Assembly: GCA_045654965.1 (NCBI GenBank)
Contig: JAZOOK010000184.1
Location: 2,111 to 66,110 of the forward strand
Length of the DNA: 64,000 bases
Direction: 5' to 3'
Source: Candidatus Coprovivens sp.
GTDB lineage: Bacteria; Bacillota_I; Bacilli_A; RF39; UBA660
Shown: piece by piece, positions 1-64,000 of the stretch
Layout of the letters: every line of letters begins with the position of its first letter
How positions within the stretch are numbered: the stretch's first letter is position 1
The notes under the pieces: model-generated
What the model saw: only the letters and a program-made list of their open reading frames with translations
Database searches by the model: none
Told to the model about the DNA's origin: nothing
Program-made: the position numbers and the translations under genes

Positions 1-50
1 ACCACTTGCAGTCATATCCAAATATACCCTGTCGAAACCAAGTCTACCCC
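1..50 (-). ncRNA. ssrA: tmRNA (SsrA) 5' end; gene continues off the left edge of the window
   Basis: The reverse complement of 1-50 reads GGGGUAGACUUGGUUUCGACAGGGUAUAUUUGG..., matching the conserved tmRNA 5' acceptor/tRNA-like region (GGGG-N-UUCGACAGGG; B. subtilis GGGGACGUUACGGAUUCGACAGGG). It is preceded on the minus strand by -35 TTCAAA, a 17-nt spacer and an extended -10 TGcTATAAT (plus-strand coords 63-91). Confidence 0.55.
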
Positions 51-118
51 AGGTACGAATAGATTATAGCATAAAATTCCCTATTTTTGAAAGTTTTTCC
101 CTAAAAATCGAGCAAATT

Positions 119-147
119 TTGACACATTTATGGGCCTTTGTTATAAT
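119..147 (+). promoter_or_regulatory. Consensus sigma-A promoter (TTGACA-17nt-TATAAT) for the 275-3957 operon
   Basis: TTGACA at 119-124, an exact 17-nt spacer, TATAAT at 142-147. It lies about 125 nt upstream of the ATG at 275 and is divergent from the ssrA promoter. Confidence 0.6.
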
Positions 148-274
148 CTCGGCAAGTAAGAGGGGTAAACGTCAAAAATTGCTTTGCTATATATATAGAT
201 AAAGTTGACTTTTCTTACATTGTATGTTAGTGTAACTACTCGTAAAAAGAAATTGTTTCAAAGGGGGAAGTTTT

Positions 275-1768
275 ATGACTAAGAAAGAAGCTTTTAGAAT
301 TTTACGTATTACTCATGATATTAAGTATACTTATAAAAATTCAGATGGTACTGTTGATTTTATGGATATAATCGACACTTACAAAGCACAAGCTGAAGCT
401 GATATGCGTGTTGGTACTTATACAACTGTTAATCAATCAAAAATTAATGAAGCGTATAATTACTTACAATCACAATATGTAGCTAAAGCTGGTTCTAGAG
501 CTGTTAGAGCTACTGCTGCTGCAACAACTGGTGCAAGCAAATCTAAAGTTGCTCCAATATTAGCTGGTACTGGAATTTTATTATTAACTGGTGCAATGGT
601 TGTTGGTGGAATTCATATGTTAACTAATATGCCTAAGAGTGCTGGTTTACCAAACCAACCTGGGTATGTTCAAGAAGATGACAGAGACCAAGTTGATTAT
701 AAAGATTATGCTGCATATATGGGTGACTTAACTGATGAAAAAGCAGTTGAAGAAAGATCTGGAGAAATACTTGAATTATTCAATCAAAATGGAATTGTTC
801 ACACTGAAACAAATACTCCATATACTGTAGAAGAAATTCAAACTATTCTTCACTATATGAATGGTGGTATTCTACCTGAAGGTGTTTCAGTAGAAGCTGC
901 TAATACAGCATACTTAAATATGATTGCTGATATGTTTAATACAAAAATAGTATTATATAACTCAGCTTATATGGTAGGTGCTCAAATAATTGATTTTGAT
1001 GGAAATGGTAATATTTTAGATTTCGAAGGTAATATCGTTGATATCAATCATATAGGTTTTGATGAAAAAACTGGATTAACAATAATTGATCCACAATATG
1101 CACACCTATATTCAGAACATGGATTAGGAACAAGTGAACAACACTATAATAGAGCTGTTGCAAATTATATACCTATCGATGTAACTGATTTCCAATTTGG
1201 AGACAGTACTGCATATCCATACTTAGAATGGTTCAGTGCTCAATATAATAAGTTAATGACAACTACTGATAAAAATGAAAAAGTTGCTATATTTAATCAA
1301 TTAACTCAAAGTTTAGCTGATATTACTTATGGTAATGGTTTCCAAATGAAAAATGAAAAAGGAGAAACTATATTAATTCAATATACTGATTTCTCTGATT
1401 ATGATGATGTAAATGATTACAATGCATTAAGAATAGTTGTTTCATTATATCAAGGCGCTAGATCAATAGTTGATTTAGAAGATTATGAACTTGGATATAA
1501 TCAAGAACTTGTTCAAACTCAAGATATGTATAGAATCATCAATAATGGTGGAATATCTGAAGTATATATAGAAGATGTTCTAGACTTATTCAACGCTGCT
1601 TGTGTTGGTGAAGATGAAGAAATGCATATATATGATGAAAATGGAGTTATAGTTGATGGTGATAACTTAGACCAAAGAGCTTATTCTAATACAAGACACT
1701 TATTAGAACAAAATGCTAAGAATGGTAACTTAAGTTATTGGGAAGATCATTACTCATTATCAAAATAA
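275..1768 (+). CDS. Hypothetical bitopic membrane protein: ~95-aa cytoplasmic N-domain, one TM helix, ~370-aa extracellular domain
   Basis: 497-aa ORF with RBS GGGGGAAG upstream. A single hydrophobic segment (ILAGTGILLLTGAMVVGGIHML) at aa ~95-118. No recognisable catalytic motifs. The stop is 32 nt before the next ORF, which has its own RBS (operon). Confidence 0.6.
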   Translation: MTKKEAFRILRITHDIKYTYKNSDGTVDFMDIIDTYKAQAEADMRVGTYTTVNQSKINEAYNYLQSQYVAKAGSRAVRATAAATTGASKSKVAPILAGTGILLLTGAMVVGGIHMLTNMPKSAGLPNQPGYVQEDDRDQVDYKDYAAYMGDLTDEKAVEERSGEILELFNQNGIVHTETNTPYTVEEIQTILHYMNGGILPEGVSVEAANTAYLNMIADMFNTKIVLYNSAYMVGAQIIDFDGNGNILDFEGNIVDINHIGFDEKTGLTIIDPQYAHLYSEHGLGTSEQHYNRAVANYIPIDVTDFQFGDSTAYPYLEWFSAQYNKLMTTTDKNEKVAIFNQLTQSLADITYGNGFQMKNEKGETILIQYTDFSDYDDVNDYNALRIVVSLYQGARSIVDLEDYELGYNQELVQTQDMYRIINNGGISEVYIEDVLDLFNAACVGEDEEMHIYDENGVIVDGDNLDQRAYSNTRHLLEQNAKNGNLSYWEDHYSLSK

Positions 1769-1800
1769 TATAAATATTAAAAATTAAGGAGGGTTTTGTT

Positions 1801-3957
1801 ATGTATGATGATAATGTTACTTACAGAGTAGGAATTAACTGGAAAGACATACTTATAAAATTAATAATGTTAATATTATTCGTTGTTATTCTATTACTGT
1901 TATTTCCTAAAGCTGATTTAGATGTATTTTACGATACTGTCTATTCAAATAATGTAAATACAATGAAGGATGCTGCTAGAAACTATTATACAGTTGATAG
2001 ACTACCTTCAAATGTTGGTGATAAAACATCTATGACATTAAAAGAAATGGTTGATAACCATATGTTAATTAGATTCACTGACAAAGATGGAAAAACTTGT
2101 GATGAAAACAATAGTTATGTTGAAGTTACAAAGGTTTCTAATGATGAATATACATTAAAAGTACAATTAAAATGTGGTGAACAAGAAGATTATATTCTTG
2201 AAACTATAGGATGTACTACAGTATGTTCAAATGGTAATTGTAATACAATTATAAATAATAATACAATTGCTGATGGTTCTCAAAATAATGGTGGAAATAA
2301 TAACACTAATAATGATAACAACAGTAATTGGGATCAAGTAACTGAAGAAGTTAACAAAGGTGGATATACTTATAAGGTTACTTACTATCAACACAGAAAG
2401 AAAATAACTTCTACAAGTGTTGTGTATACTTGTCCTGAAGGATATATTAAAAATGGTACTAAGTGTACTAGTACAACTACTAGTGCTACTATAGATGCTA
2501 CTCCTCATTATAATCCAGATAAAGTTATTACAACTGATGCTAAATATAATGCTGGTGGTTACTATACAGTTTATGCTGATTATATTAAAACACAAACTGG
2601 TATCGATTATAGTTGTCCTGCTGGATATACTTTAAATGGTACTTATTGTATTAAATATACTAGTGCAACTGAAGTTCCTGGGGATGTAAGTTATACTTGT
2701 CCTACAGGTTATACTAAAAATGGTACTAAATGTACTAAGACATATGATGCTACTTATACTGCTGGAGATACAACTTATAGTTGTCCTAATGGTGGTACTT
2801 TAAGTGGTAAGACTTGTACTATAACTCAAGATGCTAGTTCATCAACTGAATATACTTGTCCTTCTGGATATACTAAGAACGGATCAAGTTGTTATAAAGT
2901 TTATAACGCTACATCTAAAACTACTTATAGTTGTCCTAATGGTGGTACTTTAAGTGGTACTAAATGTGTTAAAGAAGGTACTACATATAATGCTGTTGCT
3001 ACAGATACTACTTATGGTAGCTGGGTAGCTAAAGGTACTCAATACTATACTAGTGCTGGTAAAGGATACCAAGGAACTACTTCATGGTTACAATTAAATG
3101 GTATGATTACTGGTGCTGCTTGTGGAAGCCCTTGTGGTGGAAAAGGTACTTGGTATAAATATACTTACTATGAAAGAACAGCTAAAATTGTTTATGGTTG
3201 TCCTAATGGTGGTACATTAAATGGAACTAAGTGTGTTACTTCTGGTTCTTCATATGATGCTACTCCATCAACAACATATAGTTGTCCTAATGGTGGTACT
3301 AGAGATGGTTCTAAATGTACTTTAACTGCTAGTCCTACTACAAGTACTGTTTATAGTTGTCCTTCTGGATATACTAAGAATGGTTCTAAATGTACTAAGA
3401 CTTATACAGCTAGTTCAAATACTGGTGCTGGATCTTATAGTTGTCCTAATGGTGGTACTCTAAATGGTACTAAGTGTACTATTACTAGAGATGCTGATAA
3501 AGTAGTTGGAAATCCAACATATACTTGTCCTGCTGGATATACATATAATAATTCAACTAAAAAATGTGAATATAAGATAACTGCTACTGCAACTGCTGAA
3601 TATTCATATACTTGTCCTGCTGGATATACTAAATCTGGAGAAGGAACAAATACTAAATGTTCTAAAACAGTACAAGGTGAAGGAAACTATTATTGTGAAG
3701 ATGCTAGTGCTGTATTAAATGGTACTAAGTGTGTTAAAACAATAAAAGGTGATATTAGTCATTATACTTGCCCTACTGATTATACTTTAAACGGTACTAA
3801 GTGTTCTAAAACTACTACTGTTACTGTAGATGCTAATAAAGAAACTAAAACATCTACTTCATATAAATATAAATGGAGTAAATATTCTAAACTTGATGGT
3901 TGGGAATTTACTGGTAAAACTAAAGTAGTTACTGAATATAAAGCTGGTCAAAAGTAA
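1801..3957 (+). CDS. N-terminally membrane-anchored Cys-rich tandem-repeat surface protein (novel C-x11-C modules)
   Basis: 718-aa ORF with RBS AAGGAGGG. N-terminal TM (ILIKLIMLILFVVILLLLF), an Asn-rich linker, then ~14 repeats alternating Y[ST]CP[AST]GYTKNG[ST]KC and YSCPNGGTL[NS]GTKC at a ~26-28 aa period. Followed by a rho-independent terminator. Confidence 0.65.
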   Translation: MYDDNVTYRVGINWKDILIKLIMLILFVVILLLLFPKADLDVFYDTVYSNNVNTMKDAARNYYTVDRLPSNVGDKTSMTLKEMVDNHMLIRFTDKDGKTCDENNSYVEVTKVSNDEYTLKVQLKCGEQEDYILETIGCTTVCSNGNCNTIINNNTIADGSQNNGGNNNTNNDNNSNWDQVTEEVNKGGYTYKVTYYQHRKKITSTSVVYTCPEGYIKNGTKCTSTTTSATIDATPHYNPDKVITTDAKYNAGGYYTVYADYIKTQTGIDYSCPAGYTLNGTYCIKYTSATEVPGDVSYTCPTGYTKNGTKCTKTYDATYTAGDTTYSCPNGGTLSGKTCTITQDASSSTEYTCPSGYTKNGSSCYKVYNATSKTTYSCPNGGTLSGTKCVKEGTTYNAVATDTTYGSWVAKGTQYYTSAGKGYQGTTSWLQLNGMITGAACGSPCGGKGTWYKYTYYERTAKIVYGCPNGGTLNGTKCVTSGSSYDATPSTTYSCPNGGTRDGSKCTLTASPTTSTVYSCPSGYTKNGSKCTKTYTASSNTGAGSYSCPNGGTLNGTKCTITRDADKVVGNPTYTCPAGYTYNNSTKKCEYKITATATAEYSYTCPAGYTKSGEGTNTKCSKTVQGEGNYYCEDASAVLNGTKCVKTIKGDISHYTCPTDYTLNGTKCSKTTTVTVDANKETKTSTSYKYKWSKYSKLDGWEFTGKTKVVTEYKAGQK

Positions 3958-3973
3958 TATATATATATCAATT

Positions 3974-4001
3974 AAAAAAGACTTATAAAAGTCTTTTTTT
4001 T
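3974..4001 (+). terminator. Rho-independent terminator of the 275-3957 operon
   Basis: aaaaAGACTTataaAAGTCTttttttt hairpin plus T-tract immediately after the stop. Confidence 0.7.
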
Positions 4002-4096
4002 ATGTGTTTATTAGTTGTTTTTAGGCGTTTTTAGGGTTTTTTGCTATTATATGGATAAATACTTGTTTTAGTGGTATTTATTGCTTATTTATGGGA

Positions 4097-4609
4097 TTAT
4101 TGCATAATAAAAGATATTACACATATGATAAATATTATTATAGCTATTATTCTTCTTACAAATAAGTATTTTCTTGTTAATTGGACTAGTCCACTTATTG
4201 AAATTATCATACATACTATTGATAGATATTGTTGACCTTCTAAATCTTTACATAGCAATTGAACTAGAATGTATCCTATTATACCGATTATTAATAATGC
4301 TATATTTTTTCTATTGTTATTATAATTATTCTTTTTATCTATGTAATCTATAGTTTTTATAATATTCTCTTCTAGTTTTTCAGTATATTCTTTATCTTTT
4401 ATTTTTTCGCCACTCATCAATTCATTAATAGTAATATCAAGATTGTCACATAGTGGTTTAAATAAAGATAAGTCTGGAAGGTTTTTACCATTTTCCCAAT
4501 TACTTATTGAACGATCTGTTACTCCTAGTCTTTCAGCTAACTCTGCTTGTGTTAGTTTCTTTTTCTTCCTGTTTTCTGCTATAAATTTTCCTATTTTAAT
4601 TTGATCCAT
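4097..4609 (-). CDS. Membrane-anchored XRE-family HTH transcriptional regulator
   Basis: N-terminal HTH_XRE (KKLTQAELAERLGVTDRSISNWENGK) followed by 2-3 predicted TM helices. The start is placed at MDQIKIG, with RBS AAAGGAGA 8 nt upstream; the track ORF begins 6 codons earlier. Confidence 0.7.
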   Translation of the reverse strand: MDQIKIGKFIAENRKKKKLTQAELAERLGVTDRSISNWENGKNLPDLSLFKPLCDNLDITINELMSGEKIKDKEYTEKLEENIIKTIDYIDKKNNYNNNRKNIALLIIGIIGYILVQLLCKDLEGQQYLSIVCMIISISGLVQLTRKYLFVRRIIAIIIFIICVISFIMQ

Positions 4610-4717
4610 ATATTTATCTCCTTTCATAACTTAATTCTAAATAAAATCATATAAATATAACACGAACTAGAACTGGAGTTTTGAATAATATAAAAAAATA
4701 AATTACTAAATTGTAAT

Positions 4718-5326
4718 TTATCTTTTTTTTATTTTTTTACACCAAGTCCATTTCCCACATTTAGTACATTTTAATAATCTTCTAGTTGGTGTTTGCATTA
4801 ACAGTGCTATTTCTTTATAGTTAGGAACAAACATATGTTGACAGTTCTTACATTCATAATATCCAGTCTCTACTTTAAATTTAAGTGCAATAATGCAAGG
4901 AATTATAAATAGTATAATAGATACTATTATTAAAAAGTTTTGAAATGCACATTCAGGAATAAGAAGTGATATTAAAGTAATTAAACAAATAAGTGCTATT
5001 AAACTTATTATAATAATCACAAAAGCGGAATGTAGTAATCTTTTATGGTATCTTTCCTCATTTGTAGCCATTTGAATAATCAATTCATTTAATTGTTCTT
5101 CCTTTTGTTCTTTATCAATTGTTTCTCCACATAATAATTCATTTACATTTATTCCAAGAATATTACAAAGTTCGAGCATAATATTTGAATCTGGCATAGT
5201 TTTACCTGTTTCCCATTTTGATATAGCTCTGTCCGTTACATTTAACTTTTCTGCTAATTCTGCTTGTGTAAGTTTTTTCTTTTTTCTGCACTCAGCAATA
5301 AACTTACCTATTTTAATTTGATCCAT
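4718..5326 (-). CDS. Membrane-anchored XRE-family HTH regulator with C-terminal CxxC...CxxC zinc ribbon (tandem paralog)
   Basis: The N-terminal 70 aa are ~70% identical to the 4097-4609 product (MDQIKIGKFIAE.RKKKKLTQAELAE). Two TM segments, then CKNCQ...CTKCGKW. RBS AAGGAGGT. Confidence 0.7.
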   Translation of the reverse strand: MDQIKIGKFIAECRKKKKLTQAELAEKLNVTDRAISKWETGKTMPDSNIMLELCNILGINVNELLCGETIDKEQKEEQLNELIIQMATNEERYHKRLLHSAFVIIIISLIALICLITLISLLIPECAFQNFLIIVSIILFIIPCIIALKFKVETGYYECKNCQHMFVPNYKEIALLMQTPTRRLLKCTKCGKWTWCKKIKKR

Positions 5327-5445
5327 AAGATACCTCCTTTTCTTTTATTGTAGTATCTTTTATGAAAATTAACACGAACTAATAGTTGAATGACAAGAAA
5401 TCAACTGTTGGTAGAGTTGATAATTGAACTTTAATTTTACTTATT

Positions 5446-6189
5446 TTAATTAAATAATAATGGTATGTTACCATACACAATTATTCTTAATATACCTATG
5501 ATTATGAGATGTAATGGGTAGTATACATAGAAGAACCATTTCAGCCATGTAATTTTACCCTTCTGTCCGTTATACATTTTTAATAATGGATAAACAAGTA
5601 CTACACCTAGTTGGATAATAGCATATACTTTACTTACAAATATGAATGATACTAAGACATAGATTAATGTCCAAAGTATCATGTTTTTCATTTGTTTGTT
5701 TAGGTTACCTCTATGTTCATACATAGTTAGTATTATCATTAATGCAATACTACTCCAATCTGATGAGAATGTTACTAAGTTTAATAAAATTACTAATATC
5801 CATTTTTGCCATTCTTTTAATTTGTTCTTTCCATATACTATATGTAGTGCTACTACGGACCAAGCGAGAGTCCACATTATACTAGTTTGATTAAATATAT
5901 CTCCTGTACTAAATGGAATAAAATTAATACCGAATGCGAAACAATAAGCAAAGTGAGATATAATGGCAAATATAAATAATCTTTTTATATATTTTTTTAC
6001 ATCTTTTGTATAGAAATATCCTTCACATATAAAGAAGAACATAATAGGTGCTGTTAGTCTACCTATGATATGTAATATATTAGGTATTATAAGATTAGGC
6101 ATACCTGGATATAGCAAGTCTGCTATATGATCTATAGTCATAGCAATTATAGCTATTATTTTTAAACTATTTGAATTAAGTCTTTTCAT
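5446..6189 (-). CDS. traX: TraX-family polytopic membrane protein
   Basis: The N-terminal LKIIAIIAMTIDHIADLL matches the TraX family signature (LKxIAxxxMxxDHI). Multiple TM helices, 247 aa. Confidence 0.55.
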   Translation of the reverse strand: MKRLNSNSLKIIAIIAMTIDHIADLLYPGMPNLIIPNILHIIGRLTAPIMFFFICEGYFYTKDVKKYIKRLFIFAIISHFAYCFAFGINFIPFSTGDIFNQTSIMWTLAWSVVALHIVYGKNKLKEWQKWILVILLNLVTFSSDWSSIALMIILTMYEHRGNLNKQMKNMILWTLIYVLVSFIFVSKVYAIIQLGVVLVYPLLKMYNGQKGKITWLKWFFYVYYPLHLIIIGILRIIVYGNIPLLFN

Positions 6190-6219
6190 TTAATCATTTC
6201 CTTAATAAAGGGTAATTTG

Positions 6220-7158
6220 TTATTTTCTTGTTAACGCTTTTACAAATTGTTTTGGTTTATCAACATGAATACCATGACCACAATCAAATCGTTCTATTTT
6301 CATATTACTGATTAATTTATTTACTTGTTCTAAATCTTCATCAGTTAAAGCTCCTTGAATTAAACCATCGTCATCAATAGTAGTTTTTGCCTTCAAAAAT
6401 AATGTTTCACATTTTATATTCGATAATATTTTATTATAATCAACATTTGCATTAAATGAGTCATTATAAAAACTTTCTCCAAAATAAGGATCATAGTTTT
6501 GTATTCCTCTAAATGCTTCTAAAAATTTCTTAGGCCAAAACATTACTTTTAAATTTTTGTCTGGATGTTTTTCTCTATACTTTAAAGCAAGTTCTCCTAA
6601 CTTTGTTCTAATTTTTTCTCTAGAATCATCAGGAAAGAAGTTCCAACAATATTGATTTATAAAATAGTAATATACAAAATCTTTTATTTCGTCTTGAGAT
6701 ATAAATTTATGACATATAGTTGATAAATCTACATAATTGTATGTATTAAATCTTCTATCTCCAACACTTGCAAAAAATGGTGGGTCTTCTAATATAAGTT
6801 CAGAACATAATTCACACTTCGATGCAATGTATGAAGCAATAAGACCACCAGAAGAATGACCTAAAACTGAAACATTATCTTTAATCACTTCTTCTATAAA
6901 TTTAATAATATCATTACCAATATCTATTAAATTATATTTTTCTCTATTAAAAGAACTTTTTCCATGTCCATAACAATCAACTAAATAAATATGAAAATGT
7001 TTTGATAATTTATCAATCACATTCATAAAACTTAATGAATTAGTTCCTTGTGCATGAAGTAATAATAATTTTGGTTTATTTGTTTTTATTTCATAATAAT
7101 TAAGAATACTCTTATCATCTATTTTAAATTGATTATTAATAATTCTCATAATTTTCAA
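6220..7158 (-). CDS. Alpha/beta-fold hydrolase
   Basis: HGxG-like oxyanion region (LLLLHAQGTNS), nucleophile elbow GHSSGG, C-terminal catalytic His (CGHGIHVDKP). Confidence 0.65.
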   Translation of the reverse strand: MKIMRIINNQFKIDDKSILNYYEIKTNKPKLLLLHAQGTNSLSFMNVIDKLSKHFHIYLVDCYGHGKSSFNREKYNLIDIGNDIIKFIEEVIKDNVSVLGHSSGGLIASYIASKCELCSELILEDPPFFASVGDRRFNTYNYVDLSTICHKFISQDEIKDFVYYYFINQYCWNFFPDDSREKIRTKLGELALKYREKHPDKNLKVMFWPKKFLEAFRGIQNYDPYFGESFYNDSFNANVDYNKILSNIKCETLFLKAKTTIDDDGLIQGALTDEDLEQVNKLISNMKIERFDCGHGIHVDKPKQFVKALTRK

Positions 7159-7207
7159 CTCACTTTCAAATTGCTATTTATTTAACAAACTACTAAATTG
7201 TAATTTG

Positions 7208-8047
7208 TTACTTAGATTTTAGTTGCACTATAACTAACTCGGGTCTATTATTTACCCTAAAAGGAATAATACTATTTCCAATCCCTCTACTAACTATCAT
7301 ATTAGTATGAGCTTCTTTAAATTTTCCACTAGTATATTTAGGAAAAAATCCTTGATTTGGAGATATTAAACCACCTATGAATGGTATTCTTACCTGTCCA
7401 CCATGAGCATGACCAGTTAGAACTAAATCTAATTCATTATCAACATAAGTATCAAACAATTCAGGACGGTGTGATAACAAAATACTATAATTATTTTTAT
7501 CATAATTAGTATCAGTTAACTCATTTTTAATCTTTTCGCTATCTAAAGCATATGGATGATAAGACATATTTGGATCATTAATACCAATTAAGTTTATTTT
7601 CGCATCATCAATTTCTAATACTTCACTCTTATTATCTAATACAATAACAGCTTCATTTTCTAACTTCTCTTTTAAAGCTTCATATTCACCGATACTTGCT
7701 TCATGGTTACCAGTAATAAAATATATAGGGGCAATACCTTTTATTCTTTTTATAAAACTAATTGCTACATCAATATCTGTCTTTCTAGAATCAACTAAAT
7801 CTCCAGTTATTACTATAACGTTTGGTTTTTGTATCTTTATCTCCTTCACTAAAATATCAGTTAATTTATTCGATTTAGTATTATGAAAATCTGATACTTG
7901 AACTATTTTATATTCATTAAACTCTTTTGGTATTCTACTATTTATAATATCATAGCGACTAACTATTAATTCAGTATTTTGGAAATATAAATAATAACAC
8001 AACAATACTGTCACTATAAGAATTATAATTATTGTTTTTTTCTTCAT
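7208..8047 (-). CDS. Calcineurin-like metallophosphoesterase (YkuE-like) with N-terminal TM/signal
   Basis: Metallophosphoesterase motifs D-x-H (VSDFHN), GDLVD, GNHE, GHAHGG. N-terminal hydrophobic segment. Confidence 0.7.
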   Translation of the reverse strand: MKKKTIIIILIVTVLLCYYLYFQNTELIVSRYDIINSRIPKEFNEYKIVQVSDFHNTKSNKLTDILVKEIKIQKPNVIVITGDLVDSRKTDIDVAISFIKRIKGIAPIYFITGNHEASIGEYEALKEKLENEAVIVLDNKSEVLEIDDAKINLIGINDPNMSYHPYALDSEKIKNELTDTNYDKNNYSILLSHRPELFDTYVDNELDLVLTGHAHGGQVRIPFIGGLISPNQGFFPKYTSGKFKEAHTNMIVSRGIGNSIIPFRVNNRPELVIVQLKSK

Positions 8048-8096
8048 AGATATCTCCTTAACAAATTACTATTTGTCTCTTTGTTTTATTATAGCA

Positions 8097-8127
8097 TAAG
8101 AAAAGAGTTATCATATGATAACTCTTT
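8097..8127 (-). terminator. Terminator after pheT
   Basis: aaaGAGTTATCatatGATAACTCttttctt hairpin on the minus strand, followed by a TATAAT -10 for the downstream phosphoesterase gene. Confidence 0.55.
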
Positions 8128-8131
8128 AGTA

Positions 8132-10501
8132 TTAATTGCTTCTTAGTTTAGCTCCTACTTTTTCTTCTACTTCTTTAATAATTTTATTAAATACTTCCAT
8201 TACTTCATCATCTTGTAATGTTTTATTAGGATCTTTAAATACTAGTTTGTATGCTATTGATTTTTTACCTTCTTCAATATTTTCATATACGTCGAATACA
8301 TCAATAGTGTCTAGTAATCTTCCTCCAGATTTTTTAATTTGATTTTTAATAACTTCTGATTCTACATTGTTATCTATAACGAATGCTAGGTCTTTAGTTA
8401 TTTCTGGATATTTAGAAGCTTCTTTGAATTTTAATGGTTTAATTTGTTTATTGTATAGTTTAGTCATAGATAGTTCTGCTACATAGATTTCATCTTTCTT
8501 ATATGAAGGATGTACTCTACCGATAATACCTATTTCTTCTCTATCTAATAATATCTTAGCACTTATACCAGGATGTATTTCTGGTAGAGTTTCTGCTACG
8601 AATGTATATCTATTTTTGAATCCTAGATAATCTAGAATATTTTCTACTATACCTTTTAAGGTATAGAAGTCTGCTTTAACTACTGTATGTAAACATTCAT
8701 TTATTATGTAGTTACCTTTCATAAGAATAGATACTTTAACATCTTCGTTATAAGCTTTATCGTATGTTTTAGCTATTTCATAAATCATTATGTCTTTAAC
8801 GTTACGAGCTTTATTGTATTCATATACATTTATTAATGATGGTAGTAAAGATGTTCTTACTACTGATTTATCTAAACTCATTGGATTTGGAAGAACTACT
8901 TGTTCTTTTTCTTCATATCTAAATTTAGAAGCCATATCAGGACTTGTTAATGTATATGTTTTTGTTTCATTTAAACCTAGTGTTCTTAATCTCTTAGAGA
9001 TTGTTTTTCTTATACCAACGTCTCCTACGTATACACCACGTTTTACTGGTACTACTGGTAGAGTTGATTCTAAGTTTTCATATCCATATAGTCTTCCTAT
9101 TTCTTCTGCTATATCATTAACATTAGGATCTATATCTAATCTTCTTCTAGGTATTGTTACTTTGAATGTATCTTTGTTAAGTTCATAAGGGAACATTAAT
9201 CTATCTAATTCAGTTTCTACGTCTTTATCAGTTAATTCTAATCCTAATAATGTAGATACTTCCTTAGTTTTGAATTCTACTACTTTTTCAGTTTTATCTA
9301 TATTGTCATGAACTGCAGTACCTGATAATACTGTTGCGTTTGCATATTTTTCTAATAAGTAGCAAGCTCTTTTAATAGCTGCATCTGTATATTCAAATGA
9401 TAAGCCTTTACCATAACGGATAGATGCTTCACTACGTAGATCTAATCTTGATGATGTATATCTAATAGCTACTGAGTCGAAGATTGCACTTTCTATTAAG
9501 ATGTCTTTAGTATTATCATCTACGTCAGTATTTTCTCCACCCATTACACCTGCTATACATACTGGTTTTGTACCGTCTGTAATTACTATATCATTAGGTA
9601 CTAGTTCTCTTGTTTGACCATCTAGAGTTACTATTGTTTCTCCTTCGTTAGCTTGTCTTACTAAGATGTTGTTTCCTAATTTATTATAGTCGAAGAAATG
9701 TAGAGGTTGACCATATTCTAACATTACATAGTTAGAGATATCTACTACGTTGTTTATAGGTCTCATACATGCTGCTAACAGTCTTTTTTTGATGAATTCA
9801 GGAGATTCTTTTATTTCTACTCCTTTTACCATTTTAGCTGTATAGTATGGACATTTTTCTGTGTCAACTTTTAATGTAATATTGTTGTTAACATCTTCTG
9901 CTATTTCTGTATAGTTATCTTCTGGTAATGTAACTTTTTTATTTAATACGCTAGCTATTTCATATGCGAATCCAATATGGTAATAGCAGTCATTATTACG
10001 GTGTTTATGAACGTCTAATTCATATAGAGTATCATCAGTACCTAGAAGTAGGTTTGCGTCTGTACCAGGCTCTAAATCAGTATTTAGTTCTTCTATTCCT
10101 TTAGCATATGTTTCATCAGTTTTTTCTTCTAAACCTAATTCATATAAAGCACAAATCATTCCGTTAGATTCTTGTCCACGAATATTTCCTGCTTTTATTT
10201 CGAAGTCTCCAGGAAGTACACAACCAGGTAATGCAACTAGTACTTTAAGTCCTTTTCTTACGTTAGGAGCTCCACATACTATTTGAGTTGTTTTTTCTCC
10301 TACGTTAACTTGACATACATGTAAGTGATCACTATCTGGATGATCTATACATTCTAGTACTTCACCGATAACTAAGTGTTCTATACGACTATCTACAACT
10401 TTTTCTACGTTAACTCCACCTTTAGTAACTTTAACAGCTAATTCATGTAAGTCTTCGTTTTCTAAGTCAATATAATCTTTTACCCAATTTAAACTTATCA
10501 T
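8132..10501 (-). CDS. pheT: Phenylalanine--tRNA ligase beta subunit
   Basis: 789 aa; N-terminal tRNA-binding domain ([13 protein letters not shown]); B3/4, B5 and FDX-ACB architecture by length. Start overlaps the pheS stop. Confidence 0.9.
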   Translation of the reverse strand: MISLNWVKDYIDLENEDLHELAVKVTKGGVNVEKVVDSRIEHLVIGEVLECIDHPDSDHLHVCQVNVGEKTTQIVCGAPNVRKGLKVLVALPGCVLPGDFEIKAGNIRGQESNGMICALYELGLEEKTDETYAKGIEELNTDLEPGTDANLLLGTDDTLYELDVHKHRNNDCYYHIGFAYEIASVLNKKVTLPEDNYTEIAEDVNNNITLKVDTEKCPYYTAKMVKGVEIKESPEFIKKRLLAACMRPINNVVDISNYVMLEYGQPLHFFDYNKLGNNILVRQANEGETIVTLDGQTRELVPNDIVITDGTKPVCIAGVMGGENTDVDDNTKDILIESAIFDSVAIRYTSSRLDLRSEASIRYGKGLSFEYTDAAIKRACYLLEKYANATVLSGTAVHDNIDKTEKVVEFKTKEVSTLLGLELTDKDVETELDRLMFPYELNKDTFKVTIPRRRLDIDPNVNDIAEEIGRLYGYENLESTLPVVPVKRGVYVGDVGIRKTISKRLRTLGLNETKTYTLTSPDMASKFRYEEKEQVVLPNPMSLDKSVVRTSLLPSLINVYEYNKARNVKDIMIYEIAKTYDKAYNEDVKVSILMKGNYIINECLHTVVKADFYTLKGIVENILDYLGFKNRYTFVAETLPEIHPGISAKILLDREEIGIIGRVHPSYKKDEIYVAELSMTKLYNKQIKPLKFKEASKYPEITKDLAFVIDNNVESEVIKNQIKKSGGRLLDTIDVFDVYENIEEGKKSIAYKLVFKDPNKTLQDDEVMEVFNKIIKEVEEKVGAKLRSN

Positions 10502-11547
10502 TATTCCACTTCCCTTCTATCGAATGTTTTAGATTCTCTTAAATCTGTTTGATAGAATGTTCTGATATCGTTGATACCATATTTTAACATTGCTAGTCTT
10601 TCTGCACCAAATCCGAATGCGAATCCTGACCAAACTTTAGGATCATATCCACAGTTTCTTAATACGTTTGGATGAACCATACCTGCACCACTAACTGTTA
10701 TCCAACCAGTGTTTTTACATAATGGGCATCCTTTCCCTTTACATACGAAACATGAGATATCTGTTTCTACTGATGGTTCTGTAAATTGATAGTAACTTGG
10801 TCTGAATCTTGTTTTACAATCTTCTCCGAATAGTTTTTTAGCCAATGTATCGAATGTTCCTTTTAGGTCTGATAGACGAATGTCTTTGTCTACTAATAGT
10901 CCTTCTATTTGCATGAATTGATGAGAGTGAGTTGCATCATCTGCATCACGACGATATGTTTTACCAGGACAAATCATTCTAATTGGTGTATTTCCACCTG
11001 CAGCTAACATTGTTCTTGCTTGTACTGGTGAAGTTTGACTACGTAGTAGTATTGTTTCATCTTCAATATAGAATGTATCTTGCGCATCTCTAGCTGGATG
11101 TCCTTTTGGTATATTTAATAATTCGAAGTTATATCTATCTTCTTCTATTTCAGGACCATCTACTACATCATATCCCATTGACATGAATAGTTCTTCTACT
11201 TCTTCAATTATCTTTTCTAAGATATTTGGTGCTCCTACTGGAATAGCTGTAGCTGGTAAAGTAACGTCTATTTTTTCTGATGCTAATTTTTGATTTAAAG
11301 CTTCTTCTTCGTAGTATTTAATTTTAGCATCTATTGTAGATGTTAATTCTTGTTTAAGTTCATTTAGTAGCATACCAAATTCTCTTTTTTCTTCGCTACT
11401 TAGTTCTTTCATGTGTGAAGTTAATTCTTGAACTGGTCCTTTTTTTCCAAGGTATTCAACTTTAAGGTCATTAACTTCTTTAAGATTAGTAGTAGCTTCT
11501 AGTTTTTTTGCAACTTCAAGTTTTAAATTTTCTACTTTTTCTTTCAT
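10501..11547 (-). CDS. pheS: Phenylalanine--tRNA ligase alpha subunit
   Basis: Class II aaRS motifs ([30 protein letters not shown]). Start at MKEKVENL with RBS GGAGGT; the track ORF extends 21 codons into the T-box leader. Confidence 0.9.
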
Positions 11548-11564
11548 ATTATTTACCTCCAATA

Positions 11565-11785
11565 AAAAAAATCTAAAACCAAGGGACGAAATTATATTCC
11601 GCGGTACCACCCTAATTCTAGAAATCTAGCTCTTTAGTATAGATATAACGCATCTATGTGCGGGTCTAACTCCAACGATGAATTTCATTATATTATTTAT
11701 CTTTAGATGCTTTCAGCCGGTGACATCTAATCTCTAAGTGAAGAACTTAATATAATTACTTGGTTCGTCTTCAACGTCTTACTGC
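11565..11785 (-). promoter_or_regulatory. T-box riboswitch leader (Phe specifier UUC) controlling pheST
   Basis: The minus-strand RNA contains the conserved T-box sequence AAUUAGGGUGGUACCGCGG, followed by a terminator hairpin and U-run just before the pheS RBS. A stem-I AGAGA element and a ...GAAAUUCAUC... specifier candidate are present. The promoter is TTGCAT-17-TAAAAT at plus-strand 11791-11819. Confidence 0.8.
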
Positions 11786-11814
11786 ATTGTATTTTAGCAT
11801 ATTTAGTCTTTTTA

Positions 11815-11842
11815 TGCAAATAAAAAGTACTTTTCAGTACTT
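11815..11842 (-). terminator. Terminator of the upstream HExxH gene
   Basis: Minus strand aAGTACTgaaaAGTACTttttattt immediately after the stop at 11843. Confidence 0.55.
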
Positions 11843-12901
11843 TTATCTTGAATATGCGTGTTGAGGTTGTTGTTGATTAACTTTAAATAGTTTTTTTACT
11901 TTTTGTAAACCGTTTTGAACACTCGTTTTTATTCTATTAAATGTATTGTTTCTAACTAGAGTTGTTTTCTTTCTTGATAAAGCTAAAGCTGTTAGTTTAT
12001 TTTCTCCAGCTTGTTGTTTAAATGATTCAACTCTATTAGGATCTGTTCCAAAGTTTCTTTCATATATGTTATATATCATTTTTGATAATTTTGTTTCAAG
12101 TGTAATAGCAGCTATGCTTTCTGGTACATATGATAATTCATATAATTTATCTAAGCCTTGGATTATTTCTTTTAATTCTGTTTGTGTGCAAAATTTACCA
12201 AGTTGTTGTAGAAATGCTGGTAAATTACAAGTAAAGTAGTAATGAGATATTACTTGAGGATTAGGAAAGAATCTTTCTAATAATTTTACTATTCTAACTA
12301 ATCTAGGATATGCTAATATTTGTCCGTTTGTAAATAGTCTTGAATTTAGTAATTCAGTAAATCCTTCGTTTAATCCAGTACAAATAATAGTATCACCTTT
12401 TTGTTGCATAAATCCGTGGTAATGGATGTCTTTTTGTCTATTGTACATATAACTAGCCATATGTAACATTTCATGACCTAGAATTGATTTGGTATTTTTT
12501 GCATATTTAATAATGTTTTCACTACCGTTATAGCAACCAGTTACTCCTGTTTTTTTTATTTCATCACTTTTTATTACTTTTAATGTTGAAAAGTTGTTTC
12601 TAGCAATTCTAATATCTTTACCTATTGATCTTTCCAATTGTTCCATGTATGTTTTTACAATTTCTTTATTGTTATAATCTATAGGTAAATTAGTTGGGAG
12701 TGAATTATAGCATGTTTCTATTTGTCTACTATCTGATATAACAAATCCTTGATCTGCATAATGATTAGAATGTTGTAATCTTACATTTATTTTTTGATTT
12801 GCTTTATATTGTCTGTATAAGGAAACTGTTCCACATGCACATAATATTGGTATTGTTGCTGGAAACATTATCATTACTAATCCTTGTATTGTATTGTTCA
12901 T
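11843..12901 (-). CDS. Membrane-anchored putative gluzincin-type zinc metallopeptidase (HEMLH...NEGFTE)
   Basis: 352 aa; N-terminal hydrophobic segment; HExxH (GHEMLHM) with a downstream GLNEGFTE, the candidate third zinc ligand. No close family recognised by eye. Confidence 0.4.
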   Translation of the reverse strand: MNNTIQGLVMIMFPATIPILCACGTVSLYRQYKANQKINVRLQHSNHYADQGFVISDSRQIETCYNSLPTNLPIDYNNKEIVKTYMEQLERSIGKDIRIARNNFSTLKVIKSDEIKKTGVTGCYNGSENIIKYAKNTKSILGHEMLHMASYMYNRQKDIHYHGFMQQKGDTIICTGLNEGFTELLNSRLFTNGQILAYPRLVRIVKLLERFFPNPQVISHYYFTCNLPAFLQQLGKFCTQTELKEIIQGLDKLYELSYVPESIAAITLETKLSKMIYNIYERNFGTDPNRVESFKQQAGENKLTALALSRKKTTLVRNNTFNRIKTSVQNGLQKVKKLFKVNQQQPQHAYSR

Positions 12902-12983
12902 ATATTCTCCCCCTTTTTAGTAAGGTTTTAGTATAACAAATATGATGTTAAATTACAATAAAAAAGGAATAGTTACTATTCCT

Positions 12984-13835
12984 TTATTTTTTACTAAATT
13001 CAACGATTTCTTTATAGATTAATTTTATTTGATTTTGTTCTTCTTCTTTGTAATTTATTAGTAGTTTATCAAGTTTTTCTTCTTCTTTTAATTTAGTATT
13101 TTTTAGTTCATTTTCGAAATTTGATATTACTAATTTAATACTATCTTCATCTGTTAGTCTTTCATATGAATTTATTTGCATTATTCCATATTTTGTTTCT
13201 TTTTTTGTTACAGCTCCTATATAAGCATTAATGCTTCTATATATCTTAGGAGTTTTAAAATCTTCATATATCATTATTGCATAAGTTAAGTTGTTTACTA
13301 AATTGTTTTTGCTTTTTATAATGTTTGAATATTTGTTTTTGAATTTTGCAAATTGCATTATTGTTTTTTCTGTTCTAATTTTAGCTGTTTTTGCTTTTTC
13401 TACGACAACTTTATTTTTAGTTGTTAAATTATATAAATATACAATATATATCAGTATTAGGAACCATATGAAACCTTTTATATCTTCTGGATTTGGTACT
13501 ACTGTTTCTACTTTTCCGATGAAATAGTTGTAGATAAATAAACTCAATCCAATACTAAGTATGTTTTCAATTATGAATGAGAATGCGCTTGATTCTTGTT
13601 GACGATTTATAATATTGGTAATATAGAAGTTTCTAATAAATATTTCAAATATTACTATTAGAAATATATTTTCTTTTACGCTAGGTATTAATGCTGATAC
13701 TACTATTATATAAATAGATGGTATTAACAATTGATTTATCTTTTTATTATCTTTGTTTTGAAAGCAATTTAAAATAATTGTTAATGGTATTGTTAATAGT
13801 ATTTGTAATATGATTGTTGTAAGTGTCATAAGCAT
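12984..13835 (-). CDS. Hypothetical polytopic membrane protein with charged cytoplasmic C-terminal domain
   Basis: 283 aa; 4-5 predicted TM helices in the N-terminal 150 aa; Lys/Glu-rich C-terminus. Confidence 0.45.
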   Translation of the reverse strand: MLMTLTTIILQILLTIPLTIILNCFQNKDNKKINQLLIPSIYIIVVSALIPSVKENIFLIVIFEIFIRNFYITNIINRQQESSAFSFIIENILSIGLSLFIYNYFIGKVETVVPNPEDIKGFIWFLILIYIVYLYNLTTKNKVVVEKAKTAKIRTEKTIMQFAKFKNKYSNIIKSKNNLVNNLTYAIMIYEDFKTPKIYRSINAYIGAVTKKETKYGIMQINSYERLTDEDSIKLVISNFENELKNTKLKEEEKLDKLLINYKEEEQNQIKLIYKEIVEFSKK

Positions 13836-13888
13836 TCTCCTTTACAAGGATTTATACTACTATAATTTACTTTAAAAGTCAATGAAAC

Positions 13889-13913
13889 AAAAAAAAGCAG
13901 AGAATCTCTGCTT
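13889..13913 (-). terminator. Terminator after the DUF1292 gene
   Basis: Minus strand AGCAGAGattCTCTGCTTTTTTTT directly after the stop. Confidence 0.65.
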
Positions 13914-14157
13914 ATAATTGTGATTTTAATATTCTAGTTAGAATAATAATTAATTCTGGATCTTTTACTCTATCAACGTATGTATCTTGACCGTCAATTA
14001 TTTCTTCTACTATAGCTACGTTAGTTGGGATGATATCCTTATTTTCGTCTACTCCCATTACTAGAAAATATTTAACTCCGCCATACATCGTTTCATTTAA
14101 AACTACATATTTTTCGTTATTTTCTAAACTGATTATTGTATTTGTTCTTAGACTCAT
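13912..14157 (-). CDS. DUF1292-family small protein
   Basis: 81 aa, IISLENNEKYVVLNE...KYFLVMGVDENKD...VAIVEEIIDGQD..., the pattern typical of DUF1292/YrzB-like proteins. Confidence 0.5.
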   Translation of the reverse strand: MSLRTNTIISLENNEKYVVLNETMYGGVKYFLVMGVDENKDIIPTNVAIVEEIIDGQDTYVDRVKDPELIIILTRILKSQL

Positions 14158-14168
14158 ATTATCATCTC

Positions 14169-16637
14169 CTATTGTACGTCTTTATTTTCTAGACCATTTA
14201 TATATTGGTCGAAATCATTTGCTAAATTTTCACTTGATGTATCATCAGAATTTGTATCATCTGTTTCTACATTGAATATTGTATCAATTGATAATTTTTT
14301 ATTTGTTGATGTAGTTTCAATTTCTTGTGGTGCTGGTGATGCAAACATTGCATCTATATCTAATGGTTGATTATCGTCGTTATCTTCCGATCTTGAATTA
14401 AAGATAATATCATCTATTTGTTGATCCAATGTTTCATCTTCTTCTTCAACTGCTTCTAGTGGCATTTCAACCGGTAAATCTTCTACTGTTGGAGTTAACG
14501 CTCCTGCTGTAAATGTGTCTGCCATATCTGTTGCCCCCTCTGCTGTTTCTGTTGATAAAGATTGTGGTTCAACCACTTCAACTGGAATTTCTTCAACTAT
14601 TGGAGTTGGTTCCTCAACTACTGGTATTTCTACTTCAACTGGTGTTTCTTCTACTACTGGAGTTGGTTCCTCAACTACTGGTATTTCTACTTCAACCGGT
14701 GTTTCTTCTACTACTGGAGTTGGTTCCTCAACTACTGGTATTTCTACTTCAATTGGAGCTTCTTCTACTACTGCAATTGGTTCTTCAATTACAGGTGTTT
14801 CTTCTTCAACCGTATCTTCTAAAGAATTTGTTATTACTTCATTAATAGATTCTTCAGGTTCTTTTATTTTTGATTCTTCTTTTTCTTTAGTAGTCGTTTT
14901 TTCTTTTTCTTCAATATTTTCGATTAATGATTGTAATTCAGCTTCTGCTTCTTGTTGTTTTGCAGATGAAGTAGATTCATCTTCAATATTTGTTTCTACT
15001 TCAGTTTCTTCTATTACCTTAATACCACGTTTTCCATCTTGTTTATTATCTTGATATTCTTCATAATCTTTTTTTACTATATTTGAAGTATTTTCAATTT
15101 GAGTTATATCTATATCTTTTATTAATTTAATATCTAATGCTTCTTCTAGTCGTTTAACTATTTCTAATGGTGTTTCAGGGAATTGGCGACGATGTTTAAT
15201 GTCGATAACTGTTTGTGCTAATTCTTTTAATGTATCTTTATCTTTATTTTTTGTACCTATATCAATTAGACCTGATTTTTTAGAAGTTAATCTGTTTTTT
15301 ATTGTTTCTATTTCTTTTTCGGCTAATTGAATGTTTTGGTATAATCTTTCACACTCATATTTAATAGTTCTTGTTGCTCTAGCTATATCATCTGATTCAT
15401 CTTTTCTAAATGCTGTTGCTATTTTTTCTGCTTCAATGATATCTATTCTTTTTTCATCCATAGCTGCTTTTATACTAGCTTTTGCTCCAACATTCATATC
15501 TGGAACTTCTTTATATGCTTTTTCATATTCACGAAGATCTTTTTTCATTGATTGAATCATTTCTTGGATAGATTGATTTTTAACCTCGTAATTATATTCT
15601 CTATCTCTATCAATAATATCTACTTTAGATTTTAATTCATTTAACTCTTGACTCCATAATGAAATACGTTCATTTAAGAATTCTATTCTAACTTTTTCTG
15701 GTGTGTTCGATTCTAGAATATTATAACTTTTTTGTTCAATTTCATTAGCAAATGTGTCACGAGCTTGTGTAGCTTTTAAAAGTTCTTCTTCCAATGCGTT
15801 ATCCGCTGGAACATTGATATAAGGAACTTTGATAACTGTATTTATTAGACTTAATAAGTAAGGTCTAGCATTTTCAATATCTTCTTTATCGTTTATTACA
15901 TCTTTTATTATTGATTCTATATATTTAGGATCTTTTCTTATTTCTTCTAATCTTATTACTGCTTTTTGAACTTTAGATTCTAGTTCAGCAATTCTTTTAT
16001 CTGTTTTTTCTCTTTTTGATTTATCTATGTAGTTTTCTCTATTCTCTAAGCTTGCTTGTGTTTCTGCTAGTAACTTTTTCTTTTTATCTATTTTATCTTC
16101 AATATTTGCGATTTCATTAGATACTTCAATAATTGCTTGTTGTACTCTTTCGTATGAATAATTGTGTTCTTCTAATTCATCTACCAATTGAGATATCTTT
16201 TCTGTTGTTTCTGCTATTAATCCGTTATAACGATCTATTACTTCATAATCAGTAGCCTCGTTAATACGTTCTTGCATGCTTGCAATGTATTTTTCTTGAC
16301 TTAATTTGTTTTCTCTTAATAAAGAATTACTTGCATATAAATTTTGTTCTTCTTCTTTAAGTTTATTAAGTTCTTTGTTTTTTTCTTTTAAAGTTGTTTT
16401 TAATGTTTGTAAATGTTTTTTTGTAATTATTTCGATGTTTCTGTCCGCCATTTCAGCGCTAGTATCATAACTTTCTTCTTCTGATAATGTTTTTATTTCT
16501 TCGATTTCTAGTTTGTACGCATCTACTTTTTCTATTATTTCTTCTTCTTCAATGCGTAATGATGGACCGTCACTTTTAGAACGACACATTTTTACTAATA
16601 CATCTAAATTCCAAAAAACTTTTAACTTATCGTCCAT
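14169..16637 (-). CDS. Large coiled-coil protein with Pro/Glu/Val-rich tandem repeats and acidic C-terminus
   Basis: 822 aa; heptad-rich, Lys/Glu-rich for ~600 aa; C-terminal third contains 3+ copies of the 19-aa unit VEEPTPVVEETPVEVEIPV; no TM segment. Confidence 0.6.
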   Translation of the reverse strand: MDDKLKVFWNLDVLVKMCRSKSDGPSLRIEEEEIIEKVDAYKLEIEEIKTLSEEESYDTSAEMADRNIEIITKKHLQTLKTTLKEKNKELNKLKEEEQNLYASNSLLRENKLSQEKYIASMQERINEATDYEVIDRYNGLIAETTEKISQLVDELEEHNYSYERVQQAIIEVSNEIANIEDKIDKKKKLLAETQASLENRENYIDKSKREKTDKRIAELESKVQKAVIRLEEIRKDPKYIESIIKDVINDKEDIENARPYLLSLINTVIKVPYINVPADNALEEELLKATQARDTFANEIEQKSYNILESNTPEKVRIEFLNERISLWSQELNELKSKVDIIDRDREYNYEVKNQSIQEMIQSMKKDLREYEKAYKEVPDMNVGAKASIKAAMDEKRIDIIEAEKIATAFRKDESDDIARATRTIKYECERLYQNIQLAEKEIETIKNRLTSKKSGLIDIGTKNKDKDTLKELAQTVIDIKHRRQFPETPLEIVKRLEEALDIKLIKDIDITQIENTSNIVKKDYEEYQDNKQDGKRGIKVIEETEVETNIEDESTSSAKQQEAEAELQSLIENIEEKEKTTTKEKEESKIKEPEESINEVITNSLEDTVEEETPVIEEPIAVVEEAPIEVEIPVVEEPTPVVEETPVEVEIPVVEEPTPVVEETPVEVEIPVVEEPTPIVEEIPVEVVEPQSLSTETAEGATDMADTFTAGALTPTVEDLPVEMPLEAVEEEDETLDQQIDDIIFNSRSEDNDDNQPLDIDAMFASPAPQEIETTSTNKKLSIDTIFNVETDDTNSDDTSSENLANDFDQYINGLENKDVQ
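14601..14771. repeat. Three near-perfect 57-bp tandem repeats inside the coiled-coil protein gene
   Basis: The unit tggagttggttcctcaactactggtatttctacttcaac(t/c)ggtgtttcttctactac starts at 14601, 14658 and 14715, with degenerate flanking copies. Confidence 0.8.
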
Positions 16638-16741
16638 AATTACACACCCTTATATTCTAGTCTAAGATAATAATAACATAAACAACTATTATTTTCAATA
16701 AAACTCTATGTTTTACATAAATTTACATTATCATTTTGAAT

Positions 16742-16770
16742 AATAAAAAAAGAACTATTAAACTAGTTCT
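16742..16770 (-). terminator. Terminator of the alpha operon after rplQ
   Basis: Hairpin AGAACTAttaaacTAGTTCT overlapping the stop, followed by a T-run on the minus strand. Confidence 0.6.
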
Positions 16771-17102
16771 AATTTTACAGTTAAAGCGTCGTCGCCAACT
16801 CTTTCTTTTAATTTTATGATTCTAGTGTATCCACCATTTCTAGTTTCATAACGTTTTGCTAATTCATCAAATAATTTAGCTACTACTTGAGTATCGTTAT
16901 TTAAGAAAGCTAATGCTTTTCTTCTAGAAACTAATGTACCCTTTTTACCATAAGTTACCATTTTATCAACGAATTTTCTTACTTCTTTAGCTCTTGCTTC
17001 AGTAGTAACAACTGATTCATTTAAGATAACATCTTTAGTTAAGCTAGCTAAAATACTTCTACGAATACTTTTTTCTCTATTTAATCTTCTATATTTTGCC
17101 AT
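16758..17102 (-). CDS. rplQ: 50S ribosomal protein L17
   Basis: Recognised sequence and last position in the alpha operon. Confidence 0.9.
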   Translation of the reverse strand: MAKYRRLNREKSIRRSILASLTKDVILNESVVTTEARAKEVRKFVDKMVTYGKKGTLVSRRKALAFLNNDTQVVAKLFDELAKRYETRNGGYTRIIKLKERVGDDALTVKLELV

Positions 17103-17126
17103 TAGAATGTACCTCCTTGTTTATTT

Positions 17127-18071
17127 TTAGTCGCGGAACTTAAGTCCCATTTCTTTAACTTTATCTATAACTTCTTTTAATGATTTTTTACCTAAGTTTC
17201 TAATTTTAGTAACTTCTACTTCTTTTTTAGAAATTAAGTCTTGAACTGTATTAATTCCAGCTCTCTTTAAACAGTTATAAGCACGTACTGAGAATTCAAT
17301 TTCTTCAATAGGTGTTTCTAAAGTTTTAGTTATTGTATCAACTTTCTTTTCAGCCATTAAGCCAGAAACGTCGCTGATTGAGTTTAAGTCAGTTAATATA
17401 TTGAAATGTTCAATTAAAATCTTAGCAGATAAAGCAACAGCTTCTTCTGGAGTAATTGAACCGTTTGTATAAACGTTCATAATTAATTTATCGAAGTTTT
17501 CGTTTTGTCCTACACGAGCACTTTCTACTTCGTAACTTACTCTTTCGATTGGAGAATATAATGAATCGATTGCGATTACACCAACTTTATTTTCCCCTAA
17601 TAATTTTTGGTTAGCTTTAGAATCTACATATCCTCTACCGTTACTTACTGTCATTTCCATTTCTAGTTTTCCACCTTTTACAAGGTTAGCGATAACTAGA
17701 TCAGGATTAATGATTTCGATATCAGCATCTTTTTCAATGTCACCAGCAGTTACAGCACCTTCTTTGTCTGCATATAATCTGATAACTTTATCATCTTCAG
17801 AATGGTTTTTAATAACGATGCTTTTTAGTGCTAAAACGATAGCAGTAACATCTTCTACTACACCATCAATTTTTTGGAATTCATGCATTACACCTTCAAT
17901 TTTTACTGAAGTAATTGCACTACCTGGTAATGATGATAACATAACTCTTCTTAAAGCGTTTCCAATAGTTGTACCAAAACCTCTTTCAAGTGGTTCTAGT
18001 TCGAATTTTCCATAGTGATTATTTTCTATGTATTCTGTAATTTTATATTCTGGTTTTTCAAATCTTAACAT
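17127..18071 (-). CDS. rpoA: DNA-directed RNA polymerase alpha subunit
   Basis: 314 aa; N-terminal assembly domain and C-terminal CTD (AYNCLKRAGI). Confidence 0.9.
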   Translation of the reverse strand: MLRFEKPEYKITEYIENNHYGKFELEPLERGFGTTIGNALRRVMLSSLPGSAITSVKIEGVMHEFQKIDGVVEDVTAIVLALKSIVIKNHSEDDKVIRLYADKEGAVTAGDIEKDADIEIINPDLVIANLVKGGKLEMEMTVSNGRGYVDSKANQKLLGENKVGVIAIDSLYSPIERVSYEVESARVGQNENFDKLIMNVYTNGSITPEEAVALSAKILIEHFNILTDLNSISDVSGLMAEKKVDTITKTLETPIEEIEFSVRAYNCLKRAGINTVQDLISKKEVEVTKIRNLGKKSLKEVIDKVKEMGLKFRD

Positions 18072-18093
18072 ATCCTTAAGTCCCCTCTTTCAA

Positions 18094-18477
18094 TTAATTT
18101 CTTGGACGTTTTGGTGGACGGCATCCGTTGTGTGGAACTGGAGTAACGTCATTAATAGATGTAATTTCTAATCCTGCAGTTTGTAATGAACGAATAGCGT
18201 TTTCACGTCCTGCACCTAAACCTTTAACAAATACTTCTACTTTTTTAACTCCGTTATCCATTGCAGCTTTTGCAGCAGCTTCAGCACTCATACCAGCAGC
18301 AAATGGAGTTTTCTTCTTTGATCCTTTATAACCGATTGTACCAGCAGAAGCCCAACTGATAACATTACCGTCTTTATCTGTAATAGATACTACAGTATTG
18401 TTATATGTTGAATGAATATGAGCTTGTGCTTCAGGTATATTCTTTTTAACTTTTCTTTTTCTTCTATTATAAGCCAT
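18094..18477 (-). CDS. rpsK: 30S ribosomal protein S11
   Basis: Recognised sequence and operon position. Confidence 0.9.
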
Positions 18478-18498
18478 AATCTTCTAACCTCCTATTTA

Positions 18499-18873
18499 TT
18501 ATTTAGTAGCTTTTTTCTTATTAGCAACTACTTTACCTTTACCTTTTCTTGTACGAGCATTTCTTGAAGTTCTTTGACCATGAACTGGTAAACCTTTTTT
18601 ATGTCTAGTACCTTGGTAACTGTTAATTTCCATTTTGTTTTTGATGTTCATTTGAACTTCACGACGAAGGTCACCTTCTACTAAATGATTTTCAACTTCT
18701 GAACGTAATTTTGTTACTTCATCATCTGTTAAATCTTTAATTTTTTTACTTCTTTCAACACCAGCTGCGTCACAAATTTGGTTAGCTAAGCTTCTACCAA
18801 CTCCGTAAATAGCAGTTAAACCTATACAAGTATGTTTTTCTCCTGGTAATTCTATATTCTTAATACGTGCCAT
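18499..18873 (-). CDS. rpsM: 30S ribosomal protein S13
   Basis: MARI...GVGRS start; recognised sequence and operon position. Confidence 0.9.
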
Positions 18874-18887
18874 ATTTTACCTCCTAA

Positions 18888-19001
18888 TTAGCCTTGTTTT
18901 TGTTTGTGTTTTGGATTTTCACAAATAACCATTATTTTTCCTTTTCTTCTAATTATTTTGCATTTTGCGCAAATCTTTTTTACTGATGGTCTTACTTTCA
19001 T
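18888..19001 (-). CDS. rpmJ: 50S ribosomal protein L36 (not in the ORF track)
   Basis: Reverse-strand translation gives [37 protein letters not shown] (37 aa) with the Cys ribbon, between infA and rpsM. Confidence 0.85.
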
Positions 19002-19017
19002 AATAATTGTACCTCCA

Positions 19018-19236
19018 TTATTTTTTATTCCATATTATACGCCCACGTGTTAAATCATAAGGCGACAATTCTATAGTAACTGTATCACCTGGTAAGATAC
19101 GAATCATATTAACTCGCATTTTACCAGAAACGTAGGCTTCTACAGTATGTCCATTAGGCAATTCAACGATAGGTGTTCCACCTTTTAGTATTTCTACTAC
19201 TTTGCCTTCAACTTCGATTTTTTCTTCTTTAGCCAT
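19018..19236 (-). CDS. infA: Translation initiation factor IF-1
   Basis: 72 aa S1-like fold; recognised sequence. Confidence 0.9.
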
Positions 19237-19286
19237 GTTTCTAATCTCTCCATAACTTATGTGAGTGGTTGGATGTGAATAACCAA

Positions 19287-19955
19287 CTAGTTATTCACAT
19301 CTTCACTCCCAAGAATTTTTTCTATTTCTTTAAATGTTTCTTCAGTACCTTTGCCTGAATCAACAGTATTTAATACGCCTTTTTTATTGTAATACTCGAT
19401 TACTGGTGCAGTTACTTCAAAGTAAGTTTTGATTCTAGTGTTCATTGACTCTTCATTGTCGTCAGCTCTTTGATATATTTCGCCACCACATTTGTCGCAA
19501 ACACCTTCAACTTTTGGTTGGAATTCTGGATTATATACATTGTATATTGCTCCACAATCCTTACAAATTCTACGACCAATAATTCTTTCTTTTAATAATT
19601 CTTTATCAATAGTTATATTGATAACAACTCCTAGATCTTTGTTTAATTTTTCTAGAAGGTTGTCATATCCTTCAGCTTGTTCTAGATTTCTAGGGAAGCC
19701 ATCTAAGATATAACCATTTTCGCAATCTGGTTGAGTAATTCTATACTCTATTGCTTCATAAATAATATCGTTTGGAACAAAAATCCCATTATCGATTAAA
19801 TTTTTAATTTGGTTACCAAGTTCATCATCAACAGATGCTCTCTCTCTAAGTATATCACCTGTTGAAATATGTGCATAGCCATATTTTTCTTTTAACTTCT
19901 TGGCGAATGTTCCTTTTCCAGCTCCTTGAACTGCTAGGAATACTATATTTTTCAT
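19287..19955 (-). CDS. adk: Adenylate kinase
   Basis: P-loop GAGKGT; zinc lid CxxC...CxxC (CKDCG...CDKCG). Confidence 0.9.
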
Positions 19956-21214
19956 TATCTCTTAATTGCCCTTCTATGGCTGCGACTTATTAAACTACTT
20001 TCTAGTTGTTTATAAGTTTCTATCGCAACACCAACTACGATTAATAATCCTGTTCCACCAATTGTAACAGCACTAGATAATCCTGAGAAATTTGAGAATA
20101 TGATTGGTAGTCCAGCAATTATTACTAAGAATAAGGAACCTACGATTGTTAGCTTACTTAAAACATTACTAACGTATTCAATAGTATCATTCCCTGGTCT
20201 TACCCCCGGAATATACGCACCACTTTTACTTAAGTTCTTTGACATTTCTTCTGGATTCATTTGTAACATCGTATAGAAATATCCAAAGAATAATATAAGT
20301 AAAATATATAATATAAATCCTGTTAATGATGTGTTATCAATGTATTTAGTTACAAAATTAATTGCAGCTTCATTCTTGATTAAATTAACAACAGTAACTG
20401 GAATTGCTATTAATGTTGATGCGAAGATTACTGGCATTACACCAGCTGAATTTATTTTTATTGGAAGGAAATTTTGATGTCCTCCATAAGCACTATTTGT
20501 TCTATTGGCATATTGAATTGGAATTCTTCTTTCTGCAAGTTGAATCCATACCATACCAATTATAATTAATAAGTATATTATAACGAATGATCCAAATAAC
20601 ACTGAACCTAATACTGTACTGAATGTTCCAGCAAGTACTAATTCATTAAATGCAGTAGTAAATACTGATGGTAGTGATTGAATAATACCAGCCATGATTA
20701 ATAGTGATAATCCATTACCAATACCATATTTAGTTATTTGATCTGCAATCCATAATAGTAAACTTGTCCCTGCAGTTAATACTACAGTAGTTTTTATAAT
20801 TGTCATAACATCTGATGTTCCAGAGTATGCAATTGTAAATGCGAATCCCTGAATAAAGGCAAATAATATACCTAAATATCTAGTAATTCTATTAATTTTT
20901 TGTTTACCTGTATAGCCTTGTTCTTTTAATTCTTTAAAGTATGGAAGTATATCCATTTGTAATAATTGAGTTATGATTGATGCAGTAATATATGGAGATA
21001 CACCTAATGCGAAGATGGAGAAAGATTTTAATCCTCCACCTGACATTAAGTTAAAGATTTCTAGGAAACCTAATTCTTCATATACTGTACTCATCCATGG
21101 AACTGTAATATTACTTCCAAAGCAGAATACTGCTAAACAAAATAGTGTAAAATAAATTCTTTTTCTTAAATCTTTATTTGAACGGTTAAATAGCTGTTTT
21201 AGATTAGAAAACAT
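19955..21214 (-). CDS. secY: Preprotein translocase subunit SecY
   Basis: 419 aa, 10-TM architecture, recognised sequence, spc operon position. Confidence 0.9.
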   Translation of the reverse strand: MFSNLKQLFNRSNKDLRKRIYFTLFCLAVFCFGSNITVPWMSTVYEELGFLEIFNLMSGGGLKSFSIFALGVSPYITASIITQLLQMDILPYFKELKEQGYTGKQKINRITRYLGILFAFIQGFAFTIAYSGTSDVMTIIKTTVVLTAGTSLLLWIADQITKYGIGNGLSLLIMAGIIQSLPSVFTTAFNELVLAGTFSTVLGSVLFGSFVIIYLLIIIGMVWIQLAERRIPIQYANRTNSAYGGHQNFLPIKINSAGVMPVIFASTLIAIPVTVVNLIKNEAAINFVTKYIDNTSLTGFILYILLILFFGYFYTMLQMNPEEMSKNLSKSGAYIPGVRPGNDTIEYVSNVLSKLTIVGSLFLVIIAGLPIIFSNFSGLSSAVTIGGTGLLIVVGVAIETYKQLESSLISRSHRRAIKR

Positions 21215-21658
21215 CTAGATCACCTCAGCTTTTCCGCCAGCACTTTCAATTTTTGTAACGGCTGAACTTGAGAATCTATTAGCTTTAATAGTTAATTTCT
21301 TTTCTAGTTCACCATTGCCTAAGACTTTAACACCACAAAGTTGTTGTTTGATAATACCCTTTTCTTTTAAGATTTCTGGAGTAACTTCTTCTCCATCATT
21401 GAAATATTTATTTAAATCACTTAAGTTAATTGTTGCATATTCAGTTCTGAATCTAGCATTGTTAAATCCACGTTTTGGTATTCTTCTATAAAGTGGAGTT
21501 TGTCCACCTTGGAACCAAGCTGGGATGCTAGCTCCTGAACGTGATTTTTGTCCGTTTTCTCCACGACCAGAAGTTTTTCCTAAGCCGCTTCCTGTTCCAC
21601 GTCCAACTCTTTTTCTAACTTTTGCTTCAGGAGAAGCGTTTAATTCATGTAATTTCAT
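21215..21658 (-). CDS. rplO: 50S ribosomal protein L15
   Basis: Recognised sequence. It directly abuts rpsE, with no rpmD (L30) gene between. Confidence 0.9.
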
Positions 21659-21661
21659 ATC

Positions 21662-22165
21662 TTATAGCTCCTCAACTTTCTTTCCTCTTAAAGCAGCAAC
21701 TTGTTCAGGAGTTTTTTGCATTTTTAATGCTTCAAGAGTAGCTTTTGCAACGTTAATTTTTGTATTTGATCCAAGTGATTTAGAAACTATATCACGAACA
21801 CCAGCAAGTTCAAGAACAACTCTGGCAGATCCACCAGCGATGATTCCTGTACCTTCTTTAGCAGGTTTTACAAGAACTTGAGCACGTCCAACTTTTCCTA
21901 TAGCTTCATGTGGGATTGTTCTATTATCAATTAATGCAACTTTTGTTACGTTTTTATTAGCTGCTTGAATAGCTTTTTTAATAGCTTCAGGAACTTCGTT
22001 AGCTTTTCCTGTTCCGATTCCTACTAGTCCTTTTCTATTACCAACTACTACTGTAGCTGAGAATCTAAAATGACGTCCACCTTTTGTAACTTTTGTTACA
22101 CGGCCAATAGAAACTACTTTTTCTTCAAGCAAGTTTTTCTTAGAGTCCATTTTTGTTTTTGGCAT
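21662..22165 (-). CDS. rpsE: 30S ribosomal protein S5
   Basis: Recognised sequence and operon position. Confidence 0.9.
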
Positions 22166-22181
22166 AATCTGTACCTCCCTC

Positions 22182-22538
22182 TTAGAATTCTAGTCCATTT
22201 TCACGTGCTGCTTCAGCTAAAGCTTGAACACGTCCGTGGTAAAGGTATCCACCTCTATCGAAAACTACATTTTTGATTTTTAATTTTTTAGCTTTTTCAG
22301 CAATGTCTTTACCTACTAATTTAGCACCTTCAACATTGCCTCCGTTTTTAATTTTTAATTCGACAGATGAAGAGCTAGCTAGAGTAACGCCCTTAACATC
22401 ATCGATAATTTGAGCAAATATTTGTGTATTTGATCTAAATACGTTTAATCTTGGACATTCAGCTGTTCCACTAACTTTGTTACGAACACGAGCATGTCTT
22501 TTTTTACGTAAATCATTTCTTGATTCTTTAACTATCAT
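22182..22538 (-). CDS. rplR: 50S ribosomal protein L18
   Basis: Recognised sequence and operon position. Confidence 0.9.
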
Positions 22539-22558
22539 AATATCTCGACTCCTTACCC

Positions 22559-23098
22559 TTATTTAGCTGCCTTCTTACCTTCTTTACGACGAACATATTC
22601 ACCTTTATAACGTATACCTTTACCTTTATATGGTTCTGGTTCTCTTACGCTACGGATGTTAGCCGCAAATTCAGTAACTCTTTGCTTATCGATACCTGAA
22701 ATTGTGATTTCAGTATTGCTTATTTGTTCTGCTTTTAATCCAGCAGGAACTTCCATTATTACTGGATTTGAATATCCAGCAGAAATGTTTAATTTAGTAC
22801 CTTGAACTTGGAATCTATAACCAACTCCAACAGCTTCAAGTGATTTTTGGTATCCTTCAGTAACACCTGTAATCATATTTTTTACTAAAGCGTTAACTGT
22901 ACCATGTAATTGTTTTGATACTTTTGCATCATTTGGTCTTTTTGTAATAATTTTGCCTTCAACTTCTTCAATAGTGATTATAGCTGGTTTTTCATAGCTT
23001 AATTCACCTTTAGGACCTTTAACAGTTACAGTATTATTGTCAACAGTAACAGTAACTCCAGCAGGAACTACTAATTCTCTTTTTCCTATTCTACTCAT
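22559..23098 (-). CDS. rplF: 50S ribosomal protein L6
   Basis: Recognised sequence and operon position. Confidence 0.9.
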
Positions 23099-23111
23099 AA
23101 CTTAATTTTCC

Positions 23112-23507
23112 TTACCAAATATAGGCAAGTACTTCTCCTCCTAGACCAGCTTCACGAGCTTCTTTGTCAGTCATTAATCCTTTTGAAGTTGAAACGATTG
23201 CAATTCCTAATCCGTTAAGAACACGAGGAATTTCATCAGCTTTGGCATAGACACGTAATCCAGATTTAGAAATTCTCTTTAATCCTGTGATTACTCTTTC
23301 TTTTTTATCGCCATATTTAAGTGTTAAATTTAATTTATCACCATTTGCAGCTTTTTCATATTTGAAATCTGCTATATAACCTTCACGTTTTAGTATTTCA
23401 GCAATTCCTAATGTCATTTTTGAACCTAAAACTTCAACTGTTTCATATCTCATTTGATTTGCATTACGTATTCTTGTAAGCATATCTGCTATTATATCTC
23501 CTACCAT
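23112..23507 (-). CDS. rpsH: 30S ribosomal protein S8
   Basis: Recognised sequence and operon position. Confidence 0.9.
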
Positions 23508-23525
23508 AGTCTAAATTCCTCCTTT

Positions 23526-23711
23526 CTACCAACTTGACTTCTTAACGCCAGGGATTTGTCCATTATTTGCCATTTCTCTAAAGCAAATACGACATAATTT
23601 GTATTTACGTAGAACTCCGTGAGGACGTCCACATCTTTCGCAACGAGTATAAGCTCTTGATTTGAATTTAGGAGCTCTTTGTTGTTTAACTTTTAAACTA
23701 GTCTTTGCCAT
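23526..23711 (-). CDS. rpsN: 30S ribosomal protein S14, zinc-binding type Z
   Basis: 61 aa with CERCGRP...CRICFRE zinc ribbon. Confidence 0.9.
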
Positions 23712-23732
23712 AATATTTCTTTCCTCCTCTTT

Positions 23733-24272
23733 CTACTTTCTAAATGGCATTCCGAATCCGCTTAGTAATTCGAATGCTTCTTCATTTGTTTTTGCAGTTG
23801 TAACGAATACGATATCCATTCCTCTTAATTTTAAGATTTGATCATATTCAATTTCAGGGAAAATAATTTGTTCTTTAACACCAAGAGTGTAGTTTCCTTT
23901 ACCATCGAATGCAGTTTTAGAAACACCTCTAAAATCTCTAACACGAGGAAGTGCTATTTTAATTAATTTTTCCATGAAGTTATACATATTTTCGCCACGT
24001 AGAGTAACTTTTGCTCCAATTGTTTGGCCTTCTCTTATTTTAAAGCCAGCTATTGATTTACGAGCTTTTGTTACTACAGGTTTTTGACCAGCGATTAATT
24101 CTAGGTCTTTAACAGCAGCTTCCATGAATTTAGAATCTACAGAAGCTTCTCCAACTCCCATGTTGATAACTATTTTTTCTAATTTTGGAACTTCCATTTT
24201 AGAATCATAGTTAAATTTTTTCATTAGAGAGTCAGCTATTTGTTCATTATATAAATTTTTAAATGTACTCAT
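23733..24272 (-). CDS. rplE: 50S ribosomal protein L5
   Basis: Recognised sequence. The likely start is the internal ATG (MSTFKN); the track ORF begins at an upstream GTG. Confidence 0.85.
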
Positions 24273-24287
24273 ATCTTCACCCACTAA

Positions 24288-24566
24288 CTAGCTTTCTTTC
24301 TTTTCTGATTTTTTTGTTGTTTTAGCTTTTTTTACTTCTTTTTTAGTTTCTTCAACTAATTTTACATTAGATACATGAATTGGTGCTTCAACTTCAACAA
24401 TTGAACCAACTTCATTCATTCTGTTTGGTTTTACATGTTTCTTAACTACGTTAATTCCTTCAACAACAACTTTGTTGTCTTTTTTAAGAGTTTTAATTAT
24501 TCTTCCTTCTTTGCCTCTATATTTACCAGCAAGAATTCTAACATTGTCTCCAACTTTAACTTTCAT
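24288..24566 (-). CDS. rplX: 50S ribosomal protein L24
   Basis: KOW motif; Lys-rich C-terminal tail. Confidence 0.9.
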   Translation of the reverse strand: MKVKVGDNVRILAGKYRGKEGRIIKTLKKDNKVVVEGINVVKKHVKPNRMNEVGSIVEVEAPIHVSNVKLVEETKKEVKKAKTTKKSEKKES

Positions 24567-24577
24567 ATTTAGTCCTC

Positions 24578-24946
24578 CTATAATACTTCAGGTGCTAATG
24601 AAACGATTTTCATGAAATCTTTTTCACGTAGCTCACGAGCAACAGGTCCTAAAACTCTAGTTCCTATTGGACTCTTATCTTCTCTAATTAATACACATGC
24701 ATTGTCATCGAACTTGATGTATGATCCATCAGCTCTTCTAACACCTTGAACAGTTCTAACGATAACAGCTTTAACAACTTTTCCTTTTGGAACGTTACTA
24801 TTTGGGATAGCTTTTTTAACAGTTCCTACAACGATATCACCGATATTACCACTTTTAACTCTACTTCCGCCAACTACTCTAATAACTAATAGTTCACGAG
24901 CACCAGAGTTATCAGCAACTTTAAGTCTTGTTTCTTGCATTACCAT
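24578..24946 (-). CDS. rplN: 50S ribosomal protein L14
   Basis: Recognised sequence ([10 protein letters not shown]). Confidence 0.9.
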
Positions 24947-24960
24947 AATGATACCCCCTC

Positions 24961-25221
24961 TTATAGGATTACAGCTTCAATTAGTACTTCTACAAGTTCA
25001 TATCTCTTAGTTTTAGATAATGGTCTAGTACTACTAATTTTTACTGTATCCCCTTCTTTAGCTTTATTTAATTCATCATGAGCTGTATATTTCTTTGAAT
25101 ATTTAACTCTTTTTCCGTAAAGTGGATGCTTTTTATATGTTTCAACTAAAACAGTTATAGTTTTGTCGTTTTTTGCACTAACTACTTTACCAACTAGTGT
25201 TGTCTTTTTAGTTTCTGCCAT
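24961..25221 (-). CDS. rpsQ: 30S ribosomal protein S17
   Basis: Recognised sequence and operon position. Confidence 0.9.
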
Positions 25222-25433
25222 TATTGTTCGCCTCCATTTTCTCTTTCTTTTAAAATTGTTTGCATTCTTGCAACATTTTTTCTTAATTCACGAATCTTAG
25301 ATGGTTTTTCTAATGAACCAGTTGATTGTTTTAATCTAAGATCGAATAATTCTTTTTTAGATTCTTTAATTTTTGCTACTAATTCTTCGTTTGATAAAGT
25401 TCTTAGTTCTTTTACTACTTCATTAACCTTCAT
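25221..25433 (-). CDS. rpmC: 50S ribosomal protein L29
   Basis: 70 aa; recognised sequence. Confidence 0.9.
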
Positions 25434-25851
25434 TAGATTCGCCTCCTTCTTTTTTAACTATTTTACAAGTTATTGGTAGTTTGTGTGATGCAAGTCTTAA
25501 AGCTTCTCTTGCGATTTCTTCAGAAACTCCACCAACTTCAAACATAATTTTTCCTTTTTTAACAACAGCTACCCATTGTTCTACGCCACCTTTACCTTTA
25601 CCTTGACGAACACCAAGAGGTTTTTTTGTCAATGGTAAATGTGGGAAGATGTTAATCCATACTTGTCCGCCACGTTTCATGAAACGAGTCATTGCGATAC
25701 GTGCTGCTTCAATTTGTTGAGCAGTAATGTATGTTCCTTCAGTAGCCATTAATCCGTATTCACCAAAAGTTAATTTAGTGTTACCTTTTGCTTTACCTTC
25801 GTATGATAAACGATGTTGTTTACGATACTTAGTTCTTTTTGGCATTAACAT
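25423..25851 (-). CDS. rplP: 50S ribosomal protein L16
   Basis: Start at [11 protein letters not shown]; overlaps the rpsC 3' end, as is typical. Confidence 0.9.
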
Positions 25852-26509
25852 CTTGTGCATCTCCCTTCTTTACTTTTCTAGCAGGAAGAATTTCACCTTT
25901 GTAAATCCATACTTTTACACCAATCTTACCATATGTAGTGTTTGCTTCAGCGATTGCATAATCGATGTCAGCTCTGATTGTATGTAGTGGAACAGTACCT
26001 TCAGTATAACCTTCAGTACGTGCCATTTCAGCTCCACCAAGTCTTCCTGAAACTGCAGTTTTGATACCTTTAGCTCCAGCTTTCATTGTGTTTCTGATAG
26101 CTCTCTTTTGAGCACTTCTGAATGGTGCTCTAGCTTCGATTTGTTGAGCGATTTGTTCTGCAACTAATTTTGCATTTAAATCTGGATTTTTAACTTCGAT
26201 GATTGATACATAAATTTCTTCATCTACTAATTTCTTTAATTGATTTCTTAATTTTTCAATGTCTGCTCCACCTTGACCAATGATGATACCAGGTTTAGCA
26301 GTATAAATTTTAACATCTGTTCTTTTTGCAGTTCTTTCGATAACTACAGAAGCAACAGCAGCATCTTTCATTTTGTTAGCTAAATATTTACGGATTTTGT
26401 CATCTTTATTTAAAAGTGTACCAAAATCTTTCTTTTCAGCGAACCAATTAGCTTCCCAATCTTTATTAACGCCAACTCTTAGGCCTATTGGATTAACTTT
26501 TTGTCCCAT
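25829..26509 (-). CDS. rpsC: 30S ribosomal protein S3
   Basis: [11 protein letters not shown] start; KH domain. Confidence 0.9.
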
Positions 26510-26510
26510 A

Positions 26511-26855
26511 CTATTTTGCCTCCTTATTATCAGATACTTTTACAGTAATATGACTTGTTCTTTTATCTCTTCTATCAACTTTTGTTCTAGAACCGAATTT
26601 AATTCTTTTATATACTTGTCCAGGATTGATGTAGCATTCAGAGATAACAAGTTCAGATTCATTAGCACCGTTATTGTTAACAGCGTTTGCAACAGCAGAA
26701 TTTAAAACTTTAAGGATTAATCTGCTAGCTTTTGTATTAGTATTTTCTAAAATACCTTGTGCAGTTTGAACGTCTTTTCCTCTAACTAAATCAAGAGTCA
26801 TTCTTGCTTTACGAGGAGCGATCATTGCACCTTTGTGTATTGCATATGTTTCCAT
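26511..26855 (-). CDS. rplV: 50S ribosomal protein L22
   Basis: Recognised sequence and operon position. Confidence 0.9.
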
Positions 26856-26873
26856 TTACTTATTTCTCCTTTC

Positions 26874-27137
26874 CTACTTTTGTCCAGCATGTCCGCCAAA
26901 TTTACGAGTTAATGCAAACTCACCTAATTTGTGTCCAACCATATCTTCAGTTACATAAACTGGGATAAATTCTTTTCCGTTATGAACAGCTATTGTATGT
27001 CCAATGAAATCAGGATAAATAGTTGAACGACGAGACCAAGTTTTTACAACTTCTTTTTTATTGTTTTTATTTAATTCTTGAACCTTTTTTAGTAATCTTG
27101 CGAATACATATGGTCCCTTTTTTAAACTTCTTGCCAT
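26874..27137 (-). CDS. rpsS: 30S ribosomal protein S19
   Basis: Recognised sequence and operon position. Confidence 0.9.
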
Positions 27138-27150
27138 TATTTATTTCCTC

Positions 27151-27981
27151 CTATTTTTTCTTACGACTAACAATTAGCTTGCTAGATTTTTTCTTACTTG
27201 CACGAGTTTTAACACCCATAGCTTTTTTACCCCAAGGAGTCATTGGTGCTTTACGTGCTACTGGAGTACGTCCTTCACCACCACCATGAGGGTGATCATT
27301 AGGGTTCATTACAGAACCACGGTTAGTTGGTCTAATACCTAAGTGACGAGTACGACCAGCTTTACCCCAATTTACTAATTCATAGTCTTCGTTTCCAACT
27401 GTTCCGATAGTTGCCATACAAGTTCCAAGAACTTTTCTTGTTTCACCAGATTGTAATCTGATTAAAACATATTTGTCTTCACGGCCTAGGATTTGTGCAC
27501 TAGTACCAGCTGAACGACAAAGTGAAGCACCTTTACCAGGTTGTAATTCGATACAATGAATTGTTGTACCAACTGGGATGTTCATTAATGGTAATGCGTT
27601 ACCAACTTTAATGTCAGCTTCTACACCACTTTCAATGATTGATCCAACTGTTAAATCTTTTGGAGCGATGATATATCTTTTTTCACCATCTCTATAATTG
27701 ATTAATGCAATGTTTGCACTTCTGTTTGGATCGTATTCGATAGTAGCTACTTTACCAGTAACTCCAACTTTATCTCTTTTAAAATCGATAATTCTGTATT
27801 TTTGTTTAGCTCCTCCACCGATGTGGCGAACTGTCATTCTACCTTGGTTATTTCTTCCACCAGTTTTAGTTTTAGAAACAACTAAAGATTTTTCAGGAGT
27901 TGAAGTAGTTATTTCGCTATTAGCTAATGTAGTCATACCACGACGACCATTAGTTGTTGGTTTATATGTCTTAATTGCCAT
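27151..27981 (-). CDS. rplB: 50S ribosomal protein L2
   Basis: 276 aa; recognised sequence. Confidence 0.9.
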
Positions 27982-27999
27982 AATTTCTTCTCTCCTTTA

Positions 28000-28275
28000 C
28001 TATATTTCTATTTTTTCGCCATCAGCTAAAGTGATGTACGCTTTTTTATAAGTTTGAGTTTTTCCTGTATATCTTCCAACTCTTTTATCTTTTGCTTTAG
28101 TGTTAGCAGTGTTAATTTTAACAACTTTAACTCCGAAAGCTTCTTCAATAGCTTTTTTGATTTCTATTTTATTAGCATCTTTAGCTACTTTGAATGTATA
28201 GATATTTGCTTCTGCTTGAATAGCAGCTTTTTCTGTAATTACAGGTGCAATAATAATATCAGTAAAATCTTTCAT
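28000..28275 (-). CDS. rplW: 50S ribosomal protein L23
   Basis: Recognised sequence and operon position. Confidence 0.9.
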   Translation of the reverse strand: MKDFTDIIIAPVITEKAAIQAEANIYTFKVAKDANKIEIKKAIEEAFGVKVVKINTANTKAKDKRVGRYTGKTQTYKKAYITLADGEKIEI

Positions 28276-28898
28276 TATTTAAGTCCCCCTTCAATTACTT
28301 CAACAGCTTTTTCGTCTAATACAACGATATCAGCGTTTACTAAATCATAGCAGTTAATTTCGTCAGCATTAATATTGTATGCATAACCTAAATTTCTACT
28401 TGCCATGTATAGGTTTTCGTTATCTTCACCAGTAACAAATAATACTTTTCCAGTTAAATTTAATGTTGCCATTATATCTTTAACAGATTTAGTTTTTAAT
28501 GTTTCTAGTACGATTGAGTCAACAACTACTAATTCCTTATCTTGGAATTTATGAGTTAAAGCACTCTTAAGAGCAAGAGCTCTTTCTTTCTTATTCATAT
28601 CGAATGTGTAATCTCTTGGAGTAACTCCTCCTGAAATTCCACCTCCACGCCATTGAACAGCTCTAATAGAACCTTGACGAGCTCTACCAGTACCTTTTTG
28701 TCTCCATGGTTTTCTTCCACCACCAGAAACTTCAGCGCGTGTTTTAGTTTTTGCAGTTCCTTGTCTTGTAGCAGCTAATTGTAAATCAATAGCTCTTTTA
28801 AGAACGATATCATTTGCTTCAATATTCCAAACGTTATCAGCTAAAGTTATATCTTTTAGTTTTTCGCCTTTTATATTAATTAATTGTATCTTTGCCAT
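28275..28898 (-). CDS. rplD: 50S ribosomal protein L4
   Basis: Recognised sequence and operon position. Confidence 0.9.
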   Translation of the reverse strand: MAKIQLINIKGEKLKDITLADNVWNIEANDIVLKRAIDLQLAATRQGTAKTKTRAEVSGGGRKPWRQKGTGRARQGSIRAVQWRGGGISGGVTPRDYTFDMNKKERALALKSALTHKFQDKELVVVDSIVLETLKTKSVKDIMATLNLTGKVLFVTGEDNENLYMASRNLGYAYNINADEINCYDLVNADIVVLDEKAVEVIEGGLK

Positions 28899-28921
28899 AT
28901 TAGATCACCTTTCTAAGTAAA

Positions 28922-29680
28922 TTACTTACTTTCTCCTTGGTTTTCTTCAGTAGCTTCTACTACTTCTTCAACTTCTTCAGCTGGAGTTTCGCTTTCTACA
29001 ACTTCATCAACAACTGTTTCTTCAACATAAGTTAAAACTTCTTTTGGTTCAGCAGAACCTTCTTTTTTAACAGCTGTTTTAATTAAAACTAAAGATTGTT
29101 TAGCTCCTGGAATATTTCCACTTACTAAGATATAATTTTCTGCAGCATTTACTTCGATAATTTCTAGATTTTGGATTGTTGTAGTTTCATCACCCATATG
29201 TCCTGGTAATTTCTTACCTGGTAAAACTCTCATTGGTCTCAATGTTCCCATTGAACCAGGTCCTCTATGGTAACGTGAACCGTGTGCCATAGGTCCTCTA
29301 GATTGATTCCAACGTTTGATTACACCTTCAGTACCTTTACCTTTGCTAGTACCTGTTACGTCAACATATTCACCTACAGTGAAAACGTCAGCGCTAATTG
29401 TATCTCCTAAGTTATAAGTACCTTCGTAATCACGAATTTCTTTTAAGTAGCGCTTAGGAGTTGTGTTTGCTTTTTTAGCATGACCTACGCTAGCTTTGCT
29501 AGCTCTTTTTTCTTTCTTGTCAACTGTAGCTAATTGAATAGCATTGTATCCGTCTGTTTCAGTAGTTTTAACTTGAGTTACAACGTTTGGTTCAACTGAT
29601 ACAACTGTTACAGGAACAAGTTTTCCATCTTTTGTAAAGACTTGAGTCATTCCGACTTTACGTCCTAAGATTCCTTTCAT
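28922..29680 (-). CDS. rplC: 50S ribosomal protein L3 with ~40-aa acidic C-terminal extension
   Basis: Recognised L3 core (~210 aa) plus a C-terminal tail ...[34 protein letters not shown]. Confidence 0.9.
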
Positions 29681-29706
29681 TTCATTTACCTCCGTATATT
29701 TTTTTA

Positions 29707-30012
29707 TTATTTTATGTTAATAGCTACGCCACTTGGAATATCTAAGTGAGCTAATGCTTCAACAGTTTCTTTTGTTGGGTTTTTAATATCTATTAGTCTC
29801 TTATGAGTACGACTTTCAAATTGTTCTCTAGAGTCTTTATATTTGTGTACAGCTCTTAGTACAGTAATCTTTTCTACATCAGTAGGTAGAGGTACTGGAC
29901 CAACAACTTCTCCCCCAGTTCTTTTAACAGTTTCAACTATTTTTCCGCAAGCTGTATCTAATAATCTATGATCATAAGCTTTTAGAGTAATACGAACTTT
30001 GTTACTTGACAT
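29707..30012 (-). CDS. rpsJ: 30S ribosomal protein S10
   Basis: Recognised sequence; first gene of the S10 operon. Confidence 0.9.
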
Positions 30013-30180
30013 TTCTATGTCCTCCCTTCGTCTATATCTGGTATAGACTCGCTCCGTGTGAATTACCCGACATTTTTAAGAAAAAGTTTAACAACTCTTC
30101 CTAGTGTATCGGCAACCTCCCACATCTACGCAGTCATACAGTTTCCATTATAGCACAATTTGCCTTAAAATCAAGCATTT
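30013..30180 (-). promoter_or_regulatory. S10 operon promoter and ~130-nt structured leader
   Basis: Minus strand -35 TTGATT (plus-strand 30169-30174), spacer, extended -10 TGcTATAAT (plus-strand 30147-30152). The GC-richer leader 30013-30140 is a likely L4 autoregulatory leader, inferred by analogy. Confidence 0.55.
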
Positions 30181-30202
30181 TTTTCACTTTTTTTAAAAAA
30201 AT

Positions 30203-30240
30203 AAAAAAGCCATAATTTGGCTTTTATTTTTTTTCTAATA
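30203..30240 (-). terminator. Terminator of gpmI
   Basis: AAAGCCaaattatGGCTTTTTTaTTTTTTT on the minus strand, overlapping the gpmI stop. Confidence 0.7.
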
Positions 30241-31729
30241 ATATTTCTGTATTTTTCATCTCTTTTGGTAATGCAATATCCATATATTTTAATAGTGTTG
30301 GGGCAAAACTTGTTAAATCTCCGTTTTTAAGTTTTACTTTATTATCTACTATCATAAATGGTACAGGACTTAATGTATTCTTTGTTATTATGTTATTTTG
30401 TCTATCTACTATCGTGTCAGCTTTACCGTGACTAGATGTTATGATGACTTTATAAAAATTTTCTTCTGCTATTTCTAAGATTTTACCTAAGCAAACATCT
30501 ATGGCTTGTAGGCCATTTATTGTAGCTTGATAATTTCCAGTATGTCCTACTTCATCAGGATTAGCAAAGTTAACTAATATGAAATCATAATCTTTTTCCA
30601 TACATTTTATAACTGTTTTAGCAATAGATAGTGAATCCATTTCTGGTTTCATATCGTAACTATCTACTTTAGGTGATGGAATTATATATCGATCACAGTC
30701 TTTTAGTTCTAATTTTCTTCTACCAGTTAAGTAATATGTCATAGAACTTTCTTTAACACTTTCAAATATATGAGCTTGTGTTAATCCTAAATCTGAAATG
30801 TATTCAGGAAGTGTATGGATTTGTGTATCCATTTCAAAGAAGTAATTTCTATTTAATTCTTTATCTATCTCTAATAAACTATATACTTTTACATCTAAAT
30901 TATGCGCATTAAATTTATCAAAGTCTTTGTTGCATAATGAATTGAGTAATTGAACTTGATTTTCTTTGCTAAAATTCAACAGCATTAATACATCCCCATT
31001 TTCAAGCGGAGCAAATTCTTTACACTTTATCGGCGGTAAATATTCATCCGATAATTTCTTTTCATAGCATTTTTCTATAACTTTATATATATTGTTGGCA
31101 ACTATCCCTCTACCCTCTGTTAGCAAGTCATAGTACATTTTTGTTCTTTTATAATCATTACTTTTATCTAAACCGTAATATCTACCACAAACAGAAGCTA
31201 TTTTTACTTTTATGTTACAAGAAGGTTCTATTTCCTCTAAGTATGATTTTATACCATGGCGATCAGAATCTCTACCATCTGATAAAGCATGTATAAAAAT
31301 ATTATTATCTACCTTAGAGTTTGTTAATTCTTGCAAAAATAATTTTAAATGTTCTATATGAGAAGATACTCCTCCATCTGATAGTAAAGTAACTATATGT
31401 ATTTTTTTATCCGGATGACGCTTTAAGTAATCAGCCATTTCATTATATTTAGTATTGAATTTGTAATCAGATTTTTTAAATGTACTATTTATTTTACTTA
31501 GTTTATTGTTTATTTCTCTTCCAGCTCCAATGATTTCGTGTCCTAATTCACTGTATCCACATTGATTTTCTGGTAGACCAACTGATAAACCACTTGCTTT
31601 TAGTAAACAATGCGGATAGTTGTTCCATATATTTATAAAATTATTCATTCCGGCCATTTTTACTGCGTTACCGTATATGTCTTCACGCATACCAAAACCA
31701 TCTAATATAATTGTTAATATTTTTTTCAT
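30224..31729 (-). CDS. gpmI: 2,3-bisphosphoglycerate-independent phosphoglycerate mutase
   Basis: iPGM N-terminus MKKILTIILDGFGMRED; ~500 aa. Start at MKKIL with RBS AGGAGAA; the track ORF begins 7 codons upstream. Confidence 0.85.
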   Translation of the reverse strand: MKKILTIILDGFGMREDIYGNAVKMAGMNNFINIWNNYPHCLLKASGLSVGLPENQCGYSELGHEIIGAGREINNKLSKINSTFKKSDYKFNTKYNEMADYLKRHPDKKIHIVTLLSDGGVSSHIEHLKLFLQELTNSKVDNNIFIHALSDGRDSDRHGIKSYLEEIEPSCNIKVKIASVCGRYYGLDKSNDYKRTKMYYDLLTEGRGIVANNIYKVIEKCYEKKLSDEYLPPIKCKEFAPLENGDVLMLLNFSKENQVQLLNSLCNKDFDKFNAHNLDVKVYSLLEIDKELNRNYFFEMDTQIHTLPEYISDLGLTQAHIFESVKESSMTYYLTGRRKLELKDCDRYIIPSPKVDSYDMKPEMDSLSIAKTVIKCMEKDYDFILVNFANPDEVGHTGNYQATINGLQAIDVCLGKILEIAEENFYKVIITSSHGKADTIVDRQNNIITKNTLSPVPFMIVDNKVKLKNGDLTSFAPTLLKYMDIALPKEMKNTEILLEKK

Positions 31730-31800
31730 AGGCAATTCTCCTATTATCATAATAGCACATAAAAAAAAGAAATTACAAGAGTTCTTGTAATTTCTTTGTA

Positions 31801-32562
31801 TTAATATGATGTTTTTCCTTCTTCCATCATTATTTTGTCTACTATAATTGCTATGAATTCTCCATTAGTTGGTTTTGTTTTATAATAATCTACACAACTT
31901 TGAAATAATTCATTAGAGTATTCGTAGTTTCCTCTATCCCAACCAGTTTCTATAGCGCTTCTAATAGATCTTTCTATACAACTTTCCTTTTTAGAAAAAG
32001 ATTCTGCTAACATGGGATATATTTCTTTAGTAATAGAAGTCAGTAAAGATGGTTCCATATAGCATTCATAAATTGCTTTTCTTAAATAATGAAATCCATT
32101 TTTATCTGGTGCTATTCCTAATTTCTTTAACATTTCAGCAACTTTATCATATACTGATATCTTTTTATAATTGTATTTTTCTTTTTTATTCTTAATTTCT
32201 TTTAATGAATATATTAGTTCATTTATTTTATAATTCTTTGGTATCACATTAAATAACTGGTAATTGGATGCTGACAAGTTGTAACAATCCAATTTTATAT
32301 TATCTAATATTATGGTTCTAGATAATAAGTATTCGTTATTATAATTAGTTATTAGAGATAACGCATTTTCTCCTTTTAGTGTCCCATCTACTACTATTGC
32401 ATCAACGTCTATATTTGAATCATTAATAATAGCGAGTGCATTATGATAATTTTCAGCAAAATACTTTAAATTTATTTCACTTGTTAATTTACTAATCTCT
32501 TCTTTTAATCTTTGAAAATCTTCTTTACAACAAACTACTAATGTATTAATAGTGTTTTTCAT
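31801..32562 (-). CDS. Spo0A-type regulator: Spo0A C-terminal DNA-binding domain with atypical receiver (Asp-Asp pair replaced by Cys-Cys)
   Basis: The C-terminus GFHYLRKAIYECY...LTSITKEIYPMLAE...CIERSIRSAIETGWDRGN closely matches the Spo0A_C signature (YLREAI...ITKELYP...RVERAIRHAIEVAWSRGN). The N-terminal receiver-like fold has LVVCCKED in place of LIADDN; a candidate phospho-Asp is retained in AIVVDGT. Confidence 0.6.
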   Translation of the reverse strand: MKNTINTLVVCCKEDFQRLKEEISKLTSEINLKYFAENYHNALAIINDSNIDVDAIVVDGTLKGENALSLITNYNNEYLLSRTIILDNIKLDCYNLSASNYQLFNVIPKNYKINELIYSLKEIKNKKEKYNYKKISVYDKVAEMLKKLGIAPDKNGFHYLRKAIYECYMEPSLLTSITKEIYPMLAESFSKKESCIERSIRSAIETGWDRGNYEYSNELFQSCVDYYKTKPTNGEFIAIIVDKIMMEEGKTSY

Positions 32563-32673
32563 ATTGTGTTCTCTTTCTATGTTTTTATTCTAACTATGCT
32601 GAATCGAGTTTATTGTACTATTTTGTCGATACACTTATTTTTTTATAAAAAGAAGTTGATTTAAAACCAACTC

Positions 32674-33864
32674 TTATTCTTTATCTAATATATTGTCTAT
32701 AGCAGGTAAGCCTTCATTAATTATGTATTCAAGTGTAGCTCCTCCACCCGTTGATAGGAATGTAAATCTATCTCCTAGTCCAAAGTGTTTAACTGCACTT
32801 ACTCCGTCTCCGCCACCTACTATTTTTACTGCTTTACTATTAACTATAGTTTCTAGTAGAGCTCTGGTTCCGTTTGCATAACGGTTGTCTTCGTACTTTC
32901 CTGCTGTTCCGTTTACGAAGATTGTTTCTGAATCATCTATAATTTCTTTGAATTTGTTTATACTTTTCATTCCAATGTCATAGATAATATCATCATCAAA
33001 TACTTTATCTATATTTACGTGTTCAATATAATCTTCGTTATATATTCTGCTTATTATAGCATCTATAGGTAATACTATTTTATCTTTATATTGAATCAAT
33101 ATATCTTTTATTTTTGCTAATACATCAGGATCTTTTGTTCTTAGTGAACTTCCGACATTAAATCCCAAAGTCGCTAAACATGAATTTGCAATACCTCCAA
33201 CAAGTATTAAATTATCACATCTTGGTAGTAGTGATTCTATTAATTCTACTTTATCTTCTACTTTTGCTCCACCCATTACAATAGTAAATGGTTTTTTAGC
33301 ATTTAAGATGTATCCATCTAGCATTTCTACTTCTTTTTGAACTAGAAATCCTATACAACTTGGAAGATAATTTGCAATAGCATGTGTTGATGCATGTTTT
33401 CTATGAGCAGAACCAAATGCATCTAAACAATATATATCAGCTAATTCAGCCCAATACATTGCTAATTGTGAATCATTTCCACTTTCTAATTTGTTTGGTA
33501 CATCTTCAAATCTAGTATTTTCTAATACTATAATTTCTCCAGGATTCATCTCTTCTATTTTTCCTGCAAGATACATACTTCTAGGTTGCTTAGCAAAAAT
33601 TACTTTTGTACTAACTAGTTTTTGAAGATGAGAAGCCACTATTGCTAATGAATTTTTCTCTTTATCTTCTTCAGTTTTTACTTTACCAAAGTGAGACATA
33701 ATTATTATTTTTGCACCTTGTTTAACAAGATAATCTATAGTAAATAATGCTGCCACTATTTTGCTATCATCTAATATTTGACCATCTTTTACTGGTACAT
33801 TAAAGTCGCAACGTAATAAGACTCTTTTATTTCTAACATCCATGTCTTGAATTCTTCTTTTCAT
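32674..33864 (-). CDS. pgk: Phosphoglycerate kinase
   Basis: RVLLRCDFNVP N-terminal motif; 396 aa. Start at MKRR with RBS AAGGTGAT. Confidence 0.9.
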   Translation of the reverse strand: MKRRIQDMDVRNKRVLLRCDFNVPVKDGQILDDSKIVAALFTIDYLVKQGAKIIIMSHFGKVKTEEDKEKNSLAIVASHLQKLVSTKVIFAKQPRSMYLAGKIEEMNPGEIIVLENTRFEDVPNKLESGNDSQLAMYWAELADIYCLDAFGSAHRKHASTHAIANYLPSCIGFLVQKEVEMLDGYILNAKKPFTIVMGGAKVEDKVELIESLLPRCDNLILVGGIANSCLATLGFNVGSSLRTKDPDVLAKIKDILIQYKDKIVLPIDAIISRIYNEDYIEHVNIDKVFDDDIIYDIGMKSINKFKEIIDDSETIFVNGTAGKYEDNRYANGTRALLETIVNSKAVKIVGGGDGVSAVKHFGLGDRFTFLSTGGGATLEYIINEGLPAIDNILDKE

Positions 33865-33961
33865 TACCATCACCTTTTCCATTATAAAATAAGTTTTTTA
33901 TCACTTCAATTTGTGAATTTATTGGTTTACATAAAAAGAGTGCCGTTAGACACTCCTTATA

Positions 33962-34975
33962 CTATTTATTAATGTTCATTAGAGTTTTTGCTGTACGCAT
34001 CATTTGAGCTGTATAACCCATTTCGTTATCGTACCAAGCAATAATTTTTACTAATTGTTTTCCTTCAGATTCTAGAACACTAGTAGATAATCCATCAACA
34101 AGAGCACCTGTTTTTTTACCAAGTATGTCACTTGATACTACTGGATCCATTGTAATTTTTAAGGTTTCACTTTGATTATTTGTAAACAATGTGTTTATTT
34201 CTTCTGCTGTAGTATTTCTTGATAACTCTAAAGTTACGTCAATTACTGATCCATCTGGTACTGGTACACGGAATGCATTTCCATCTAATTTACCAAGTAA
34301 ACTTGGGATAACTTTTCCGATAGCACTTGCTGCTCCTGTAGAAGCAGGTACTATATTCATAGCACAAGCACGTCCTCTACGAGCCATAATTCCTTTTTTA
34401 TGAGGAACATCTAATGTAGCTTGGTCATTTGTATAAGCATGAACTGTTGTCATATATCCTTTTACAATACCAATATTATCTTCTATTACTTTTAGTACTG
34501 GAGCTAAGCAGTTAGTTGTACAAGAAGCTGCAGAAATAACTGTTTCTGTTCCATCTAATGTATCTGAGTTTACATTATATACTATAGTTTTCATATCACC
34601 TTTACCAGGAGCTGAAATTATAACTTTTTTAGCACCAGCTGTAATATGCTTTTGAGCATCTTCTAAGCTAGTGAATAGACCTGTACATTCTAGTACTACA
34701 TCTACTCCTAAATCTTTCCATGGTAAGTTTGCAGGATCTTTTTCAGAATATACTTTAATTCTCTTAGTTCCTTTGATAACTATTTCATCACCTTCGAAGT
34801 TAATAATATCTTCATGGAATGAACGATGATTTGTATCGTATTTTAATAAATACGCTAATGTTTCTGCATCTGTTAAGTCATTAATTGCTACACAGTCAAA
34901 ATCTGTTCCTGTGATGATTTCTCTAAATGCTAATCTTCCGATACGGCCGAAACCGTTAATTGCTACTTTTATCAT
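33962..34975 (-). CDS. gap: Glyceraldehyde-3-phosphate dehydrogenase
   Basis: MIKVAINGFGRIGR Rossmann N-terminus; catalytic SCTTNC. Confidence 0.9.
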   Translation of the reverse strand: MIKVAINGFGRIGRLAFREIITGTDFDCVAINDLTDAETLAYLLKYDTNHRSFHEDIINFEGDEIVIKGTKRIKVYSEKDPANLPWKDLGVDVVLECTGLFTSLEDAQKHITAGAKKVIISAPGKGDMKTIVYNVNSDTLDGTETVISAASCTTNCLAPVLKVIEDNIGIVKGYMTTVHAYTNDQATLDVPHKKGIMARRGRACAMNIVPASTGAASAIGKVIPSLLGKLDGNAFRVPVPDGSVIDVTLELSRNTTAEEINTLFTNNQSETLKITMDPVVSSDILGKKTGALVDGLSTSVLESEGKQLVKIIAWYDNEMGYTAQMMRTAKTLMNINK

Positions 34976-34991
34976 TTATATTCCTCTTTTC

Positions 34992-36662
34992 TTATTCGTA
35001 ATGTTCGAAAACACTTTTTCCGATAAATTCTCTTAATACTGACTCGTCACATACATAGTCAGATGGTATTGGATAGAATCCTCTTAAATTATTAATTAAT
35101 CTTCTAGCTTCATTATATGCTGGAGAATTACTTTTTACTGAGTATAGTAATGGTTCTACGAATACTTTAAGTACTCCAACTTCATATGCTAAAGATGTGT
35201 TAATTATCTTATCTATATCATTAATGAATGGATAAATATGTTTTTCTTCTCCTGAACGAACTGTATTCCAATATGTAATTGTTTGTCCCACATCAGTTGC
35301 TCTCATTCTATTATCTCTTACTATTCTACGCATTAAACGTAAATCTGTTGAAGATACATAGTTATGTCTATCTACGTTAAGAGATATGAATGGACTTAGA
35401 TATACTTTATATTTTAAGTCTTTTTCTAAATCTGGAGTCATAGCATCATTTATACTATGTAGACCTTCCATTAATATAATAGCGTTTTCTCCTAATTTAA
35501 CAGGATCATGGTCATATTTCTTTTTACCAGCTACGAAGTCATATTCTGGAATAGTAACTTTCTTTCCTGCTAATAATTCTTTTAATTGTTTATTTAATAA
35601 TTTTAGATCTAATGCTTCTAAACATTCGAAATCATAATTTCCTTCTGCATCTCTAGGTGAATCTACTAAATCTTTGAAATAGTTATCTACTGATATTAGT
35701 AATACTTCTTGACCTCTACTTCTTAATTGAAGAGCTATTTTCTTAGTTGTTGTAGTTTTTCCTGATGAAGATGGTCCTGCTATAAGAATGTATCTTGATT
35801 TTCTCTTTATAATATCATCAGCTAATTCACGAATTTTATTTTCATAATTCATTTCGATTGTTTTTATTAGATTTTCTATTTTACAATCAGATACTACTTT
35901 ATTTAAATCTGATAAATATGGTATTCCTAAATCTTTTAACCATTTTTTACTTTCGTTGAAGCATTTGATTACTCCTTGATAGTGGATATATTCTGGTACT
36001 TTAAATTTAGTTGTTGGAGATGGGAATAGTAATACTAATTTATTATCTCCTAAGAATACTAAATCATAATTTTTTAAACATCCTGTAGAATATGGCATAT
36101 CTGAATAGAAATAGTTAATATAATTACGTAGTTTATGAACTGTTACTATTTTATTTGTTACGTTGTGGATATTTTGAGCTTTTTCCACAGCTTTCACTTT
36201 ATTATAGTAGTTGATAGCTTCTTTCTTTTCTGCATTTAATTCATAAATACGTTCATCATTTGCTATTATTTCATTCATTTTTGTTTTTAATTTTTTTGCA
36301 TCATTTAAAGTGAATTTCTTTTCACTTTGGATTGTCATATGGATACCATTAGCTATTGAGTGATCCATTGTTACTTCATATCCTTCTCCAAATGCTTCTT
36401 TTAATGCAACTTCTACAACAAATTCTAATCCATATTTATTCATTTTATATCCATTAGTTGTTGTTGCATCAATGAATTCAATTGTCATTGCTCTAGTTAT
36501 TTTTGTTTCCATAGGAACTGTTTCGTTGTCTATTTCAGCACCAACTATGCAATTTTTCATCTTTGGTTGATATGTTTTACTTAGTTCATAGATAGTAGTA
36601 CCTTTTTCTACTTCTACAACTGTTCCATCATTTAATGTTACATTTGCTCTATTACTTGCCAT
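34992..36662 (-). CDS. TGS-domain / uridine-kinase-family (P-loop NTP kinase) fusion protein
   Basis: N-terminal ThrRS-like TGS (VTLNDGTVVEVEKGTTIYEL); central Walker A IAGPSSSGKTTT, typical of the Udk/PRK family. Confidence 0.65.
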   Translation of the reverse strand: MASNRANVTLNDGTVVEVEKGTTIYELSKTYQPKMKNCIVGAEIDNETVPMETKITRAMTIEFIDATTTNGYKMNKYGLEFVVEVALKEAFGEGYEVTMDHSIANGIHMTIQSEKKFTLNDAKKLKTKMNEIIANDERIYELNAEKKEAINYYNKVKAVEKAQNIHNVTNKIVTVHKLRNYINYFYSDMPYSTGCLKNYDLVFLGDNKLVLLFPSPTTKFKVPEYIHYQGVIKCFNESKKWLKDLGIPYLSDLNKVVSDCKIENLIKTIEMNYENKIRELADDIIKRKSRYILIAGPSSSGKTTTTKKIALQLRSRGQEVLLISVDNYFKDLVDSPRDAEGNYDFECLEALDLKLLNKQLKELLAGKKVTIPEYDFVAGKKKYDHDPVKLGENAIILMEGLHSINDAMTPDLEKDLKYKVYLSPFISLNVDRHNYVSSTDLRLMRRIVRDNRMRATDVGQTITYWNTVRSGEEKHIYPFINDIDKIINTSLAYEVGVLKVFVEPLLYSVKSNSPAYNEARRLINNLRGFYPIPSDYVCDESVLREFIGKSVFEHYE

Positions 36663-36799
36663 TTAAAATCCCTCGCTTATTCTATAATTAATTATACTAT
36701 ATAAAATGTTAAATTTGCATATTTTTTGTTGAACAAGTTATTTGTTGATATATTTTATACACCTCTTTTATGTTATAATTTTTTTGATAGAGGTGCTTT

Positions 36800-38182
36800 A
36801 TGGAAGAGAATAAAAAGAAAATTATAAAGTCTATTATTACGATTATTATATTGTTAGTACTTGGCGGCATTATTATAACTAATTTTACTAGTGCTCCTTA
36901 TGTATTAGATATAGAAATTAGTGATAGTAAGAGATTTGAAGACAAAGTTATATTTAATATAGAGGTTGGTAATTCAATATTTAAATTTGATAAAAGTTCT
37001 TGGTGTTATTTAAGTAAAGATACAATTGTACCTGATATTAATTCTGAAGGTTGGGTTAAAGCAGAAAATGGATATTGTAGTTTTACTACGGATAGCGGAT
37101 TGCATAATGTTTATCTAAAAGATAGTTTTGGAAATATGAGCGATATGAAGTCTCAACATATACAAATTAATAAAGTACTAAGAGTAGATTTAAATAAAGA
37201 AAGTCTTTATATGTATAAAGGTAGACAAGAAAAGTTATCTTATACTATTACCAAATTAGGAACTGTTGATGAATCAGTTACATGGAAATCAGAAAATGAA
37301 AATATTGCTACAGTTGATACTAATGGTAATGTACAAGGAATAAACTATGGTACAACTTATATTCAAGCTATTAGTAGTACCGGTACTATAGGAAAAACCA
37401 AGGTTGTTGTTAGTAGTTATATTACAAAGCCAACTATTAATTTGAAAAAAAGTTATCTATCATGTCAACAATTTACTGTAGATGAAGCACAAATGTTAGA
37501 TAACGCATTATTAGATAGAATTGAGGCTGCTGGATACGGAACTAGAGCTGGTGTTGTAGAAGCAGCAAGATTCTTGACTTTAGAATTTAATTTTAGAGTA
37601 CATTATTTTTTCGAAAACGGAAGACTTAATAATTATGAACCTTATATTAAGGTTGATGGTGAAGGAAGATATTATCATAAAGGTTTATTTTTAAGTACTG
37701 ATAAATATGATGCGTTATCACCTACTTTCGAAGGACCGGCTATGTGGGGTTGTAATTTAAAGAATTATACTACTCAAAGTGGTTGGGTTCGTGGAAAGCT
37801 ATATCCTAATGGTTTAGATTGTTCTGGGTTTGTTACTTGGGCATTATTAAATGGTGGTTTTGATGTAGGAGATATTGGTGCAGGTGCTAGTGCTAAAACA
37901 TATGATTTAGATGATATCGGAAAGAAAGTAACTATTACAGATAAACTGATGAAATCTGGACAAGTTAAAGTTGGAGATTTAATAGGTAATAACGGACATA
38001 TGGCTATTATTGCTGGTTGGGATAGTAATAATTACTATATCGCCGAATCATTAGATACTACTAAAGGTGTTGTTATGACTACAGTACCTAGAAATAAATT
38101 GGTAGGTAAAAGTATTTATAAATACATTATATTAATGGATGATGTTTATAAAGAAGATGGAAAATTAACAAATATGTGGTAA
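36800..38182 (+). CDS. Secreted/anchored NlpC/P60-family peptidoglycan hydrolase with Big_2 Ig-like domain
   Basis: N-terminal TM/signal; Big_2-like ATVDTNGNVQGINYGTTYIQAIS; NlpC/P60 catalytic Cys (GLDCSGFVTWAL) and His (GHMAIIAG). Confidence 0.7.
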   Translation: MEENKKKIIKSIITIIILLVLGGIIITNFTSAPYVLDIEISDSKRFEDKVIFNIEVGNSIFKFDKSSWCYLSKDTIVPDINSEGWVKAENGYCSFTTDSGLHNVYLKDSFGNMSDMKSQHIQINKVLRVDLNKESLYMYKGRQEKLSYTITKLGTVDESVTWKSENENIATVDTNGNVQGINYGTTYIQAISSTGTIGKTKVVVSSYITKPTINLKKSYLSCQQFTVDEAQMLDNALLDRIEAAGYGTRAGVVEAARFLTLEFNFRVHYFFENGRLNNYEPYIKVDGEGRYYHKGLFLSTDKYDALSPTFEGPAMWGCNLKNYTTQSGWVRGKLYPNGLDCSGFVTWALLNGGFDVGDIGAGASAKTYDLDDIGKKVTITDKLMKSGQVKVGDLIGNNGHMAIIAGWDSNNYYIAESLDTTKGVVMTTVPRNKLVGKSIYKYIILMDDVYKEDGKLTNMW

Positions 38183-38183
38183 T

Positions 38184-38216
38184 AAAAAAAATGAGTAATT
38201 AGTTACTCATTTTTTC
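38184..38216. terminator. Bidirectional terminator between the NlpC/P60 gene and whiA
   Basis: aaaaaaaATGAGTAAttagTTACTCATttttt; overlaps the whiA stop. Confidence 0.7.
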
Positions 38217-39131
38217 TTTATGTTTTTCAACTAGTTTTTTTACTTTTATGAAATAATGGTTAATTCCTGATTTACCTATTTGGCGACCAGTCTCTGTACT
38301 TATTATATCTGCAAGTTCTTGAAGAGATGTTTCTGGATATGCTTCACGATATCTTACTGCTTCTTGAACGTTTTCATCTAACAAGCCGACTAAGTCATGT
38401 TCTTTTAGATATTTTATATCATCTAATTGTTTCATTCCTGTTTTTAAAATTTTCTCTTGATTAGCAATTTCACAATTATTTAATCTATTAACCATATTTT
38501 TATGATCTCTATATATTCTTATATCTTCAAAATAGAAGAAAGAATTAGTTGCACCTAATAAACGTATAAGATCACTTATCATTTCTGCACTTTTAATATA
38601 TGTCATGTAATGATTATTTCTTTTTAATACTTTCGCTTGGATATTAAAATCTTTCATAATGTTAGCCAAGTATGTACCTTCTTTTTTCATAGGAGATGTA
38701 AATTCTAGATGATATCCTGCTGTGCTAGGATCATTTATACTACCACATGCTAGGAATGCTCCTTGTAAGAATGCTGTTTTTTCTTCTTTGGTACTTAGGA
38801 AATATTCTTCAGGCAATGTTTTTTTATTGTTTTTCATTATATTTAATGTTTCTAAGATGTGTTCACATTTTTCTGTTATATCTAGTATATATATTTGTTT
38901 TACTCTAAATCTCTTTTGGTTACGTACAGTTATTTTTACATTTATACCAAAATTGGTTTTTATATCTTTATATATTCTTCTTGCTACTGAAGCATTTTCC
39001 ATTACAAGAGTTATCTTGTTCTTTTTTATTTGACCAGCATATGTTATGAATGCTGATAATTCAACTAATGATTCTATTTGACCAATGTCATTCTTTGTTA
39101 TTTCTTCTTTTAATCTTGTAGTGAATGTCAT
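38199..39131 (-). CDS. whiA: DNA-binding protein WhiA
   Basis: LAGLIDADG-like N-terminal domain and C-terminal HTH (KSGINHYFIKVKKL); sits downstream of yvcK as in other Firmicutes. Confidence 0.85.
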   Translation of the reverse strand: MTFTTRLKEEITKNDIGQIESLVELSAFITYAGQIKKNKITLVMENASVARRIYKDIKTNFGINVKITVRNQKRFRVKQIYILDITEKCEHILETLNIMKNNKKTLPEEYFLSTKEEKTAFLQGAFLACGSINDPSTAGYHLEFTSPMKKEGTYLANIMKDFNIQAKVLKRNNHYMTYIKSAEMISDLIRLLGATNSFFYFEDIRIYRDHKNMVNRLNNCEIANQEKILKTGMKQLDDIKYLKEHDLVGLLDENVQEAVRYREAYPETSLQELADIISTETGRQIGKSGINHYFIKVKKLVEKHKEKMSN

Positions 39132-39132
39132 T

Positions 39133-40080
39133 TTATTCACCTTCCATTAAATACGAGAAAATTAAGTATGCTGTCTTAAGTGAATCATGTCTTACATACC
39201 CTTCTTCTACTTTGAATAGTTTTTCTGCTATTAGTTTAATACCCTTTTTCTCTAATTTATCTTCATCTATATCAACAGGGTCTTTTCCTTCTGATTTTGC
39301 AAGTAAAGCCATATTTTTAGGAATAGTAGAATTGTTAGCTATAACTACATCTATGCTGTTTTTTCCTAGGTATTTTTCAAATACTTTTATATGGTCACTT
39401 ACTTTATAATTATCTGTTTCTCCCGGTTGTGTAAGCATGTTGCAAATATACATAGTTTTAGCTTTAGAATTTTTTATTGCTTCTTGTATTTCTGGAACTA
39501 TGATATGTGGCATTACACTTGTTAATAACGATCCTGAACTGAAGATAATTAAATCAGCTTTTTTAATTTCTTCTAATACTCTTGGTGTTACTGTTACTGT
39601 TTTATTATATTTAAGATCTTTTATCTTTCTTTTTGATTCAGTTATTTCTGCTTCACCTATTATTTCATAACCTTCTTTTGTTACACCTATTAAATCTACA
39701 TTATCTTCTGTTAATGGTAATAACTTTCCTTTAACATCTAATAAGTCACAAAGAATTGGTAGTGAATGAGCAAAGTTTCCTTTCATATCTAATAAAGCTG
39801 TCATAATCAAATTTTTTATAGAGTGATTACCAATACTACTATCTTTAGGGAATCTATAACTAAATAATTCCTTTACTCCTTTTGATTCTCCTGACATTGC
39901 CATTAGAACTTTTGTTATATCACCAACTGCTGGTATTGCAAATTCTTCTCTTAATCGTCCTGTACTAGCTCCATTGTCAGATACACTAACAACTGCTGTT
40001 ACATCCATTGGAAATTGTATTATTCCTTTTAATAGTTGAGATAGTCCACTACCTCCACCGAATATTACTACTTTTTTCAT
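39133..40080 (-). CDS. yvcK: Gluconeogenesis factor YvcK / CofD-like (UPF0052)
   Basis: KVVIFGGGSGLSQLL Rossmann-like motif. Start at MKKVV with RBS GGAGGA; the track ORF starts at an upstream GTG. Confidence 0.85.
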   Translation of the reverse strand: MKKVVIFGGGSGLSQLLKGIIQFPMDVTAVVSVSDNGASTGRLREEFAIPAVGDITKVLMAMSGESKGVKELFSYRFPKDSSIGNHSIKNLIMTALLDMKGNFAHSLPILCDLLDVKGKLLPLTEDNVDLIGVTKEGYEIIGEAEITESKRKIKDLKYNKTVTVTPRVLEEIKKADLIIFSSGSLLTSVMPHIIVPEIQEAIKNSKAKTMYICNMLTQPGETDNYKVSDHIKVFEKYLGKNSIDVVIANNSTIPKNMALLAKSEGKDPVDIDEDKLEKKGIKLIAEKLFKVEEGYVRHDSLKTAYLIFSYLMEGE

Positions 40081-40170
40081 ATCTTTTCCTCCGTAGGTAT
40101 ATAATACCACAAATCACTTTTTTATTAAATAAACATAGTTTTTTACATGTAAAAAGAAGCTTTCGCTTCT

Positions 40171-41373
40171 TTATCCTCTTGTAGTCCACTTCCAGCCTTT
40201 TTGGTTTTTAATACCTGATATAGACTGAATACTTGTTGCTTTAGTGTTTTTTTGGAAAGTACTGAAACCATTCCATGTAGCATTAGTAAAGTAATATCCA
40301 TACGATATTGAATAATGCATGTGAGTACCGGTAGTACATGAGTCATAATACCAAGTACTTTTATCTCCACCTTGAGTTGCTATTACTTGACCTTTTTTTA
40401 CTACTTGACCTATTTTTACTTTTATAGTTTTTAAATGGGCCATTTCTATAGTATATTTTTGTCCACCTACAACTGCGTGCATGTAAATTATGTTTCCGCC
40501 ACAATTCCATTTGTGTTTTGTATATACGATTGTTCCATTTGCAGGAGCGTATACATTTGTACCAGCAGGTACTCCACCTAGGTCAATTCCGTAATGTACT
40601 CCGTTTGACCATTTTTGTGTTACTGTTCCACTTGATAGTGGTCTAGAAAATTGTCCATTACCATTGATTTTTGCATAATAACAATCATCAATATCATCTT
40701 TATTTTTACAACCTGCTTGTTCATATATTTTGATTAAACCACGTTGAGCTTCTATTTGACTCTTATAATCTAATCCAACAGTTGCTAATTTTGATATTTC
40801 TTCTTGTAGATCTAACAATTGATTTTCATATGCAGTAATTGAATTTTCTAGTTTTACATTGTCTTCGGCAAGTTGAGTTTGTAATTTTTTGTTTTGAGTT
40901 ATCAAATCTTCTAATGTTTCTAACTCTTCTATTGTATGATTTACTATTTGTTCTACAACAGATTGTCTTTCCATTAGTTCATATACAGATGATGCTTCAA
41001 ATACATAATCCATATACATTTCATCGCTATTTACTCCAGTATATTGAAGAACTTTTATTACATCTTCTAACTCTGTGTTTTTGATTTTTATTTTTTCTTC
41101 ACTTTCTGCAACTAATAATTTTGATTCTTCAACTGTTTCTTTATTTTCATCTATTGTATTAGTTGCACTTGCTATAGCATTACGTTTACTTCTTATTTGT
41201 CTTTCTGCTTCTGCTGATAGTCTTTCGGTTTTATCCAGTTTTGTTTCTAAGTCTGCAACTTCATTTTTATATTGTTGTAATGTTTTTGCTTCTACTTTAT
41301 AAACATTGAAAGGACATAATGATAAAAACATTAAGGAACTAATAACTAAATAACTTATTATTTTTTTCATCAT
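40171..41373 (-). CDS. Coiled-coil M23 peptidoglycan endopeptidase (PcsB/EnvC-like), FtsEX-associated
   Basis: Signal/TM, ~230-aa coiled-coil region, C-terminal LytM/M23 domain (HYGIDLGG...H.H); start overlaps the ftsX stop. Confidence 0.8.
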   Translation of the reverse strand: MMKKIISYLVISSLMFLSLCPFNVYKVEAKTLQQYKNEVADLETKLDKTERLSAEAERQIRSKRNAIASATNTIDENKETVEESKLLVAESEEKIKIKNTELEDVIKVLQYTGVNSDEMYMDYVFEASSVYELMERQSVVEQIVNHTIEELETLEDLITQNKKLQTQLAEDNVKLENSITAYENQLLDLQEEISKLATVGLDYKSQIEAQRGLIKIYEQAGCKNKDDIDDCYYAKINGNGQFSRPLSSGTVTQKWSNGVHYGIDLGGVPAGTNVYAPANGTIVYTKHKWNCGGNIIYMHAVVGGQKYTIEMAHLKTIKVKIGQVVKKGQVIATQGGDKSTWYYDSCTTGTHMHYSISYGYYFTNATWNGFSTFQKNTKATSIQSISGIKNQKGWKWTTRG

Positions 41374-42284
41374 ATTTTTAAATACTTTCTAACAGTAGCG
41401 TAACTTCCTATCATACCAACTACTGCACCTACTATTAATAAACCAAGTGATAGATAAATTGTGAATGGGAATGGTTCTATCATTTTTATAAAGTTTGTAA
41501 ATAGATATCCTTCTAGTTTGTCATACATTAGAGTGTATCCCCAAATACTTCCTATAATTGGGATAATAGCACCGAATATTCCTAAGAATAGACCTTCTAT
41601 TACAAATGGTAGTTTTATAACGAAGTTACTTATACCAACCAATCTCATTATTTCTATCTCTTGTCTTCTTGCGAAGATTGTTAGTTTTATTGTATTACAT
41701 ATTAGTAATATAGTTACAAATAGTAATCCACCCATTATTACTAATGTTATTTGTTCTACTACATCAAATACAGGTATCATTTTTTCAACTACTGATTCAC
41801 TATATTTTACATTTGTTACATCAGCAATTGATTCAATTGCTTTTGCTGTATCTGGGAGTTCATTAACATCTTTTACTGTTATTACGAATTCTGATTCTAA
41901 AGGGTTTGTTTCTTTAGTCCAACTATTCATAATTGCGTATAATGCTGAATTTTTATCTGTCTTTTTTAGAGTTTCCTCTTTTATTGTTTCTTTATCTTTA
42001 TATAAGAGTTCATCACTTTTGATGTTTCTTATTTCTAATAATCTGCTCTTTACTGTGCTGATTTCTTCTTCTGTAGCATTTTTATCAACATATGCTATGA
42101 TGGTCAATGTTTTTTCCAAGTCACTAGTAAAATTGTTGATATTAGCAGAGAATATTACTGCTATTGCTACTATTATTAAAGTAATTATTGTACATGTTAT
42201 TGAGGCTACACTTAAACTAAAGTTACGGAAGATACTTTTAAAAGCACTTGCAACATTTCTTCTAAATATTCTAATTGCTTTCAT
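41370..42284 (-). CDS. ftsX: Cell-division ABC transporter permease FtsX
   Basis: 304 aa; N-terminal TM, extracellular loop, three C-terminal TM helices; overlaps ftsE. Confidence 0.85.
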   Translation of the reverse strand: MKAIRIFRRNVASAFKSIFRNFSLSVASITCTIITLIIVAIAVIFSANINNFTSDLEKTLTIIAYVDKNATEEEISTVKSRLLEIRNIKSDELLYKDKETIKEETLKKTDKNSALYAIMNSWTKETNPLESEFVITVKDVNELPDTAKAIESIADVTNVKYSESVVEKMIPVFDVVEQITLVIMGGLLFVTILLICNTIKLTIFARRQEIEIMRLVGISNFVIKLPFVIEGLFLGIFGAIIPIIGSIWGYTLMYDKLEGYLFTNFIKMIEPFPFTIYLSLGLLIVGAVVGMIGSYATVRKYLKI

Positions 42285-42972
42285 CGGCTGTATAACTTCC
42301 TTTCTTAGTATCGTTCTTTAGGACACCTTTGTCTAAAGTAATAACTCTTTTTTTCATTGAGTTAACTATTTCTTTATCATGTGTAACCATGATTACTGTA
42401 GCTCCCATTTCTTTATTTATACTATTAATTACTTTTACTATTTCTTTAGAAGTTTTTGGATCTAAGTTACCAGTCGGCTCGTCGCATATTAGAACTTTAG
42501 GTTCGTTTACTATAGCTCTTGCTATACAAACCCTTTGTTGTTCTCCTCCAGATAATTCATTTGGAAAACATCTTATTTTTTCTTTTAGTCCTACTCTTTC
42601 AAGAGCTTTCATAACTCTTTTTCTTATTTCAGTTCCACTCATACCAATATTATCTAAACCAAATGATACATTTTCGTAAACAGTTAATTTAGGTAATAAT
42701 TTAAAGTCTTGGAATACAATTCCTAATTTTCTACGTAGTTTGTATACTTTACTATTATAAAGTTTAGCTACGTTTATTCCACCTACTGTTACTTGGCCTT
42801 TAGTAGGTTTTTCTTCTCTATAAAGCATCTTAACAAGTGTTGATTTCCCGCAACCAGATTCACCTGTTATAAACACAAATTCTCCTTTATCAATTGATAA
42901 GGTTAAGTTAGCAATGGCAGTTACACCATTTTTGTATACTTTATAGCAATTTTTTATATCTATAAATCTCAT
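42271..42972 (-). CDS. ftsE: Cell-division ABC transporter ATP-binding protein FtsE
   Basis: Walker A GESGCGKST, signature LSGGEQQRV, ~230 aa. Confidence 0.9.
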   Translation of the reverse strand: MRFIDIKNCYKVYKNGVTAIANLTLSIDKGEFVFITGESGCGKSTLVKMLYREEKPTKGQVTVGGINVAKLYNSKVYKLRRKLGIVFQDFKLLPKLTVYENVSFGLDNIGMSGTEIRKRVMKALERVGLKEKIRCFPNELSGGEQQRVCIARAIVNEPKVLICDEPTGNLDPKTSKEIVKVINSINKEMGATVIMVTHDKEIVNSMKKRVITLDKGVLKNDTKKGSYTADESN

Positions 42973-43027
42973 TCTATACCACCTTACTATCCCAATTATA
43001 TCAAAAAATCAAGCAAAAAAAAACCCA

Positions 43028-43924
43028 TTATATAAATGGGAATTGTTCTTTACGTTGGCCTCCGTAAACTTCATAACAATCTGTTATGATAAAAAATGCT
43101 TCTGGGTCAATTTTTTGAATAACATTTTTAAACATGTAATAATCTTTTGTAGGTAATACACACATTATCATGTCATATTTCTTTTTACTATATGCACCAT
43201 CAGCTTTAATCATTGTATATCCAGTATTCATTTCTTTTATAAACTCTTGTACTTCTTCGGCTTTCTTAGTTCTTATATAGAACATTTTACTATTTGATAT
43301 ACCTAGCATTATTTTATCTACTAGGATACTTATTATTATTACTATGATAGTACCATAGATTGCTTTGTTTAAACCAAATACAAATGCTCCTGGTACTATT
43401 ACTACTATACTAGTAATAAGTGAAGCTACTCCAGTAGATATTTTCATATATTTATTAAGTATTTGCATTACTATATCTGCTCCACCAGTAGAATATCCCA
43501 TTTTATATACTAGACCACTTCCTATACCAAATAAAACTCCACTTATTAAACAGATTATTATGTAACTGTCATATTCTACAGAAGATGATATTTGTAGACA
43601 TATATCACCAGTTAAAGATATAAAGAATGGGAATAATAGAGAACCTAATATAGTCATTCCAGTTTGTTTAGGCCCTAACAATAAAAAACTTAATGTTAAG
43701 AGGAATATTTCAGCAATAAATATAAACAAAGCCGGTGTTATACCAAATAAGTTATTCATTATTATAGCTAGACCACTTGTACCTCCAGTTACTAGTTCAT
43801 ATTTTAAGAAAAATAAATTGTATGTAACTGCAAGTATAAAAACTCCTATAACCATTATTAATAAACGAGGCCAGAAGTTTTTTGAACGGACTTCATCAAT
43901 TAATTCTTTATAATCAAATTTCAT
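43028..43924 (-). CDS. YitT-family membrane protein (DUF161 + DUF2179)
   Basis: 5-6 TM helices plus the C-terminal soluble DUF2179-like domain typical of YitT. Confidence 0.6.
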   Translation of the reverse strand: MKFDYKELIDEVRSKNFWPRLLIMVIGVFILAVTYNLFFLKYELVTGGTSGLAIIMNNLFGITPALFIFIAEIFLLTLSFLLLGPKQTGMTILGSLLFPFFISLTGDICLQISSSVEYDSYIIICLISGVLFGIGSGLVYKMGYSTGGADIVMQILNKYMKISTGVASLITSIVVIVPGAFVFGLNKAIYGTIIVIIISILVDKIMLGISNSKMFYIRTKKAEEVQEFIKEMNTGYTMIKADGAYSKKKYDMIMCVLPTKDYYMFKNVIQKIDPEAFFIITDCYEVYGGQRKEQFPFI

Positions 43925-43992
43925 ACTCTCACCTATTATGAATTATACTATAAAATTATTAGTTTGCATATATTGTGATAGAGGTGAAAAAT

Positions 43993-44352
43993 ATGAATGG
44001 TAATTACTATCAAAATCCTAAATTTCCTACTATAGATAATTCTGATAATAATTTTCAATTTGAGGAAGGTTATCAAGCTGGTACTATGGCAGATATTCCT
44101 ATGCAACAAAGTTATATTGAAAATATATTAAGAAGTAATAAAGGTAAAAAAGTAAAGATTTATACCAGTTTTCCTGATTCTAACGAATGGAAAGATAAAG
44201 TTTTTGAAGGAACTGTTGAACAAGCTGGCAGAGATCATATTGTATTAAGAGATACTAGAGATGGACGTTGGTATTTAATATTAATGATTTATCTTGATTA
44301 TGTGGAATTTGAAGAAAAAATTAATTACAATGATCCAAATATATTTGATTAA
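43993..44352 (+). CDS. GerQ/YwdL-like spore coat protein family
   Basis: SYIENILR.NKGKKVKIYTSF.DS.EWKDKVF.G.VE.AGRDHIVL.D...G.WYL.L..YLDYVEF.E.INY matches the Spore_GerQ pattern by recollection. Start at MNGNYY with RBS GAGGTG. Confidence 0.45.
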   Translation: MNGNYYQNPKFPTIDNSDNNFQFEEGYQAGTMADIPMQQSYIENILRSNKGKKVKIYTSFPDSNEWKDKVFEGTVEQAGRDHIVLRDTRDGRWYLILMIYLDYVEFEEKINYNDPNIFD

Positions 44353-44376
44353 AAAAAATTACCTGTTGGTAATTTT

Positions 44377-44874
44377 TTAATAGTAAAATACAAAATTTAT
44401 TTTTTCTATACCTAAAGTAGTTTTTGGTCCATGTCCTGGATATATTGTTATATCATCATTATATTGTTTAAAGCTTTCTAAACTTTCTTGCATATCCTTG
44501 TCATTACCACCTAAATCTGTTCTACCTATACTAGATTTAAAGATAAAGTCACCAGTAAACATAGTGTTGATATCTTTGAAATAGAATGTTTTAGAATCGA
44601 AGGTATGTCCTGGAGTTTCTATTATTTCATAATTGAAATTACCATATTTAGGTTTGTTTATTTCTATATCATAATGACTTATTACTTCTTCTAAGGCTTC
44701 TATATGATCTTGATGATAATGTGTTACTAAACAACCAATTACTTTTTTAGTACCTATTTCTTCTTTTATTTTATCGAAATCGTCTCCTGGATCGATAATT
44801 ATACATTCGTTATCAATTGTTAATATATAACAATTTGTTTCTAAAGGTCCAACATTAATTACTTTTATATCCAT
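44377..44874 (-). CDS. Small MBL-fold metallo-hydrolase
   Basis: HxHxDH motif (THYHQDH); 165 aa. Start at MDIKV with RBS CAGGTGAT. Confidence 0.7.
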   Translation of the reverse strand: MDIKVINVGPLETNCYILTIDNECIIIDPGDDFDKIKEEIGTKKVIGCLVTHYHQDHIEALEEVISHYDIEINKPKYGNFNYEIIETPGHTFDSKTFYFKDINTMFTGDFIFKSSIGRTDLGGNDKDMQESLESFKQYNDDITIYPGHGPKTTLGIEKINFVFYY

Positions 44875-44963
44875 CTTAATCACCTGTTTACATTTTATTA
44901 TAAATAATATCTTTTGTAAATTTAATAATATGCTATAATTTAAGTAGAATTGAGGTTATAGTT

Positions 44964-45509
44964 ATGCCATTATTATATAGTTTTTTATTTATAGTAATTT
45001 TAGTAGGAGCTTGTGGTATCTTTTATGTATATCAATATAATAAGTTACAACATTCGAAGACTAAGATTGATCATGCTGAGTGTTTAATTGATGAAGCTTT
45101 AAGAAATACATATGATATTTTAGTTAAAGCTGATAAAGTTATTCAATCTGAAGTTGGTGGAGAAAAAACTTACTTTAAAGGTTTGGATAAAGTAAAAAAT
45201 GAAAATATTAGTAATTTTGACTTAGATAGAAAGTTAACTGAATATATTTCTTTACTTGAACAAATAAAATTAGATTATCCAGACTTAACTAGTAATAAAG
45301 GTTTCAAAGAAGTATTAAGTGAAAATAAAAAAGCTAGCGAAAAATTACAAGCGGCTAAATCTTATTATAATAAATACACAAGTGAATTGAATGATTTAAT
45401 TAGAACTTTCCCTTCTAATGTTGTTGCTAGAATGCATAATATCAATATTAAGCCTTTCTTTGATGGTAAAAACATGGAAGACGAAATAGTTGATGACTTT
45501 AAATTATAA
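44964..45509 (+). CDS. lemA: LemA-family protein
   Basis: N-terminal TM followed by the characteristic LemA helical domain (YNKLQ...KID.A...ID.AL..RY..L). Confidence 0.65.
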   Translation: MPLLYSFLFIVILVGACGIFYVYQYNKLQHSKTKIDHAECLIDEALRNTYDILVKADKVIQSEVGGEKTYFKGLDKVKNENISNFDLDRKLTEYISLLEQIKLDYPDLTSNKGFKEVLSENKKASEKLQAAKSYYNKYTSELNDLIRTFPSNVVARMHNINIKPFFDGKNMEDEIVDDFKL

Positions 45510-45537
45510 AAAAAACTACAATATGTAGTTTTTTTAT
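45508..45537. terminator. Bidirectional terminator between lemA and ung
   Basis: aaaaaaaACTACAatatGTAGTttttttt. Confidence 0.7.
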
Positions 45538-46229
45538 TTGCTTAGATCCCAATCTATTTCTTTTAGATTTTTAGATTTTAAGAATTCATTTGTTTTTGAG
45601 AAAGGTTTACTACCAAAGAATCCATTTCTTGCCGAGAATGGAGATGGATGTGGAGATGTAATTATATAATGGTTTGGATTTGTTATATATTTTGTTTTTT
45701 CTTTGGCAAAGTTTCCCCATAGTATGAATACTACTGGTTCTTCTTTTTGGTTTAACACTTTTATAATATAATCCGTAAGCAATTCCCATCCCATGTTTCT
45801 GTGAGAAGCTGGCTTATCTTTTTCTACTGTAAGAACGGCATTTAGCATAAGAACTCCTTCTTTGCCCCATTTAGTTAAGTCTCCTTTATTATGAATTGGT
45901 ATACCTAAATCTGTATTCATTTCTTTGTATATGTTTTGTAGTGATGGTGGTATTTTTATTCCTTCTTGAACTGAGAATGATAAGCCGTGGGCTTCTCCTT
46001 CTCCGTGGTATGGATCTTGACCTACTATTACTACTTTTGTATTTGAATATGGAGTTAGTTTTAAAGCATTAAAAATATAATCTTTAGGAGGGAATATAGT
46101 TTTACTATTATATTCATTTTCTATTAATTTATAAAACTTTTTAAATCCTTCACTATTCCATATTACTTCTAATTTGTTGTCCCAATCGTTTCCTATCATA
46201 ATGTCACCTTCTGTTAATAAATTTATCAT
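45534..46229 (-). CDS. ung: Uracil-DNA glycosylase (family 1)
   Basis: GQDPYHG, water-activating motif, and HPSPFSA motifs. The true start may be the internal MIGNDW. Confidence 0.85.
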   Translation of the reverse strand: MINLLTEGDIMIGNDWDNKLEVIWNSEGFKKFYKLIENEYNSKTIFPPKDYIFNALKLTPYSNTKVVIVGQDPYHGEGEAHGLSFSVQEGIKIPPSLQNIYKEMNTDLGIPIHNKGDLTKWGKEGVLMLNAVLTVEKDKPASHRNMGWELLTDYIIKVLNQKEEPVVFILWGNFAKEKTKYITNPNHYIITSPHPSPFSARNGFFGSKPFSKTNEFLKSKNLKEIDWDLSK

Positions 46230-46290
46230 ATTTTAAGAATGTTGTTAATAAGTTAACTGTAATAATTAAAAAATAGTAATCAATTGATTA

Positions 46291-46728
46291 CTATTTGTGA
46301 TATGTTTCGTTATTTAATATTTTGAACGAACGATATATTTGTTCTAAAAGTATTCCTCTAAATAATCCATGTGGAAATGTTAATTTAGAAAAAGATAATC
46401 TATAGTTAGCTCTTCTTTTTACATCATCATGTAAACCAAATGAACTACCAATTATGAATGTTATTGTTCCATAATTTAAGAATGTTGAATCAATCTTTTT
46501 AGCTAGTGATACTGAATCTAGGTTTTCACCATTAATATCAAGAGCAATTACATAATCTTGGTTGTTGATATGTTTGAAGATATCAACAGATTCTTTTTGT
46601 AAGTCATTAGAATCATTTAATTCAATTATTTCTATTTTATGATAACGAGAAATTCTTTTTTTATAATCATCTATAAGTTTATTTAAATAATCTTCTTTTA
46701 TTTTTCCCATGCATATAAGTTTTATCAT
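46291..46728 (-). CDS. rlmH: 23S rRNA (pseudouridine1915-N3)-methyltransferase RlmH
   Basis: SPOUT fold; MIKLICMGKIKEDYL N-terminus; sits after walJ as in Bacillus. Confidence 0.85.
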   Translation of the reverse strand: MIKLICMGKIKEDYLNKLIDDYKKRISRYHKIEIIELNDSNDLQKESVDIFKHINNQDYVIALDINGENLDSVSLAKKIDSTFLNYGTITFIIGSSFGLHDDVKRRANYRLSFSKLTFPHGLFRGILLEQIYRSFKILNNETYHK

Positions 46729-47489
46729 ATTTCTATCAACTCACTTTTTTCTCTTTGTCTAGCACATTTGATGTCATCAAATTCTATTTCATATTCTTTG
46801 AATATTTCTCTTATTGTTTGTAGTGCTTTTTCTTCTGTATTGTTTTGATGAGATAAGTGTGTTAAGAGTATCTTTTTAGTATTAGGTCCAATATTCTTTG
46901 CTAAGTATATTGAACAGTCTATGTTAGATAAGTGGCCATATTCTCCCATTACTCTATCTTTTAACCATTTAGGGTATGGACCATGAAGAAGCATTTCTAT
47001 ATCATGATTACTTTCGAAAAGGTATACATCTAAATTATTTATATTTTTGAAATATTTAGTGTTTACATATCCTGTATCTGTCATATATACCATTGATTTT
47101 CCATTACTTCTTATTACAAAACTGCGTGCATCTGATGTATCATGTGATGTTCTGATTATTTCTACAGTTGCATCAGTTAATTTCACTATATCTTCATATA
47201 AGATTATATTTTCGTAGTCTTTTAAGCATTCTATTTCAGAGAACATCTTTTGACTTAAACATATTGTTGGTTTGTATTTTTTTATGAAAGTCTTTAACGC
47301 TTTTATATGGTCTTCGTGGACGTGTGTTATAAATACGTAGTCTATATCTTCAATTGCAATAGAAAGCTCAGAAAGCTTTTCTTTTATGTATTTAACGGTC
47401 ATCCCAAGATCTAATAATATCTTGTGATTTTCAGTTTCTACATAAGTAACATTTCCTTCTGAGCCACTTGCTAAATTACATATTTTCAT
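46725..47489 (-). CDS. walJ: MBL-fold hydrolase WalJ/YycJ
   Basis: HVHEDH motif; YycJ-like N-terminus; conserved position upstream of rlmH. Confidence 0.8.
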   Translation of the reverse strand: MKICNLASGSEGNVTYVETENHKILLDLGMTVKYIKEKLSELSIAIEDIDYVFITHVHEDHIKALKTFIKKYKPTICLSQKMFSEIECLKDYENIILYEDIVKLTDATVEIIRTSHDTSDARSFVIRSNGKSMVYMTDTGYVNTKYFKNINNLDVYLFESNHDIEMLLHGPYPKWLKDRVMGEYGHLSNIDCSIYLAKNIGPNTKKILLTHLSHQNNTEEKALQTIREIFKEYEIEFDDIKCARQREKSELIEI

Positions 47490-49024
47490 TATCTATATAA
47501 ATTCATAGGGTTTACGAATTTTGCGCCGTTTCTATGTGGCGGAGCTCCAGTCGTAACTCCGAAGTGTAAGTGAACTCCGGTAACTTGTCCGGTTGCTCCC
47601 ATTCCACCTATAACTTGTCCACGTTTAACTACTTCGCCAGTTTTTACTCTTTGACTTCCTTTTACCATATGAGCGTACATTGTATAGTATCCATTTTGGT
47701 GGTCTATAATTACTACTTGTCCACCTGTTACTGTACCACATTTTTGATTTCCTCTACTAATGTCATATCCAGAACAGAATACTACTCCGTCATTAGCCGC
47801 ATATATTGGTGATCCTTTACCAGTACCAGATATATCTAATCCATCATGGAATCCCCATTTACCAAATATGTTTCGGTATCCGTAACCAGATGTAATAATA
47901 TATCCTTTGTTTGTAGGCCATGCCCATGCACCAATGATAGGAGCTGGATTTTGAGGACCTATGTTTACTGGATATTTTTTTGTTCCTTTTAGTACAACTT
48001 CGTTTTGAGGAGACTTAATTGTTTCTGATTTTAAGTTTCTCGCATTTTCACTACGTTGACCATTTATAATACGAACTGCAGATGTAACTCGTTCCATTCC
48101 TTTTACACCTTTAGTTTTTACTTTTGTTTTACCAACATACATAGTTTTGTCGTTTTCATATGTAGTTCCATACATTACTTCTTGATCTTCAGTTACTATT
48201 GCATCATATACTAGTGATAATACTGGTGTTATGGCTGCAACGTTGATTTTTTGTCCAATAGCAAGTAGTGTATCTTCTGTTTCTATTGAGTCGTTAACCA
48301 TTAATAAAGCGTTTGAGTTTATTCCGTTGGCTTCAGCAATATTTTCTATTGTGTCACCTTGTTTTACACTATACTCTTTATAACTTGTGTTTGTACCGAA
48401 TAATAAATGTTTAGTTAGTTCATTTACATCCGTATATATAGTTTCATCAACACTTATATAAGATTCTTTTATAGTTATTGTTTCATCAAAATACATGTTT
48501 TCTATTATCATACCTGTTGATGATACTGTTGGTTGTGAAGAAGTTAAATATTGTTGATATCTTTCTTCACCTATAAATGTAACTACTATATTTGCTAAGG
48601 CTTTTTCGAATATATCTTTATCTATTACATAAACATATTTAGGTTCTACACCTTCTAGAGAACCTTTCATAGTTATTGAATAGCCTTTTATAGTAAATTG
48701 TTTCTTTTCTTTTATTGATTCATAAACATTTTCAACGCTATCTACGTTTTCTGTATATGTATTTTGTCTTATTATTTTAAATCCTTTAGGTGGATATACT
48801 TGATCAACATTATATTCTTTTTTTATTTCTTTTTGTTCTTTGTTAATCAATGTATATAAATCATCTTTTGAATTAACTAGCCCTATTTTTTCTCCATCTA
48901 AATATACTTGATATATAGAGTCAGGCATTGCAAATGATTCATCTGTCATATATCCCATTACCAGGAATGCGCCTATAAAGGCTGTTATTAGGACTGATAA
49001 TATAATCCCTTTTATTTTATTCAT
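47489..49024 (-). CDS. Membrane-anchored LysM + M23 peptidoglycan endopeptidase
   Basis: N-terminal TM; LysM (KQGDTIENIAEANGINSNALLMVN); C-terminal M23 (HDGLDISG...HLHFGV). Translationally overlaps dnaB upstream and walJ downstream. Confidence 0.8.
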   Translation of the reverse strand: MNKIKGIILSVLITAFIGAFLVMGYMTDESFAMPDSIYQVYLDGEKIGLVNSKDDLYTLINKEQKEIKKEYNVDQVYPPKGFKIIRQNTYTENVDSVENVYESIKEKKQFTIKGYSITMKGSLEGVEPKYVYVIDKDIFEKALANIVVTFIGEERYQQYLTSSQPTVSSTGMIIENMYFDETITIKESYISVDETIYTDVNELTKHLLFGTNTSYKEYSVKQGDTIENIAEANGINSNALLMVNDSIETEDTLLAIGQKINVAAITPVLSLVYDAIVTEDQEVMYGTTYENDKTMYVGKTKVKTKGVKGMERVTSAVRIINGQRSENARNLKSETIKSPQNEVVLKGTKKYPVNIGPQNPAPIIGAWAWPTNKGYIITSGYGYRNIFGKWGFHDGLDISGTGKGSPIYAANDGVVFCSGYDISRGNQKCGTVTGGQVVIIDHQNGYYTMYAHMVKGSQRVKTGEVVKRGQVIGGMGATGQVTGVHLHFGVTTGAPPHRNGAKFVNPMNLYR

Positions 49025-50378
49025 TTTCTAAACCTTCCGTTTCTGTAGCTAAGTAGTTTCTAAAGTTACTCATGTTAAGTTCAAATAATAATTGGAATTT
49101 ACCAGTTGAACCTTTACGATGCTTAGCTATGATTATATCTGCTACAACATTTTTAGAAGCATCTAGTTGTTCTTTTGCCTTATAGTAGTCACTTCTATTT
49201 ATGAATAATACCATATCGGCATCTTGTTCTATTGACCCTGATTCACGTAAGTCCGCAAGCATTGGTTGATTACTTTCTCTTTTTTCTGCGTTACGTGATA
49301 GTTGGGCAAGTGCTATAACAGGAACCTTTAGTTCCATGGCCATTGTTTTTAATGATCTTGAAATATCTGAAACTTCTTGTTGACGTGATTCAGGTCTTTT
49401 TCCTCCACTGGTTACTAACTGTAAGTAGTCGATAATTACTAAAGCAAGACCTTCTTCTTTGTTTGCTAAGTTACGACATTTTGCTTTTATTTCTGCAGCT
49501 GTTATCCCTGCATCATCTACGATTTGAATATTAGTTTCAGCTAATTGACTATTAGCTTCATTAATTCTTTTCCAGTCATCATGACTCATGTTACCTGTTC
49601 TTATTTTACCTGAGTCGATTTGTCCTACTGCAGAACGCATTCTGTTAACTAATTGTTCTGCTGGCATTTCTAAGTTGAATATTGCTACTGCTTTTTTGGT
49701 ATTTTGAGCAGCATTTGTTGCTATGTTTAAAGCGAATGCTGTTTTTCCCATACCTGGACGAGCAGCGATGATAATCATTTCACCGGCATGTAGACCTGAT
49801 GTTACTCTATCTAAGTCATAGAACCCTGTAGGTACTCCAGTTACTTCTTCTTTGTTTTGAGATAATTTTTCTAGGTTTTCTTGTGCTAAAGCAATTGCAT
49901 CTTTAATATGAATGAAATCACTTGTTTGACGATCTTTTACTACATTTAATATTTTCTTTTCAGCACTGTCTAATAAATGAGTAACGTCTTCTCCTTCTTC
50001 GTAAGCATCTGTTACTATGTCAGTAGCTGTTTCTATTAAGTTACGCATTACAGCTTTATCTTTAACTATTTTTATATAATAGTCTAAGTTAGCTGCTGTT
50101 GGTACTGAGTCTATTACTTCACTTAGGTAATCTACTCCACCTATAGCTGATAAATCTTTTTTCTTTTCTAATTCATCTTTAACTGTTGTAATATCTATAG
50201 GAACCTTTTCGTTGTAACAACGTTTTATTGCTTCGAACAATTTTTGATTAGCTTCACTATAAAACATATCAGAATATAAATCTTCACATATTTTAGTTAA
50301 TGAATTTTTACTTAAAAAGGCACATCCTAATATACTTTTTTCAGCATCAAGGCTATGAGGCATTGTTCTTACTGGCAT
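49017..50378 (-). CDS. dnaB: Replicative DNA helicase (DnaB family; DnaC in Bacillus nomenclature)
   Basis: N-terminal DnaB domain; Walker A GARPGMGKTAFALN; 453 aa. Confidence 0.9.
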   Translation of the reverse strand: MPVRTMPHSLDAEKSILGCAFLSKNSLTKICEDLYSDMFYSEANQKLFEAIKRCYNEKVPIDITTVKDELEKKKDLSAIGGVDYLSEVIDSVPTAANLDYYIKIVKDKAVMRNLIETATDIVTDAYEEGEDVTHLLDSAEKKILNVVKDRQTSDFIHIKDAIALAQENLEKLSQNKEEVTGVPTGFYDLDRVTSGLHAGEMIIIAARPGMGKTAFALNIATNAAQNTKKAVAIFNLEMPAEQLVNRMRSAVGQIDSGKIRTGNMSHDDWKRINEANSQLAETNIQIVDDAGITAAEIKAKCRNLANKEEGLALVIIDYLQLVTSGGKRPESRQQEVSDISRSLKTMAMELKVPVIALAQLSRNAEKRESNQPMLADLRESGSIEQDADMVLFINRSDYYKAKEQLDASKNVVADIIIAKHRKGSTGKFQLLFELNMSNFRNYLATETEGLENE

Positions 50379-50420
50379 AACTTCACCTACTTTACTTTAT
50401 TATTATCTCTGTTTATTTAA

Positions 50421-50864
50421 TTATTGTTTTTTTAATGTTACTTTAACTTCTGCTATTACTTTTTTGTGTAACTCTATTTTTACGTTATGAGTACCTAAGC
50501 AATCTATAGCATAATCTAAGTTAATTTTTTTCTTGTCTATGTTAAAACCTTTATTTTTTAGTTCTTCACATATTTGTTTTGATGAAACAGTTCCAAATAC
50601 TTTGTCTTGTTCACCTGTTTTTACTTTTATTACTACTTCTGTAGTTTTTAATTTTTCTGCTATTTGCTTGCATTCTTCGATATATGCATCTTCAGCAGCC
50701 TTTCTTTTGTCTAGTTCTCTCGCTAAATTCTTTTTACTTTCAGTATTAGCGGCTATAGCTAGACCATTTTTTATTAGGAAATTTCTAGCATAACCATCAC
50801 TTACGTCAATGATTTGATCTTTTTTTCCTTGTTTTTTAACATCTTGAAGTAAGATTACTTTCAT
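50421..50864 (-). CDS. rplI: 50S ribosomal protein L9
   Basis: [16 protein letters not shown]; start at MKV. Confidence 0.9.
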
Positions 50865-50998
50865 ATAGTTCACTCCTTTTCATCAAATGTCTGTACTTAA
50901 TTATATCATTTTTTGACATATTTATAAAGGGTTAGACATACTTGGTTTTTATACTTGTTTATTTTAACACAATTAAAAATAGAAGCAATAAAATACTT

Positions 50999-52270
50999 CT
51001 ATATTCTATGTCTTCTATTTATATATTCCATTATAATGTGTTCATCATTAGGTAATCTATTGGTTACTACTAATTTTGTAACATCATCTAGTATCAATTT
51101 TATTCTTTTACCTGAATATCCTAGTTCTACTAATTTAGAACCGTTTAACTCTAAATTATTAAATCTAAGCATGTGTTCTTTATATAAATCTTCTAATATA
51201 GCTAGTTCTTCTAATACAGGTGTTGCTTTTTCAGGATTTTGACTCAAATTATCTGCTCTTTTTAATTTAAATAATAATAGTGTATAGTCAAAACCATGTA
51301 CTTTAAGGAATTCATATATATTATCAGACTTTTTACTTAATTTTGAATCATGATCTTTGATAAGTCTTGATACTAATTTTTTTGTTTTATTATCCATTTT
51401 TAGTCTTGTTGCTACTGACGAAAATATTTCTTCACTCTTTTCCGGATGACCGTAGAAATGACCTATTCCTTTTGCATCTGTAAAGAACTTAGATGGTTTA
51501 CCTACATCGTGAAATAGCGCTGCAAATCTTAAGAAAATGTTTTTTTCAGTATTTTCTAATACAACAAGTGTGTGTTCTAGTACATCATATATGTGCCAAG
51601 GATTTTTTTGATCAAATTGATACATTGGTTTTAGTTCAGGTAATATTTCAAAGAATATTGCTAGATTTTCTCTAATATAATGAGAAGGATTATCAGTAAT
51701 GAGTATTTGAATTAGTTCTCTATATATTCTTTCTACAGCTACATTATTTAGTAATCTCTTTTTAAATTCCATTTGTGTATGACAATTGCTGTCTATTTCA
51801 AAATTCATTTTTGCTGCTATTCTTATTCCTCTTAGAATTCGTAAAGGATCTTCTTCGAATGCTGTACCTTGTTTATCTATAAGACTTATTGTTTTATCTT
51901 TTAACGATTGTATCCCATTATACGGATCAATTAAGTCACCATTTTTGTCTAAGGCCATTGCATTGATAGTAAAGTCTCGATTATATAAGTCTTCTGCAAT
52001 GGTTTTTCCCTTAAATTCAGATATTTCTATTTCTAATCCATCTAATCTAATAACACCAGTATTACGATGATTATTTGGTTTCATTAAATGGAATTTAGGA
52101 TACATTTCTTTTATAAGATGGAGAGGCATATTAGTACATATATCATAATCACTGTTTGGTTGATTTAAGATAGCATCTCTTACCGCCCCACCTACTAAGT
52201 AAGCTTCGTATCCGTGTTCATTTATGGTTGATAATAGATTTACTATTGTTGGATTAATAGATAACTTCAT
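50999..52270 (-). CDS. cca: CCA tRNA nucleotidyltransferase (PolyA-polymerase head + HD domain)
   Basis: GGAVRD...DYD nucleotidyltransferase motif; HD domain (ALFHDVGK). Confidence 0.8.
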   Translation of the reverse strand: MKLSINPTIVNLLSTINEHGYEAYLVGGAVRDAILNQPNSDYDICTNMPLHLIKEMYPKFHLMKPNNHRNTGVIRLDGLEIEISEFKGKTIAEDLYNRDFTINAMALDKNGDLIDPYNGIQSLKDKTISLIDKQGTAFEEDPLRILRGIRIAAKMNFEIDSNCHTQMEFKKRLLNNVAVERIYRELIQILITDNPSHYIRENLAIFFEILPELKPMYQFDQKNPWHIYDVLEHTLVVLENTEKNIFLRFAALFHDVGKPSKFFTDAKGIGHFYGHPEKSEEIFSSVATRLKMDNKTKKLVSRLIKDHDSKLSKKSDNIYEFLKVHGFDYTLLLFKLKRADNLSQNPEKATPVLEELAILEDLYKEHMLRFNNLELNGSKLVELGYSGKRIKLILDDVTKLVVTNRLPNDEHIIMEYINRRHRI

Positions 52271-52354
52271 AATATGACTTCCTTTCTTAAAATAATTATA
52301 ACATAGGAGATTATAATGAAATACGTGTTATTTAGCAAGTTTTACATATGATTA

Positions 52355-52386
52355 TTGGTAAAAATATAGATAAATAGTGATATAAT
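52355..52386 (+). promoter_or_regulatory. Sigma-A promoter of murD-murC
   Basis: TTGGTA, 17-nt spacer, extended -10 TGaTATAAT; ~20 nt upstream of the murD RBS GAAGGTGA. Confidence 0.55.
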
Positions 52387-52405
52387 TTTATATGAAGGTG
52401 ATTTT

Positions 52406-53740
52406 ATGTTAAAAAACAAGAAAGTCTTTATTCTTGGTATGGCAAGAAGTGGATTTGAAGCCGCTAAGATATTAGCGAATGATAATACAGTATTAGTTAC
52501 TGATATGAGTGAGCAAAATCCTGAACAAGTTAAAATACTTGAAGACTTAGGTGTAAAAATAGAAATAGTTAAGGATCCTATTGATTTACTTGATGATACT
52601 TATGATGTAATGGTTAAGAATCCTGGTATTAAGTATGACCATCCTACTGTTGTTAAAGCTAAAGAGTTAGGAATAGATGTAATCAATGAAGTCGAATTAG
52701 CTTATGGGTATATGAATAAAGATGTAAATATTATTGGTGTTACTGGTTCTAATGGTAAGACTACTACTGTTACATTAATATACAATATAATGAAAGAAGC
52801 TGGATTACCTGTTTATCTTGGTGGTAATATAGGTACTCCATTATGTAATTTTGTTAAAGATATTAAAAGTAATGAATATTTAGTTATGGAGATATCTGAT
52901 CATCAATTATGTGATATGTATGATTTTAAAACAAATGTTAGTGTTTTAACTAATATATATGATGTACATACTGATTTTCATGATTCACATGAAAAATATG
53001 TTATGACTAAAAAGAAAATATTTAATAATCATACTCGTGATGATATTGCTATTATAAATTTAGATAACAAAGAAGCAGTTGATGCTTCTGAAGAGATTCT
53101 AAGTAATAAGTATTATTTCTCTAAGAATAGTAAACAACGTGTTTATTTAGAGAATGACGCTATATATTATGGGGATGAATTAGTTATCGAATGTAAAGAT
53201 ATTAAGTTAAAAGGTGTTCATAATTATGAGAATATAATGGCAGTCATTAGTGCTGTTAAGGTATATAATGTTGATAACGAAAGTATTTGTAAAATACTTA
53301 AGACATTTGGTGGTGTAGAACATAGAATAGAATATGTTACTACAATAGATGGTGTTGATTATTATAACGATAGTAAAGCTACTAACTGTGAATCTACTAA
53401 GATAGCGTTAAAATCATTTAATCAACCTACTTTACTTCTTTTAGGTGGATTAGATAGAGGACACTCTTTTGATGATTTAACTCCTTGTATGGGCAATGTT
53501 ACTTATGTTGCTTGTTATGGTGAAACTAAAGCAAGAATTAAAGAATATTGTGATAGAATCGGTGTTGCTTGTGGTGTATTTGACACTTTAGTTAACGCTA
53601 CTAATGCATGTTATGAGAAAGCTGTAGAAGGAAATGTGGTATTATTAAGTCCTGCATGTGCTTCTTGGGACCAATATAAAAAGTTCGAAGATCGCGGAGA
53701 TGAATTTAAAAATACAATTAGAGGTTTTAAGGGGGAATAA
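52406..53740 (+). CDS. murD: UDP-N-acetylmuramoylalanine--D-glutamate ligase
   Basis: N-terminal Rossmann; GVTGSNGKTTT P-loop. Confidence 0.9.
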   Translation: MLKNKKVFILGMARSGFEAAKILANDNTVLVTDMSEQNPEQVKILEDLGVKIEIVKDPIDLLDDTYDVMVKNPGIKYDHPTVVKAKELGIDVINEVELAYGYMNKDVNIIGVTGSNGKTTTVTLIYNIMKEAGLPVYLGGNIGTPLCNFVKDIKSNEYLVMEISDHQLCDMYDFKTNVSVLTNIYDVHTDFHDSHEKYVMTKKKIFNNHTRDDIAIINLDNKEAVDASEEILSNKYYFSKNSKQRVYLENDAIYYGDELVIECKDIKLKGVHNYENIMAVISAVKVYNVDNESICKILKTFGGVEHRIEYVTTIDGVDYYNDSKATNCESTKIALKSFNQPTLLLLGGLDRGHSFDDLTPCMGNVTYVACYGETKARIKEYCDRIGVACGVFDTLVNATNACYEKAVEGNVVLLSPACASWDQYKKFEDRGDEFKNTIRGFKGE

Positions 53741-53742
53741 AT

Positions 53743-55125
53743 ATGTCTCTTAATATAAAAGATTATAAAAAAATATATATGGTAGGTATTGGCGGTATCA
53801 GTATGAGTGGTATTGCTTTAATACTTAAACGTTGGAATTATATAGTTAGTGGTAGTGATGGTGTATCATCTCTACAAACTGATTGGTTAATAAAGAATGA
53901 TATTCATGTGAATATCGGTCAAGTGAGTGATAATATTACTAGTGATATAGATTTAGTAGTATATACTGCTGCTGTTAAGTTAGATAATCCTGAATTAGTT
54001 AAAGCTAAAGAATTAGGTATACCTATTGTAGAACGTGGTGAATTCTTAGGAGAAATTACTAAGTTATTTAAAGATACTATAGGTGTTGCTGGTACTCATG
54101 GTAAGACTAGTACTACTAGTATGGTTACTTGTGCATTTATTGAAGCTGGATTAGATCCTTCAATACAAGTTGGTGCTAATTTACAAGTTTTAGATAATAC
54201 TAATTATAGAGTTGGTACTAGTGATTATTTCGTAATAGAAGCTTGTGAATATTGTGAGAGTTATTTAAACTTTGTACAAAGAAGTGCTATTGTACTTAAT
54301 ATTGATAATGATCATTTGGATTACTTTAAAAATATTGATAATATAGTTAAGAGTTTTGAAAAATATGTTTCTCTATTACCAAGTAATGGATACTTAGTTT
54401 TAAATAGAGATGATGAAAGATGTTATAATTTAAGACATAGTAGTAAAGCTAATATAATTACTGTTGGTAGTACAGATGACGCTGATTGGACTTACAAGAA
54501 TGTAACATTTGATGATGATGGATATCCTACATATGATGTGTATAAGTCTAACGAATTTATGGGAAGTATTACCTTAAAAGTAGCAGGTATTCATAATGTA
54601 TTTAATAGTTTATGTTGTGTTGCATTATGTGATGCTTATGGTATAAATGTTGAAACTGTTGCTAAAGCATTAATTAAATTTACTGGAGCTTCTAGAAGAT
54701 TAGAATATAAAGGTATGTTAAATGGAGCTAAGGTATATGATGATTATGGACATCATCCTACAGAGATAATGGCTACAGTTAATGGAGTTAAAAACAAGAA
54801 ATATAACGAGTCTTGGGTAGTATTTGAAGCACATACTTATAGTAGATTAAAAGAACATTTACATGAATTTGCTGATGCATTACAACATTTTGATCATATT
54901 ATAATGATTGATATATATGCTGCTAGAGAAGTTAATACTTACGATATTCACGAAAGTGATTTACTTGATGAATTAAATAAACTTGGTAAGGAAGCTATTC
55001 ATATTAGTAATCATGATGAAGTTATTAATTACTTAAAAGATAATGTTACCGATGGAGATGTAATTATTACTTTAGGTGCTGGTAACGTTACTAAAATTGC
55101 AAACAAAATAAAAGAGATGAACTAA
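53743..55125 (+). CDS. murC: UDP-N-acetylmuramate--L-alanine ligase
   Basis: GVAGTHGKTSTT P-loop; Mur ligase C-terminal domain. Confidence 0.9.
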   Translation: MSLNIKDYKKIYMVGIGGISMSGIALILKRWNYIVSGSDGVSSLQTDWLIKNDIHVNIGQVSDNITSDIDLVVYTAAVKLDNPELVKAKELGIPIVERGEFLGEITKLFKDTIGVAGTHGKTSTTSMVTCAFIEAGLDPSIQVGANLQVLDNTNYRVGTSDYFVIEACEYCESYLNFVQRSAIVLNIDNDHLDYFKNIDNIVKSFEKYVSLLPSNGYLVLNRDDERCYNLRHSSKANIITVGSTDDADWTYKNVTFDDDGYPTYDVYKSNEFMGSITLKVAGIHNVFNSLCCVALCDAYGINVETVAKALIKFTGASRRLEYKGMLNGAKVYDDYGHHPTEIMATVNGVKNKKYNESWVVFEAHTYSRLKEHLHEFADALQHFDHIIMIDIYAAREVNTYDIHESDLLDELNKLGKEAIHISNHDEVINYLKDNVTDGDVIITLGAGNVTKIANKIKEMN

Positions 55126-55178
55126 AATAGTTCATCTTTTTTTATATAAAAAAAATACTCATTTCTGAGTATTAATTT
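55111..55178. terminator. Back-to-back terminators (murC on plus, rpsR on minus)
   Basis: GATGAACTaaaatAGTTCATCttttttt (plus) and, on the minus strand, AATACTCAgaaaTGAGTATTtttttt. Confidence 0.6.
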
Positions 55179-55179
55179 A

Positions 55180-55395
55180 TTACTTAACGTATGGAAGTAA
55201 TGCCATATATCTAGCCCATTTAATTTGTTGAGCTATATGTCTTTGATGTTTTGCACATGCACCAGTCATTCTACGAGGCATGATTTTTCCTTTTTCATTA
55301 ACATATTTAGAAACAATCATAACATCTTTGTAGTCAACACTTTTACCAGCACACATTTGGCATATTTTCTTCTTTTTACGATAAAATTCAGCCAT
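55180..55395 (-). CDS. rpsR: 30S ribosomal protein S18
   Basis: Recognised sequence (DYKDV...MPRRMTG). Confidence 0.9.
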
Positions 55396-55413
55396 GATTT
55401 AAATCCTCCTTTT

Positions 55414-55857
55414 TTAGAATGGTAGGTCGTCATCACTTAGTGCTACTTCACTAGCAAAATCTTTATATGGATCTTCACTAATATCAGTAGTTACTATATC
55501 GCTTCCGGCACCTACGAAATTATTGTCGCTTGCAGATGCACCTCTTCCACCAAGGAAAGTTACATTATCTGCAATTATTTCAGTTACGTATCTTTTAGTT
55601 CCGTCTTGTGCGTCATAACTTCTAGTTTGGATTCTTCCTTCAACAGCTACTTGTGTTCCTTTTGTACAATATTTAGAAATATTTTCAGCTTGTTTTCTCC
55701 AAGCTACACAATTTATAAAATCAGTTTCTCTTTCACCATTTTGGTTAGCATAGTTACGAGATACTGCTACTGTAAAACTTGTTGAGTTTAATCCGCTTGC
55801 AGTTGTACGCATTTCTGGATCTCTTGTTAATCTTCCGATAATTATAGCTTTATTCAT
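55414..55857 (-). CDS. ssb: Single-stranded DNA-binding protein
   Basis: OB fold; acidic C-terminal tip DDDLPF. Confidence 0.9.
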   Translation of the reverse strand: MNKAIIIGRLTRDPEMRTTASGLNSTSFTVAVSRNYANQNGERETDFINCVAWRKQAENISKYCTKGTQVAVEGRIQTRSYDAQDGTKRYVTEIIADNVTFLGGRGASASDNNFVGAGSDIVTTDISEDPYKDFASEVALSDDDLPF

Positions 55858-55865
55858 AATTCATC

Positions 55866-56156
55866 TTACTCCTCATCTAATCTAACAATTAAATGTCTTA
55901 AAATGTTTTCATCAAGTCCAGCTTTACGGCTTAATTCAGCTTCTACTTCTTTAGCAGCTTCGAATTGCATTACAAAATAATAACCGTTAAGTTCTTTCTT
56001 GATTGGATAAGCTAATTTCTTTTCGCCAAGTTCTTTGTACTCAACTACGTTACCTTTTAAATCAGTAACAACTTTTTTCATGTTTTCAGCAGTAGCTTTA
56101 ACATTTTCGCTTTCCATAGTTGCTTTTACGATAAACATCATTTCATATTTGTTCAT
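55866..56156 (-). CDS. rpsF: 30S ribosomal protein S6
   Basis: Start at MNKYEMMFIV; the track ORF extends 17 codons upstream. Confidence 0.9.
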   Translation of the reverse strand: MNKYEMMFIVKATMESENVKATAENMKKVVTDLKGNVVEYKELGEKKLAYPIKKELNGYYFVMQFEAAKEVEAELSRKAGLDENILRHLIVRLDEE

Positions 56157-56279
56157 TGTGTTACACCTCCTTATGGTCTTTTCGGCTTTATATCCAGTAT
56201 AAAGCAAGGAGTAAATTTCTTACTCGCCTCATATTTTAGCACATTAGTTTCTACTTGTAAATAAAAAATAGGCAAAAGC

Positions 56280-57386
56280 CTATTTTGTTACATTAAATCT
56301 GAAATAGCAGATGTCTCCATCTTTCATTACATATTCTTTTCCTTCTAAACGTAGTTTTCCAGCCTCTTGTACAGCTTTTTCACTACCTAGAGTAGCTAAG
56401 TCTTCGTAAGACATGATTTCTGCCTTTATGAATCCTTTTTGGAAGTCTGTGTGGATAACTCCTGCACATTCTGGAGCTTTCATTCCATCTTTGAATGTCC
56501 AAGCTCTACACTCATCTTCTCCAGATGTAAAGAATGTTTTAAGTCCTAATAAGTCGTATGTTGCTTTAATTAGTTGATCTAACCCTGATGCGTTAAGACC
56601 TAAATCTTCCATGAATGCTTTTCTTTCTTCATCTTCATAATCAGAAAGTTCGCTTTCTAATTTAGCACACATTACTATTACTTTAGAACCTTCTTTATTA
56701 GCGTATTCTTGTACTAATTCTGTATATTTGTTACTTCCTACTATTGCGTCTTCATCATTTACGTTTGCAGCATATATTATTTTTTTAAGTGTTATGAAGT
56801 TGAAACCTGAGATACATAATAATTCATCTTCTGTATATTCTACATTACGAAGTGCAGAACCTTGTTCTAATGCTTCTTTTGATTTTCTTAATGCTGTTAG
56901 TTCTAGTACTGCGGCTTTATCTTTAGTAGTTTCTGCTTTCTTTTCTATTTTACTAATTCTATTCTCTACTATTTCTAAATCTGCTAATATCAACTCAGTG
57001 TTGATTATCTCTATATCTCTTATTGGATCTATTTGTCCTTCTACGTGAGTTATTTCACCATCTTCAAAGCATCTAACTACTTCTACTATTGCATCTACTT
57101 CTCTAATATGTGATAGGAATTTATTACCTAGACCTTCTCCTTTAGATGCTCCTTTTACTAATCCAGCTATATCTGTAAATTCAAAAGTAGTTGGTACCGT
57201 TTTCTTAGGATTATACATTTCTGTTAATTTGTCTAATCTATAATCTGGTACTGTAACTACTCCTACGTTTGGTTCTATAGTTGCAAATGGATAGTTTGCT
57301 GCTAATATATTTTTCTTTGTTATGGCATTAAATAATGTTGATTTACCTACATTTGGTAATCCTACTATTCCGGCTTTTAATGACAT
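56280..57386 (-). CDS. ychF: Ribosome-binding ATPase YchF
   Basis: G1 motif [12 protein letters not shown]; TGS-like C-terminus. Start at MSLKAG with RBS GAGGTG. Confidence 0.9.
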
Positions 57387-57445
57387 TTTAATACACCTCA
57401 ATTCCTAGACTATTATATAAAAAAACAATTGAATGTTCAATTGTT

Positions 57446-58981
57446 TTATGTTGCTATATATCCATTTATACCTATTGGTAATCCAACTAGATACCATCCT
57501 ACTACAAGTAGTAATAAGAATATACCTATACATACTCCATAAGGTACTTGATATTTTAAAGTTCTAAATAAACTTATAGGTTCTTCATTTTGATTATATT
57601 TTTCTAAGTATGCTATATAGATTGTAAAATATGCTAATAATGGAGTTAATCCAATTGTTGCACTTTCAGCAAATCTAGCTATTACTTGAGAAAATTCTGG
57701 ACTTAAACTATTATTCATGAATAATGGTACTGCTACTGTAGAAATTACTGCCCATTTTGTTGCAGAATTTGGTACAAAGAATGTAGCAATTGCTATTATT
57801 ACAAATAAACCTATTATTAGAGGTATTCCACTTAAAGACATTCCTTCTAGTAAATTAGCTAAACTAATTGTTAATACCGGACCAATATTAGTCTTTTTAA
57901 AGACGTTAATTAATATTGAACCTAGGAATATTAAAATTAATGTTCTACCAGTTCCATCTAGTGAATGAGTTAAGTCTTCACAGAAATCGTTGTTATTCTT
58001 TATTGTTTTAGCTCCGATTCCATAGAATAAACCAAGAATTATAAAGAACATTGTTACTATGAATACGAATCCATTACTGAAGAATGAATCGTGACTAAAT
58101 AGTTTATCTATGTAAAATGATTGAGTATAATCTAGTAGGTTTCCTGAGAATGGTAATCCAGGAATAATATTATATATAAAGATAAGTAAGTAAAGTACTC
58201 CAGCTGATATAGAGAATAGTAATCCACGGTATTCTCTTTTGCCTAGTCTTAATTCTTTTCTTTCTTCTTTATACTCGTATTTTTCTACATTTCTTATACT
58301 ATATCTTTCTGTGATTATTGTTATAAGAATAGAAACTGTTATAACAGCAAATAACATTATAAATACGAATGCACCTGTTGTTAATACATAGTTTGGATCT
58401 ATTCTATTAGCGTTTGCTAATGTGTATCTTAACATTTCACTATCTACCGCTGTAAATAAGAAGTTTAATCCACTTCCTGCTGTTAAACCAGCGTATGCAG
58501 CTACTATTCCTAGTAACGGATTTCTTCGACCATAACTAAATAGTAATGCTGCTAGCGGAATCATTATTACATATCCTAAATCTCCTGTGATACTCATTAG
58601 GACACTTAATAATACTATCCAAAATGTAATTGTATATTTTTTGCAAAATTTGGTTAATATTGTGAATGCTGTTTTTAAGAAGCCACTCTTTTCCATTATA
58701 CCTATTCCAATAAGTATGATTATTAGCATACTTAATGGGGTAAATGCAGTAAAGTTAGATACTGTTGAAGTAAATATGTATTTAATTCCACTTAAACTAA
58801 GTAATGATTCTACACTTTCTGATGTAGCAACATATTCACCTGTGGTAATATCTATCTTATTGTAGGTTGCTTCAAACCCTATTAAATTTAAAAATCCACT
58901 TAATACTATTGTAATCAGTATTAGTATTAGGAAGGTCATAACGGGGTTTAAAGTAATCTTTTCTTTAAACTTATTCATCAT
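57446..58981 (-). CDS. AbgT-family membrane transporter
   Basis: 511 aa polytopic; the N-terminal region (SLLSLSGIKYIFTSTVSNFTAFTPLSMLIII) matches the AbgT/MtrF/YdaH family pattern. Confidence 0.6.
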   Translation of the reverse strand: MMNKFKEKITLNPVMTFLILILITIVLSGFLNLIGFEATYNKIDITTGEYVATSESVESLLSLSGIKYIFTSTVSNFTAFTPLSMLIIILIGIGIMEKSGFLKTAFTILTKFCKKYTITFWIVLLSVLMSITGDLGYVIMIPLAALLFSYGRRNPLLGIVAAYAGLTAGSGLNFLFTAVDSEMLRYTLANANRIDPNYVLTTGAFVFIMLFAVITVSILITIITERYSIRNVEKYEYKEERKELRLGKREYRGLLFSISAGVLYLLIFIYNIIPGLPFSGNLLDYTQSFYIDKLFSHDSFFSNGFVFIVTMFFIILGLFYGIGAKTIKNNNDFCEDLTHSLDGTGRTLILIFLGSILINVFKKTNIGPVLTISLANLLEGMSLSGIPLIIGLFVIIAIATFFVPNSATKWAVISTVAVPLFMNNSLSPEFSQVIARFAESATIGLTPLLAYFTIYIAYLEKYNQNEEPISLFRTLKYQVPYGVCIGIFLLLLVVGWYLVGLPIGINGYIAT

Positions 58982-59165
58982 TTCCTCCGATTATTTTTTT
59001 TAATTTTTTATCAAATTCTAATCTATCCATCATTATTTCACGATTACAATTGACACATTTAATCTTTATATCAACACCCATTCTTGTTATTTGCCATTTA
59101 TTGGTTTGACAAGCGTGAGGTTTTTTCATTTCTACAATATCCCCCAATTTGTAGTTATTTTTCAT
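58971..59165 (-). CDS. DUF951-family small protein (YyzM-like)
   Basis: 64 aa (GDIVEMKKPHACQTNKWQITRMG...CVNC); conserved neighbour of ychF in Bacilli. Confidence 0.6.
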   Translation of the reverse strand: MKNNYKLGDIVEMKKPHACQTNKWQITRMGVDIKIKCVNCNREIMMDRLEFDKKLKKIIGGNDE

Positions 59166-59184
59166 ATTGTTTCCTCCATTTTAC

Positions 59185-59976
59185 TTAGTATTTAGGACTT
59201 ATATCAGCTAATGCTAGTTCTTCTAATATTATTTTGTTAGCGTCTCTTTTGGCTTGTATTTGTTTATCTCTAACACAACTGAACTGTACTAAATATTTAA
59301 TGTGTGATGAAGCTATTTCATTTACTCCTTTATATTCTATAGAATTTTGATTTATATTTTGTACTGTTTCTAATCTTGGAAGTATCTTTTTAGTAATAAC
59401 TTTTTCTACTTGTTTTAATTCAGTAGCATGAGGTATTGCTATATCTATGGATACTACTTGTTCTTTTTGAGATAGGTTTATTAGTTCTAATATATTCCTA
59501 TTAGCTATTACCATTACTTCTCCAGAAGAACTCTTTATTTTAGTACTTTTTAATCCGAATTCTACTACTTCGCCAGTAAATGTTTTATATTGAACTATGT
59601 CGCCAACAATAAAATAGTTTTCAGTAATTATACTTATACCATTTATTAAGTCTTTAAAGGTATCTTGTAGAGCTAATCCAATGATTGTAGCTGCAATACC
59701 TAAACTGGCAACAATTCCTCCAATATTTACGCCATAAATACTAAATATTGCTAATACAGCAAATATTAGTATAATGTATTTTATTATATTTTGGAATAAG
59801 TTTGTAACTGTTCTTCTTTTTTTTCTTTCATAATGATTTTGCCCGTAATTTATTATTTCATTAAGAATGATAGTAGCAGTACGATACAAAAAGTACGATA
59901 CTGCTATTGTTACTATTACTCCATATACTTCTTTTTTTGTTAGAACGTTTAGTATTCCTTTAAGAATATCTATCAT
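59185..59976 (-). CDS. MscS-family small-conductance mechanosensitive channel
   Basis: Three TM helices plus the conserved MscS beta-domain (GDIVQY...GEVVEFGLKSTKIK..SGEVMVIANR). Confidence 0.75.
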   Translation of the reverse strand: MIDILKGILNVLTKKEVYGVIVTIAVSYFLYRTATIILNEIINYGQNHYERKKRRTVTNLFQNIIKYIILIFAVLAIFSIYGVNIGGIVASLGIAATIIGLALQDTFKDLINGISIITENYFIVGDIVQYKTFTGEVVEFGLKSTKIKSSSGEVMVIANRNILELINLSQKEQVVSIDIAIPHATELKQVEKVITKKILPRLETVQNINQNSIEYKGVNEIASSHIKYLVQFSCVRDKQIQAKRDANKIILEELALADISPKY

Positions 59977-60863
59977 TATTCACCATCCATACTAATTCCC
60001 AGTATATCAAGAATTCTATCTAGATCATTATCTGAGTCGTATGGAATTTCGATTTTCTTAGTACCAATTTTTACTTTAGTACCAATTCTTTCTCTCATTA
60101 TTGTTTCGTATATTGTATGTCTTGCATTATATACTGGTTCCCTTTTTATTTTATTCTTTTTAGGCATATTTTCTGAACTAGTTAACTTTTCTGTTTCTCT
60201 AACGCTTAGACCTTCTTCAATGATTAGGTTTGCTAATTCATTTATTTGGTCTGGATCAGATAGTTTACTTAGTACTCTAGCATGTCCCATGCTAATTTTG
60301 CCTTCTCTTACGTATTTTTTTGTTTTTTCAGGTAATGATAAAAGTCCTAATATGTTTGTTATGTAACTTCTACTTTTACCAAATTTCTTAGCAGCATCTT
60401 CTTGTGTCATGTTGTTTGATTCTATTATTTTAGCTAAAGCTTCTGCTTCTTCGATAGGATTTAAGTCTTCTCTTTGAATATTTTCGATAAGAGCTATTTC
60501 CATCATTTCTTGATCAGTAAAGTCTCTTATGATAGCTGGTATTGTTTCTTTTCCTGCCATTTTTGAAGCTCTTGTTCTTCTTTCACCAGCAATGATTTCG
60601 TATCCCTTTATACTCTTTTTAACAATGATAGGTTGAATTACACCATGTTCTTTGATGCTATCTGCAAATTCTCTTAAAGATTGTTCATCAAATTCTTTTC
60701 TTGGTTGATATGGATTACTTCTAATTTCAGTTAGAGGTATTTCAACTATATCACTATCTTTTGTTTCATTAACTATTTTCTTTTCGAAATTATCAAAATC
60801 TATTACTTCGTTTGAAAACAGTTGTTCTAATCCTTTTCCTAGGGCCTTTCTCTTATTCTCCAT
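59976..60863 (-). CDS. parB: Chromosome partitioning protein ParB/Spo0J
   Basis: ParB box (GERRTRAS), HTH, 295 aa; start overlaps the parA stop. Confidence 0.9.
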   Translation of the reverse strand: MENKRKALGKGLEQLFSNEVIDFDNFEKKIVNETKDSDIVEIPLTEIRSNPYQPRKEFDEQSLREFADSIKEHGVIQPIIVKKSIKGYEIIAGERRTRASKMAGKETIPAIIRDFTDQEMMEIALIENIQREDLNPIEEAEALAKIIESNNMTQEDAAKKFGKSRSYITNILGLLSLPEKTKKYVREGKISMGHARVLSKLSDPDQINELANLIIEEGLSVRETEKLTSSENMPKKNKIKREPVYNARHTIYETIMRERIGTKVKIGTKKIEIPYDSDNDLDRILDILGISMDGE

Positions 60864-61638
60864 TACGACTAATCACTTCCTTTGCTAAATTTTGATAAGC
60901 TAATGTTGCACGGCTTGTTGGATCATAATCACCAATTGGTTTTCCGTGGCTTGGTGCTTCTACTAACTTAACAAGTCTTGGGATTATAGTATTGAATACT
61001 TTGTTTTTGAAGTATTTTCTTACTTCTTCAATTACTTCTAATCCTATATTTGTTCTTCCATCTAACATTGTTAGTAGTACGCCTTCAATTCTTAGTTCAG
61101 GGTTCATATTTGATTGTACCATTATGATTGAGTTAAGTAATTGAGTAATACCTTCTAATGCGAAGAATTCACATTGTACTGGAATTATTACTGAATTACT
61201 TGCTACTAGGGCATTCATTGTAGTAATACCTAGTGATGGTTGACAATCTATGATGATGTATTCGTATTTTTCTTGAACTTCTGCTATTTTGTTTTTTAGT
61301 TGTTCATTTTGTCTGAACTCTGGATCTTCAAGCATTTGTTTTACGAATTCTACATCTACTCCTGCTAAATTTATAGTAGAAGGAATTAATGATAAGTTTT
61401 TGAATTTTGTTTTAACAATTCCTTCTTGTATTGTACAATTACCTGTCAATACATCATATATGTCATGTTTAAAATCTCCGTTATTATATCCTAACCCTGT
61501 AGAGGCATTGCCTTGAGGGTCTAAATCTATAAGTAATGTTTTTTTACCTTCTTTACCAAGTGCGGCAGCTAAATTTATACTAGTTGTAGTTTTACCAACT
61601 CCACCCTTTTGATTTACAAGTGAAATAACTTTTGCCAT
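60853..61638 (-). CDS. parA: Chromosome partitioning ATPase ParA/Soj
   Basis: Deviant Walker A KGGVGKTTT. Start at MAKVISL with RBS AAGGTGG; the track ORF extends 16 codons upstream. Confidence 0.9.
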   Translation of the reverse strand: MAKVISLVNQKGGVGKTTTSINLAAALGKEGKKTLLIDLDPQGNASTGLGYNNGDFKHDIYDVLTGNCTIQEGIVKTKFKNLSLIPSTINLAGVDVEFVKQMLEDPEFRQNEQLKNKIAEVQEKYEYIIIDCQPSLGITTMNALVASNSVIIPVQCEFFALEGITQLLNSIIMVQSNMNPELRIEGVLLTMLDGRTNIGLEVIEEVRKYFKNKVFNTIIPRLVKLVEAPSHGKPIGDYDPTSRATLAYQNLAKEVISRNGE

Positions 61639-61773
61639 AATATGTACCACCTTTTCATGTATTATTTCTCTAAATAATTTTATCATATATAGATGGAAAT
61701 GTCATAGGTTTTATTGTTTTTAATTGAAATAAAAAAGGAAAACTTAATTTTGATTAGTTTTCCTTTTTAAATA

Positions 61774-63681
61774 TTATTCTTCTGATTTAGTAGATTCTTC
61801 TTTTTCTTCTACTTCAGTTTTTTCTTTTTTAGTTTCTGGCATTTTACCAGTTTCTACTAAAGATCTAATTTGTTCTCTATTTAATGTTTCATGTTCCATT
61901 AATGTATCAGCAAGTAATAATACTAGAGTTTCATGTTTTGATAATAGTTTTTTAGCATTTTTATAACATTCATCAAGTATTTTTCTTACTTCTTTATCTA
62001 CTTCTAATGCAACTTGATCAGAGTAATCTTTTGATTTAGCATAATCTCTACCTAAGAATACTCCTTCTTGTTCATGTTCAAGTTGAACAAGTCCAAGGTC
62101 ACTCATACCGTATTTAGTAACCATTGCTCTAGCAATCTTAGTAGCACGTTTTAAATCGTCAGAAGCACCTGTAGTAATTTCTCCTATGAAGTTTTCTTCA
62201 CTAGCACGCCCACCTAGTAATCCAGTTATTTGAGATACTAGTTCTTCTTTTGTCATGATAGCCATTTTTTCTTCTTTAGGAAGCATCATTGTATAACCAC
62301 CAGCTACACCTCTAGGTATAATTGTGATTTTATGTACTTCTTGTGCATCTTGTAGTTTTAATCCAATTACAGCATGTCCTGCTTCATGAATTGCAACTAA
62401 ACGTTTTTCTTTTTCTGTTATTACACGAGATTTTTTAGCAGGTCCTAAAAGAACTCTGTCTGTAGCTTCGTCAATTTCTTCCATTGTGATAGCTTTTTTA
62501 TCTCTTCTTACTGCTAATAATGCAGCTTCATTTAGTAAGTTTTCAAGGTCTGCTCCACTGAATCCTGGAGTTCTTTGACTTACATTTTTTAAATTTACTT
62601 CATCAGCAAATGTTTTGTTTTTAGCATGTACACCAAGAATTTCTTCTCTTTCTTGAGAATCAGGTAAACTTACTGTTACTTGTCTGTCGAATCTTCCTGG
62701 TCTTAATAATGCTGGGTCTAATACGTCTGGTCTATTTGTAGCAGCGATGATAATAATACCTTCGTTTACTCCAAATCCGTCCATTTCAGTTAGTAATTGG
62801 TTAAGTGTTTGTTCACGTTCATCATGTCCTCCACCTAAACCTGTACCTCTTTGACGACCTACTGCATCGATTTCGTCGATGAATATTAAGCATGGCGCAC
62901 TTTGTTTAGCTTGTTTGAACATATCTCTAACACGAGATGCACCAATACCAACGAATAGTTCTACGAAATCAGAACCACTTATGTAGTAGAATGGTACGTT
63001 TGCTTCACCTGCAACTGCTTTAGCAAGTAAAGTTTTACCTGTTCCTGGAGGCCCTACTAATAAAACACCTTTAGGAATTCTAGCTCCTAATTTTTGGAAT
63101 TTTTTAGGATTTTTTAAGAAATCGATAAGTTCTTGTACTTCTTCTTTTTCTTCTTTTAAACCAGCTACGTCAGTGAATCTAACTTGTCCGCCATCTTCAC
63201 TTAATTTAGCACGGCTTTTACCAAAGTCCATAGATTTATTGTTACCAGCAGATATTCTAGTAAATAGAACGTATCCACCAACAATTAAAATGATAAATGG
63301 AACTGTATTAATTACAAGATACATTAAATCACTTGATCCTGGATCTTTATTTGTGTCAAATGCTTTTATATCATTAGCTTCTACATAATCAGTAATATAT
63401 GATACTTCATCAGCTGTAGCAATTATTTTAGCTGTGAATTTTTCGTCTTTTTTGTATCCATCTAATTTACCTTCGATGTAAACTAATCCTTCACTACTTT
63501 TTGGTGTGATAGTAATTTCTGTTACATTACCCGCTTTTAATTCTTGAATTAATTCTCCTGTTGAAAGTTTATTTGGTTTGTTTCCACTACCCATGAATAT
63601 GAAAACAACTAAGAATGCTGCAACAAGAATTATATAAGGTGCTGCTCCAGAAAGAATATTATTTCTTCTTTTCTTTTTCAT
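61774..63681 (-). CDS. ftsH: ATP-dependent zinc metalloprotease FtsH
   Basis: Two TM helices; AAA Walker A GPPGTGKT; SRH; HEAGH zinc site. Confidence 0.9.
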
Positions 63682-63710
63682 GTTTGTCTCCTTCTAATTT
63701 TTGTATAAAT

Positions 63711-64000
63711 TTAATTATACCATAATATTATATCATAGTTTTCATTCTTTGCTTTATCAAATTTAGATTTTTTTATACCTGGTAACCAAACAATATTTCC
63801 TTCTTTATCGACAACAATTGGTTGGGTTTCTCTTTCTTCCTTTGATAGTTTACTATTGATAAAAATGTCTTTTATTTTTTTAGATGATTCCATGTTTTTT
63901 ACATACATCTTGTCTCCATCTTTACGTGTTCTTACATATAATGGTAAAGTTATTTCTTTACTATTCAATCTGATGTAATTATTACTGTTACTATCCGCTT
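63711..64000 (-). CDS. tilS: tRNA(Ile)-lysidine synthetase, C-terminal part only; gene continues beyond the right edge
   Basis: TilS C-terminal domain pattern (PLYVRTRKDGDKM...KKIKDIFI...GNIVWLPG). The reading frame stays open through to position 64000. Confidence 0.6.
   Translation of the reverse strand, partial: ADSNSNNYIRLNSKEITLPLYVRTRKDGDKMYVKNMESSKKIKDIFINSKLSKEERETQPIVVDKEGNIVWLPGIKKSKFDKAKNENYDIILWYN

Follow-up and report, generated by a model that had tools for sequence, protein, structure and literature searches.

What do the two linked genes beside ssrA encode, and what might their products do for the cell? We addressed this question in a 64-kb stretch of chromosomal DNA from Candidatus Coprovivens sp. 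(64,000 nucleotides, hereafter the window), for which an initial annotation had described a consensus promoter driving a tightly linked pair of extracellular proteins, here called ORF1 and ORF2 (Table 1). Its textbook TTGACA-17-TATAAT promoter was recovered by the promoter scan as P1, a 12/12 match with an extended −10 and the sole 12/12 site in positions 1–4700. The tight linkage and strong promotion of the pair were likewise borne out: the genes are separated by 32 nt, each is preceded by its own Shine-Dalgarno sequence, and promoters matching at ≥11/12 positions precede 24 of 51 homologous operons as compared with 9 of 300 control segments. The proposed ~125-nt leader stood as far as P1 is taken as the start, but a second conserved promoter, P2, lies inside it. 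P2 aligned in most of the 18 leaders compared, with a conserved GATAAAG just 5′ of the promoter-like element, and has a counterpart in short-leader loci, where a site of the TTGACA-17-TAGTAT type is found 30–60 nt before the start codon; by these alignments P2 appears to be more widely conserved than P1. The leader RNA matched no Rfam family and showed no unusual structure (z = −0.88), and AAAGGGGG, in the region of the ORF1 Shine-Dalgarno sequence, was kept in the aligned leaders. An intrinsic-terminator-like hairpin sits 3′ of the ORF2 stop codon and was overlooked by the consensus scan because its stem has fewer than three G-C pairs. Judged by promoter sequence, the operon would be strongly transcribed and its product abundant.

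Table 1 Features of the operon and its flank (positions in the window)
Feature	Position	Strand	Evidence
ssrA (tmRNA) 5′ end	1–50	minus	Rfam RF00023, model positions 1–53, E = 3.7e-4
Candidate ssrA promoter TTCAAA-17 nt-TATAAT with TG	63–91	minus	scan 10/12 + TG; consensus match only
P1: TTGACA 119–124, 17-nt spacer, TATAAT 142–147, TG 139–140	119–147	plus	promoter scan
P2: TTGACT 205–210, 17 nt, TGtTAGTGT 225–233	205–233	plus	alignment of leaders
ORF1 Shine-Dalgarno GGGGGA	263–268	plus	sequence
ORF1, 497 aa, bitopic N-in/C-out membrane protein	275–1768	plus	ORF list
ORF1 residues 1–70, degenerate J-like three-helix domain without HPD, cytoplasmic (predicted)	275–484	plus	AF2, profile A4
ORF1 transmembrane segment VAPILAGTGILLLTGAMVVGGIHML, residues about 92–116	548–622	plus	read from sequence
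ORF1 exodomain, residues 118–497, family-specific alpha/beta	626–1765	plus	AF2, homology
ORF2 Shine-Dalgarno AAGGAGGG	1786–1793	plus	sequence
ORF2, 718 aa, N-terminally anchored Cys-rich surface protein (predicted)	1801–3957	plus	ORF list
ORF2 residues 1–137, degenerate type IV pilin module	1801–2211	plus	AF2, hhalign, profile search
ORF2 residues 138–188, C-x3-C-x4-C then low-complexity N/G/D-rich linker	2212–2364	plus	AF2
ORF2 residues 189–672, 14 disulfide-closed beta-hairpin units (predicted)	2365–3816	plus	Cys spacing, DNA repeats, AF2
ORF2 residues 673–718, conserved C-terminal tail SYKYKWS...[ED]GW.FTGKTK, distal end	3817–3954	plus	alignment A2
Intrinsic-terminator-like AT-rich hairpin, 11-bp stem, 4-nt loop	3974–3999, T run to 4001	plus	fold + sequence

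The adjacent ssrA gene of the initial annotation was found, and it is oriented divergently. This copy is cut by the window edge and is transcribed away from the operon, with its candidate promoter placed back to back with P1. Of 60 related loci, 33 likewise have a tmRNA gene placed divergently next to the operon, and the operon neighbours, both in the window and in related loci, were housekeeping genes, the contexts across relatives being beside ssrA, ribosomal operons or priA. The retention of the operon on the promoter side of ssrA across relatives with ~30% ORF2 identity indicates vertical inheritance. The pair itself was co-conserved: 55 of 71 related loci, which all come from uncultured gut Bacilli, retain it. 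In 53 of them the gene immediately 5′ of the ORF2 homologue, in the same orientation, belongs to the ORF1 family (gap ≤27 nt in 47 of these), and two further ORF1-type partners were recovered by hhalign. An unrelated Tat-signal protein takes the upstream position in eight loci, and a few ORF2 loci have no partner at all, suggesting that ORF1 is not strictly required by the ORF2 fibre proposed below.

ORF2 was confirmed as a 718-aa protein with an N-terminal anchor: its sequence predicts an N-terminus of 16 residues, then a hydrophobic stretch (residues 17–35), with the remainder outside the cell. It has at least 766 homologues, and a search of GTDB species-representative genomes with the three most conserved peptide patterns, the C-terminal tail among them, returned 283 matching stretches. 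Of its 35 cysteines, 28 fall in 14 C-x10-15-C units, each with Y-[ST] before the first Cys and P-x-G-[YG]-T within, giving a consensus of Y-[ST]-C-P-x-G-[YG]-T-x-x-G-x-x-C with a period of 25/28 aa; the gene carries the matching repeat as 11–12 copies with a 75/84-nt period. AF2 modelled the array as all-beta (pLDDT 75–86), whereas the whole-chain model reached a pTM of only 0.29. The description of ORF2 as almost entirely repeat had to be corrected, since the pilin-like residues 1–137, the linker at 148–188, a non-hairpin insert that interrupts the array at 390–466 and the tail at 673–718 are all non-repeat.

The claim that the repeat could not be assigned to any family also failed. Pfam cEGF matched 19 of 59 ORF2 relatives (best 8e-12), with ORF2 of the window itself below threshold, and the ORF2 unit resembles cEGF (PF12662) in the C-P-x-G-Y-x-L-x-x-x-x-x-C beta-hairpin closed by a disulfide. 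It differs from EGF in having the C5-C6 hairpin without C1-C4 and in its bacterial context. Disulfide formation in ORF2 is a prediction; the host is presumably anaerobic, and no thiol-disulfide oxidoreductase was identified for it. A closer relationship emerged by BLASTP, which aligned the array with a 1058-aa TraN of Sphingopyxis sp. DBS4 plasmid pDB-1 (WP_306999122.1) at E = 2e-56 and 32–35% identity over 540–660 residues. The gene for this TraN is flanked by trbC and traF within a traC...traG operon, ORF2-like arrays also occupy the traN position of a Sphingobium MPF_F plasmid and adjoin trbC/traU in Shewanella, and tblastn of ORF2 matched 38 of 72,556 plasmid records, with no match to the short enterobacterial TraN proteins, which are the experimentally studied ones. 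Both long TraN and ORF2 are Cys-rich extracytoplasmic beta proteins with a tandem array of ~500 residues, in which the hairpin unit comes in two flavours, YSCPxGYxLxGTxC and YSCPNGGTLNGTxC. The ORF2 repeats are thus, by sequence, homologous to the arrays in long TraN proteins of F-type conjugative plasmids. TraN sits in the outer membrane of the donor and stabilises mating pairs; its N-domain is an extended beta structure rich in disulfides, and in enterobacteria receptor binding is located in a variable "tip" (PMC9246713). This homology strengthened the surface or adhesion reading of the initial annotation at the same time as it overturned its view of the repeat as unknown.

The same homology raises the question of whether the operon is part of a mobile element, conjugative or of another type, and acts in DNA transfer by stabilising mating pairs in a Gram-positive setting, the more so as a TraX-family gene lies 1.5 kb from the operon and ssrA is a classical integration hotspot. 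We regard this as extremely unlikely. The conserved F_T4SS_TraN domain (PF06986), which covers only residues 761–1005 of the Sphingopyxis protein, downstream of its array, is absent from ORF2; TraN resides in the outer membrane and is plasmid-borne with a T4SS, whereas ORF2 is anchored through its N-terminal pilin-like helix to a membrane of the Gram-positive type and is chromosomal, and no relaxase, coupling protein or T4SS genes were present in the neighbourhoods examined. The operon also lies on the promoter side of ssrA rather than at its 3′ end and keeps that position among relatives, and TraX showed no linkage to it at other related loci. Phage, PHROGs and PADLOC searches gave no matches, which, together with the housekeeping neighbours, indicates that the operon is not of a mobile, phage or defence kind.

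At its base, ORF2 carries a module that is, by sequence comparison, a degenerate homologue of true prepilins. It starts with a short leader and G11/INWKD16, after which AF2 predicted a TM helix at 17–35, an alpha1-C helix at 40–62 and a four-stranded sheet; the pair C100 and C125 in the sheet is invariant. By hhalign, the family profile A3 aligned with true prepilins at 95.7% (E = 8.6e-9, 126 columns), and the register was kept all the way from the signal region to the head; a search of 5.8 billion proteins with the same profile retrieved a true prepilin (P0225, E = 1.5e-5), and BLASTP aligned the module in register with a pilin of a related locus, L055 (E = 1e-3). The best PDB sequence match of the module was geopilin, in register and not significant (E = 0.71). 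Since the alignment places G11 at −1, I12 at +1 and D16 at the Glu5 position, ORF2 might be a genuine modular minor type IV pilin, cleaved after G11 by prepilin peptidase, with the hairpin array as an adhesive module on the tip of a Com/type IV filament and ORF1 as an accessory or unrelated protein. Pilins with grafted adhesion modules are widespread, and Streptococcus sanguinis PilB and PilC share with ORF2 the layout of a pilin module at the N-terminus with, behind it, a large grafted module that is presumed to bind ligand (PMC8179133). True prepilin genes occur in related genomes, L055 encodes a 625-aa modular pilin directly downstream of its ORF2 homologue, and in one protein, P0223, a canonical prepilin N-terminus is followed by a head that shares about 95% identity with ORF2 residues 78–135, although its source is a 533-bp contig that may be a chimera. 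We nevertheless consider a genuine pilin doubtful. ORF2 has no match to Pfam N_methyl, and many members of the family lack the Gly at −1 and the acidic residue at +5 (N/N in L001, R at −1 in L002, K/A in L024). Class III signal peptides are defined by an unbroken hydrophobic stretch, whereas the family-invariant W14 and K15 and the nearly invariant K20 put charges inside the would-be alpha1-N. No canonical prepilin is encoded in the 64-kb window, pilin genes adjoin the pair in just 2 of about 78 loci, and the conserved neighbour of ORF2 is the J-like bitopic ORF1 rather than filament machinery.

Between the pilin-like base and the array, residues 138–188 are predicted to be disordered (pLDDT below 50); the C-x3-C-x4-C motif at their start occurs in about half of the ORF2 subfamilies, and the low-complexity N/G/D linker spans residues 148–188. 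Cys number in the ORF2 family ranges from 21 to 55 and repeat number varies widely, as would suit a spacer of tunable length. Combined with strong, conserved promoters and with the wide distribution of the operon (the 283 GTDB stretches) in housekeeping contexts, this variation would fit a mainly structural role in the envelope, for instance as a strut across the wall or as a surface-coat or spacer protein that has no specific ligand, organised at the membrane by ORF1. Such a role is quite unlikely in our assessment. The distal tail is highly conserved, with Y690, W692, S693, G700, W701, T704 and G705 invariant in alignment A2, which suggests a specific interaction; it lies outside the TraN alignment obtained by BLASTP. 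The array has its closest relatives in TraN, which acts in contact between cells, and neither an LPXTG motif or wall-binding domain nor an S-layer domain was detected.

The partner protein reads as bitopic, as the initial annotation had it: its sequence predicts ~91 cytoplasmic residues, a single hydrophobic segment at ~92–116 flanked by basic residues before and acidic residues after, and ~380 residues outside. ORF1 has 21 close homologues, and a full HMMER scan returned 55 cluster representatives. The protein itself had no match in Pfam, NCBIfam, PHROGs or PADLOC, and no catalytic family was detected in either ORF with these collections, in agreement with the reported absence of catalytic motifs. 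In its cytoplasmic part AF2 predicted helices at 3–9, 29–46 and 54–78 (pLDDT about 75–90), and the family profile A4 matched PDB J domains over positions 10–75 (E = 3.5e-12), with Sec63 among the weaker matches; Pfam DnaJ matched 14 of 32 family members, ORF1 of the window being too degenerate for a match. Homology among the relatives is carried by the exodomain (pLDDT about 70–88 over 152–460), which had no match among PDB sequences; it is the conserved core of the family and nothing known matches it. Comparison of the AF2 models with PDB folds gave no significant match for either protein (best E 0.24 for ORF1).

A bitopic protein with a predicted folded cytoplasmic domain, clearly related to J domains at the level of the family profile, invites the view that the two proteins sense or signal across the membrane, a sensing system having been suggested in the initial annotation too; in such a device the fibre or the ORF1 exodomain would sense a cue and the J-like domain would relay it, for example by recruiting DnaK as in E. 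coli DjlA. One homologue, L018, retains a canonical HPD, and XRE-type regulators lie near the operon, both in this window and at several related loci. The HPD motif is required for Hsp70 ATPase stimulation by J-domain proteins, and it is absent from ORF1 of the window and from every inspected homologue other than L018. XRE genes belong to a promiscuous family and their positions vary among related loci. The cytoplasmic part is the least conserved part of the ORF1 family: it is J-like, a coiled coil, or lost in lipoprotein versions with a lipobox instead, while the exodomain and the pairing persist. ORF1 resembles DjlA and eukaryotic Sec63 in having a J-type three-helix domain on a single TM segment, and departs from them in the loss of HPD, in the dispensability of the J-like part and in its large conserved domain across the membrane, for which there is no known relative. 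A sensing device is thus disfavoured and, in our estimate, very unlikely.

Taken together, we give a probability of about 50% to the reading in which the pair forms an adhesion fibre, abundant on the cell surface, together with a partner that is tethered to the membrane and serves in docking or assembly. Surface exposure, disulfide formation, adhesion and the ORF1-ORF2 interaction are all parts of this proposal. ORF2 would be the fibre, kept in the membrane by the hydrophobic helix of its pilin-like module, with a disordered N/G/D-rich spacer that could span the wall and ~480 residues of disulfide-stapled beta-hairpins forming an extended stalk that ends in the conserved Trp-rich tail. Because the array is homologous to that of TraN, a mating-pair stabiliser, its job would most likely be contact with or adhesion to another surface, be it another cell, host material or a particle. 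The ORF1 exodomain, which appears always to be membrane-tethered, either through a TM helix or, as in some relatives, through a lipid anchor, probably acts on the membrane-proximal base of ORF2 by docking, assembling or stabilising it; the J-like cytoplasmic domain of ORF1, being HPD-less and dispensable across the family, would be accessory. This combination of a pilin base with TraN-like hairpins is an architecture undescribed so far, and the strongly promoted operon may thus provide a lineage of uncultured gut Bacilli with a two-protein cell-surface structure.

Sequence, ORF and promoter scans of the AT-rich window (29.7% G+C) agreed with the initial annotation on the coordinates of the operon, its promoter, the gene pair and the topologies of both products. 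The P1 promoter was the sole 12/12 sigma-70 match within the first 4.7 kb. The stretch between P1 and ORF1 had been described as a leader; the promoter does lie upstream of it, but it is not a plain leader, since a conserved second promoter-like element, P2, sits inside. Alignment of the upstream regions of 18 homologous operons showed this element to be common to them in the form GATAAAG-TTGAC(T/A), a 17-nt spacer and TGnTA(G/T)nnT, with the sequence just 5′ of its −35 element likewise conserved. P1 and P2 stand in tandem in some loci and P2 alone in others, and in the loci with short leaders the P2-type element is the sole promoter-like site; P2 may be either a promoter subject to regulation or the target of a regulator. 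Promoters of P1 strength (at least 11/12) preceded 24 of 51 homologous operons compared to 9 of 300 control segments, from which we infer that strong transcription is a conserved property of the locus. A riboswitch or structured leader was ruled out by the folding z-score of −0.88 and the absence of an Rfam match.

Features of the operon and of the neighboring genes in the window
Feature	Position	Strand	Remarks
ssrA (tmRNA), 5′ end	1–50	−	Rfam RF00023; truncated by the window edge
Promoter P1	119–147	+	TTGACA 119–124, 17-nt spacer, TATAAT 142–147, TG 139–140; promoter scan
Promoter-like element P2	205–233 (196–233 with upstream flank)	+	GATAAAG-TTGACT, 17 nt, TGtTAGTGT; ~40 nt 5′ of the start codon
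ORF1	275–1768	+	497 aa; GGGGGA Shine-Dalgarno ahead
ORF2	1801–3957	+	718 aa; start 32 nt past the ORF1 stop; own AAGGAGGG Shine-Dalgarno
AT-rich hairpin with T run	3974–4001	+	11-bp stem; 3′ of ORF2
T-rich tandem repeat	3997–4041		10-nt unit TTTTTAGGTG, 4.5 copies; directly past the terminator hairpin, between converging genes
Two XRE-type HTH genes	4097–4627, 4718–5326	−	Tandem paralogues with C-terminal hydrophobic segments; converge on the operon
TraX-family gene	5446–6189	−	PF05857, E = 1e-31; 1.5 kb from ORF2
Three consecutive ORFs	11843–12901, 12984–13835, 14169–16637	−	352, 283 and 822 aa; no Pfam match at E ≤ 1e-3; between pheST and the rpoA/ribosomal-protein cluster

Scanning the GTDB species-representative genomes with the ORF2 family alignment gave 283 matching stretches, and the 77 loci kept came almost entirely from uncultured gut-associated MAGs, labeled mostly as Bacilli, Tenericutes, Mollicutes or Erysipelotrichaceae and in some cases as Muribaculaceae, Firmicutes or Eubacteriales, and including Candidatus Coprovivens, Coprobacillus sp. 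CAG:605 and Clostridium sp. CAG:628. With an iterated ORF1 profile, an ORF1 homologue was found directly upstream of the ORF2 homologue and on the same strand in 53 of the 71 loci having enough upstream DNA; hhalign added two lipoprotein versions of ORF1 (94%). The gap was 27 nt or less in 47 of the 53 paired loci, and a gene of ~300–360 aa lay between the two in 6. At eight loci (L042, L044–L047, L053, L054 and L061), the gene directly upstream of the ORF2 homologue encoded an unrelated protein of 320–420 aa with a twin-arginine signal (SRRxFLK or SRRQFMQ), still positioned between ssrA and the fibre gene. Four loci shared the pilin-like N-terminal module alone, with a different, Cys-poor C-terminal part and no ORF1; L032 carried an unrelated bitopic protein upstream, and three other loci had no plus-strand partner. 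Co-occurrence of the pair in related genomes had been proposed as a check, and these counts, the 53 of 71 loci and the two additional pairs set against the partnerless or differently partnered remainder, indicated that the pairing is real but not absolute.

The AlphaFold2 model of ORF2, built from 59 homologues (mean pLDDT 74, pTM 0.29), consists of a TM helix (residues 14–34), a second helix (40–62), four strands as far as residue 137, a disordered N/G/D-rich stretch (138–188) and beta-hairpins up to the C-terminus. Among the 35 cysteines of the protein, 28 make up 14 two-Cys units of the form Y-[ST]-C-P-x-G-[YG]-T-x-x-G-x-x-C, with 10–15 residues between the two Cys, and at the DNA level the units appear as 11–12 diverged copies with a period of 75/84 nt. 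The last 45 residues are strongly conserved, with invariant Y690, W692, S693, G700, W701, T704 and G705. The remaining, non-hairpin cysteines differ by subfamily, being either a tri-Cys motif at 138–147 or extras near 351, 376, 450, 511 and 675. The total is odd in 63 of 71 complete homologues, which hints at one free or intermolecularly bonded Cys and would allow a covalent intermolecular disulfide link. The single cysteine of ORF1, C443, was considered as a universal partner for the odd Cys and set aside as speculative, the aligned column holding Cys in only 25 of 61 homologues.

In the initial annotation, the repeat could not be assigned to any known family. A Pfam scan of 59 aligned ORF2 relatives detected cEGF (PF12662) in 19 of them (best E = 8e-12), EGF_Tme5 in 7 and the PBCV-1 P7 disulfide subdomain in 6; in ORF2 of the window, cEGF fell below threshold, with nothing at E ≤ 1. 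As judged from sequence, the ORF2 unit corresponds to the C5–C6 hairpin of an EGF domain, from which it differs by holding two Cys in place of the complete six-Cys unit (C1–C3, C2–C4, C5–C6). A tblastn search of ORF2 against 72,556 plasmids returned 38 records, from Sphingobium, Sphingopyxis, Shewanella, Burkholderia and others. The best match lay inside a 1058-aa traN gene of Sphingopyxis, located between trbC and traF in a cluster of the order traC-trbI-traW-traU-trbC-traN-traF-traH-traG. BLASTP of ORF2 against this TraN gave E = 2e-56 with 32–35% identity over 540–660 residues, and the same two flavours of the unit occur in both proteins. The cEGF matches and the TraN homology together provide the assignment that had been missing. 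Since the Pfam domain F_T4SS_TraN (PF06986) is limited to residues 761–1005 of the Sphingopyxis protein, outside the region aligned to ORF2, the shared array represents an unannotated N-terminal extension. The array also occupies the place of traN on a Sphingobium MPF_F plasmid, and in Shewanella it adjoins lepB-trbC-traU.

TraN is a donor outer-membrane protein for mating-pair stabilisation. Its beta N-domain is extended and rich in disulfides, its tip is variable and binds the receptor, and the N-terminal region contains at least 20 Cys, each of which can enter a disulfide (PMC9246713). ORF2, with an all-beta prediction, resembles TraN in its Cys-rich, predicted beta-rich extracytoplasmic region; it differs in having no PF06986 match in the Pfam scan and in standing, in the window and in the related loci, outside any tra/trb mating-pair-formation cluster. 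The short, experimentally studied enterobacterial TraN proteins gave no match to ORF2. On the Shewanella xiamenensis plasmid pHDC555-1 (L081, 7001–12841; record marked UNVERIFIED), the array falls in and around a 237-aa 'hypothetical' CDS (locus 7149–7862) just upstream of a 1467-aa 'Ig-like domain-containing protein'; these gene models may be fragmented, or the two CDSs may formerly have been one giant TraN-like adhesin.

The class III signal peptide comprises a hydrophilic leader ending in Gly(−1) and an unbroken run of ~20 hydrophobic residues, in most cases with Glu at +5 (PMC10191384), and is represented for prepilins by the Pfam/InterPro model N_methyl (PF07963/IPR012902). True type IV pilins are matured by prepilin peptidase, assembled by filament machinery and shaped like a 'lollipop', with a long alpha1 helix lying against a head of antiparallel beta-sheet. 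BLASTP of ORF2 residues 1–150 against a modular prepilin at the related locus L055 (KKG/FTLVE, N_methyl) gave E = 1e-3, the alignment covering the TM helix, alpha1-C and the first head strands of ORF2. A3, a profile of 34 ORF2 N-domains, had geopilin as its best PDB sequence match, at a non-significant E = 0.71 but in register. Searched against 5.8 billion proteins, A3 retrieved mostly short fragments plus two prepilin links: the true prepilin P0225 (KG/FTLIE, E = 1.5e-5) and P0223 (140 aa), in which a canonical prepilin N-terminus, MKKA/FTLIE, is joined to a head ~95% identical to ORF2 residues 78–135. The source of P0223 is a 533-bp metagenome contig, and this protein may be a natural recombinant pilin or an assembly chimera. 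Comparison of A3 with four true prepilins by hhalign reached 95.7% probability (E = 8.6e-9, 126 columns). All four pilin comparisons share one register, with G11 as Gly(−1), I12 as +1 and D16 as Glu5, and at the level of these alignments the N-terminal module of ORF2 is pilin-derived.

The same module has lost much of what defines a prepilin. Pfam N_methyl found no match in ORF2 at E ≤ 1, K15 and K20 break the hydrophobic stretch, and many homologues have neither Gly(−1) nor an acidic residue at +5, W14 being invariant. By these features the N-terminus does not fit the class III signal peptide, and we read the module as one that has mostly departed from the filament pathway and now serves as a membrane anchor. 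The resemblance to pilins could alternatively mean that ORF2 is a genuine modular type IV pilin; given its divergent signal region we regard this as unlikely, and it is equally doubtful that the ORF2 subfamily of the window is still processed as a prepilin. No canonical prepilin was found within the 64-kb window. In L055 (1534–5512, an Erysipelotrichaceae-labeled MAG), the ORF2 homologue is followed by the modular prepilin, a true type IV pilin of 625 aa with Listeria-Bacteroides repeats and a Cys-rich Ephrin_rec_like region, and then by priA, which lies directly 3′ of the ORF2 homologue in L050, L075 and L077.

ORF1 had no Pfam match at E ≤ 1 and no NCBIfam match, and when 1.84 billion cluster representatives were scanned in full with HMMER, only 55 relatives came back, indicating a narrow family. 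In its AF2 model (pLDDT 65), three N-terminal helices are followed by a disordered region that takes in the TM segment and by an alpha/beta exodomain (residues 152–460, pLDDT 70–88). When 32 diverse family members were made into a profile, it matched PDB J domains at E = 3.5e-12; 14 of these members passed Pfam DnaJ (PF00226), which the upstream gene also carries in distant loci, and the three modeled helices are predicted to be placed as in a J domain. The HPD motif (His-Pro-Asp), between helices II and III of the J domain, is required to stimulate Hsp70. It is absent from the first 90 residues of ORF1 in the window and was present among the inspected homologues in L018 only, the family consensus reading 'nnng' at this position. 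Across the family the cytoplasmic part is J-like, a coiled coil, or missing and replaced by a lipobox or signal sequence, and the conserved part is the exodomain, for which the PDB held no match by fold or sequence. With a cytoplasmic part this variable, we consider it very unlikely that the pair is a sensing device.

Residues 240–251 of ORF1 (window 992–1027), DFDGNGNILDFE, fit the EF-hand Ca2+-loop pattern D-x-[DN]-x-[DN]-G-x-[ILV]-x-x-x-E, and P0169, a 2652-aa protein, matches this stretch 13 times; as a family feature the D240–E251 loop was rejected, being an insertion private to the closest subfamily. A three-gene subfamily (L001, 6943–7980; L024, 5084–5998; L027, L029, L031, L034, L035 and L049) encodes a J-like bitopic protein, a TM-anchored protein of ~300–445 aa and then a fibre without the tri-Cys motif after the pilin module. 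The second upstream gene, where present, is sometimes an ORF1 paralogue, most clearly the middle gene of L001 (4e-33) and also those of L027 (3e-05) and L029 (5e-11).

In 33 of 60 related loci, ARAGORN placed a divergent tmRNA gene 75–270 bp ahead of the operon; among them are loci whose first gene encodes the unrelated Tat-signal protein and L057, in which the ORF2 homologue is on its own. The flank opposite ssrA varies among the related loci, which have housekeeping neighbors; in the window, the genes 3′ of the operon converge from the other strand and encode two XRE-type HTH membrane proteins, a TraX-family protein, hydrolases and pheST. Islands integrate at the ssrA 3′ end. Such an island was rejected here because the operon lies on the 5′ (promoter) side and the arrangement is kept across distant relatives. 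A phage, defence or plasmid origin was rejected as well: tblastn of ORF1 and ORF2 against 50,697 phage records found no match, nor did PHROGs or PADLOC match either protein. A fold match in BFVD to a 981-aa viral protein (E = 3.7e-12, TM-score ~0.07) tells us no more than that viruses, too, have hairpin-rich proteins of a similar kind.

TraX acetylates F pilin in F plasmids. A functional link to the TraX-family gene was rejected, since this adjacency occurs in no related locus, and its position next to TraN-like repeats and a pilin-like module is probably a coincidence. Seven related loci have XRE-type genes similar to those of the window no more than 6 kb from the operon, in positions that vary, and a functional regulator link was dropped as not conserved. 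Mobile-element conjugation, the setting in which the repeat occurs on plasmids, is extremely unlikely to be what the operon serves: no integrase, relaxase or T4SS gene was seen around it, and the TraX-family gene is unlinked to it in other genomes. Judged by its neighborhood, the operon is chromosomal and vertically inherited, with a divergent promoter region shared with ssrA.

Taken together, we favor, with a probability of about 0.5, a reading of ORF2 as an anchored surface fibre with a contact tail and of ORF1 as its membrane-tethered extracellular partner. The pilin-derived helix would anchor ORF2 in the membrane, the flexible linker would space the stalk from it, the disulfide-stapled hairpin stalk, of the long-TraN kind, would extend the protein, and the conserved tail would probably make contact; that the pair is instead a ligand-less structural element of the envelope appears unlikely in view of this tail. 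As partner of the fibre, ORF1 may act in docking, assembly or stabilisation of ORF2, and its degenerate J-like domain would be accessory. More tentatively, the pair could form an undescribed surface organelle, in which an ex-filament pilin provides the membrane socket for a TraN-type hairpin fibre with a dedicated tethered partner. The fibre would then serve cell-cell or host contact and the partner would hold or assemble it, and through its cytoplasmic J-like domain the partner may link export or assembly with chaperones.

Neither ORF1 nor ORF2 is in a curated family. The components and the likely role, that of a surface adhesin, are of known kinds; the architecture, a degenerate pilin module with a TraN-type hairpin array and a J-like bitopic partner, was not found in the libraries or literature searched. 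The recovered genomes (Candidatus Coprovivens, CAG:605, CAG:628 and 'Tenericutes' MAGs) include no cultured representative. These Bacilli are common in animal and human guts, and we found nothing on their modes of contact with the surroundings. A surface fibre that is lineage-wide and strongly promoted makes a good candidate for the main adhesin of these organisms, and enrichment, imaging or antibody capture could use it as a handle. The TraN repeat, which forms half of some TraN proteins and lies outside the Pfam TraN model, gains a name and a second context, and its sharing could help explain how long TraN variants reach recipients. The pilin module offers an example of one apparently reused outside the filament system. 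If the pair does form an organelle, a whole lineage of uncultured, small-genome gut Bacilli would have a surface organelle of its own, and the shared repeat would represent a module exchanged between the conjugation adhesins of Gram-negative bacteria and a chromosomal surface protein of Gram-positive ones.

Follow-up and report, generated by a model that had tools for sequence, protein, structure and literature searches.

What is a bacterial protein built largely of small, regularly repeated two-cysteine modules for? The question is raised by an ORF at 1801..3957 on the + strand of the 64-kb stretch of DNA analysed here (the window), which encodes a protein of 718 aa plus stop with 35 cysteines, five of them in an N-terminal domain. 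This protein, which we call the stalk protein, belongs to an uncharacterised family with members in at least 300 species genomes, every one from the uncultured RF39-type Bacilli (order RF39) of the gut, and searches against Pfam, NCBIfam, and PHROGs gave nothing significant for it. Our preferred explanation, to which we assign as a whole a probability of roughly 0.55, is that of a membrane-anchored surface protein with a fold-back hairpin stalk and a variable tip, which acts in contact or recognition. Specifically, a single N-terminal membrane pass would be followed on the outside by an α/β domain, a disordered Asn-rich linker, and an all-β stalk of ~530 residues. The stalk would consist of 14 copies of a ~25-aa unit, the C-x10-C part of which would be a hairpin of the type that closes EGF domains (the C5-C6 sub-domain); six modules would run outward to a ~67-aa variable tip at the far end and eight would run back, and conserved C-terminal strands would close the base.

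The repeats comprise 14 cysteine pairs at aa 211-668 (nt 2431-3804), in agreement with the ~14 two-cysteine modules counted in a first-pass annotation of this DNA, whose extent of 2380-3800 also holds except for the final 4 nt. All features are on the + strand. Leg 1 (aa 189-395; 2365..2985) contains a long base strand and modules 1 to 6, namely CPEGYIKNGTKC (2431..2466, GY type), CPAGYTLNGTYC (2614..2649, GY), CPTGYTKNGTKC (2698..2733, GY), CPNGGTLSGKTC (2782..2817, GG), CPSGYTKNGSSC (2857..2892, GY), and CPNGGTLSGTKC (2932..2967, GG). Leg 2 (aa 463-675; 3187..3825) contains modules 7 to 14, namely CPNGGTLNGTKC (3199..3234, GG), CPNGGTRDGSKC (3283..3318, GG), CPSGYTKNGSKC (3358..3393, GY), a second CPNGGTLNGTKC as module 10 (3442..3477, GG), CPAGYTYNNSTKKC (3526..3567, GY), CPAGYTKSGEGTNTKC (3613..3660, GY), the atypical CEDASAVLNGTKC (3694..3732), and the GY-like CPTDYTLNGTKC (3769..3804). 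The unit has the consensus G-x-T-T-Y-[ST]-C-P-x-G-[YG]-T-L-[NS]-G-x-K-C-x-K-T-x-x-A-T. Its two cysteines had been described as always 11 residues apart; the exact C-x10-C spacing is present in 11 of the 14 modules, while modules 11, 12, and 13 have C-x12-C, C-x14-C, and C-x11-C, respectively. From first cysteine to first cysteine, modules are 25-29 aa apart within the runs, with wider steps of 61 aa from module 1 to module 2 and of 89 aa from module 6 to module 7, where the gap contains a separate central domain with two more cysteines, C441 and C445. The subtypes follow the order GY, GY, GY, GG, GY, GG before this domain and GG, GG, GY, GG, GY, GY, other, GY after it, so the proposed alternation of two subtypes is partial rather than strict.

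A six-frame motif scan of the 64 kb gave 13 matches, all within the ORF at 1801-3957, against a mean of 0.28 in shuffles. At the DNA level the copies are diverged, as had been noted: core nucleotide identity ranges from 60 to 89% (mean 76%), and TRF found just two 2-copy arrays (74-75%) in the repeat DNA. The N-G-[TS] tripeptide, once ascribed to every module, occurs in 9 of 14, and the suggested glycosylation at NGT falls with it. Across the family the first position of NG[ST] is N in 43%, S in 28%, and D in 10%, a spread more readily explained by a turn than by a conserved sequon, and the idea of an N-glycosylation sequon was rejected on this family conservation.

Outside the repeats, the protein starts with a short conserved tail (aa 1-16) and a single hydrophobic anchor (aa 17-35; together 1801..1905, +), for which the distribution of Lys and Arg residues suggests an N-in orientation. 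The extracellular location assumed at first pass is consistent with this anchor and with the Sec-like signal peptides seen by eye in other module-bearing proteins. The membrane-proximal α/β domain (aa 36-140; 1906..2220, +), with invariant C100 and C125, is more conserved than any other part; its AF2 model contains a helix at 40-62 and strands at 75-137, and Foldseek returned a weak, non-significant match to the ComZ pilin (E 3.3-5, probability 0.23-0.47). An Asn-rich linker (aa 141-188; 2221..2364, +), poorly conserved and predicted to be disordered, leads to the legs. The central "tip" domain (aa 396-462; 2986..3186, +) carries W408, Y423, C441, C445, and Y452/454/457 and is the least conserved structured part, with 27% identity in distant homologs compared with 41-53% for the legs and N-domain. 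The C-terminal strands (aa 676-718; 3826..3954, +) are conserved, with invariant Y690, W692, W701, T704, and G705. Neither the N-domain nor the tip matches a known family, and the protein has no significant structural neighbour and no matching solved fold. In BFVD, a strong match to the unnamed A0A6M6DDH0 (E 6.6e-12) was accompanied by one to a phage PA14-domain protein (E 7.5e-6); a phage origin was rejected after no relatives were found in phage records (tblastn) or IMG/VR contigs. A prepilin reading of the N-terminus (G|INWKD like G|FTLIE) was also rejected, as the Gly varies across the family and the window protein matches neither of the prepilin motif models, N_methyl PF07963 and TIGR02532. 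A prepilin motif is present in other module-bearing proteins (P0180, P0192, P0197, and P0261).

The stalk gene forms a two-gene unit with a partner gene at 275..1768 (+), which encodes a 497-aa protein consisting of an N-terminal J-domain-like region, one TM segment, and a ~370-aa ectodomain. Upstream of the unit lies a promoter-like site (TTGACA-17-TATAAT with a TG extension; 119..147, +) that agrees with the consensus at 12 of 12 positions and is to be read as a consensus match only, the region's promoter-like sites being in total no more numerous than in shuffles. A Shine-Dalgarno sequence, AAGGAGG (1786..1792, +), precedes the ATG at 1801 by 8 nt. Past the stop codon of the stalk gene, we read directly from the sequence an A/T-rich hairpin (3974..4001, +) in which GACTT-ATAA-AAGTC stands between an A-run and a T-run; it looks like an intrinsic terminator, and its shortage of G-C pairs explains why the consensus scan did not report it. 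The stalk gene usually has a fast-evolving membrane-protein gene before it: 52 of 76 related loci have a relative of the partner on that strand within 1.5 kb upstream, and in most of these it is directly adjacent. The ectodomain of the partner evolves fast and belongs to no known family, with no relative in Pfam, NCBIfam, PHROGs, or PDB sequences. Deep sequence searches returned only 21 close homologs of the whole partner protein, and exact-sequence look-up gave no record for the window copy. The partner-family profile matches DnaJ J-domains (E 5e-11), and two partner orthologs, but not the window copy, pass the Pfam DnaJ threshold. The HPD motif is missing from the window partner and from all orthologs but one, and some orthologs lack the J-domain itself. 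The other neighbours of the stalk gene in the window encode HTH regulators, a TraX-family protein, a hydrolase, a phosphoesterase, and pheST; across the window and homologous loci they include pheST, ribosomal operons, and further housekeeping genes.

The stalk would act as a rigid, protease-resistant spacer that keeps the variable tip off the cell for contact with or recognition of another surface. The stalk protein would work with the product of the co-transcribed partner gene, a membrane protein of which the conserved part would likewise lie outside the cell. Alternatively, the protein may be a structural component of the envelope, such as a strut, ruler, or scaffold; its stalk would then fix a spacing inside or above the RF39 cell wall, which is thin or reduced, and the partner protein would anchor or assemble it. 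We regard this reading as rather unlikely. The stalk gene is single-copy and lineage-wide, as expected of such a part too, and across the species genomes its chromosomal neighbourhoods vary while the same upstream partner is usually kept. Conservation is highest in the membrane-proximal domain and cytoplasmic tail, the expression signals include the consensus promoter-like site and a strong Shine-Dalgarno sequence, and the loss of many wall enzymes has been predicted for relatives of RF39 (PMC10868615); all these points would suit an envelope component. Against it, the distal tip evolves fastest among the structured parts and species differ in their number of modules (9 to 21), a combination more typical of a surface-exposed recognition protein than of a fixed ruler. 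Additionally, the closest relatives of the array, found in TraN, are contact proteins.

A surface contact or recognition protein thus appears to be the better description. The spread of the family across RF39-type bacteria, which have no cultured representatives, makes the stalk protein a candidate for a surface marker, an attachment factor, or an antigen of this group. A further step, which we put forward as speculative and on present grounds doubtful, is that the two genes provide RF39 bacteria, across the lineage, with a cell-contact device, a functional counterpart of TraN outside conjugation, whose fast-evolving tip recognises a specific partner surface. If so, the surface recognised by the tip could belong to another bacterium, to the mucus or epithelium of the host, or to a recipient in DNA exchange; the co-transcribed membrane protein would assemble or regulate the stalk, and an anaerobic Firmicute would need an oxidative-folding route. 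Such a device would give a handle on attachment to, and dependence on, others in uncultured, genome-reduced gut bacteria.

If the stalk folds back on itself, the modules of the two legs would oppose each other as rungs, with the GY and GG subtypes labelling successive rungs in mirror order on both legs. The other geometry to be weighed is a linear beads-on-a-string rod, in which the central domain would be a mere insert and the two arrays would not pack together. This linear form is common among repeat proteins, and the low pTM of the full-length AF2 model (0.33, with pLDDT 78) speaks in its favour; the evolution of the two legs nevertheless makes it improbable. Specifically, the array lengths before and after the central domain are correlated (r 0.84, 91 proteins), and the module counts per leg follow an (n, n+1) rule, with (6,7) in 30 cases, (7,8) in 19, and (8,9), (5,6), (4,5), and (9,10) also observed. 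Module indels are paired, being of matching size and at mirror positions around the tip (392/486; 293/561-568; 321/513-518), with MAFFT able to place them within the repeats only to about one module. In their order of subtypes the legs mirror each other at offset 1, with 74% of positions of the same type compared with 57% in shuffles (~6.6 sd); as all leg comparisons were run on related sequences, independent events are fewer than rows. A complementary "knob-into-hole" pairing of GY with GG at offset 0 was not supported (46% compared with 42% expected), the data showing same-type mirroring at offset 1. The register differs by method, the paired indels suggesting module 4 with module 9 and the subtype mirroring suggesting offset 1. 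When the tip was modelled together with the three modules to either side of it, AF2 reached a very high pLDDT of 91.4 with a moderate pTM of 0.50. The same two-array plan is found in TraN of Sphingopyxis sp. DBS4 plasmid pDB-1 (WP_306999122.1), in which ~10 modules, a ~85-aa non-repeat insert, and ~10 further modules follow each other, and AlphaFold models of TraN have been described as comprising an extended β N-domain, a variable "tip", and a C-terminal region folded back against the N-domain (PMC9246713). The two legs therefore evolve as a pair, from which we infer that they pack against each other in the folded-back stalk; the matched indels indicate that structure can be read from repeat evolution alone.

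Within the legs, AF2 predicts the same secondary structure for every module, that is, strand, P-x-G turn, 3-residue strand, N-G turn, and strand, at pLDDT 75-96. The structure prediction called for at first pass thus returned a consistent secondary structure, and the proposed small β-hairpins are supported by confident models and by a module sequence that matches the EGF C5-C6 hairpin. The Thr/Ser/Tyr-rich segments between the cysteine pairs, taken earlier for linkers, are instead confidently predicted β-strands of the same rod.

Each C-x10-C hairpin is most likely stapled by one disulfide, as judged from the pattern of cysteine loss. Cysteines lost in homologs go as intra-module pairs (328/339, phi 0.95; 520/531, phi 1.0), as an intra-module bond predicts, and the cysteine totals of most family members fit 7 + 2n. 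The gut is anoxic. Exported proteins of Firmicutes have been reported to avoid cysteine (PMC2823432), and on both counts disulfide formation is not self-evident: 28 paired cysteines exported by an anaerobic Firmicute raise the question of how, or whether, they are oxidised. We also found no obvious gene for a thiol-disulfide or CxxC oxidoreductase in the 64-kb window. These points would suit cysteines that bind metal, for example in a Cys4 site of two facing modules, or stay reduced and leave the hairpins unstapled; the rungs would indeed bring four cysteines close together, and the sole whole-protein match among PDB sequences is a zinc-finger array (E 0.1), which we judged a composition artefact of Y-x-C-P. 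The C-x10-C spacing, unlike the CxxC knuckles of zinc ribbons and with no His, together with the resemblance to disulfide-closed EGF hairpins, the pairwise loss, and the placing of all cysteines for disulfides in TraN models (PMC9246713), makes metal binding or free thiols very improbable.

The array itself is closely similar to that of the Sphingopyxis TraN, whose gene sits in an F-type tra operon. BLASTP aligned the two proteins over 540-660 aa at 32-35% identity (E 2e-56), and hmmsearch with the unit profile scored 352.6 bits over 15 stretches in the window protein, 379 bits over 22 stretches in the Sphingopyxis TraN, and nothing in F TraN. Both proteins contain the ~25-aa two-cysteine module in GY- and GG-type copies, and the window protein qualifies as a TraN-type Cys-hairpin repeat array (tandem ~25-aa Y-x-C-P-x-G-x-x-L-x-G-x-x-C; no curated family). 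Unlike TraN, it has neither the C-terminal TraN domain PF06986 nor a cleavable signal peptide, but an N-terminal membrane anchor, an N-domain of its own, and a short conserved C-terminus; the PF06986, TIGR02750, and NF0090xx TraN models do not match it. It is chromosomal, from Bacilli, and without T4SS linkage, whereas long TraN proteins come from Proteobacteria. The TraN domain was found in the module-bearing P0145, P0150, P0164, and L083, the last a contrast case to the window gene, which lies outside any tra/trb operon. Classical F TraN lacks such modules, so the array is an add-on and not what defines TraN. It is therefore extremely unlikely that the window protein is a TraN orthologue serving mating-pair stabilisation in a chromosomally integrated conjugative element: despite the BLASTP match, a family member named TraN by JGI, the match of P0033 to the NCBIfam TraN subfamily NF009017 (E 1e-8), and a TraX-family gene 1.5 kb downstream, the likeness is restricted to the array, the defining models are missing, F-plasmid TraN has no modules, the TraX gene is not kept in three other homologous loci inspected, and T4SS genes were found neither in the 64-kb window nor in those three loci, the neighbours being housekeeping genes.

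The module is not restricted to these two proteins either. A search with its profile (E ≤ 1e-3; 1.84 billion representatives; clusters at 50% identity) found at least 1233 protein clusters, TraN included, contrary to the first-pass description of the module as novel; our search for the motif strings and for a bacterial module of this kind found no relevant description in the literature. Among 141 newly returned top matches, 98 (about two-thirds, with other architectures) lack the other domains of the stalk family. The architectures include F-type TraN, N_methyl (prepilin-type), Pkinase (Ser/Thr kinase ectodomains), RHS, and Big_2, and 39 plasmids matched. On this sequence evidence, bacteria use the two-cysteine hairpin widely as a building block in their secreted proteins, and no model is devoted to it alone. 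The Pfam search suggested earlier bears this out, as no Pfam or NCBIfam model covers the unit and cEGF appears below threshold only; a dedicated model would accordingly annotate many "hypothetical" regions.

The faint cEGF signal reflects a shared motif, Y-x-C-P-x-G-Y-x-L-x-G-x-x-C, which in the C-terminal sub-domain of EGF (Pfam cEGF, PF12662) spans C5 to C6. Matches fall at positions 5-20 of 24 in cEGF and 24-36 of 36 in EGF_3. The consensus module reached 17.9 bits (E 0.003) against a gathering threshold of 26.6 bits, and the window protein gave no cEGF match even at E ≤ 1. At E ≤ 0.001, 21 of 61 family members match cEGF, always at positions 5-20 of 24, and P0102 passes on summed score (39.2 bits). 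EGF has six cysteines and three disulfides, whereas the module has two cysteines per ~25 aa, no N-terminal EGF sub-domain, and a loop one residue shorter, and the modules are predicted to be fused into a continuous β rod, unlike separate globular EGF domains. Two residues before the first cysteine, each of the 14 window modules has Tyr rather than Cys; 15 of 120 homologs show C-x-C in single modules, and a few have C-x-C-P-x-G-Y. Against PDB sequences, the module profile matched 6ee9 (E 0.007), the insect stress-response peptide SRP1 (TCPSGYVRRGTFC), a lone single-disulfide hairpin that shares the exact C-x10-C spacing and resembles the module in sequence; the likeness is short, homology is not established, and SRP1 is a free 25-aa animal peptide rather than a bacterial surface repeat. 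CCP modules were matched as well. CCP (sushi) domains share the strand-turn motif Y-x-C-x-x-G-Y-x-L-x-G, but differ in having four cysteines, a conserved Trp, a ~60-aa β-sandwich, and a second cysteine that is not at +11. The window protein does not match Sushi/CCP PF00084, homologs give weak partial matches at profile positions 17-38 only, and true sushi arrays stand low in the match list of the module profile (P0219).

The repeat region falls entirely within a single ORF at 1801-3957 (+), which encodes 718 aa; its product is here called the stalk protein. The translation contains 35 Cys, of which 28 form 14 pairs (aa 211-668; nt 2431-3804) with an aromatic residue two positions before the pairs. 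A six-frame scan of the 64 kb window with the module motif gave 13 matches, all within this ORF, against a mean of 0.28 in shuffled sequence, and the DNA copies are 60-89% identical in the core, with Tandem Repeats Finder recovering only two 2-copy arrays (~75%). The 14-fold repeat is thus real and ancient, as the first-pass annotation proposed from about 14 Cys modules and diverged nucleotide repeats. Its claim of exactly two Cys at a fixed spacing holds for 11 of 14 pairs (C-x10-C) but not for the remaining three (C-x12-C, C-x14-C, C-x11-C). Likewise, the module period is regular (25-29 aa) within runs but broken by gaps of 61 aa after module 1 and 89 aa after module 6, the latter occupied by a separate domain with two Cys of its own. 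The two subtypes, GY and GG (named for the residues after P-x), do not alternate strictly, their order being GY GY GY GG GY GG before this central domain and GG GG GY GG GY GY other GY after it, and the NG[ST] tripeptide ascribed to every module occurs in 9 of 14. An Asn-rich low-complexity stretch, NNNTIADGSQNNGGNNNTNNDNNSNW (aa 141-188; 2221-2364, +), joins the N-domain to the stalk; it varies in length, shows little conservation and is predicted to be disordered. An antisense ORF of 122 aa inside the repeat gene (2227-2595, -) is in all likelihood spurious, a by-product of the Thr/Ser-rich coding strand.

The window is chromosomal (~29% G+C); on it are pheST, preceded by a T-box, and a Clostridia-type S10 leader. 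Coprovivens has been placed in order RF39, family CAG-1000 (PMC8035907). A search of 5.8 billion proteins with the stalk protein returned 766 matches, the best 120 of which are full-length relatives (36-89% identity); the few named ones among these are "Candidatus Coprovivens" and other Bacilli MAGs. Scanning one genome per GTDB species, we found the stalk gene family in at least 300 RF39-type species genomes; the 80 relatives listed are all uncultured gut MAG proteins, under labels such as Bacilli, Tenericutes, Mollicutes and Erysipelotrichaceae. Common to all family members are a short conserved N-terminus (MY..N.TY..GINWKD), a single hydrophobic anchor, a conserved ~100-aa domain in which C100 and C125 are invariant, a repeat region of 7-21 modules, a conserved central domain and a conserved C-terminus (Y-K-Y-x-W-S...G-W-x-F-T-G-K-T-K). 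The stalk protein is a member of a new, uncharacterised protein family, in a lineage where exported Cys-rich proteins are unexpected.

The stalk protein of the window has no significant match in Pfam, NCBIfam or PHROGs. Among its relatives, 21 of 61 match Pfam cEGF at E<=0.001 (best 3.8e-19), in every case over profile positions 5-20 of 24; a few also graze EGF_Tme5, PBCV1_P7 and Sushi. On its own, the family-consensus GY module matches cEGF at 17.9 bits, below the threshold of 26.6, as well as the final 13 positions of EGF_3. Against PDB sequences, the only matches of a 100-module profile were to CCP modules, at their Y-x-C-x-x-G-Y-x-L-x-G strand-turn (E 0.004), and to 6ee9, a 25-residue insect stress-response peptide (TCPSGYVRRGTFC) with the same C-x10-C spacing (E 0.007). 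Because of these matches, the module looks in sequence like a stand-alone C5-C6 hairpin of an EGF domain. Membership in cEGF, EGF or Sushi was rejected, as the match is below threshold and the module has two Cys, whereas EGF has six and Sushi four.

We scored a 30-column module profile against 1.84 billion cluster representatives, which gave 1233 proteins at E<=1e-3, 442 at E<=1e-10 and 100 at E<=1e-30. RF39-family N-terminal, central or C-terminal domains occur in only 43 of the 141 newly seen top matches; the other 98 are different proteins. Those sampled include F-type TraN with 10-24 modules ahead of a PF06986 domain (P0145, P0150, P0164), proteins with a prepilin N-methylation (type IV pilin) motif (P0180, P0192, P0197, P0261), a Ser/Thr kinase ectodomain (P0201), P0240, called a kinase from its N-terminal sequence only, RHS-repeat proteins of ~2000 aa (P0146, P0172), and Big_2 and FN3 proteins. 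By tblastn, 39 PLSDB plasmids from Sphingobium, Sphingopyxis, Shewanella, Burkholderia and other hosts match the repeat region, some annotated TraN. The module is a promiscuous extracytoplasmic unit with no curated model of its own, and text searches of a library of papers found no description of it; the RHS, kinase and prepilin-type arrays point to a general extracellular spacer. Given this spread, the novelty first assigned to the module falls away: the repeat is real and the protein family new, but the unit is not.

An AlphaFold2 model of the full-length stalk protein, built with 106 sequences (mean pLDDT 78), shows a TM helix (14-34), a helix and strands (40-137), a disordered segment (141-187) and unbroken beta structure over aa 189-714 (pLDDT 75-91). 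Every module adopts one pattern: a strand to the first Cys, a P-x-G turn, a 3-residue strand (T-L-x), an N/S-G turn and a 6-7-residue strand from the second Cys. The supposed Thr/Ser/Tyr-rich linkers are predicted as strands. Foldseek against PDB found nothing for this model (best E 0.5). A second model of aa 322-541, covering the central domain and three modules on each side (pLDDT 91.4, pTM 0.50), has no PDB neighbour either (best E 0.035, class II fusion proteins, TM 0.16). In BFVD, the full-length model matches an unnamed 981-aa viral protein (A0A6M6DDH0; E 6.6e-12 over 677 columns) and a phage PA14-domain protein (7.5e-6); phage records and IMG/VR yielded no relatives at the sequence level.

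The two arrays flanking the central domain evolve in a coupled fashion. Across 91 family members their lengths correlate (r 0.84) and their module counts fit (n, n+1) across six size classes, the rows being related sequences and the independent events fewer. Module-sized indels nearly always come two per protein, matched in size and at mirror distances from the central domain: after residues 392 and 486 (26-28/27-28, 55/54-58 and 59/58 aa), after 293 and 561-568 (55/55 aa) and, as deletions, at 321 and 513-518 (24/26 aa). From the centre outward, both sides carry the same GY/GG subtype at 74% of positions at offset 1, versus 57% in shuffles, with the register uncertain by one module. Modules 4 and 9 also show a tendency to joint loss. 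Paired indels, length correlation and mirrored subtypes are what rung-like, side-by-side packing of the arrays would produce, the central domain being distal. The folded-back architecture is accordingly probable in our judgement: the arrays would lie side by side as the legs of a two-legged stalk, and the central domain, the structured part with the lowest conservation (identity in distant homologs 27%, versus 41-53% elsewhere), would form a variable tip at the distal end. The stalk protein would stand outside the cell and might serve contact or recognition, a tentative assignment; for the whole statement, a folded-back disulfide-hairpin stalk whose variable tip acts in contact or recognition, we give a probability of about 0.55. 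Its main rival, a purely structural role in the envelope, would keep the stalk and dispense with recognition by the tip, and is rather doubtful. A linear rod is unlikely, given the mirrored indels.

Each module would carry one disulfide. In variable Cys columns, each Cys is lost with the other Cys of its module (phi 0.95 and 1.0); metal binding by the module Cys is an unlikely alternative to such pairing. Against disulfide formation, the habitat of the RF39-type host is anoxic, the 64 kb window contains no thiol-disulfide oxidoreductase, and Firmicutes reportedly keep Cys out of exported proteins (PMC2823432).

The stalk protein uses this widespread EGF-hairpin-like unit in a TraN-like stalk-and-tip layout. 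On one of the 39 matching plasmids, a 1058-aa TraN, whose gene is flanked by trbC and traF within a complete F-type operon, carries modules and aligns with the stalk protein (E 2e-56; 32-35% identity across 540-660 residues). By local hmmsearch it has ~10 modules, an ~85-aa non-repeat insert and ~10 more modules, with both GY and GG copies as in the stalk protein, whereas classical F-plasmid TraN has none. Published AlphaFold models of TraN are described as having an extended beta N-domain on which the C-terminal part folds back, a variable "tip" that sets receptor specificity, and every Cys able to form a disulfide (PMC9246713). For all this likeness, the stalk protein is unlikely to be a true TraN. 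F-type tra operons have the thiol-disulfide isomerase TrbB beside the Cys-rich TraN (F plasmid, L084, 13873-14418); no comparable gene accompanies the RF39 gene pair. At 1.5 kb downstream from the stalk gene, a gene (5446-6189, -) encodes a membrane protein of the TraX family (PF05857); it was not found in three other stalk-gene loci inspected, so its proximity to TraN-like repeats is probably coincidental.

The stalk gene and its upstream partner (275-1768, +; 497 aa) form a conserved two-gene unit. A 12/12 sigma-70-type promoter match with a TG extension (TTGACA-17-TG-TATAAT; 119-147, +) precedes the unit, a strong AAGGAGG lies just before the ATG at 1801, and an A/T-rich hairpin with a T-run follows the stalk gene stop. 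The partner is upstream in three distant loci, and an iterated local HMM search placed a co-oriented relative within 1.5 kb upstream at 52 of 76 loci, mostly as the immediate neighbour; the rest of the neighbourhood is not conserved. It is a fast-evolving (mean column identity 13%) single-pass membrane protein with a ~370-aa ectodomain that belongs to no known family and has no detectable relatives. Its N-terminus is related to the J-domain (profile vs PDB DnaJ, E 5e-11) with the HPD motif missing, and in other species is replaced by a coiled coil or, by eye, a plain signal/lipoprotein peptide. The N-terminal, cytoplasmic part being exchangeable, the extracellular domain is therefore the part that travels with the stalk protein.

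Elsewhere in the window, three ORFs adjoining pheST (11843-12901, 12984-13835 and 14169-16637, -; 352, 283 and 822 aa) have no Pfam match; the 818-aa equivalent of the last in a related locus (L003) has a weak SLH match. Two tandem paralogous genes (4097-4627 and 4718-5326, -) encode an XRE-type HTH fused to membrane segments, with nearly identical N-termini and a C-x2-C...C-x2-C motif ending the second, suggesting membrane-tethered regulators.

Follow-up and report, generated by a model that had tools for sequence, protein, structure and literature searches.

The gene between pgk and gpmI in the DNA analysed here (a stretch of 64 kb, referred to below as the window) raises the question of what kind of regulator ends in a Spo0A-like DNA-binding domain, lies among glycolytic genes and has two cysteines where a receiver domain has its acidic pair. 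The first-pass annotation had suggested a modified Spo0A wired into central carbon metabolism, possibly with a thiol-based input. We asked whether the gene is a true spo0A, how it came to be placed in a glycolytic cluster and what its N-terminal half can still do.

Identity of the gene product

The C-terminal half of the 253-residue protein was matched by the complete Pfam Spo0A_C model (PF08769; residues 141–244, model positions 1–104 of 104, E = 2.1e-32, 111.7 bits against a cutoff of 25). It also matched the Spo0A DNA-binding domain structures 1lq1 and 1fc3 (E = 1e-22), and Foldseek comparison of this half of an AlphaFold2 (AF2) model gave target TM-scores of 0.85–0.92 (about 0.9) with an rmsd of 1.3–2.0 Å. 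These results bear out the Spo0A DNA-binding domain that had been proposed from the sequence. The layout, a receiver fold followed by Spo0A_C, is that of Spo0A from Bacillus subtilis, Geobacillus stearothermophilus and Clostridioides difficile, and the ERxIRxAIE..W.RG recognition-helix motif and the KPTN.EFI motif of these proteins are also present. The equivalog model for the full protein, TIGR02875 (spore_0_A), aligned across residues 5–247 with a score of 118.1 bits, below its cutoff of 200.

An identical 253-residue protein is known from other contigs, where it is flanked by the same genes. Identity to the DNA-binding domain was 91–93% in most of the close orthologs (loci L005–L017 and L022) and 76–85% in L018–L020. 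The dN/dS ratio, taken from the closest ortholog pairs only, as dS is near saturation (~1) for most pairs, was 0.005–0.02 for the C-terminal domain and 0.05–0.09 for the N-terminal domain. By sequence and position, we therefore assign the gene as the positional spo0A ortholog of a lineage of uncultured, small-genome gut Bacilli, with a DNA-binding half that is an almost unchanged Spo0A effector domain. Its nearest relatives that bear a name are Candidatus Coprovivens (GTDB order RF39, family CAG-1000). One close homolog is annotated by NCBI merely as "Spo0A C-terminal domain-containing protein". Coordinates of the gene, its domains and its surroundings are collected in Table 1.

Table 1. Features of the spo0A locus and of gerQ in the window.
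Feature	Position	Strand	Basis or remark
spo0A ortholog, CDS	31801..32562	minus	253 aa, from ORF list
N-terminal pseudo-receiver domain, residues 1–130, (beta-alpha)5 fold	32173..32562	minus	AF2, Foldseek, hhalign
Cys11-Cys12 codons, at receiver acidic-pair positions DD1 and DD2	32527..32532	minus	sequence, alignments
Asp59 codon, equivalent of phospho-acceptor Asp	32386..32388	minus	phmmer against 3b2n, MAFFT, hhalign
Spo0A_C DNA-binding/transcription-activation domain, residues 141–244	31831..32142	minus	Pfam PF08769
0A-box-like heptamer ATCGACA (opposite strand TGTCGAT), starts 68 nt upstream of ATG	32624..32630	minus	conservation
-10-like hexamer TAGAAT of putative spo0A promoter, 25–30 nt upstream of ATG	32587..32592	minus	sequence
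Intrinsic terminator, 14-bp hairpin and U8 run, begins 3 nt past stop codon	31758..31797	minus	terminator scan
Extended -10-like element TGTGCTATTAT for gpmI	31749..31759	minus	conserved right behind the terminator at almost every orthologous locus
gpmI (cofactor-independent phosphoglycerate mutase), downstream neighbour	30224..31729/31750	minus	Pfam Metalloenzyme, iPGM_N
pgk, upstream neighbour	32674..33882	minus	Pfam PGK, E 5.6e-122
gap (glyceraldehyde-3-phosphate dehydrogenase)	33962..34975	minus	Pfam Gp_dh_N, Gp_dh_C
gerQ spore-coat gene	43975..44352	plus	Pfam Spore_GerQ E 4.3e-34; TIGR02728 equivalog 111.4 bits, above cutoff 88.95

The glycolytic neighborhood

In Bacillus, spo0A usually adjoins spoIVB, whereas here it is flanked by pgk (or tpiA) on one side and gpmI on the other. 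The likely true start of gpmI is the ATG at 31729, as gpmI on another contig is annotated with a matching product of 501 residues. In the 64-kb window, tblastn with B. subtilis queries found no tpiA, eno or cggR.

The order PRK-like, gap, pgk, (tpiA), X, gpmI, rpsJ was found at 21 loci (L005–L025; L026 is not syntenic and was left out), where X is the spo0A slot. In 14 of these 21, all of which have conserved context on the pgk side, the order was pgk-tpiA-spo0A-gpmI. The proposal that the regulator takes the place of tpiA is not supported by these 14 loci, in which the two genes stand side by side; on this comparison, tpiA has been lost or moved from the slot in the lineage of the window.

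Proteins with a canonical Response_reg and Spo0A_C architecture were found directly upstream of gpmI-rpsJ in sister lineages (P0398, P0405 and P0450). The gene for P0398 is preceded by pgk, as is that for P0405, with an intervening HTH_3 ORF at the latter locus; P0450, which carries the NCBI name "sporulation transcription factor Spo0A", has an ABC transporter upstream in place of pgk. Because canonical sister proteins occupy the same slot, a novel paralog is unlikely, as judged from the 64-kb window and from flanks of up to 10 kb on related contigs. The location between pgk/tpiA and gpmI is best read, from this synteny, as an ancestral arrangement common to canonical spo0A of the sister lineages and not as a new metabolic circuit. 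Of the earlier suggestion that an ortholog or paralog had been hard-wired into carbon metabolism, the orthology and the position inside a glycolytic cluster thus stand, but the slot is an ancestral one and neither a novel paralog nor a novel circuit is indicated.

Co-transcription with the glycolytic genes, as a member of an operon like the Firmicute gapA operon (cggR-gapA-pgk-tpiA-pgm-eno), is possible, since no terminator was found between tpiA and spo0A at the loci that have tpiA, and since the hairpin after pgk in the window is weak (-6.8 kcal/mol, z = -1.2).

Putative control elements

The region upstream of spo0A contains a reverse 0A-box-like heptamer whose CGACA core (the reverse complement of TGTCG) was at least 90% conserved in an alignment of 20 upstream regions. 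TCGACAWAAW occurs once in the 64-kb window, upstream of spo0A, and NTCGACA is also present upstream in L027 and L029. TGTCG holds G2, C4 and G5, the bases contacted by Spo0A, and spo0A of C. difficile has a consensus 0A box at -75 (PMC3485338), compared with about 70 nt upstream of its own gene for the 0A-type box in the window. In the window the box consists of one heptamer that departs from the consensus at one base (TGTCGAT), and it could instead serve another factor or belong to the promoter. Hexamers resembling TAnAAT were found at the matching place in the aligned orthologous upstream regions; by eye, neither these nor the ACATAAT elements gave a convincing fit to a sigma factor. A promoter consensus scan was uninformative in the AT-rich window (46 sites against 48 expected), and cross-locus conservation was used instead.

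The terminator that follows the gene had a folding energy of -14.7 kcal/mol (z = -6.0), with none of 200 shuffled sequences as good. Of the 24 other loci, 20 or more likewise have a hairpin and T-run right after the stop codon; about 18 share the stem sequence, and the loops differ. With its conserved upstream block containing the reverse 0A box and its conserved terminator, spo0A looks like a transcription unit of its own. This argues against simple co-regulation with glycolysis, so that the earlier description of a gene embedded in the glycolytic operon holds for its physical position inside the cluster but probably not for a simply shared control.

Signs of a local 0A-box regulon were absent from the window. 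TGTCGAA was not enriched (3 sites against 3.7 expected, none near glycolytic promoters), nor was TCGACA (7 against 10.6). Among 21 TGTCGNN sites in the window, three were intergenic: one at the edge of the window, one in the leader of S10 and one ahead of spo0A. No 0A-like box was found upstream of gap, gpmI or rpsJ.

A pseudo-receiver in place of the receiver domain

The start of the N-terminal domain includes the coding DNA tta gta gtt tgt tgt aaa gaa gat, which reads LVVCCKED. Residues 1–135 gave no match to any Pfam family, PF00072 (Response_reg) included, even at E ≤ 10, while the N-termini of the sister proteins P0398 and P0450, as positive controls for the Response_reg profile, scored 50.5 and 57.2 bits. 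The AF2 model (mean pLDDT 85.9) nevertheless has a (beta-alpha)5 fold across residues 5–126, with elements E5–10, H13–26, E30–36, H39–46, E55–59, H67–82, E83–86, H91–94, E105–107 and H113–126. In Foldseek searches this domain matched the response-regulator receivers PorX, EutV, FixJ and NarL (E = 1e-5 to 1e-3), and a profile-profile alignment (hhalign) against canonical Spo0A receivers gave a probability of 95% (E = 3.7e-8).

Cys11 and Cys12 aligned onto the two acidic residues, and Asp59 onto the phospho-acceptor Asp, in both MAFFT and hhalign; alignment of Asp59 with Asp56 of Spo0A was also obtained with phmmer against 3b2n. The reading of a Cys-Cys pair for the acidic pair was therefore correct. 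The Thr/Ser position corresponds to Asp87 in MAFFT but falls within a five-residue deletion in hhalign, and in the AF2 model Lys109 sits one residue out of register with strand beta5; the Thr and Lys equivalences are thus uncertain, as MAFFT, hhalign and the AF2 strand boundaries place them one to five residues apart. Also gone are the D+4 Pro and D+8 Gly, while Asp59 and the nearby Lys109 are kept. In place of the canonical receiver quintet (DD1, DD2, D, T/S, K) the protein has Cys11, Cys12, Asp59, Asp87 (or a deletion) and Lys109, and because Asp59 is retained it is not an aspartate-less receiver (ALR). Compared with the Spo0A proteins of B. subtilis, G. stearothermophilus and C. difficile, it has Cys-Cys for the acidic pair (Cys-Ser in most close relatives), has lost the Thr/Ser and gives no PF00072 match.

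A pseudo-receiver is defined as a receiver fold that lacks one or more of the phosphotransfer residues (Bourret et al. 2025, PMC12632262), and in true receivers DD1 and DD2 are acidic in 100% of cases (PMC12632262). The N-terminal half fits this definition, since it has the (beta-alpha)5 fold and no family member carries an acidic residue at DD1 or DD2. It is thus a pseudo-receiver, and one under purifying selection. Because it is constrained (dN/dS as above), it is likely to be still functional. An input that does not depend on phosphorylation, as had been suggested, is plausible for a receiver-like domain without the acidic Mg-binding pair.

GlnR, RamR, HP1043 and ChxR likewise combine a receiver fold lacking one or more catalytic residues with a DNA-binding output (PMC12632262), but theirs is of the OmpR/PhoB or NarL type, whereas that of the window protein is Spo0A_C. 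In GlnR and RamR the retained Asp is used for dimer formation and not for phosphorylation (Bourret et al. 2025, PMC12632262), and we infer that Asp59 may have a similar role here.

Conservation in the family and erosion in sister lineages

Among the 120 closest cluster representatives (116 of them full-length), the pair at the DD position was CS in 94, CC in 21 and CG in one. Asp59 was present in 119 of the 120, and also in the more distant L021, L023 and L025; Lys109 was present in 115, and orthologs farther away have Thr, His or Ser in its place. Residues D54, D59, T83, D87, N88, C93, Y94 and N95 were invariant or nearly so, with an invariant IIDN..L.CYN motif at residues 85–95 (beta4-alpha4).

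Receivers of the sister family (P0152, P0398, P0405, P0450 and their relatives), to which the window protein has 27–40% overall identity, share the slot and the trend. They are still recognised as Response_reg (50–57 bits), with DD1 and the Lys kept, whereas the window protein is not recognised. Only 13 of 119 sister-family representatives retain the full DD-D-T/S-K quintet, and in 70 of 119 the phospho-Asp is Ser or Asn; in contrast, the window protein retains its Asp. At L024 the same tpiA-X-gpmI slot holds just a 121-residue Spo0A_C protein from which the N-terminal domain is gone, resembling the isolated Spo0A C-terminal domain, a constitutively active fragment; unlike it, the window protein retains a constrained N-terminal domain. 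Erosion of the receiver is, as judged from these comparisons, a trend throughout the clade.

Sporulation context

Apart from spo0A, gerQ was the only sporulation gene recognised in the 64-kb window. Homologs of 63–78% identity showed it to be conserved across the lineage, which suggests that the lineage still has sporulation genes. The possibility had been raised that the regulator is simply the only, canonical spo0A of a sporulating relative; it is indeed the positional ortholog, and the lineage has retained a spore-coat gene, but the receiver departs from the canonical form. To our knowledge, sporulation has never been observed in any member of RF39. The group is predicted to be spore-forming, and spoIIGA, spoIIM, spoIIP, spoIIQ and spoIIIAH have been reported from its genomes (PMC10868615); the family CAG-1000 is not treated there by name.

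Proposed mode of action and alternative explanations

We consider it probable that the gene encodes a Spo0A ortholog with a degenerate receiver in its ancestral slot, acting independently of Asp phosphorylation and regulating its own expression. On this model, Asp59 would not be efficiently phosphorylated without the metal ligands, and the pseudo-receiver would be a module for dimerisation and gating that is either constitutive or controlled by a partner or ligand. Asp59 and the IIDN..L.CYN motif would then serve structure or an interface and not catalysis. Activity of Spo0A would be set mainly by the amount of protein, through autoregulation at the reverse 0A box as in Bacillus and C. difficile, with read-through from pgk or tpiA adding a basal level linked to growth. 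The isolated DNA-binding domain of Spo0A binds legitimate targets without phosphorylation (PMC3485338).

A working, if inefficient, phospho-receiver is unlikely as an alternative, though it accounts for several observations. An orphan histidine kinase or a small-molecule donor would supply the phosphoryl group to Asp59, with Asp54, Asp87, Glu14/Asp15 or the Cys/Ser side chains replacing the metal ligands. The near-universal retention of Asp59, including in every distant ortholog, that of Lys109 in the close representatives and the invariant Asp87 beside the active-site region all fit such a scheme; pseudo-receivers with the Asp kept may act as response regulators of lower efficiency, and phosphotransfer is not always abolished by DD, T or K substitutions (Bourret et al. 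2025), so that weak phosphorylation is conceivable. However, both metal-ligand positions are non-acidic throughout the family, the Thr/Ser, D+4 Pro and D+8 Gly are missing, Lys109 is replaced in distant orthologs, and the Asp itself, or even the whole domain, has been lost in relatives. Taken together, the losses of ligands, Thr/Ser, Lys, Asp and domain suggest that the clade has dispensed with Asp phosphorylation. Oxidation in place of phosphorylation, sensed by Cys11-Cys12 or by other cysteines, is highly improbable as the input, even though Cys11 occurs in all 116 full-length close representatives, along with invariant Cys93, Cys167, Cys195 and Cys223, and Cys93 (alpha4) persists in L021, L023 and L025. 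In a host that is presumably anaerobic, oxygen would make sense as a trigger, and there is precedent in atypical redox-controlled regulators (RitR, HP1021 and Cj1608; PMC12632262): in the pseudo-receiver regulators RitR of Streptococcus pneumoniae and HP1021/Cj1608/Abu0127, a Cys governs dimerisation. In these, however, the sensing Cys is conserved and lies in the linker or the alpha1-beta2 loop, whereas the cysteines at the DD position are not conserved among orthologs. A Cys-Cys thiol sensor, as put forward by the first-pass annotation, is unlikely since the pair is CS in most close relatives and Cys11 is replaced farther out (Gly in L020; Ser in L021, L023 and L025), in orthologs that retain the other conserved motifs of the domain. 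Cys195 and Cys223 are missing from L023 and L025, and invariant cysteines carry little weight in so closely related a set, where many residues are invariant.

It is also quite improbable that the protein is a repurposed or relict regulator with vegetative targets, perhaps the glycolytic or ribosomal genes next to it, in a lineage that no longer sporulates. Spo0A is still encoded by 40 of 102 non-spore-forming Firmicutes (Galperin's set), the genomes are small, the clade as a whole keeps spo0A closely linked to gap-pgk-gpmI-rpsJ, and gerQ stands alone in 64 kb. Against this, gerQ, a spore-coat gene without a known vegetative role, is intact and conserved throughout the lineage, with a score above its equivalog cutoff; further sporulation genes are reported from RF39 genomes, and gap, gpmI and rpsJ lack an upstream 0A-like box in the window.

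Significance

In all endospore formers, phosphorylated Spo0A is regarded as the trigger, and gut metagenomes are scored for the potential to sporulate by the presence of spo0A alone (PMC11536998, PMC10868615). A limited literature search found no described degenerate Spo0A receiver, which is no proof of absence. In these abundant, uncultured, small-genome gut Bacilli the receivers form a clade series, from canonical through aspartate-less to unrecognisable (as in the window) and absent, while selection still acts throughout on the DNA-binding domain and on at least one gene of the spore coat. Screens that use the equivalog model TIGR02875 or KO assignments may miss or mislabel such spo0A genes.

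If members of the clade sporulate, control of initiation must differ from every model studied, which bears on how gut commensals are transmitted and on pseudo-receiver biology, a field in which most mechanisms have yet to be worked out (PMC12632262). A more far-reaching view, which we regard as distinctly unlikely, is that RF39 and its relatives, a clade at the level of an order, decide on sporulation without any Asp phosphorylation of Spo0A: the pseudo-receiver would read a metabolite, a protein partner or redox state (through the universally conserved Cys93 on the alpha4 face), or dosage alone would decide, through the 0A box and glycolytic read-through. If the phosphorylation-free reading is true, this would be the first natural Spo0A switch without a phosphorelay or kinase, and would tie sporulation to carbon flux or oxygen exposure.

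An intact Spo0A output domain joined to a pseudo-receiver

The C-terminal Spo0A DNA-binding domain named in the first-pass annotation was borne out: residues 141–244 of the spo0A ortholog's product matched the full length of Pfam Spo0A_C (E = 2.1e-32), and the Spo0A DNA-binding structures 1lq1 and 1fc3 matched the same residues (E = 1e-22). Both the KPTN.EFI motif and that of the recognition helix, ERxIRxAIE..W.RG, are kept. The NCBIfam Spo0A equivalog model aligned with residues 5–247, but its 118 bits fell short of the 200-bit cutoff. As the protein falls below this cutoff and lacks the complete catalytic quintet (DD-D-T/S-K), it is not a canonical Spo0A; it resembles canonical Spo0A at the output end and atypical pseudo-receiver response regulators at the input end.

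No Pfam family matched the N-terminal domain, even at E ≤ 10, in the same run in which Response_reg scored 50–57 bits on the N-termini of related Spo0A proteins. An AlphaFold2 model, with 120 homologs as input, showed a clean (beta-alpha)5 arrangement at residues 5–126 followed by the helical Spo0A_C domain (mean pLDDT 85.9). Foldseek against the PDB returned Spo0A-C as the top matches (target TM-score 0.85–0.92) and then the PorX, EutV, FixJ and NarL receivers (E 1e-5 to 1e-3), while profile-profile comparison (hhalign) of the family N-termini with canonical Spo0A receivers gave 95% probability (E = 3.7e-8). By predicted fold and profile similarity, the domain is a receiver.

The reading L-V-V-C-C-K-E-D was exact at the DNA level, and hhalign and MAFFT agreed in placing Cys11 and Cys12 at the positions of the metal-binding acidic pair (DD1 and DD2) and Asp59 at that of the phospho-acceptor. 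At the end of beta4, MAFFT aligned Asp87 in place of the Thr/Ser, whereas hhalign placed a five-residue deletion there; Lys109 lies at most one residue from the canonical Lys position, and neither the D+4 Pro nor the D+8 Gly remains. Because both DD positions are acidic in 100% of true receivers (Bourret et al. 2025, PMC12632262), the domain is a pseudo-receiver, and because Asp59 is kept it is not an aspartate-less receiver.

The two cysteines had been proposed to form a redox pocket. However, among the 120 closest cluster representatives (64–100% identity) residues 11–12 are CS in 94, CC in 21 and CG in one, and in species-level representatives Cys11 is replaced by Gly in L020 and by Ser in L021, L023 and L025, so this proposal found no support. 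Invariant in all full-length orthologs are Asp59, Thr83, Asp87-Asn88 and Cys93-Tyr94-Asn95, the last three residues sitting in alpha4. For the closest ortholog pairs dN/dS was 0.05–0.09 in the N-terminal domain and 0.005–0.02 in the C-terminal domain; the N-terminal domain is under purifying selection and not decaying.

Receiver erosion across the clade

An exhaustive search gave P0152 as the nearest relative whose receiver is recognisable, and from it a sister family (PF00072 plus PF08769; loci L027–L032) was retrieved. The complete quintet was present in only 13 of its 119 representatives; DD2 was non-acidic in 68, and the phospho-Asp was replaced by Ser or Asn in 70, though the proteins of this family are still recognised as Response_reg. 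In two members, P0405 (VVLSMVLPSLDG) and P0450 (LLLNPILPKVDG), active-site erosion is visible by eye. In L024, a locus from a Bacilli MAG, the receiver is absent altogether and a stand-alone Spo0A_C protein lies between tpiA and gpmI. The window protein appears to be an intermediate-to-late stage in a clade-wide departure from Asp phosphorylation.

The searchable literature yielded no account of a Spo0A with a pseudo-receiver. Galperin's survey records Spo0A presence and paralogs, and a term search of it for degenerate receivers gave nothing. Metagenomic proteins of 350–450 aa with Spo0A_C domains repeated three or four times in tandem were also seen (P0130, P0131, P0133, P0134, P0139, P0141 and others), an architecture that the sources consulted do not mention.

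Positional orthology in the glycolytic cluster

The gene order (whiA)-PRK-like-gap-pgk-(tpiA)-X-gpmI-rpsJ, with X the slot of the spo0A ortholog, was found in all 21 related loci in which the pgk side is conserved (L005–L025); L026, a Ruminococcus C-domain match, was not syntenic. X had been taken as standing in for tpiA, but tpiA lies between pgk and X in 14 of the 21 (L005–L014, L016, L017, L022 and L024), so that X sits beside tpiA and does not replace it. The window, L015, L018–L021, L023 and L025 have no tpiA between pgk and X. Neither tpiA nor eno was found anywhere within the 64-kb window; loss of triose-phosphate isomerase, if true, would be notable in itself.

In all three sister-family members looked up, gpmI-rpsJ follows spo0A directly. 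The P0398 locus reads PRK-like, gap, ORF, pgk, spo0A, gpmI, rpsJ; that of P0405 has the same order with an HTH_3 gene before spo0A; and at P0450, which NCBI names 'sporulation transcription factor Spo0A [Bacilli bacterium]', an ABC transporter rather than pgk lies upstream of spo0A-gpmI-rpsJ. Since the sister genes share the gpmI-rpsJ slot, the window gene is the positional ortholog of the clade's ordinary spo0A, and by locus and effector domain it is a spo0A ortholog. The location in the glycolytic cluster is older than the active-site loss, and a slot common to the clade's ordinary spo0A lends no support to the earlier idea of a sporulation regulator wired into glycolysis.

Some relatives carry inserted ORFs of 171–262 aa, of no recognised family, between gap and pgk, and L029 has an HTH_3 (XRE-type) regulator between pgk and spo0A. 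In Bacillus cggR heads the gap-pgk cluster, whereas in nearly all related loci here this place is taken by a protein that joins a TGS-like domain at its N-terminus to a P-loop domain of the uridine-kinase/PRK type and which in the window scores well under the udk equivalog cutoff.

Upstream box, terminator and transcription unit

A heptamer, ATCGACA, stands about 68 nt before the ATG; its reverse complement is TGTCGAT, and the consensus 0A box is TGTCGAA. Of 18 sequences compared, 15 have NTCGACA between −55 and −77, namely the window and 14 of the 17 close orthologs, and the motif also occurs upstream of the canonical spo0A in L027 and L029. Column identity in a 20-locus upstream alignment averages 61%, whereas conservation of the CGACA core reaches at least 90%. 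On the opposite strand this core reads TGTCG and includes G2, C4 and G5, at which Spo0A makes its specific base contacts, and C. difficile has a consensus 0A box at −75 of spo0A (PMC3485338). TCGACAWAAW occurs only once in the window, upstream of the spo0A ortholog, and a TAnAAT-like hexamer aligns across loci 25–30 nt 5' of the ATG.

The terminator after the gene has a fold energy of −14.7 kcal/mol (z −6.0), and a hairpin and T-run follow the stop codon in at least 20 of 24 other loci, with varying loops. Its stem (GAAATTACAAG / CTTGTAATTTC) has the same sequence in about 18 related loci; as this exceeds a plain terminator's need, the stem may also be a protein-binding palindrome. Further 3' come a conserved element, TGnTATTAT, and the ribosome-binding site of gpmI. 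The ATG of the mechanical gpmI ORF overlaps this promoter-like element, and translation probably begins at the ATG at position 31729, preceded by AGGAGAA; the resulting 501 aa agree with the gene call on another contig.

With its conserved upstream box and terminator, the spo0A ortholog looks like an autonomous unit and is probably autoregulated. Read-through from upstream genes may also occur, because pgk is followed by a weak hairpin (−6.8 kcal/mol, z −1.2) and, in loci with tpiA, the box closely follows the tpiA end with no terminator-like hairpin evident between them.

Features of the window and related loci
Feature	Locus	Position	Strand	Details
spo0A ortholog	window	31801–32562	−	253 aa
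ATCGACA box	window	32624–32630
Terminator after spo0A ortholog	window	31758–31797	−	14-bp hairpin + U8, 3 nt past stop codon
gpmI, mechanical ORF	window	30224–31750	−	ATG at 31750
TGS/PRK-type protein	window	34992–36662	−	556 aa
gerQ, intact	window	43975–44352	+	spore-coat protein GerQ; Pfam E 4.3e-34
T-box leader upstream of pheS	window	11579–11783	−	95.8 bits
S10-Clostridia ribosomal leader upstream of rpsJ	window	30028–30136	−	35.6 bits, just over gathering
Large ORFs (five in all, 283–822 aa)	window	275–1768, 1801–3957	+
Large ORFs, continued	window	11843–12901, 12984–13835, 14169–16637	−
Stand-alone Spo0A_C protein	L024	5983–6348		121 aa
Extra ORF in cluster	L025	3776–4564
Extra ORF in cluster	L027	4028–4648
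Extra ORFs in cluster	L029	3321–3836, 5287–5859

Lineage and sporulation context

The nearest genomes are MAGs of uncultured Bacilli, recovered from the gut of rabbits, mice, chickens and humans, and include Candidatus Coprovivens, which corresponds to GTDB UBA11963 (order RF39, family CAG-1000; PMC8035907). For RF39 as an order, spore formation under unusual regulation has been predicted (PMC10868615). The window (G+C 25–35%) is otherwise housekeeping: the S10/spc/alpha ribosomal operons, pheST, whiA, yvcK, ftsEX, Mur ligases, dnaB, parAB and ftsH. Two leaders, upstream of pheS and rpsJ, were also detected. The five large ORFs matched nothing in Pfam or NCBIfam, and the two on the plus strand lie in a segment with GC skew opposite to the remaining window.

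No sporulation-specific gene other than gerQ was recognised in the 64 kb; the gerQ product scored 111.4 bits with TIGR02728, above the equivalog cutoff of 88.95. The longest contigs carrying GerQ homologs (63–78% identity) and spo0A orthologs are of equal size (543,316, 524,094, 618,266, 178,221, 151,180 and 27,697 bp). With gerQ intact and its homologs on contigs that match those of spo0A orthologs in length, the lineage keeps at least one sporulation-specific gene under selection.

We propose that Asp59 would not be efficiently phosphorylated and that the pseudo-receiver would serve as a module for dimerisation or gating. On this view the IIDN..L.CYN motif and Asp59 would be structural or interface elements, the model for Asp59 being GlnR and RamR, in which the retained Asp has a structural or interface role, and activity would be set by expression level and autoregulation. 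That a whole clade's Spo0A appears to be shedding its phosphorylation chemistry while spore genes are kept is a modest but genuine surprise.
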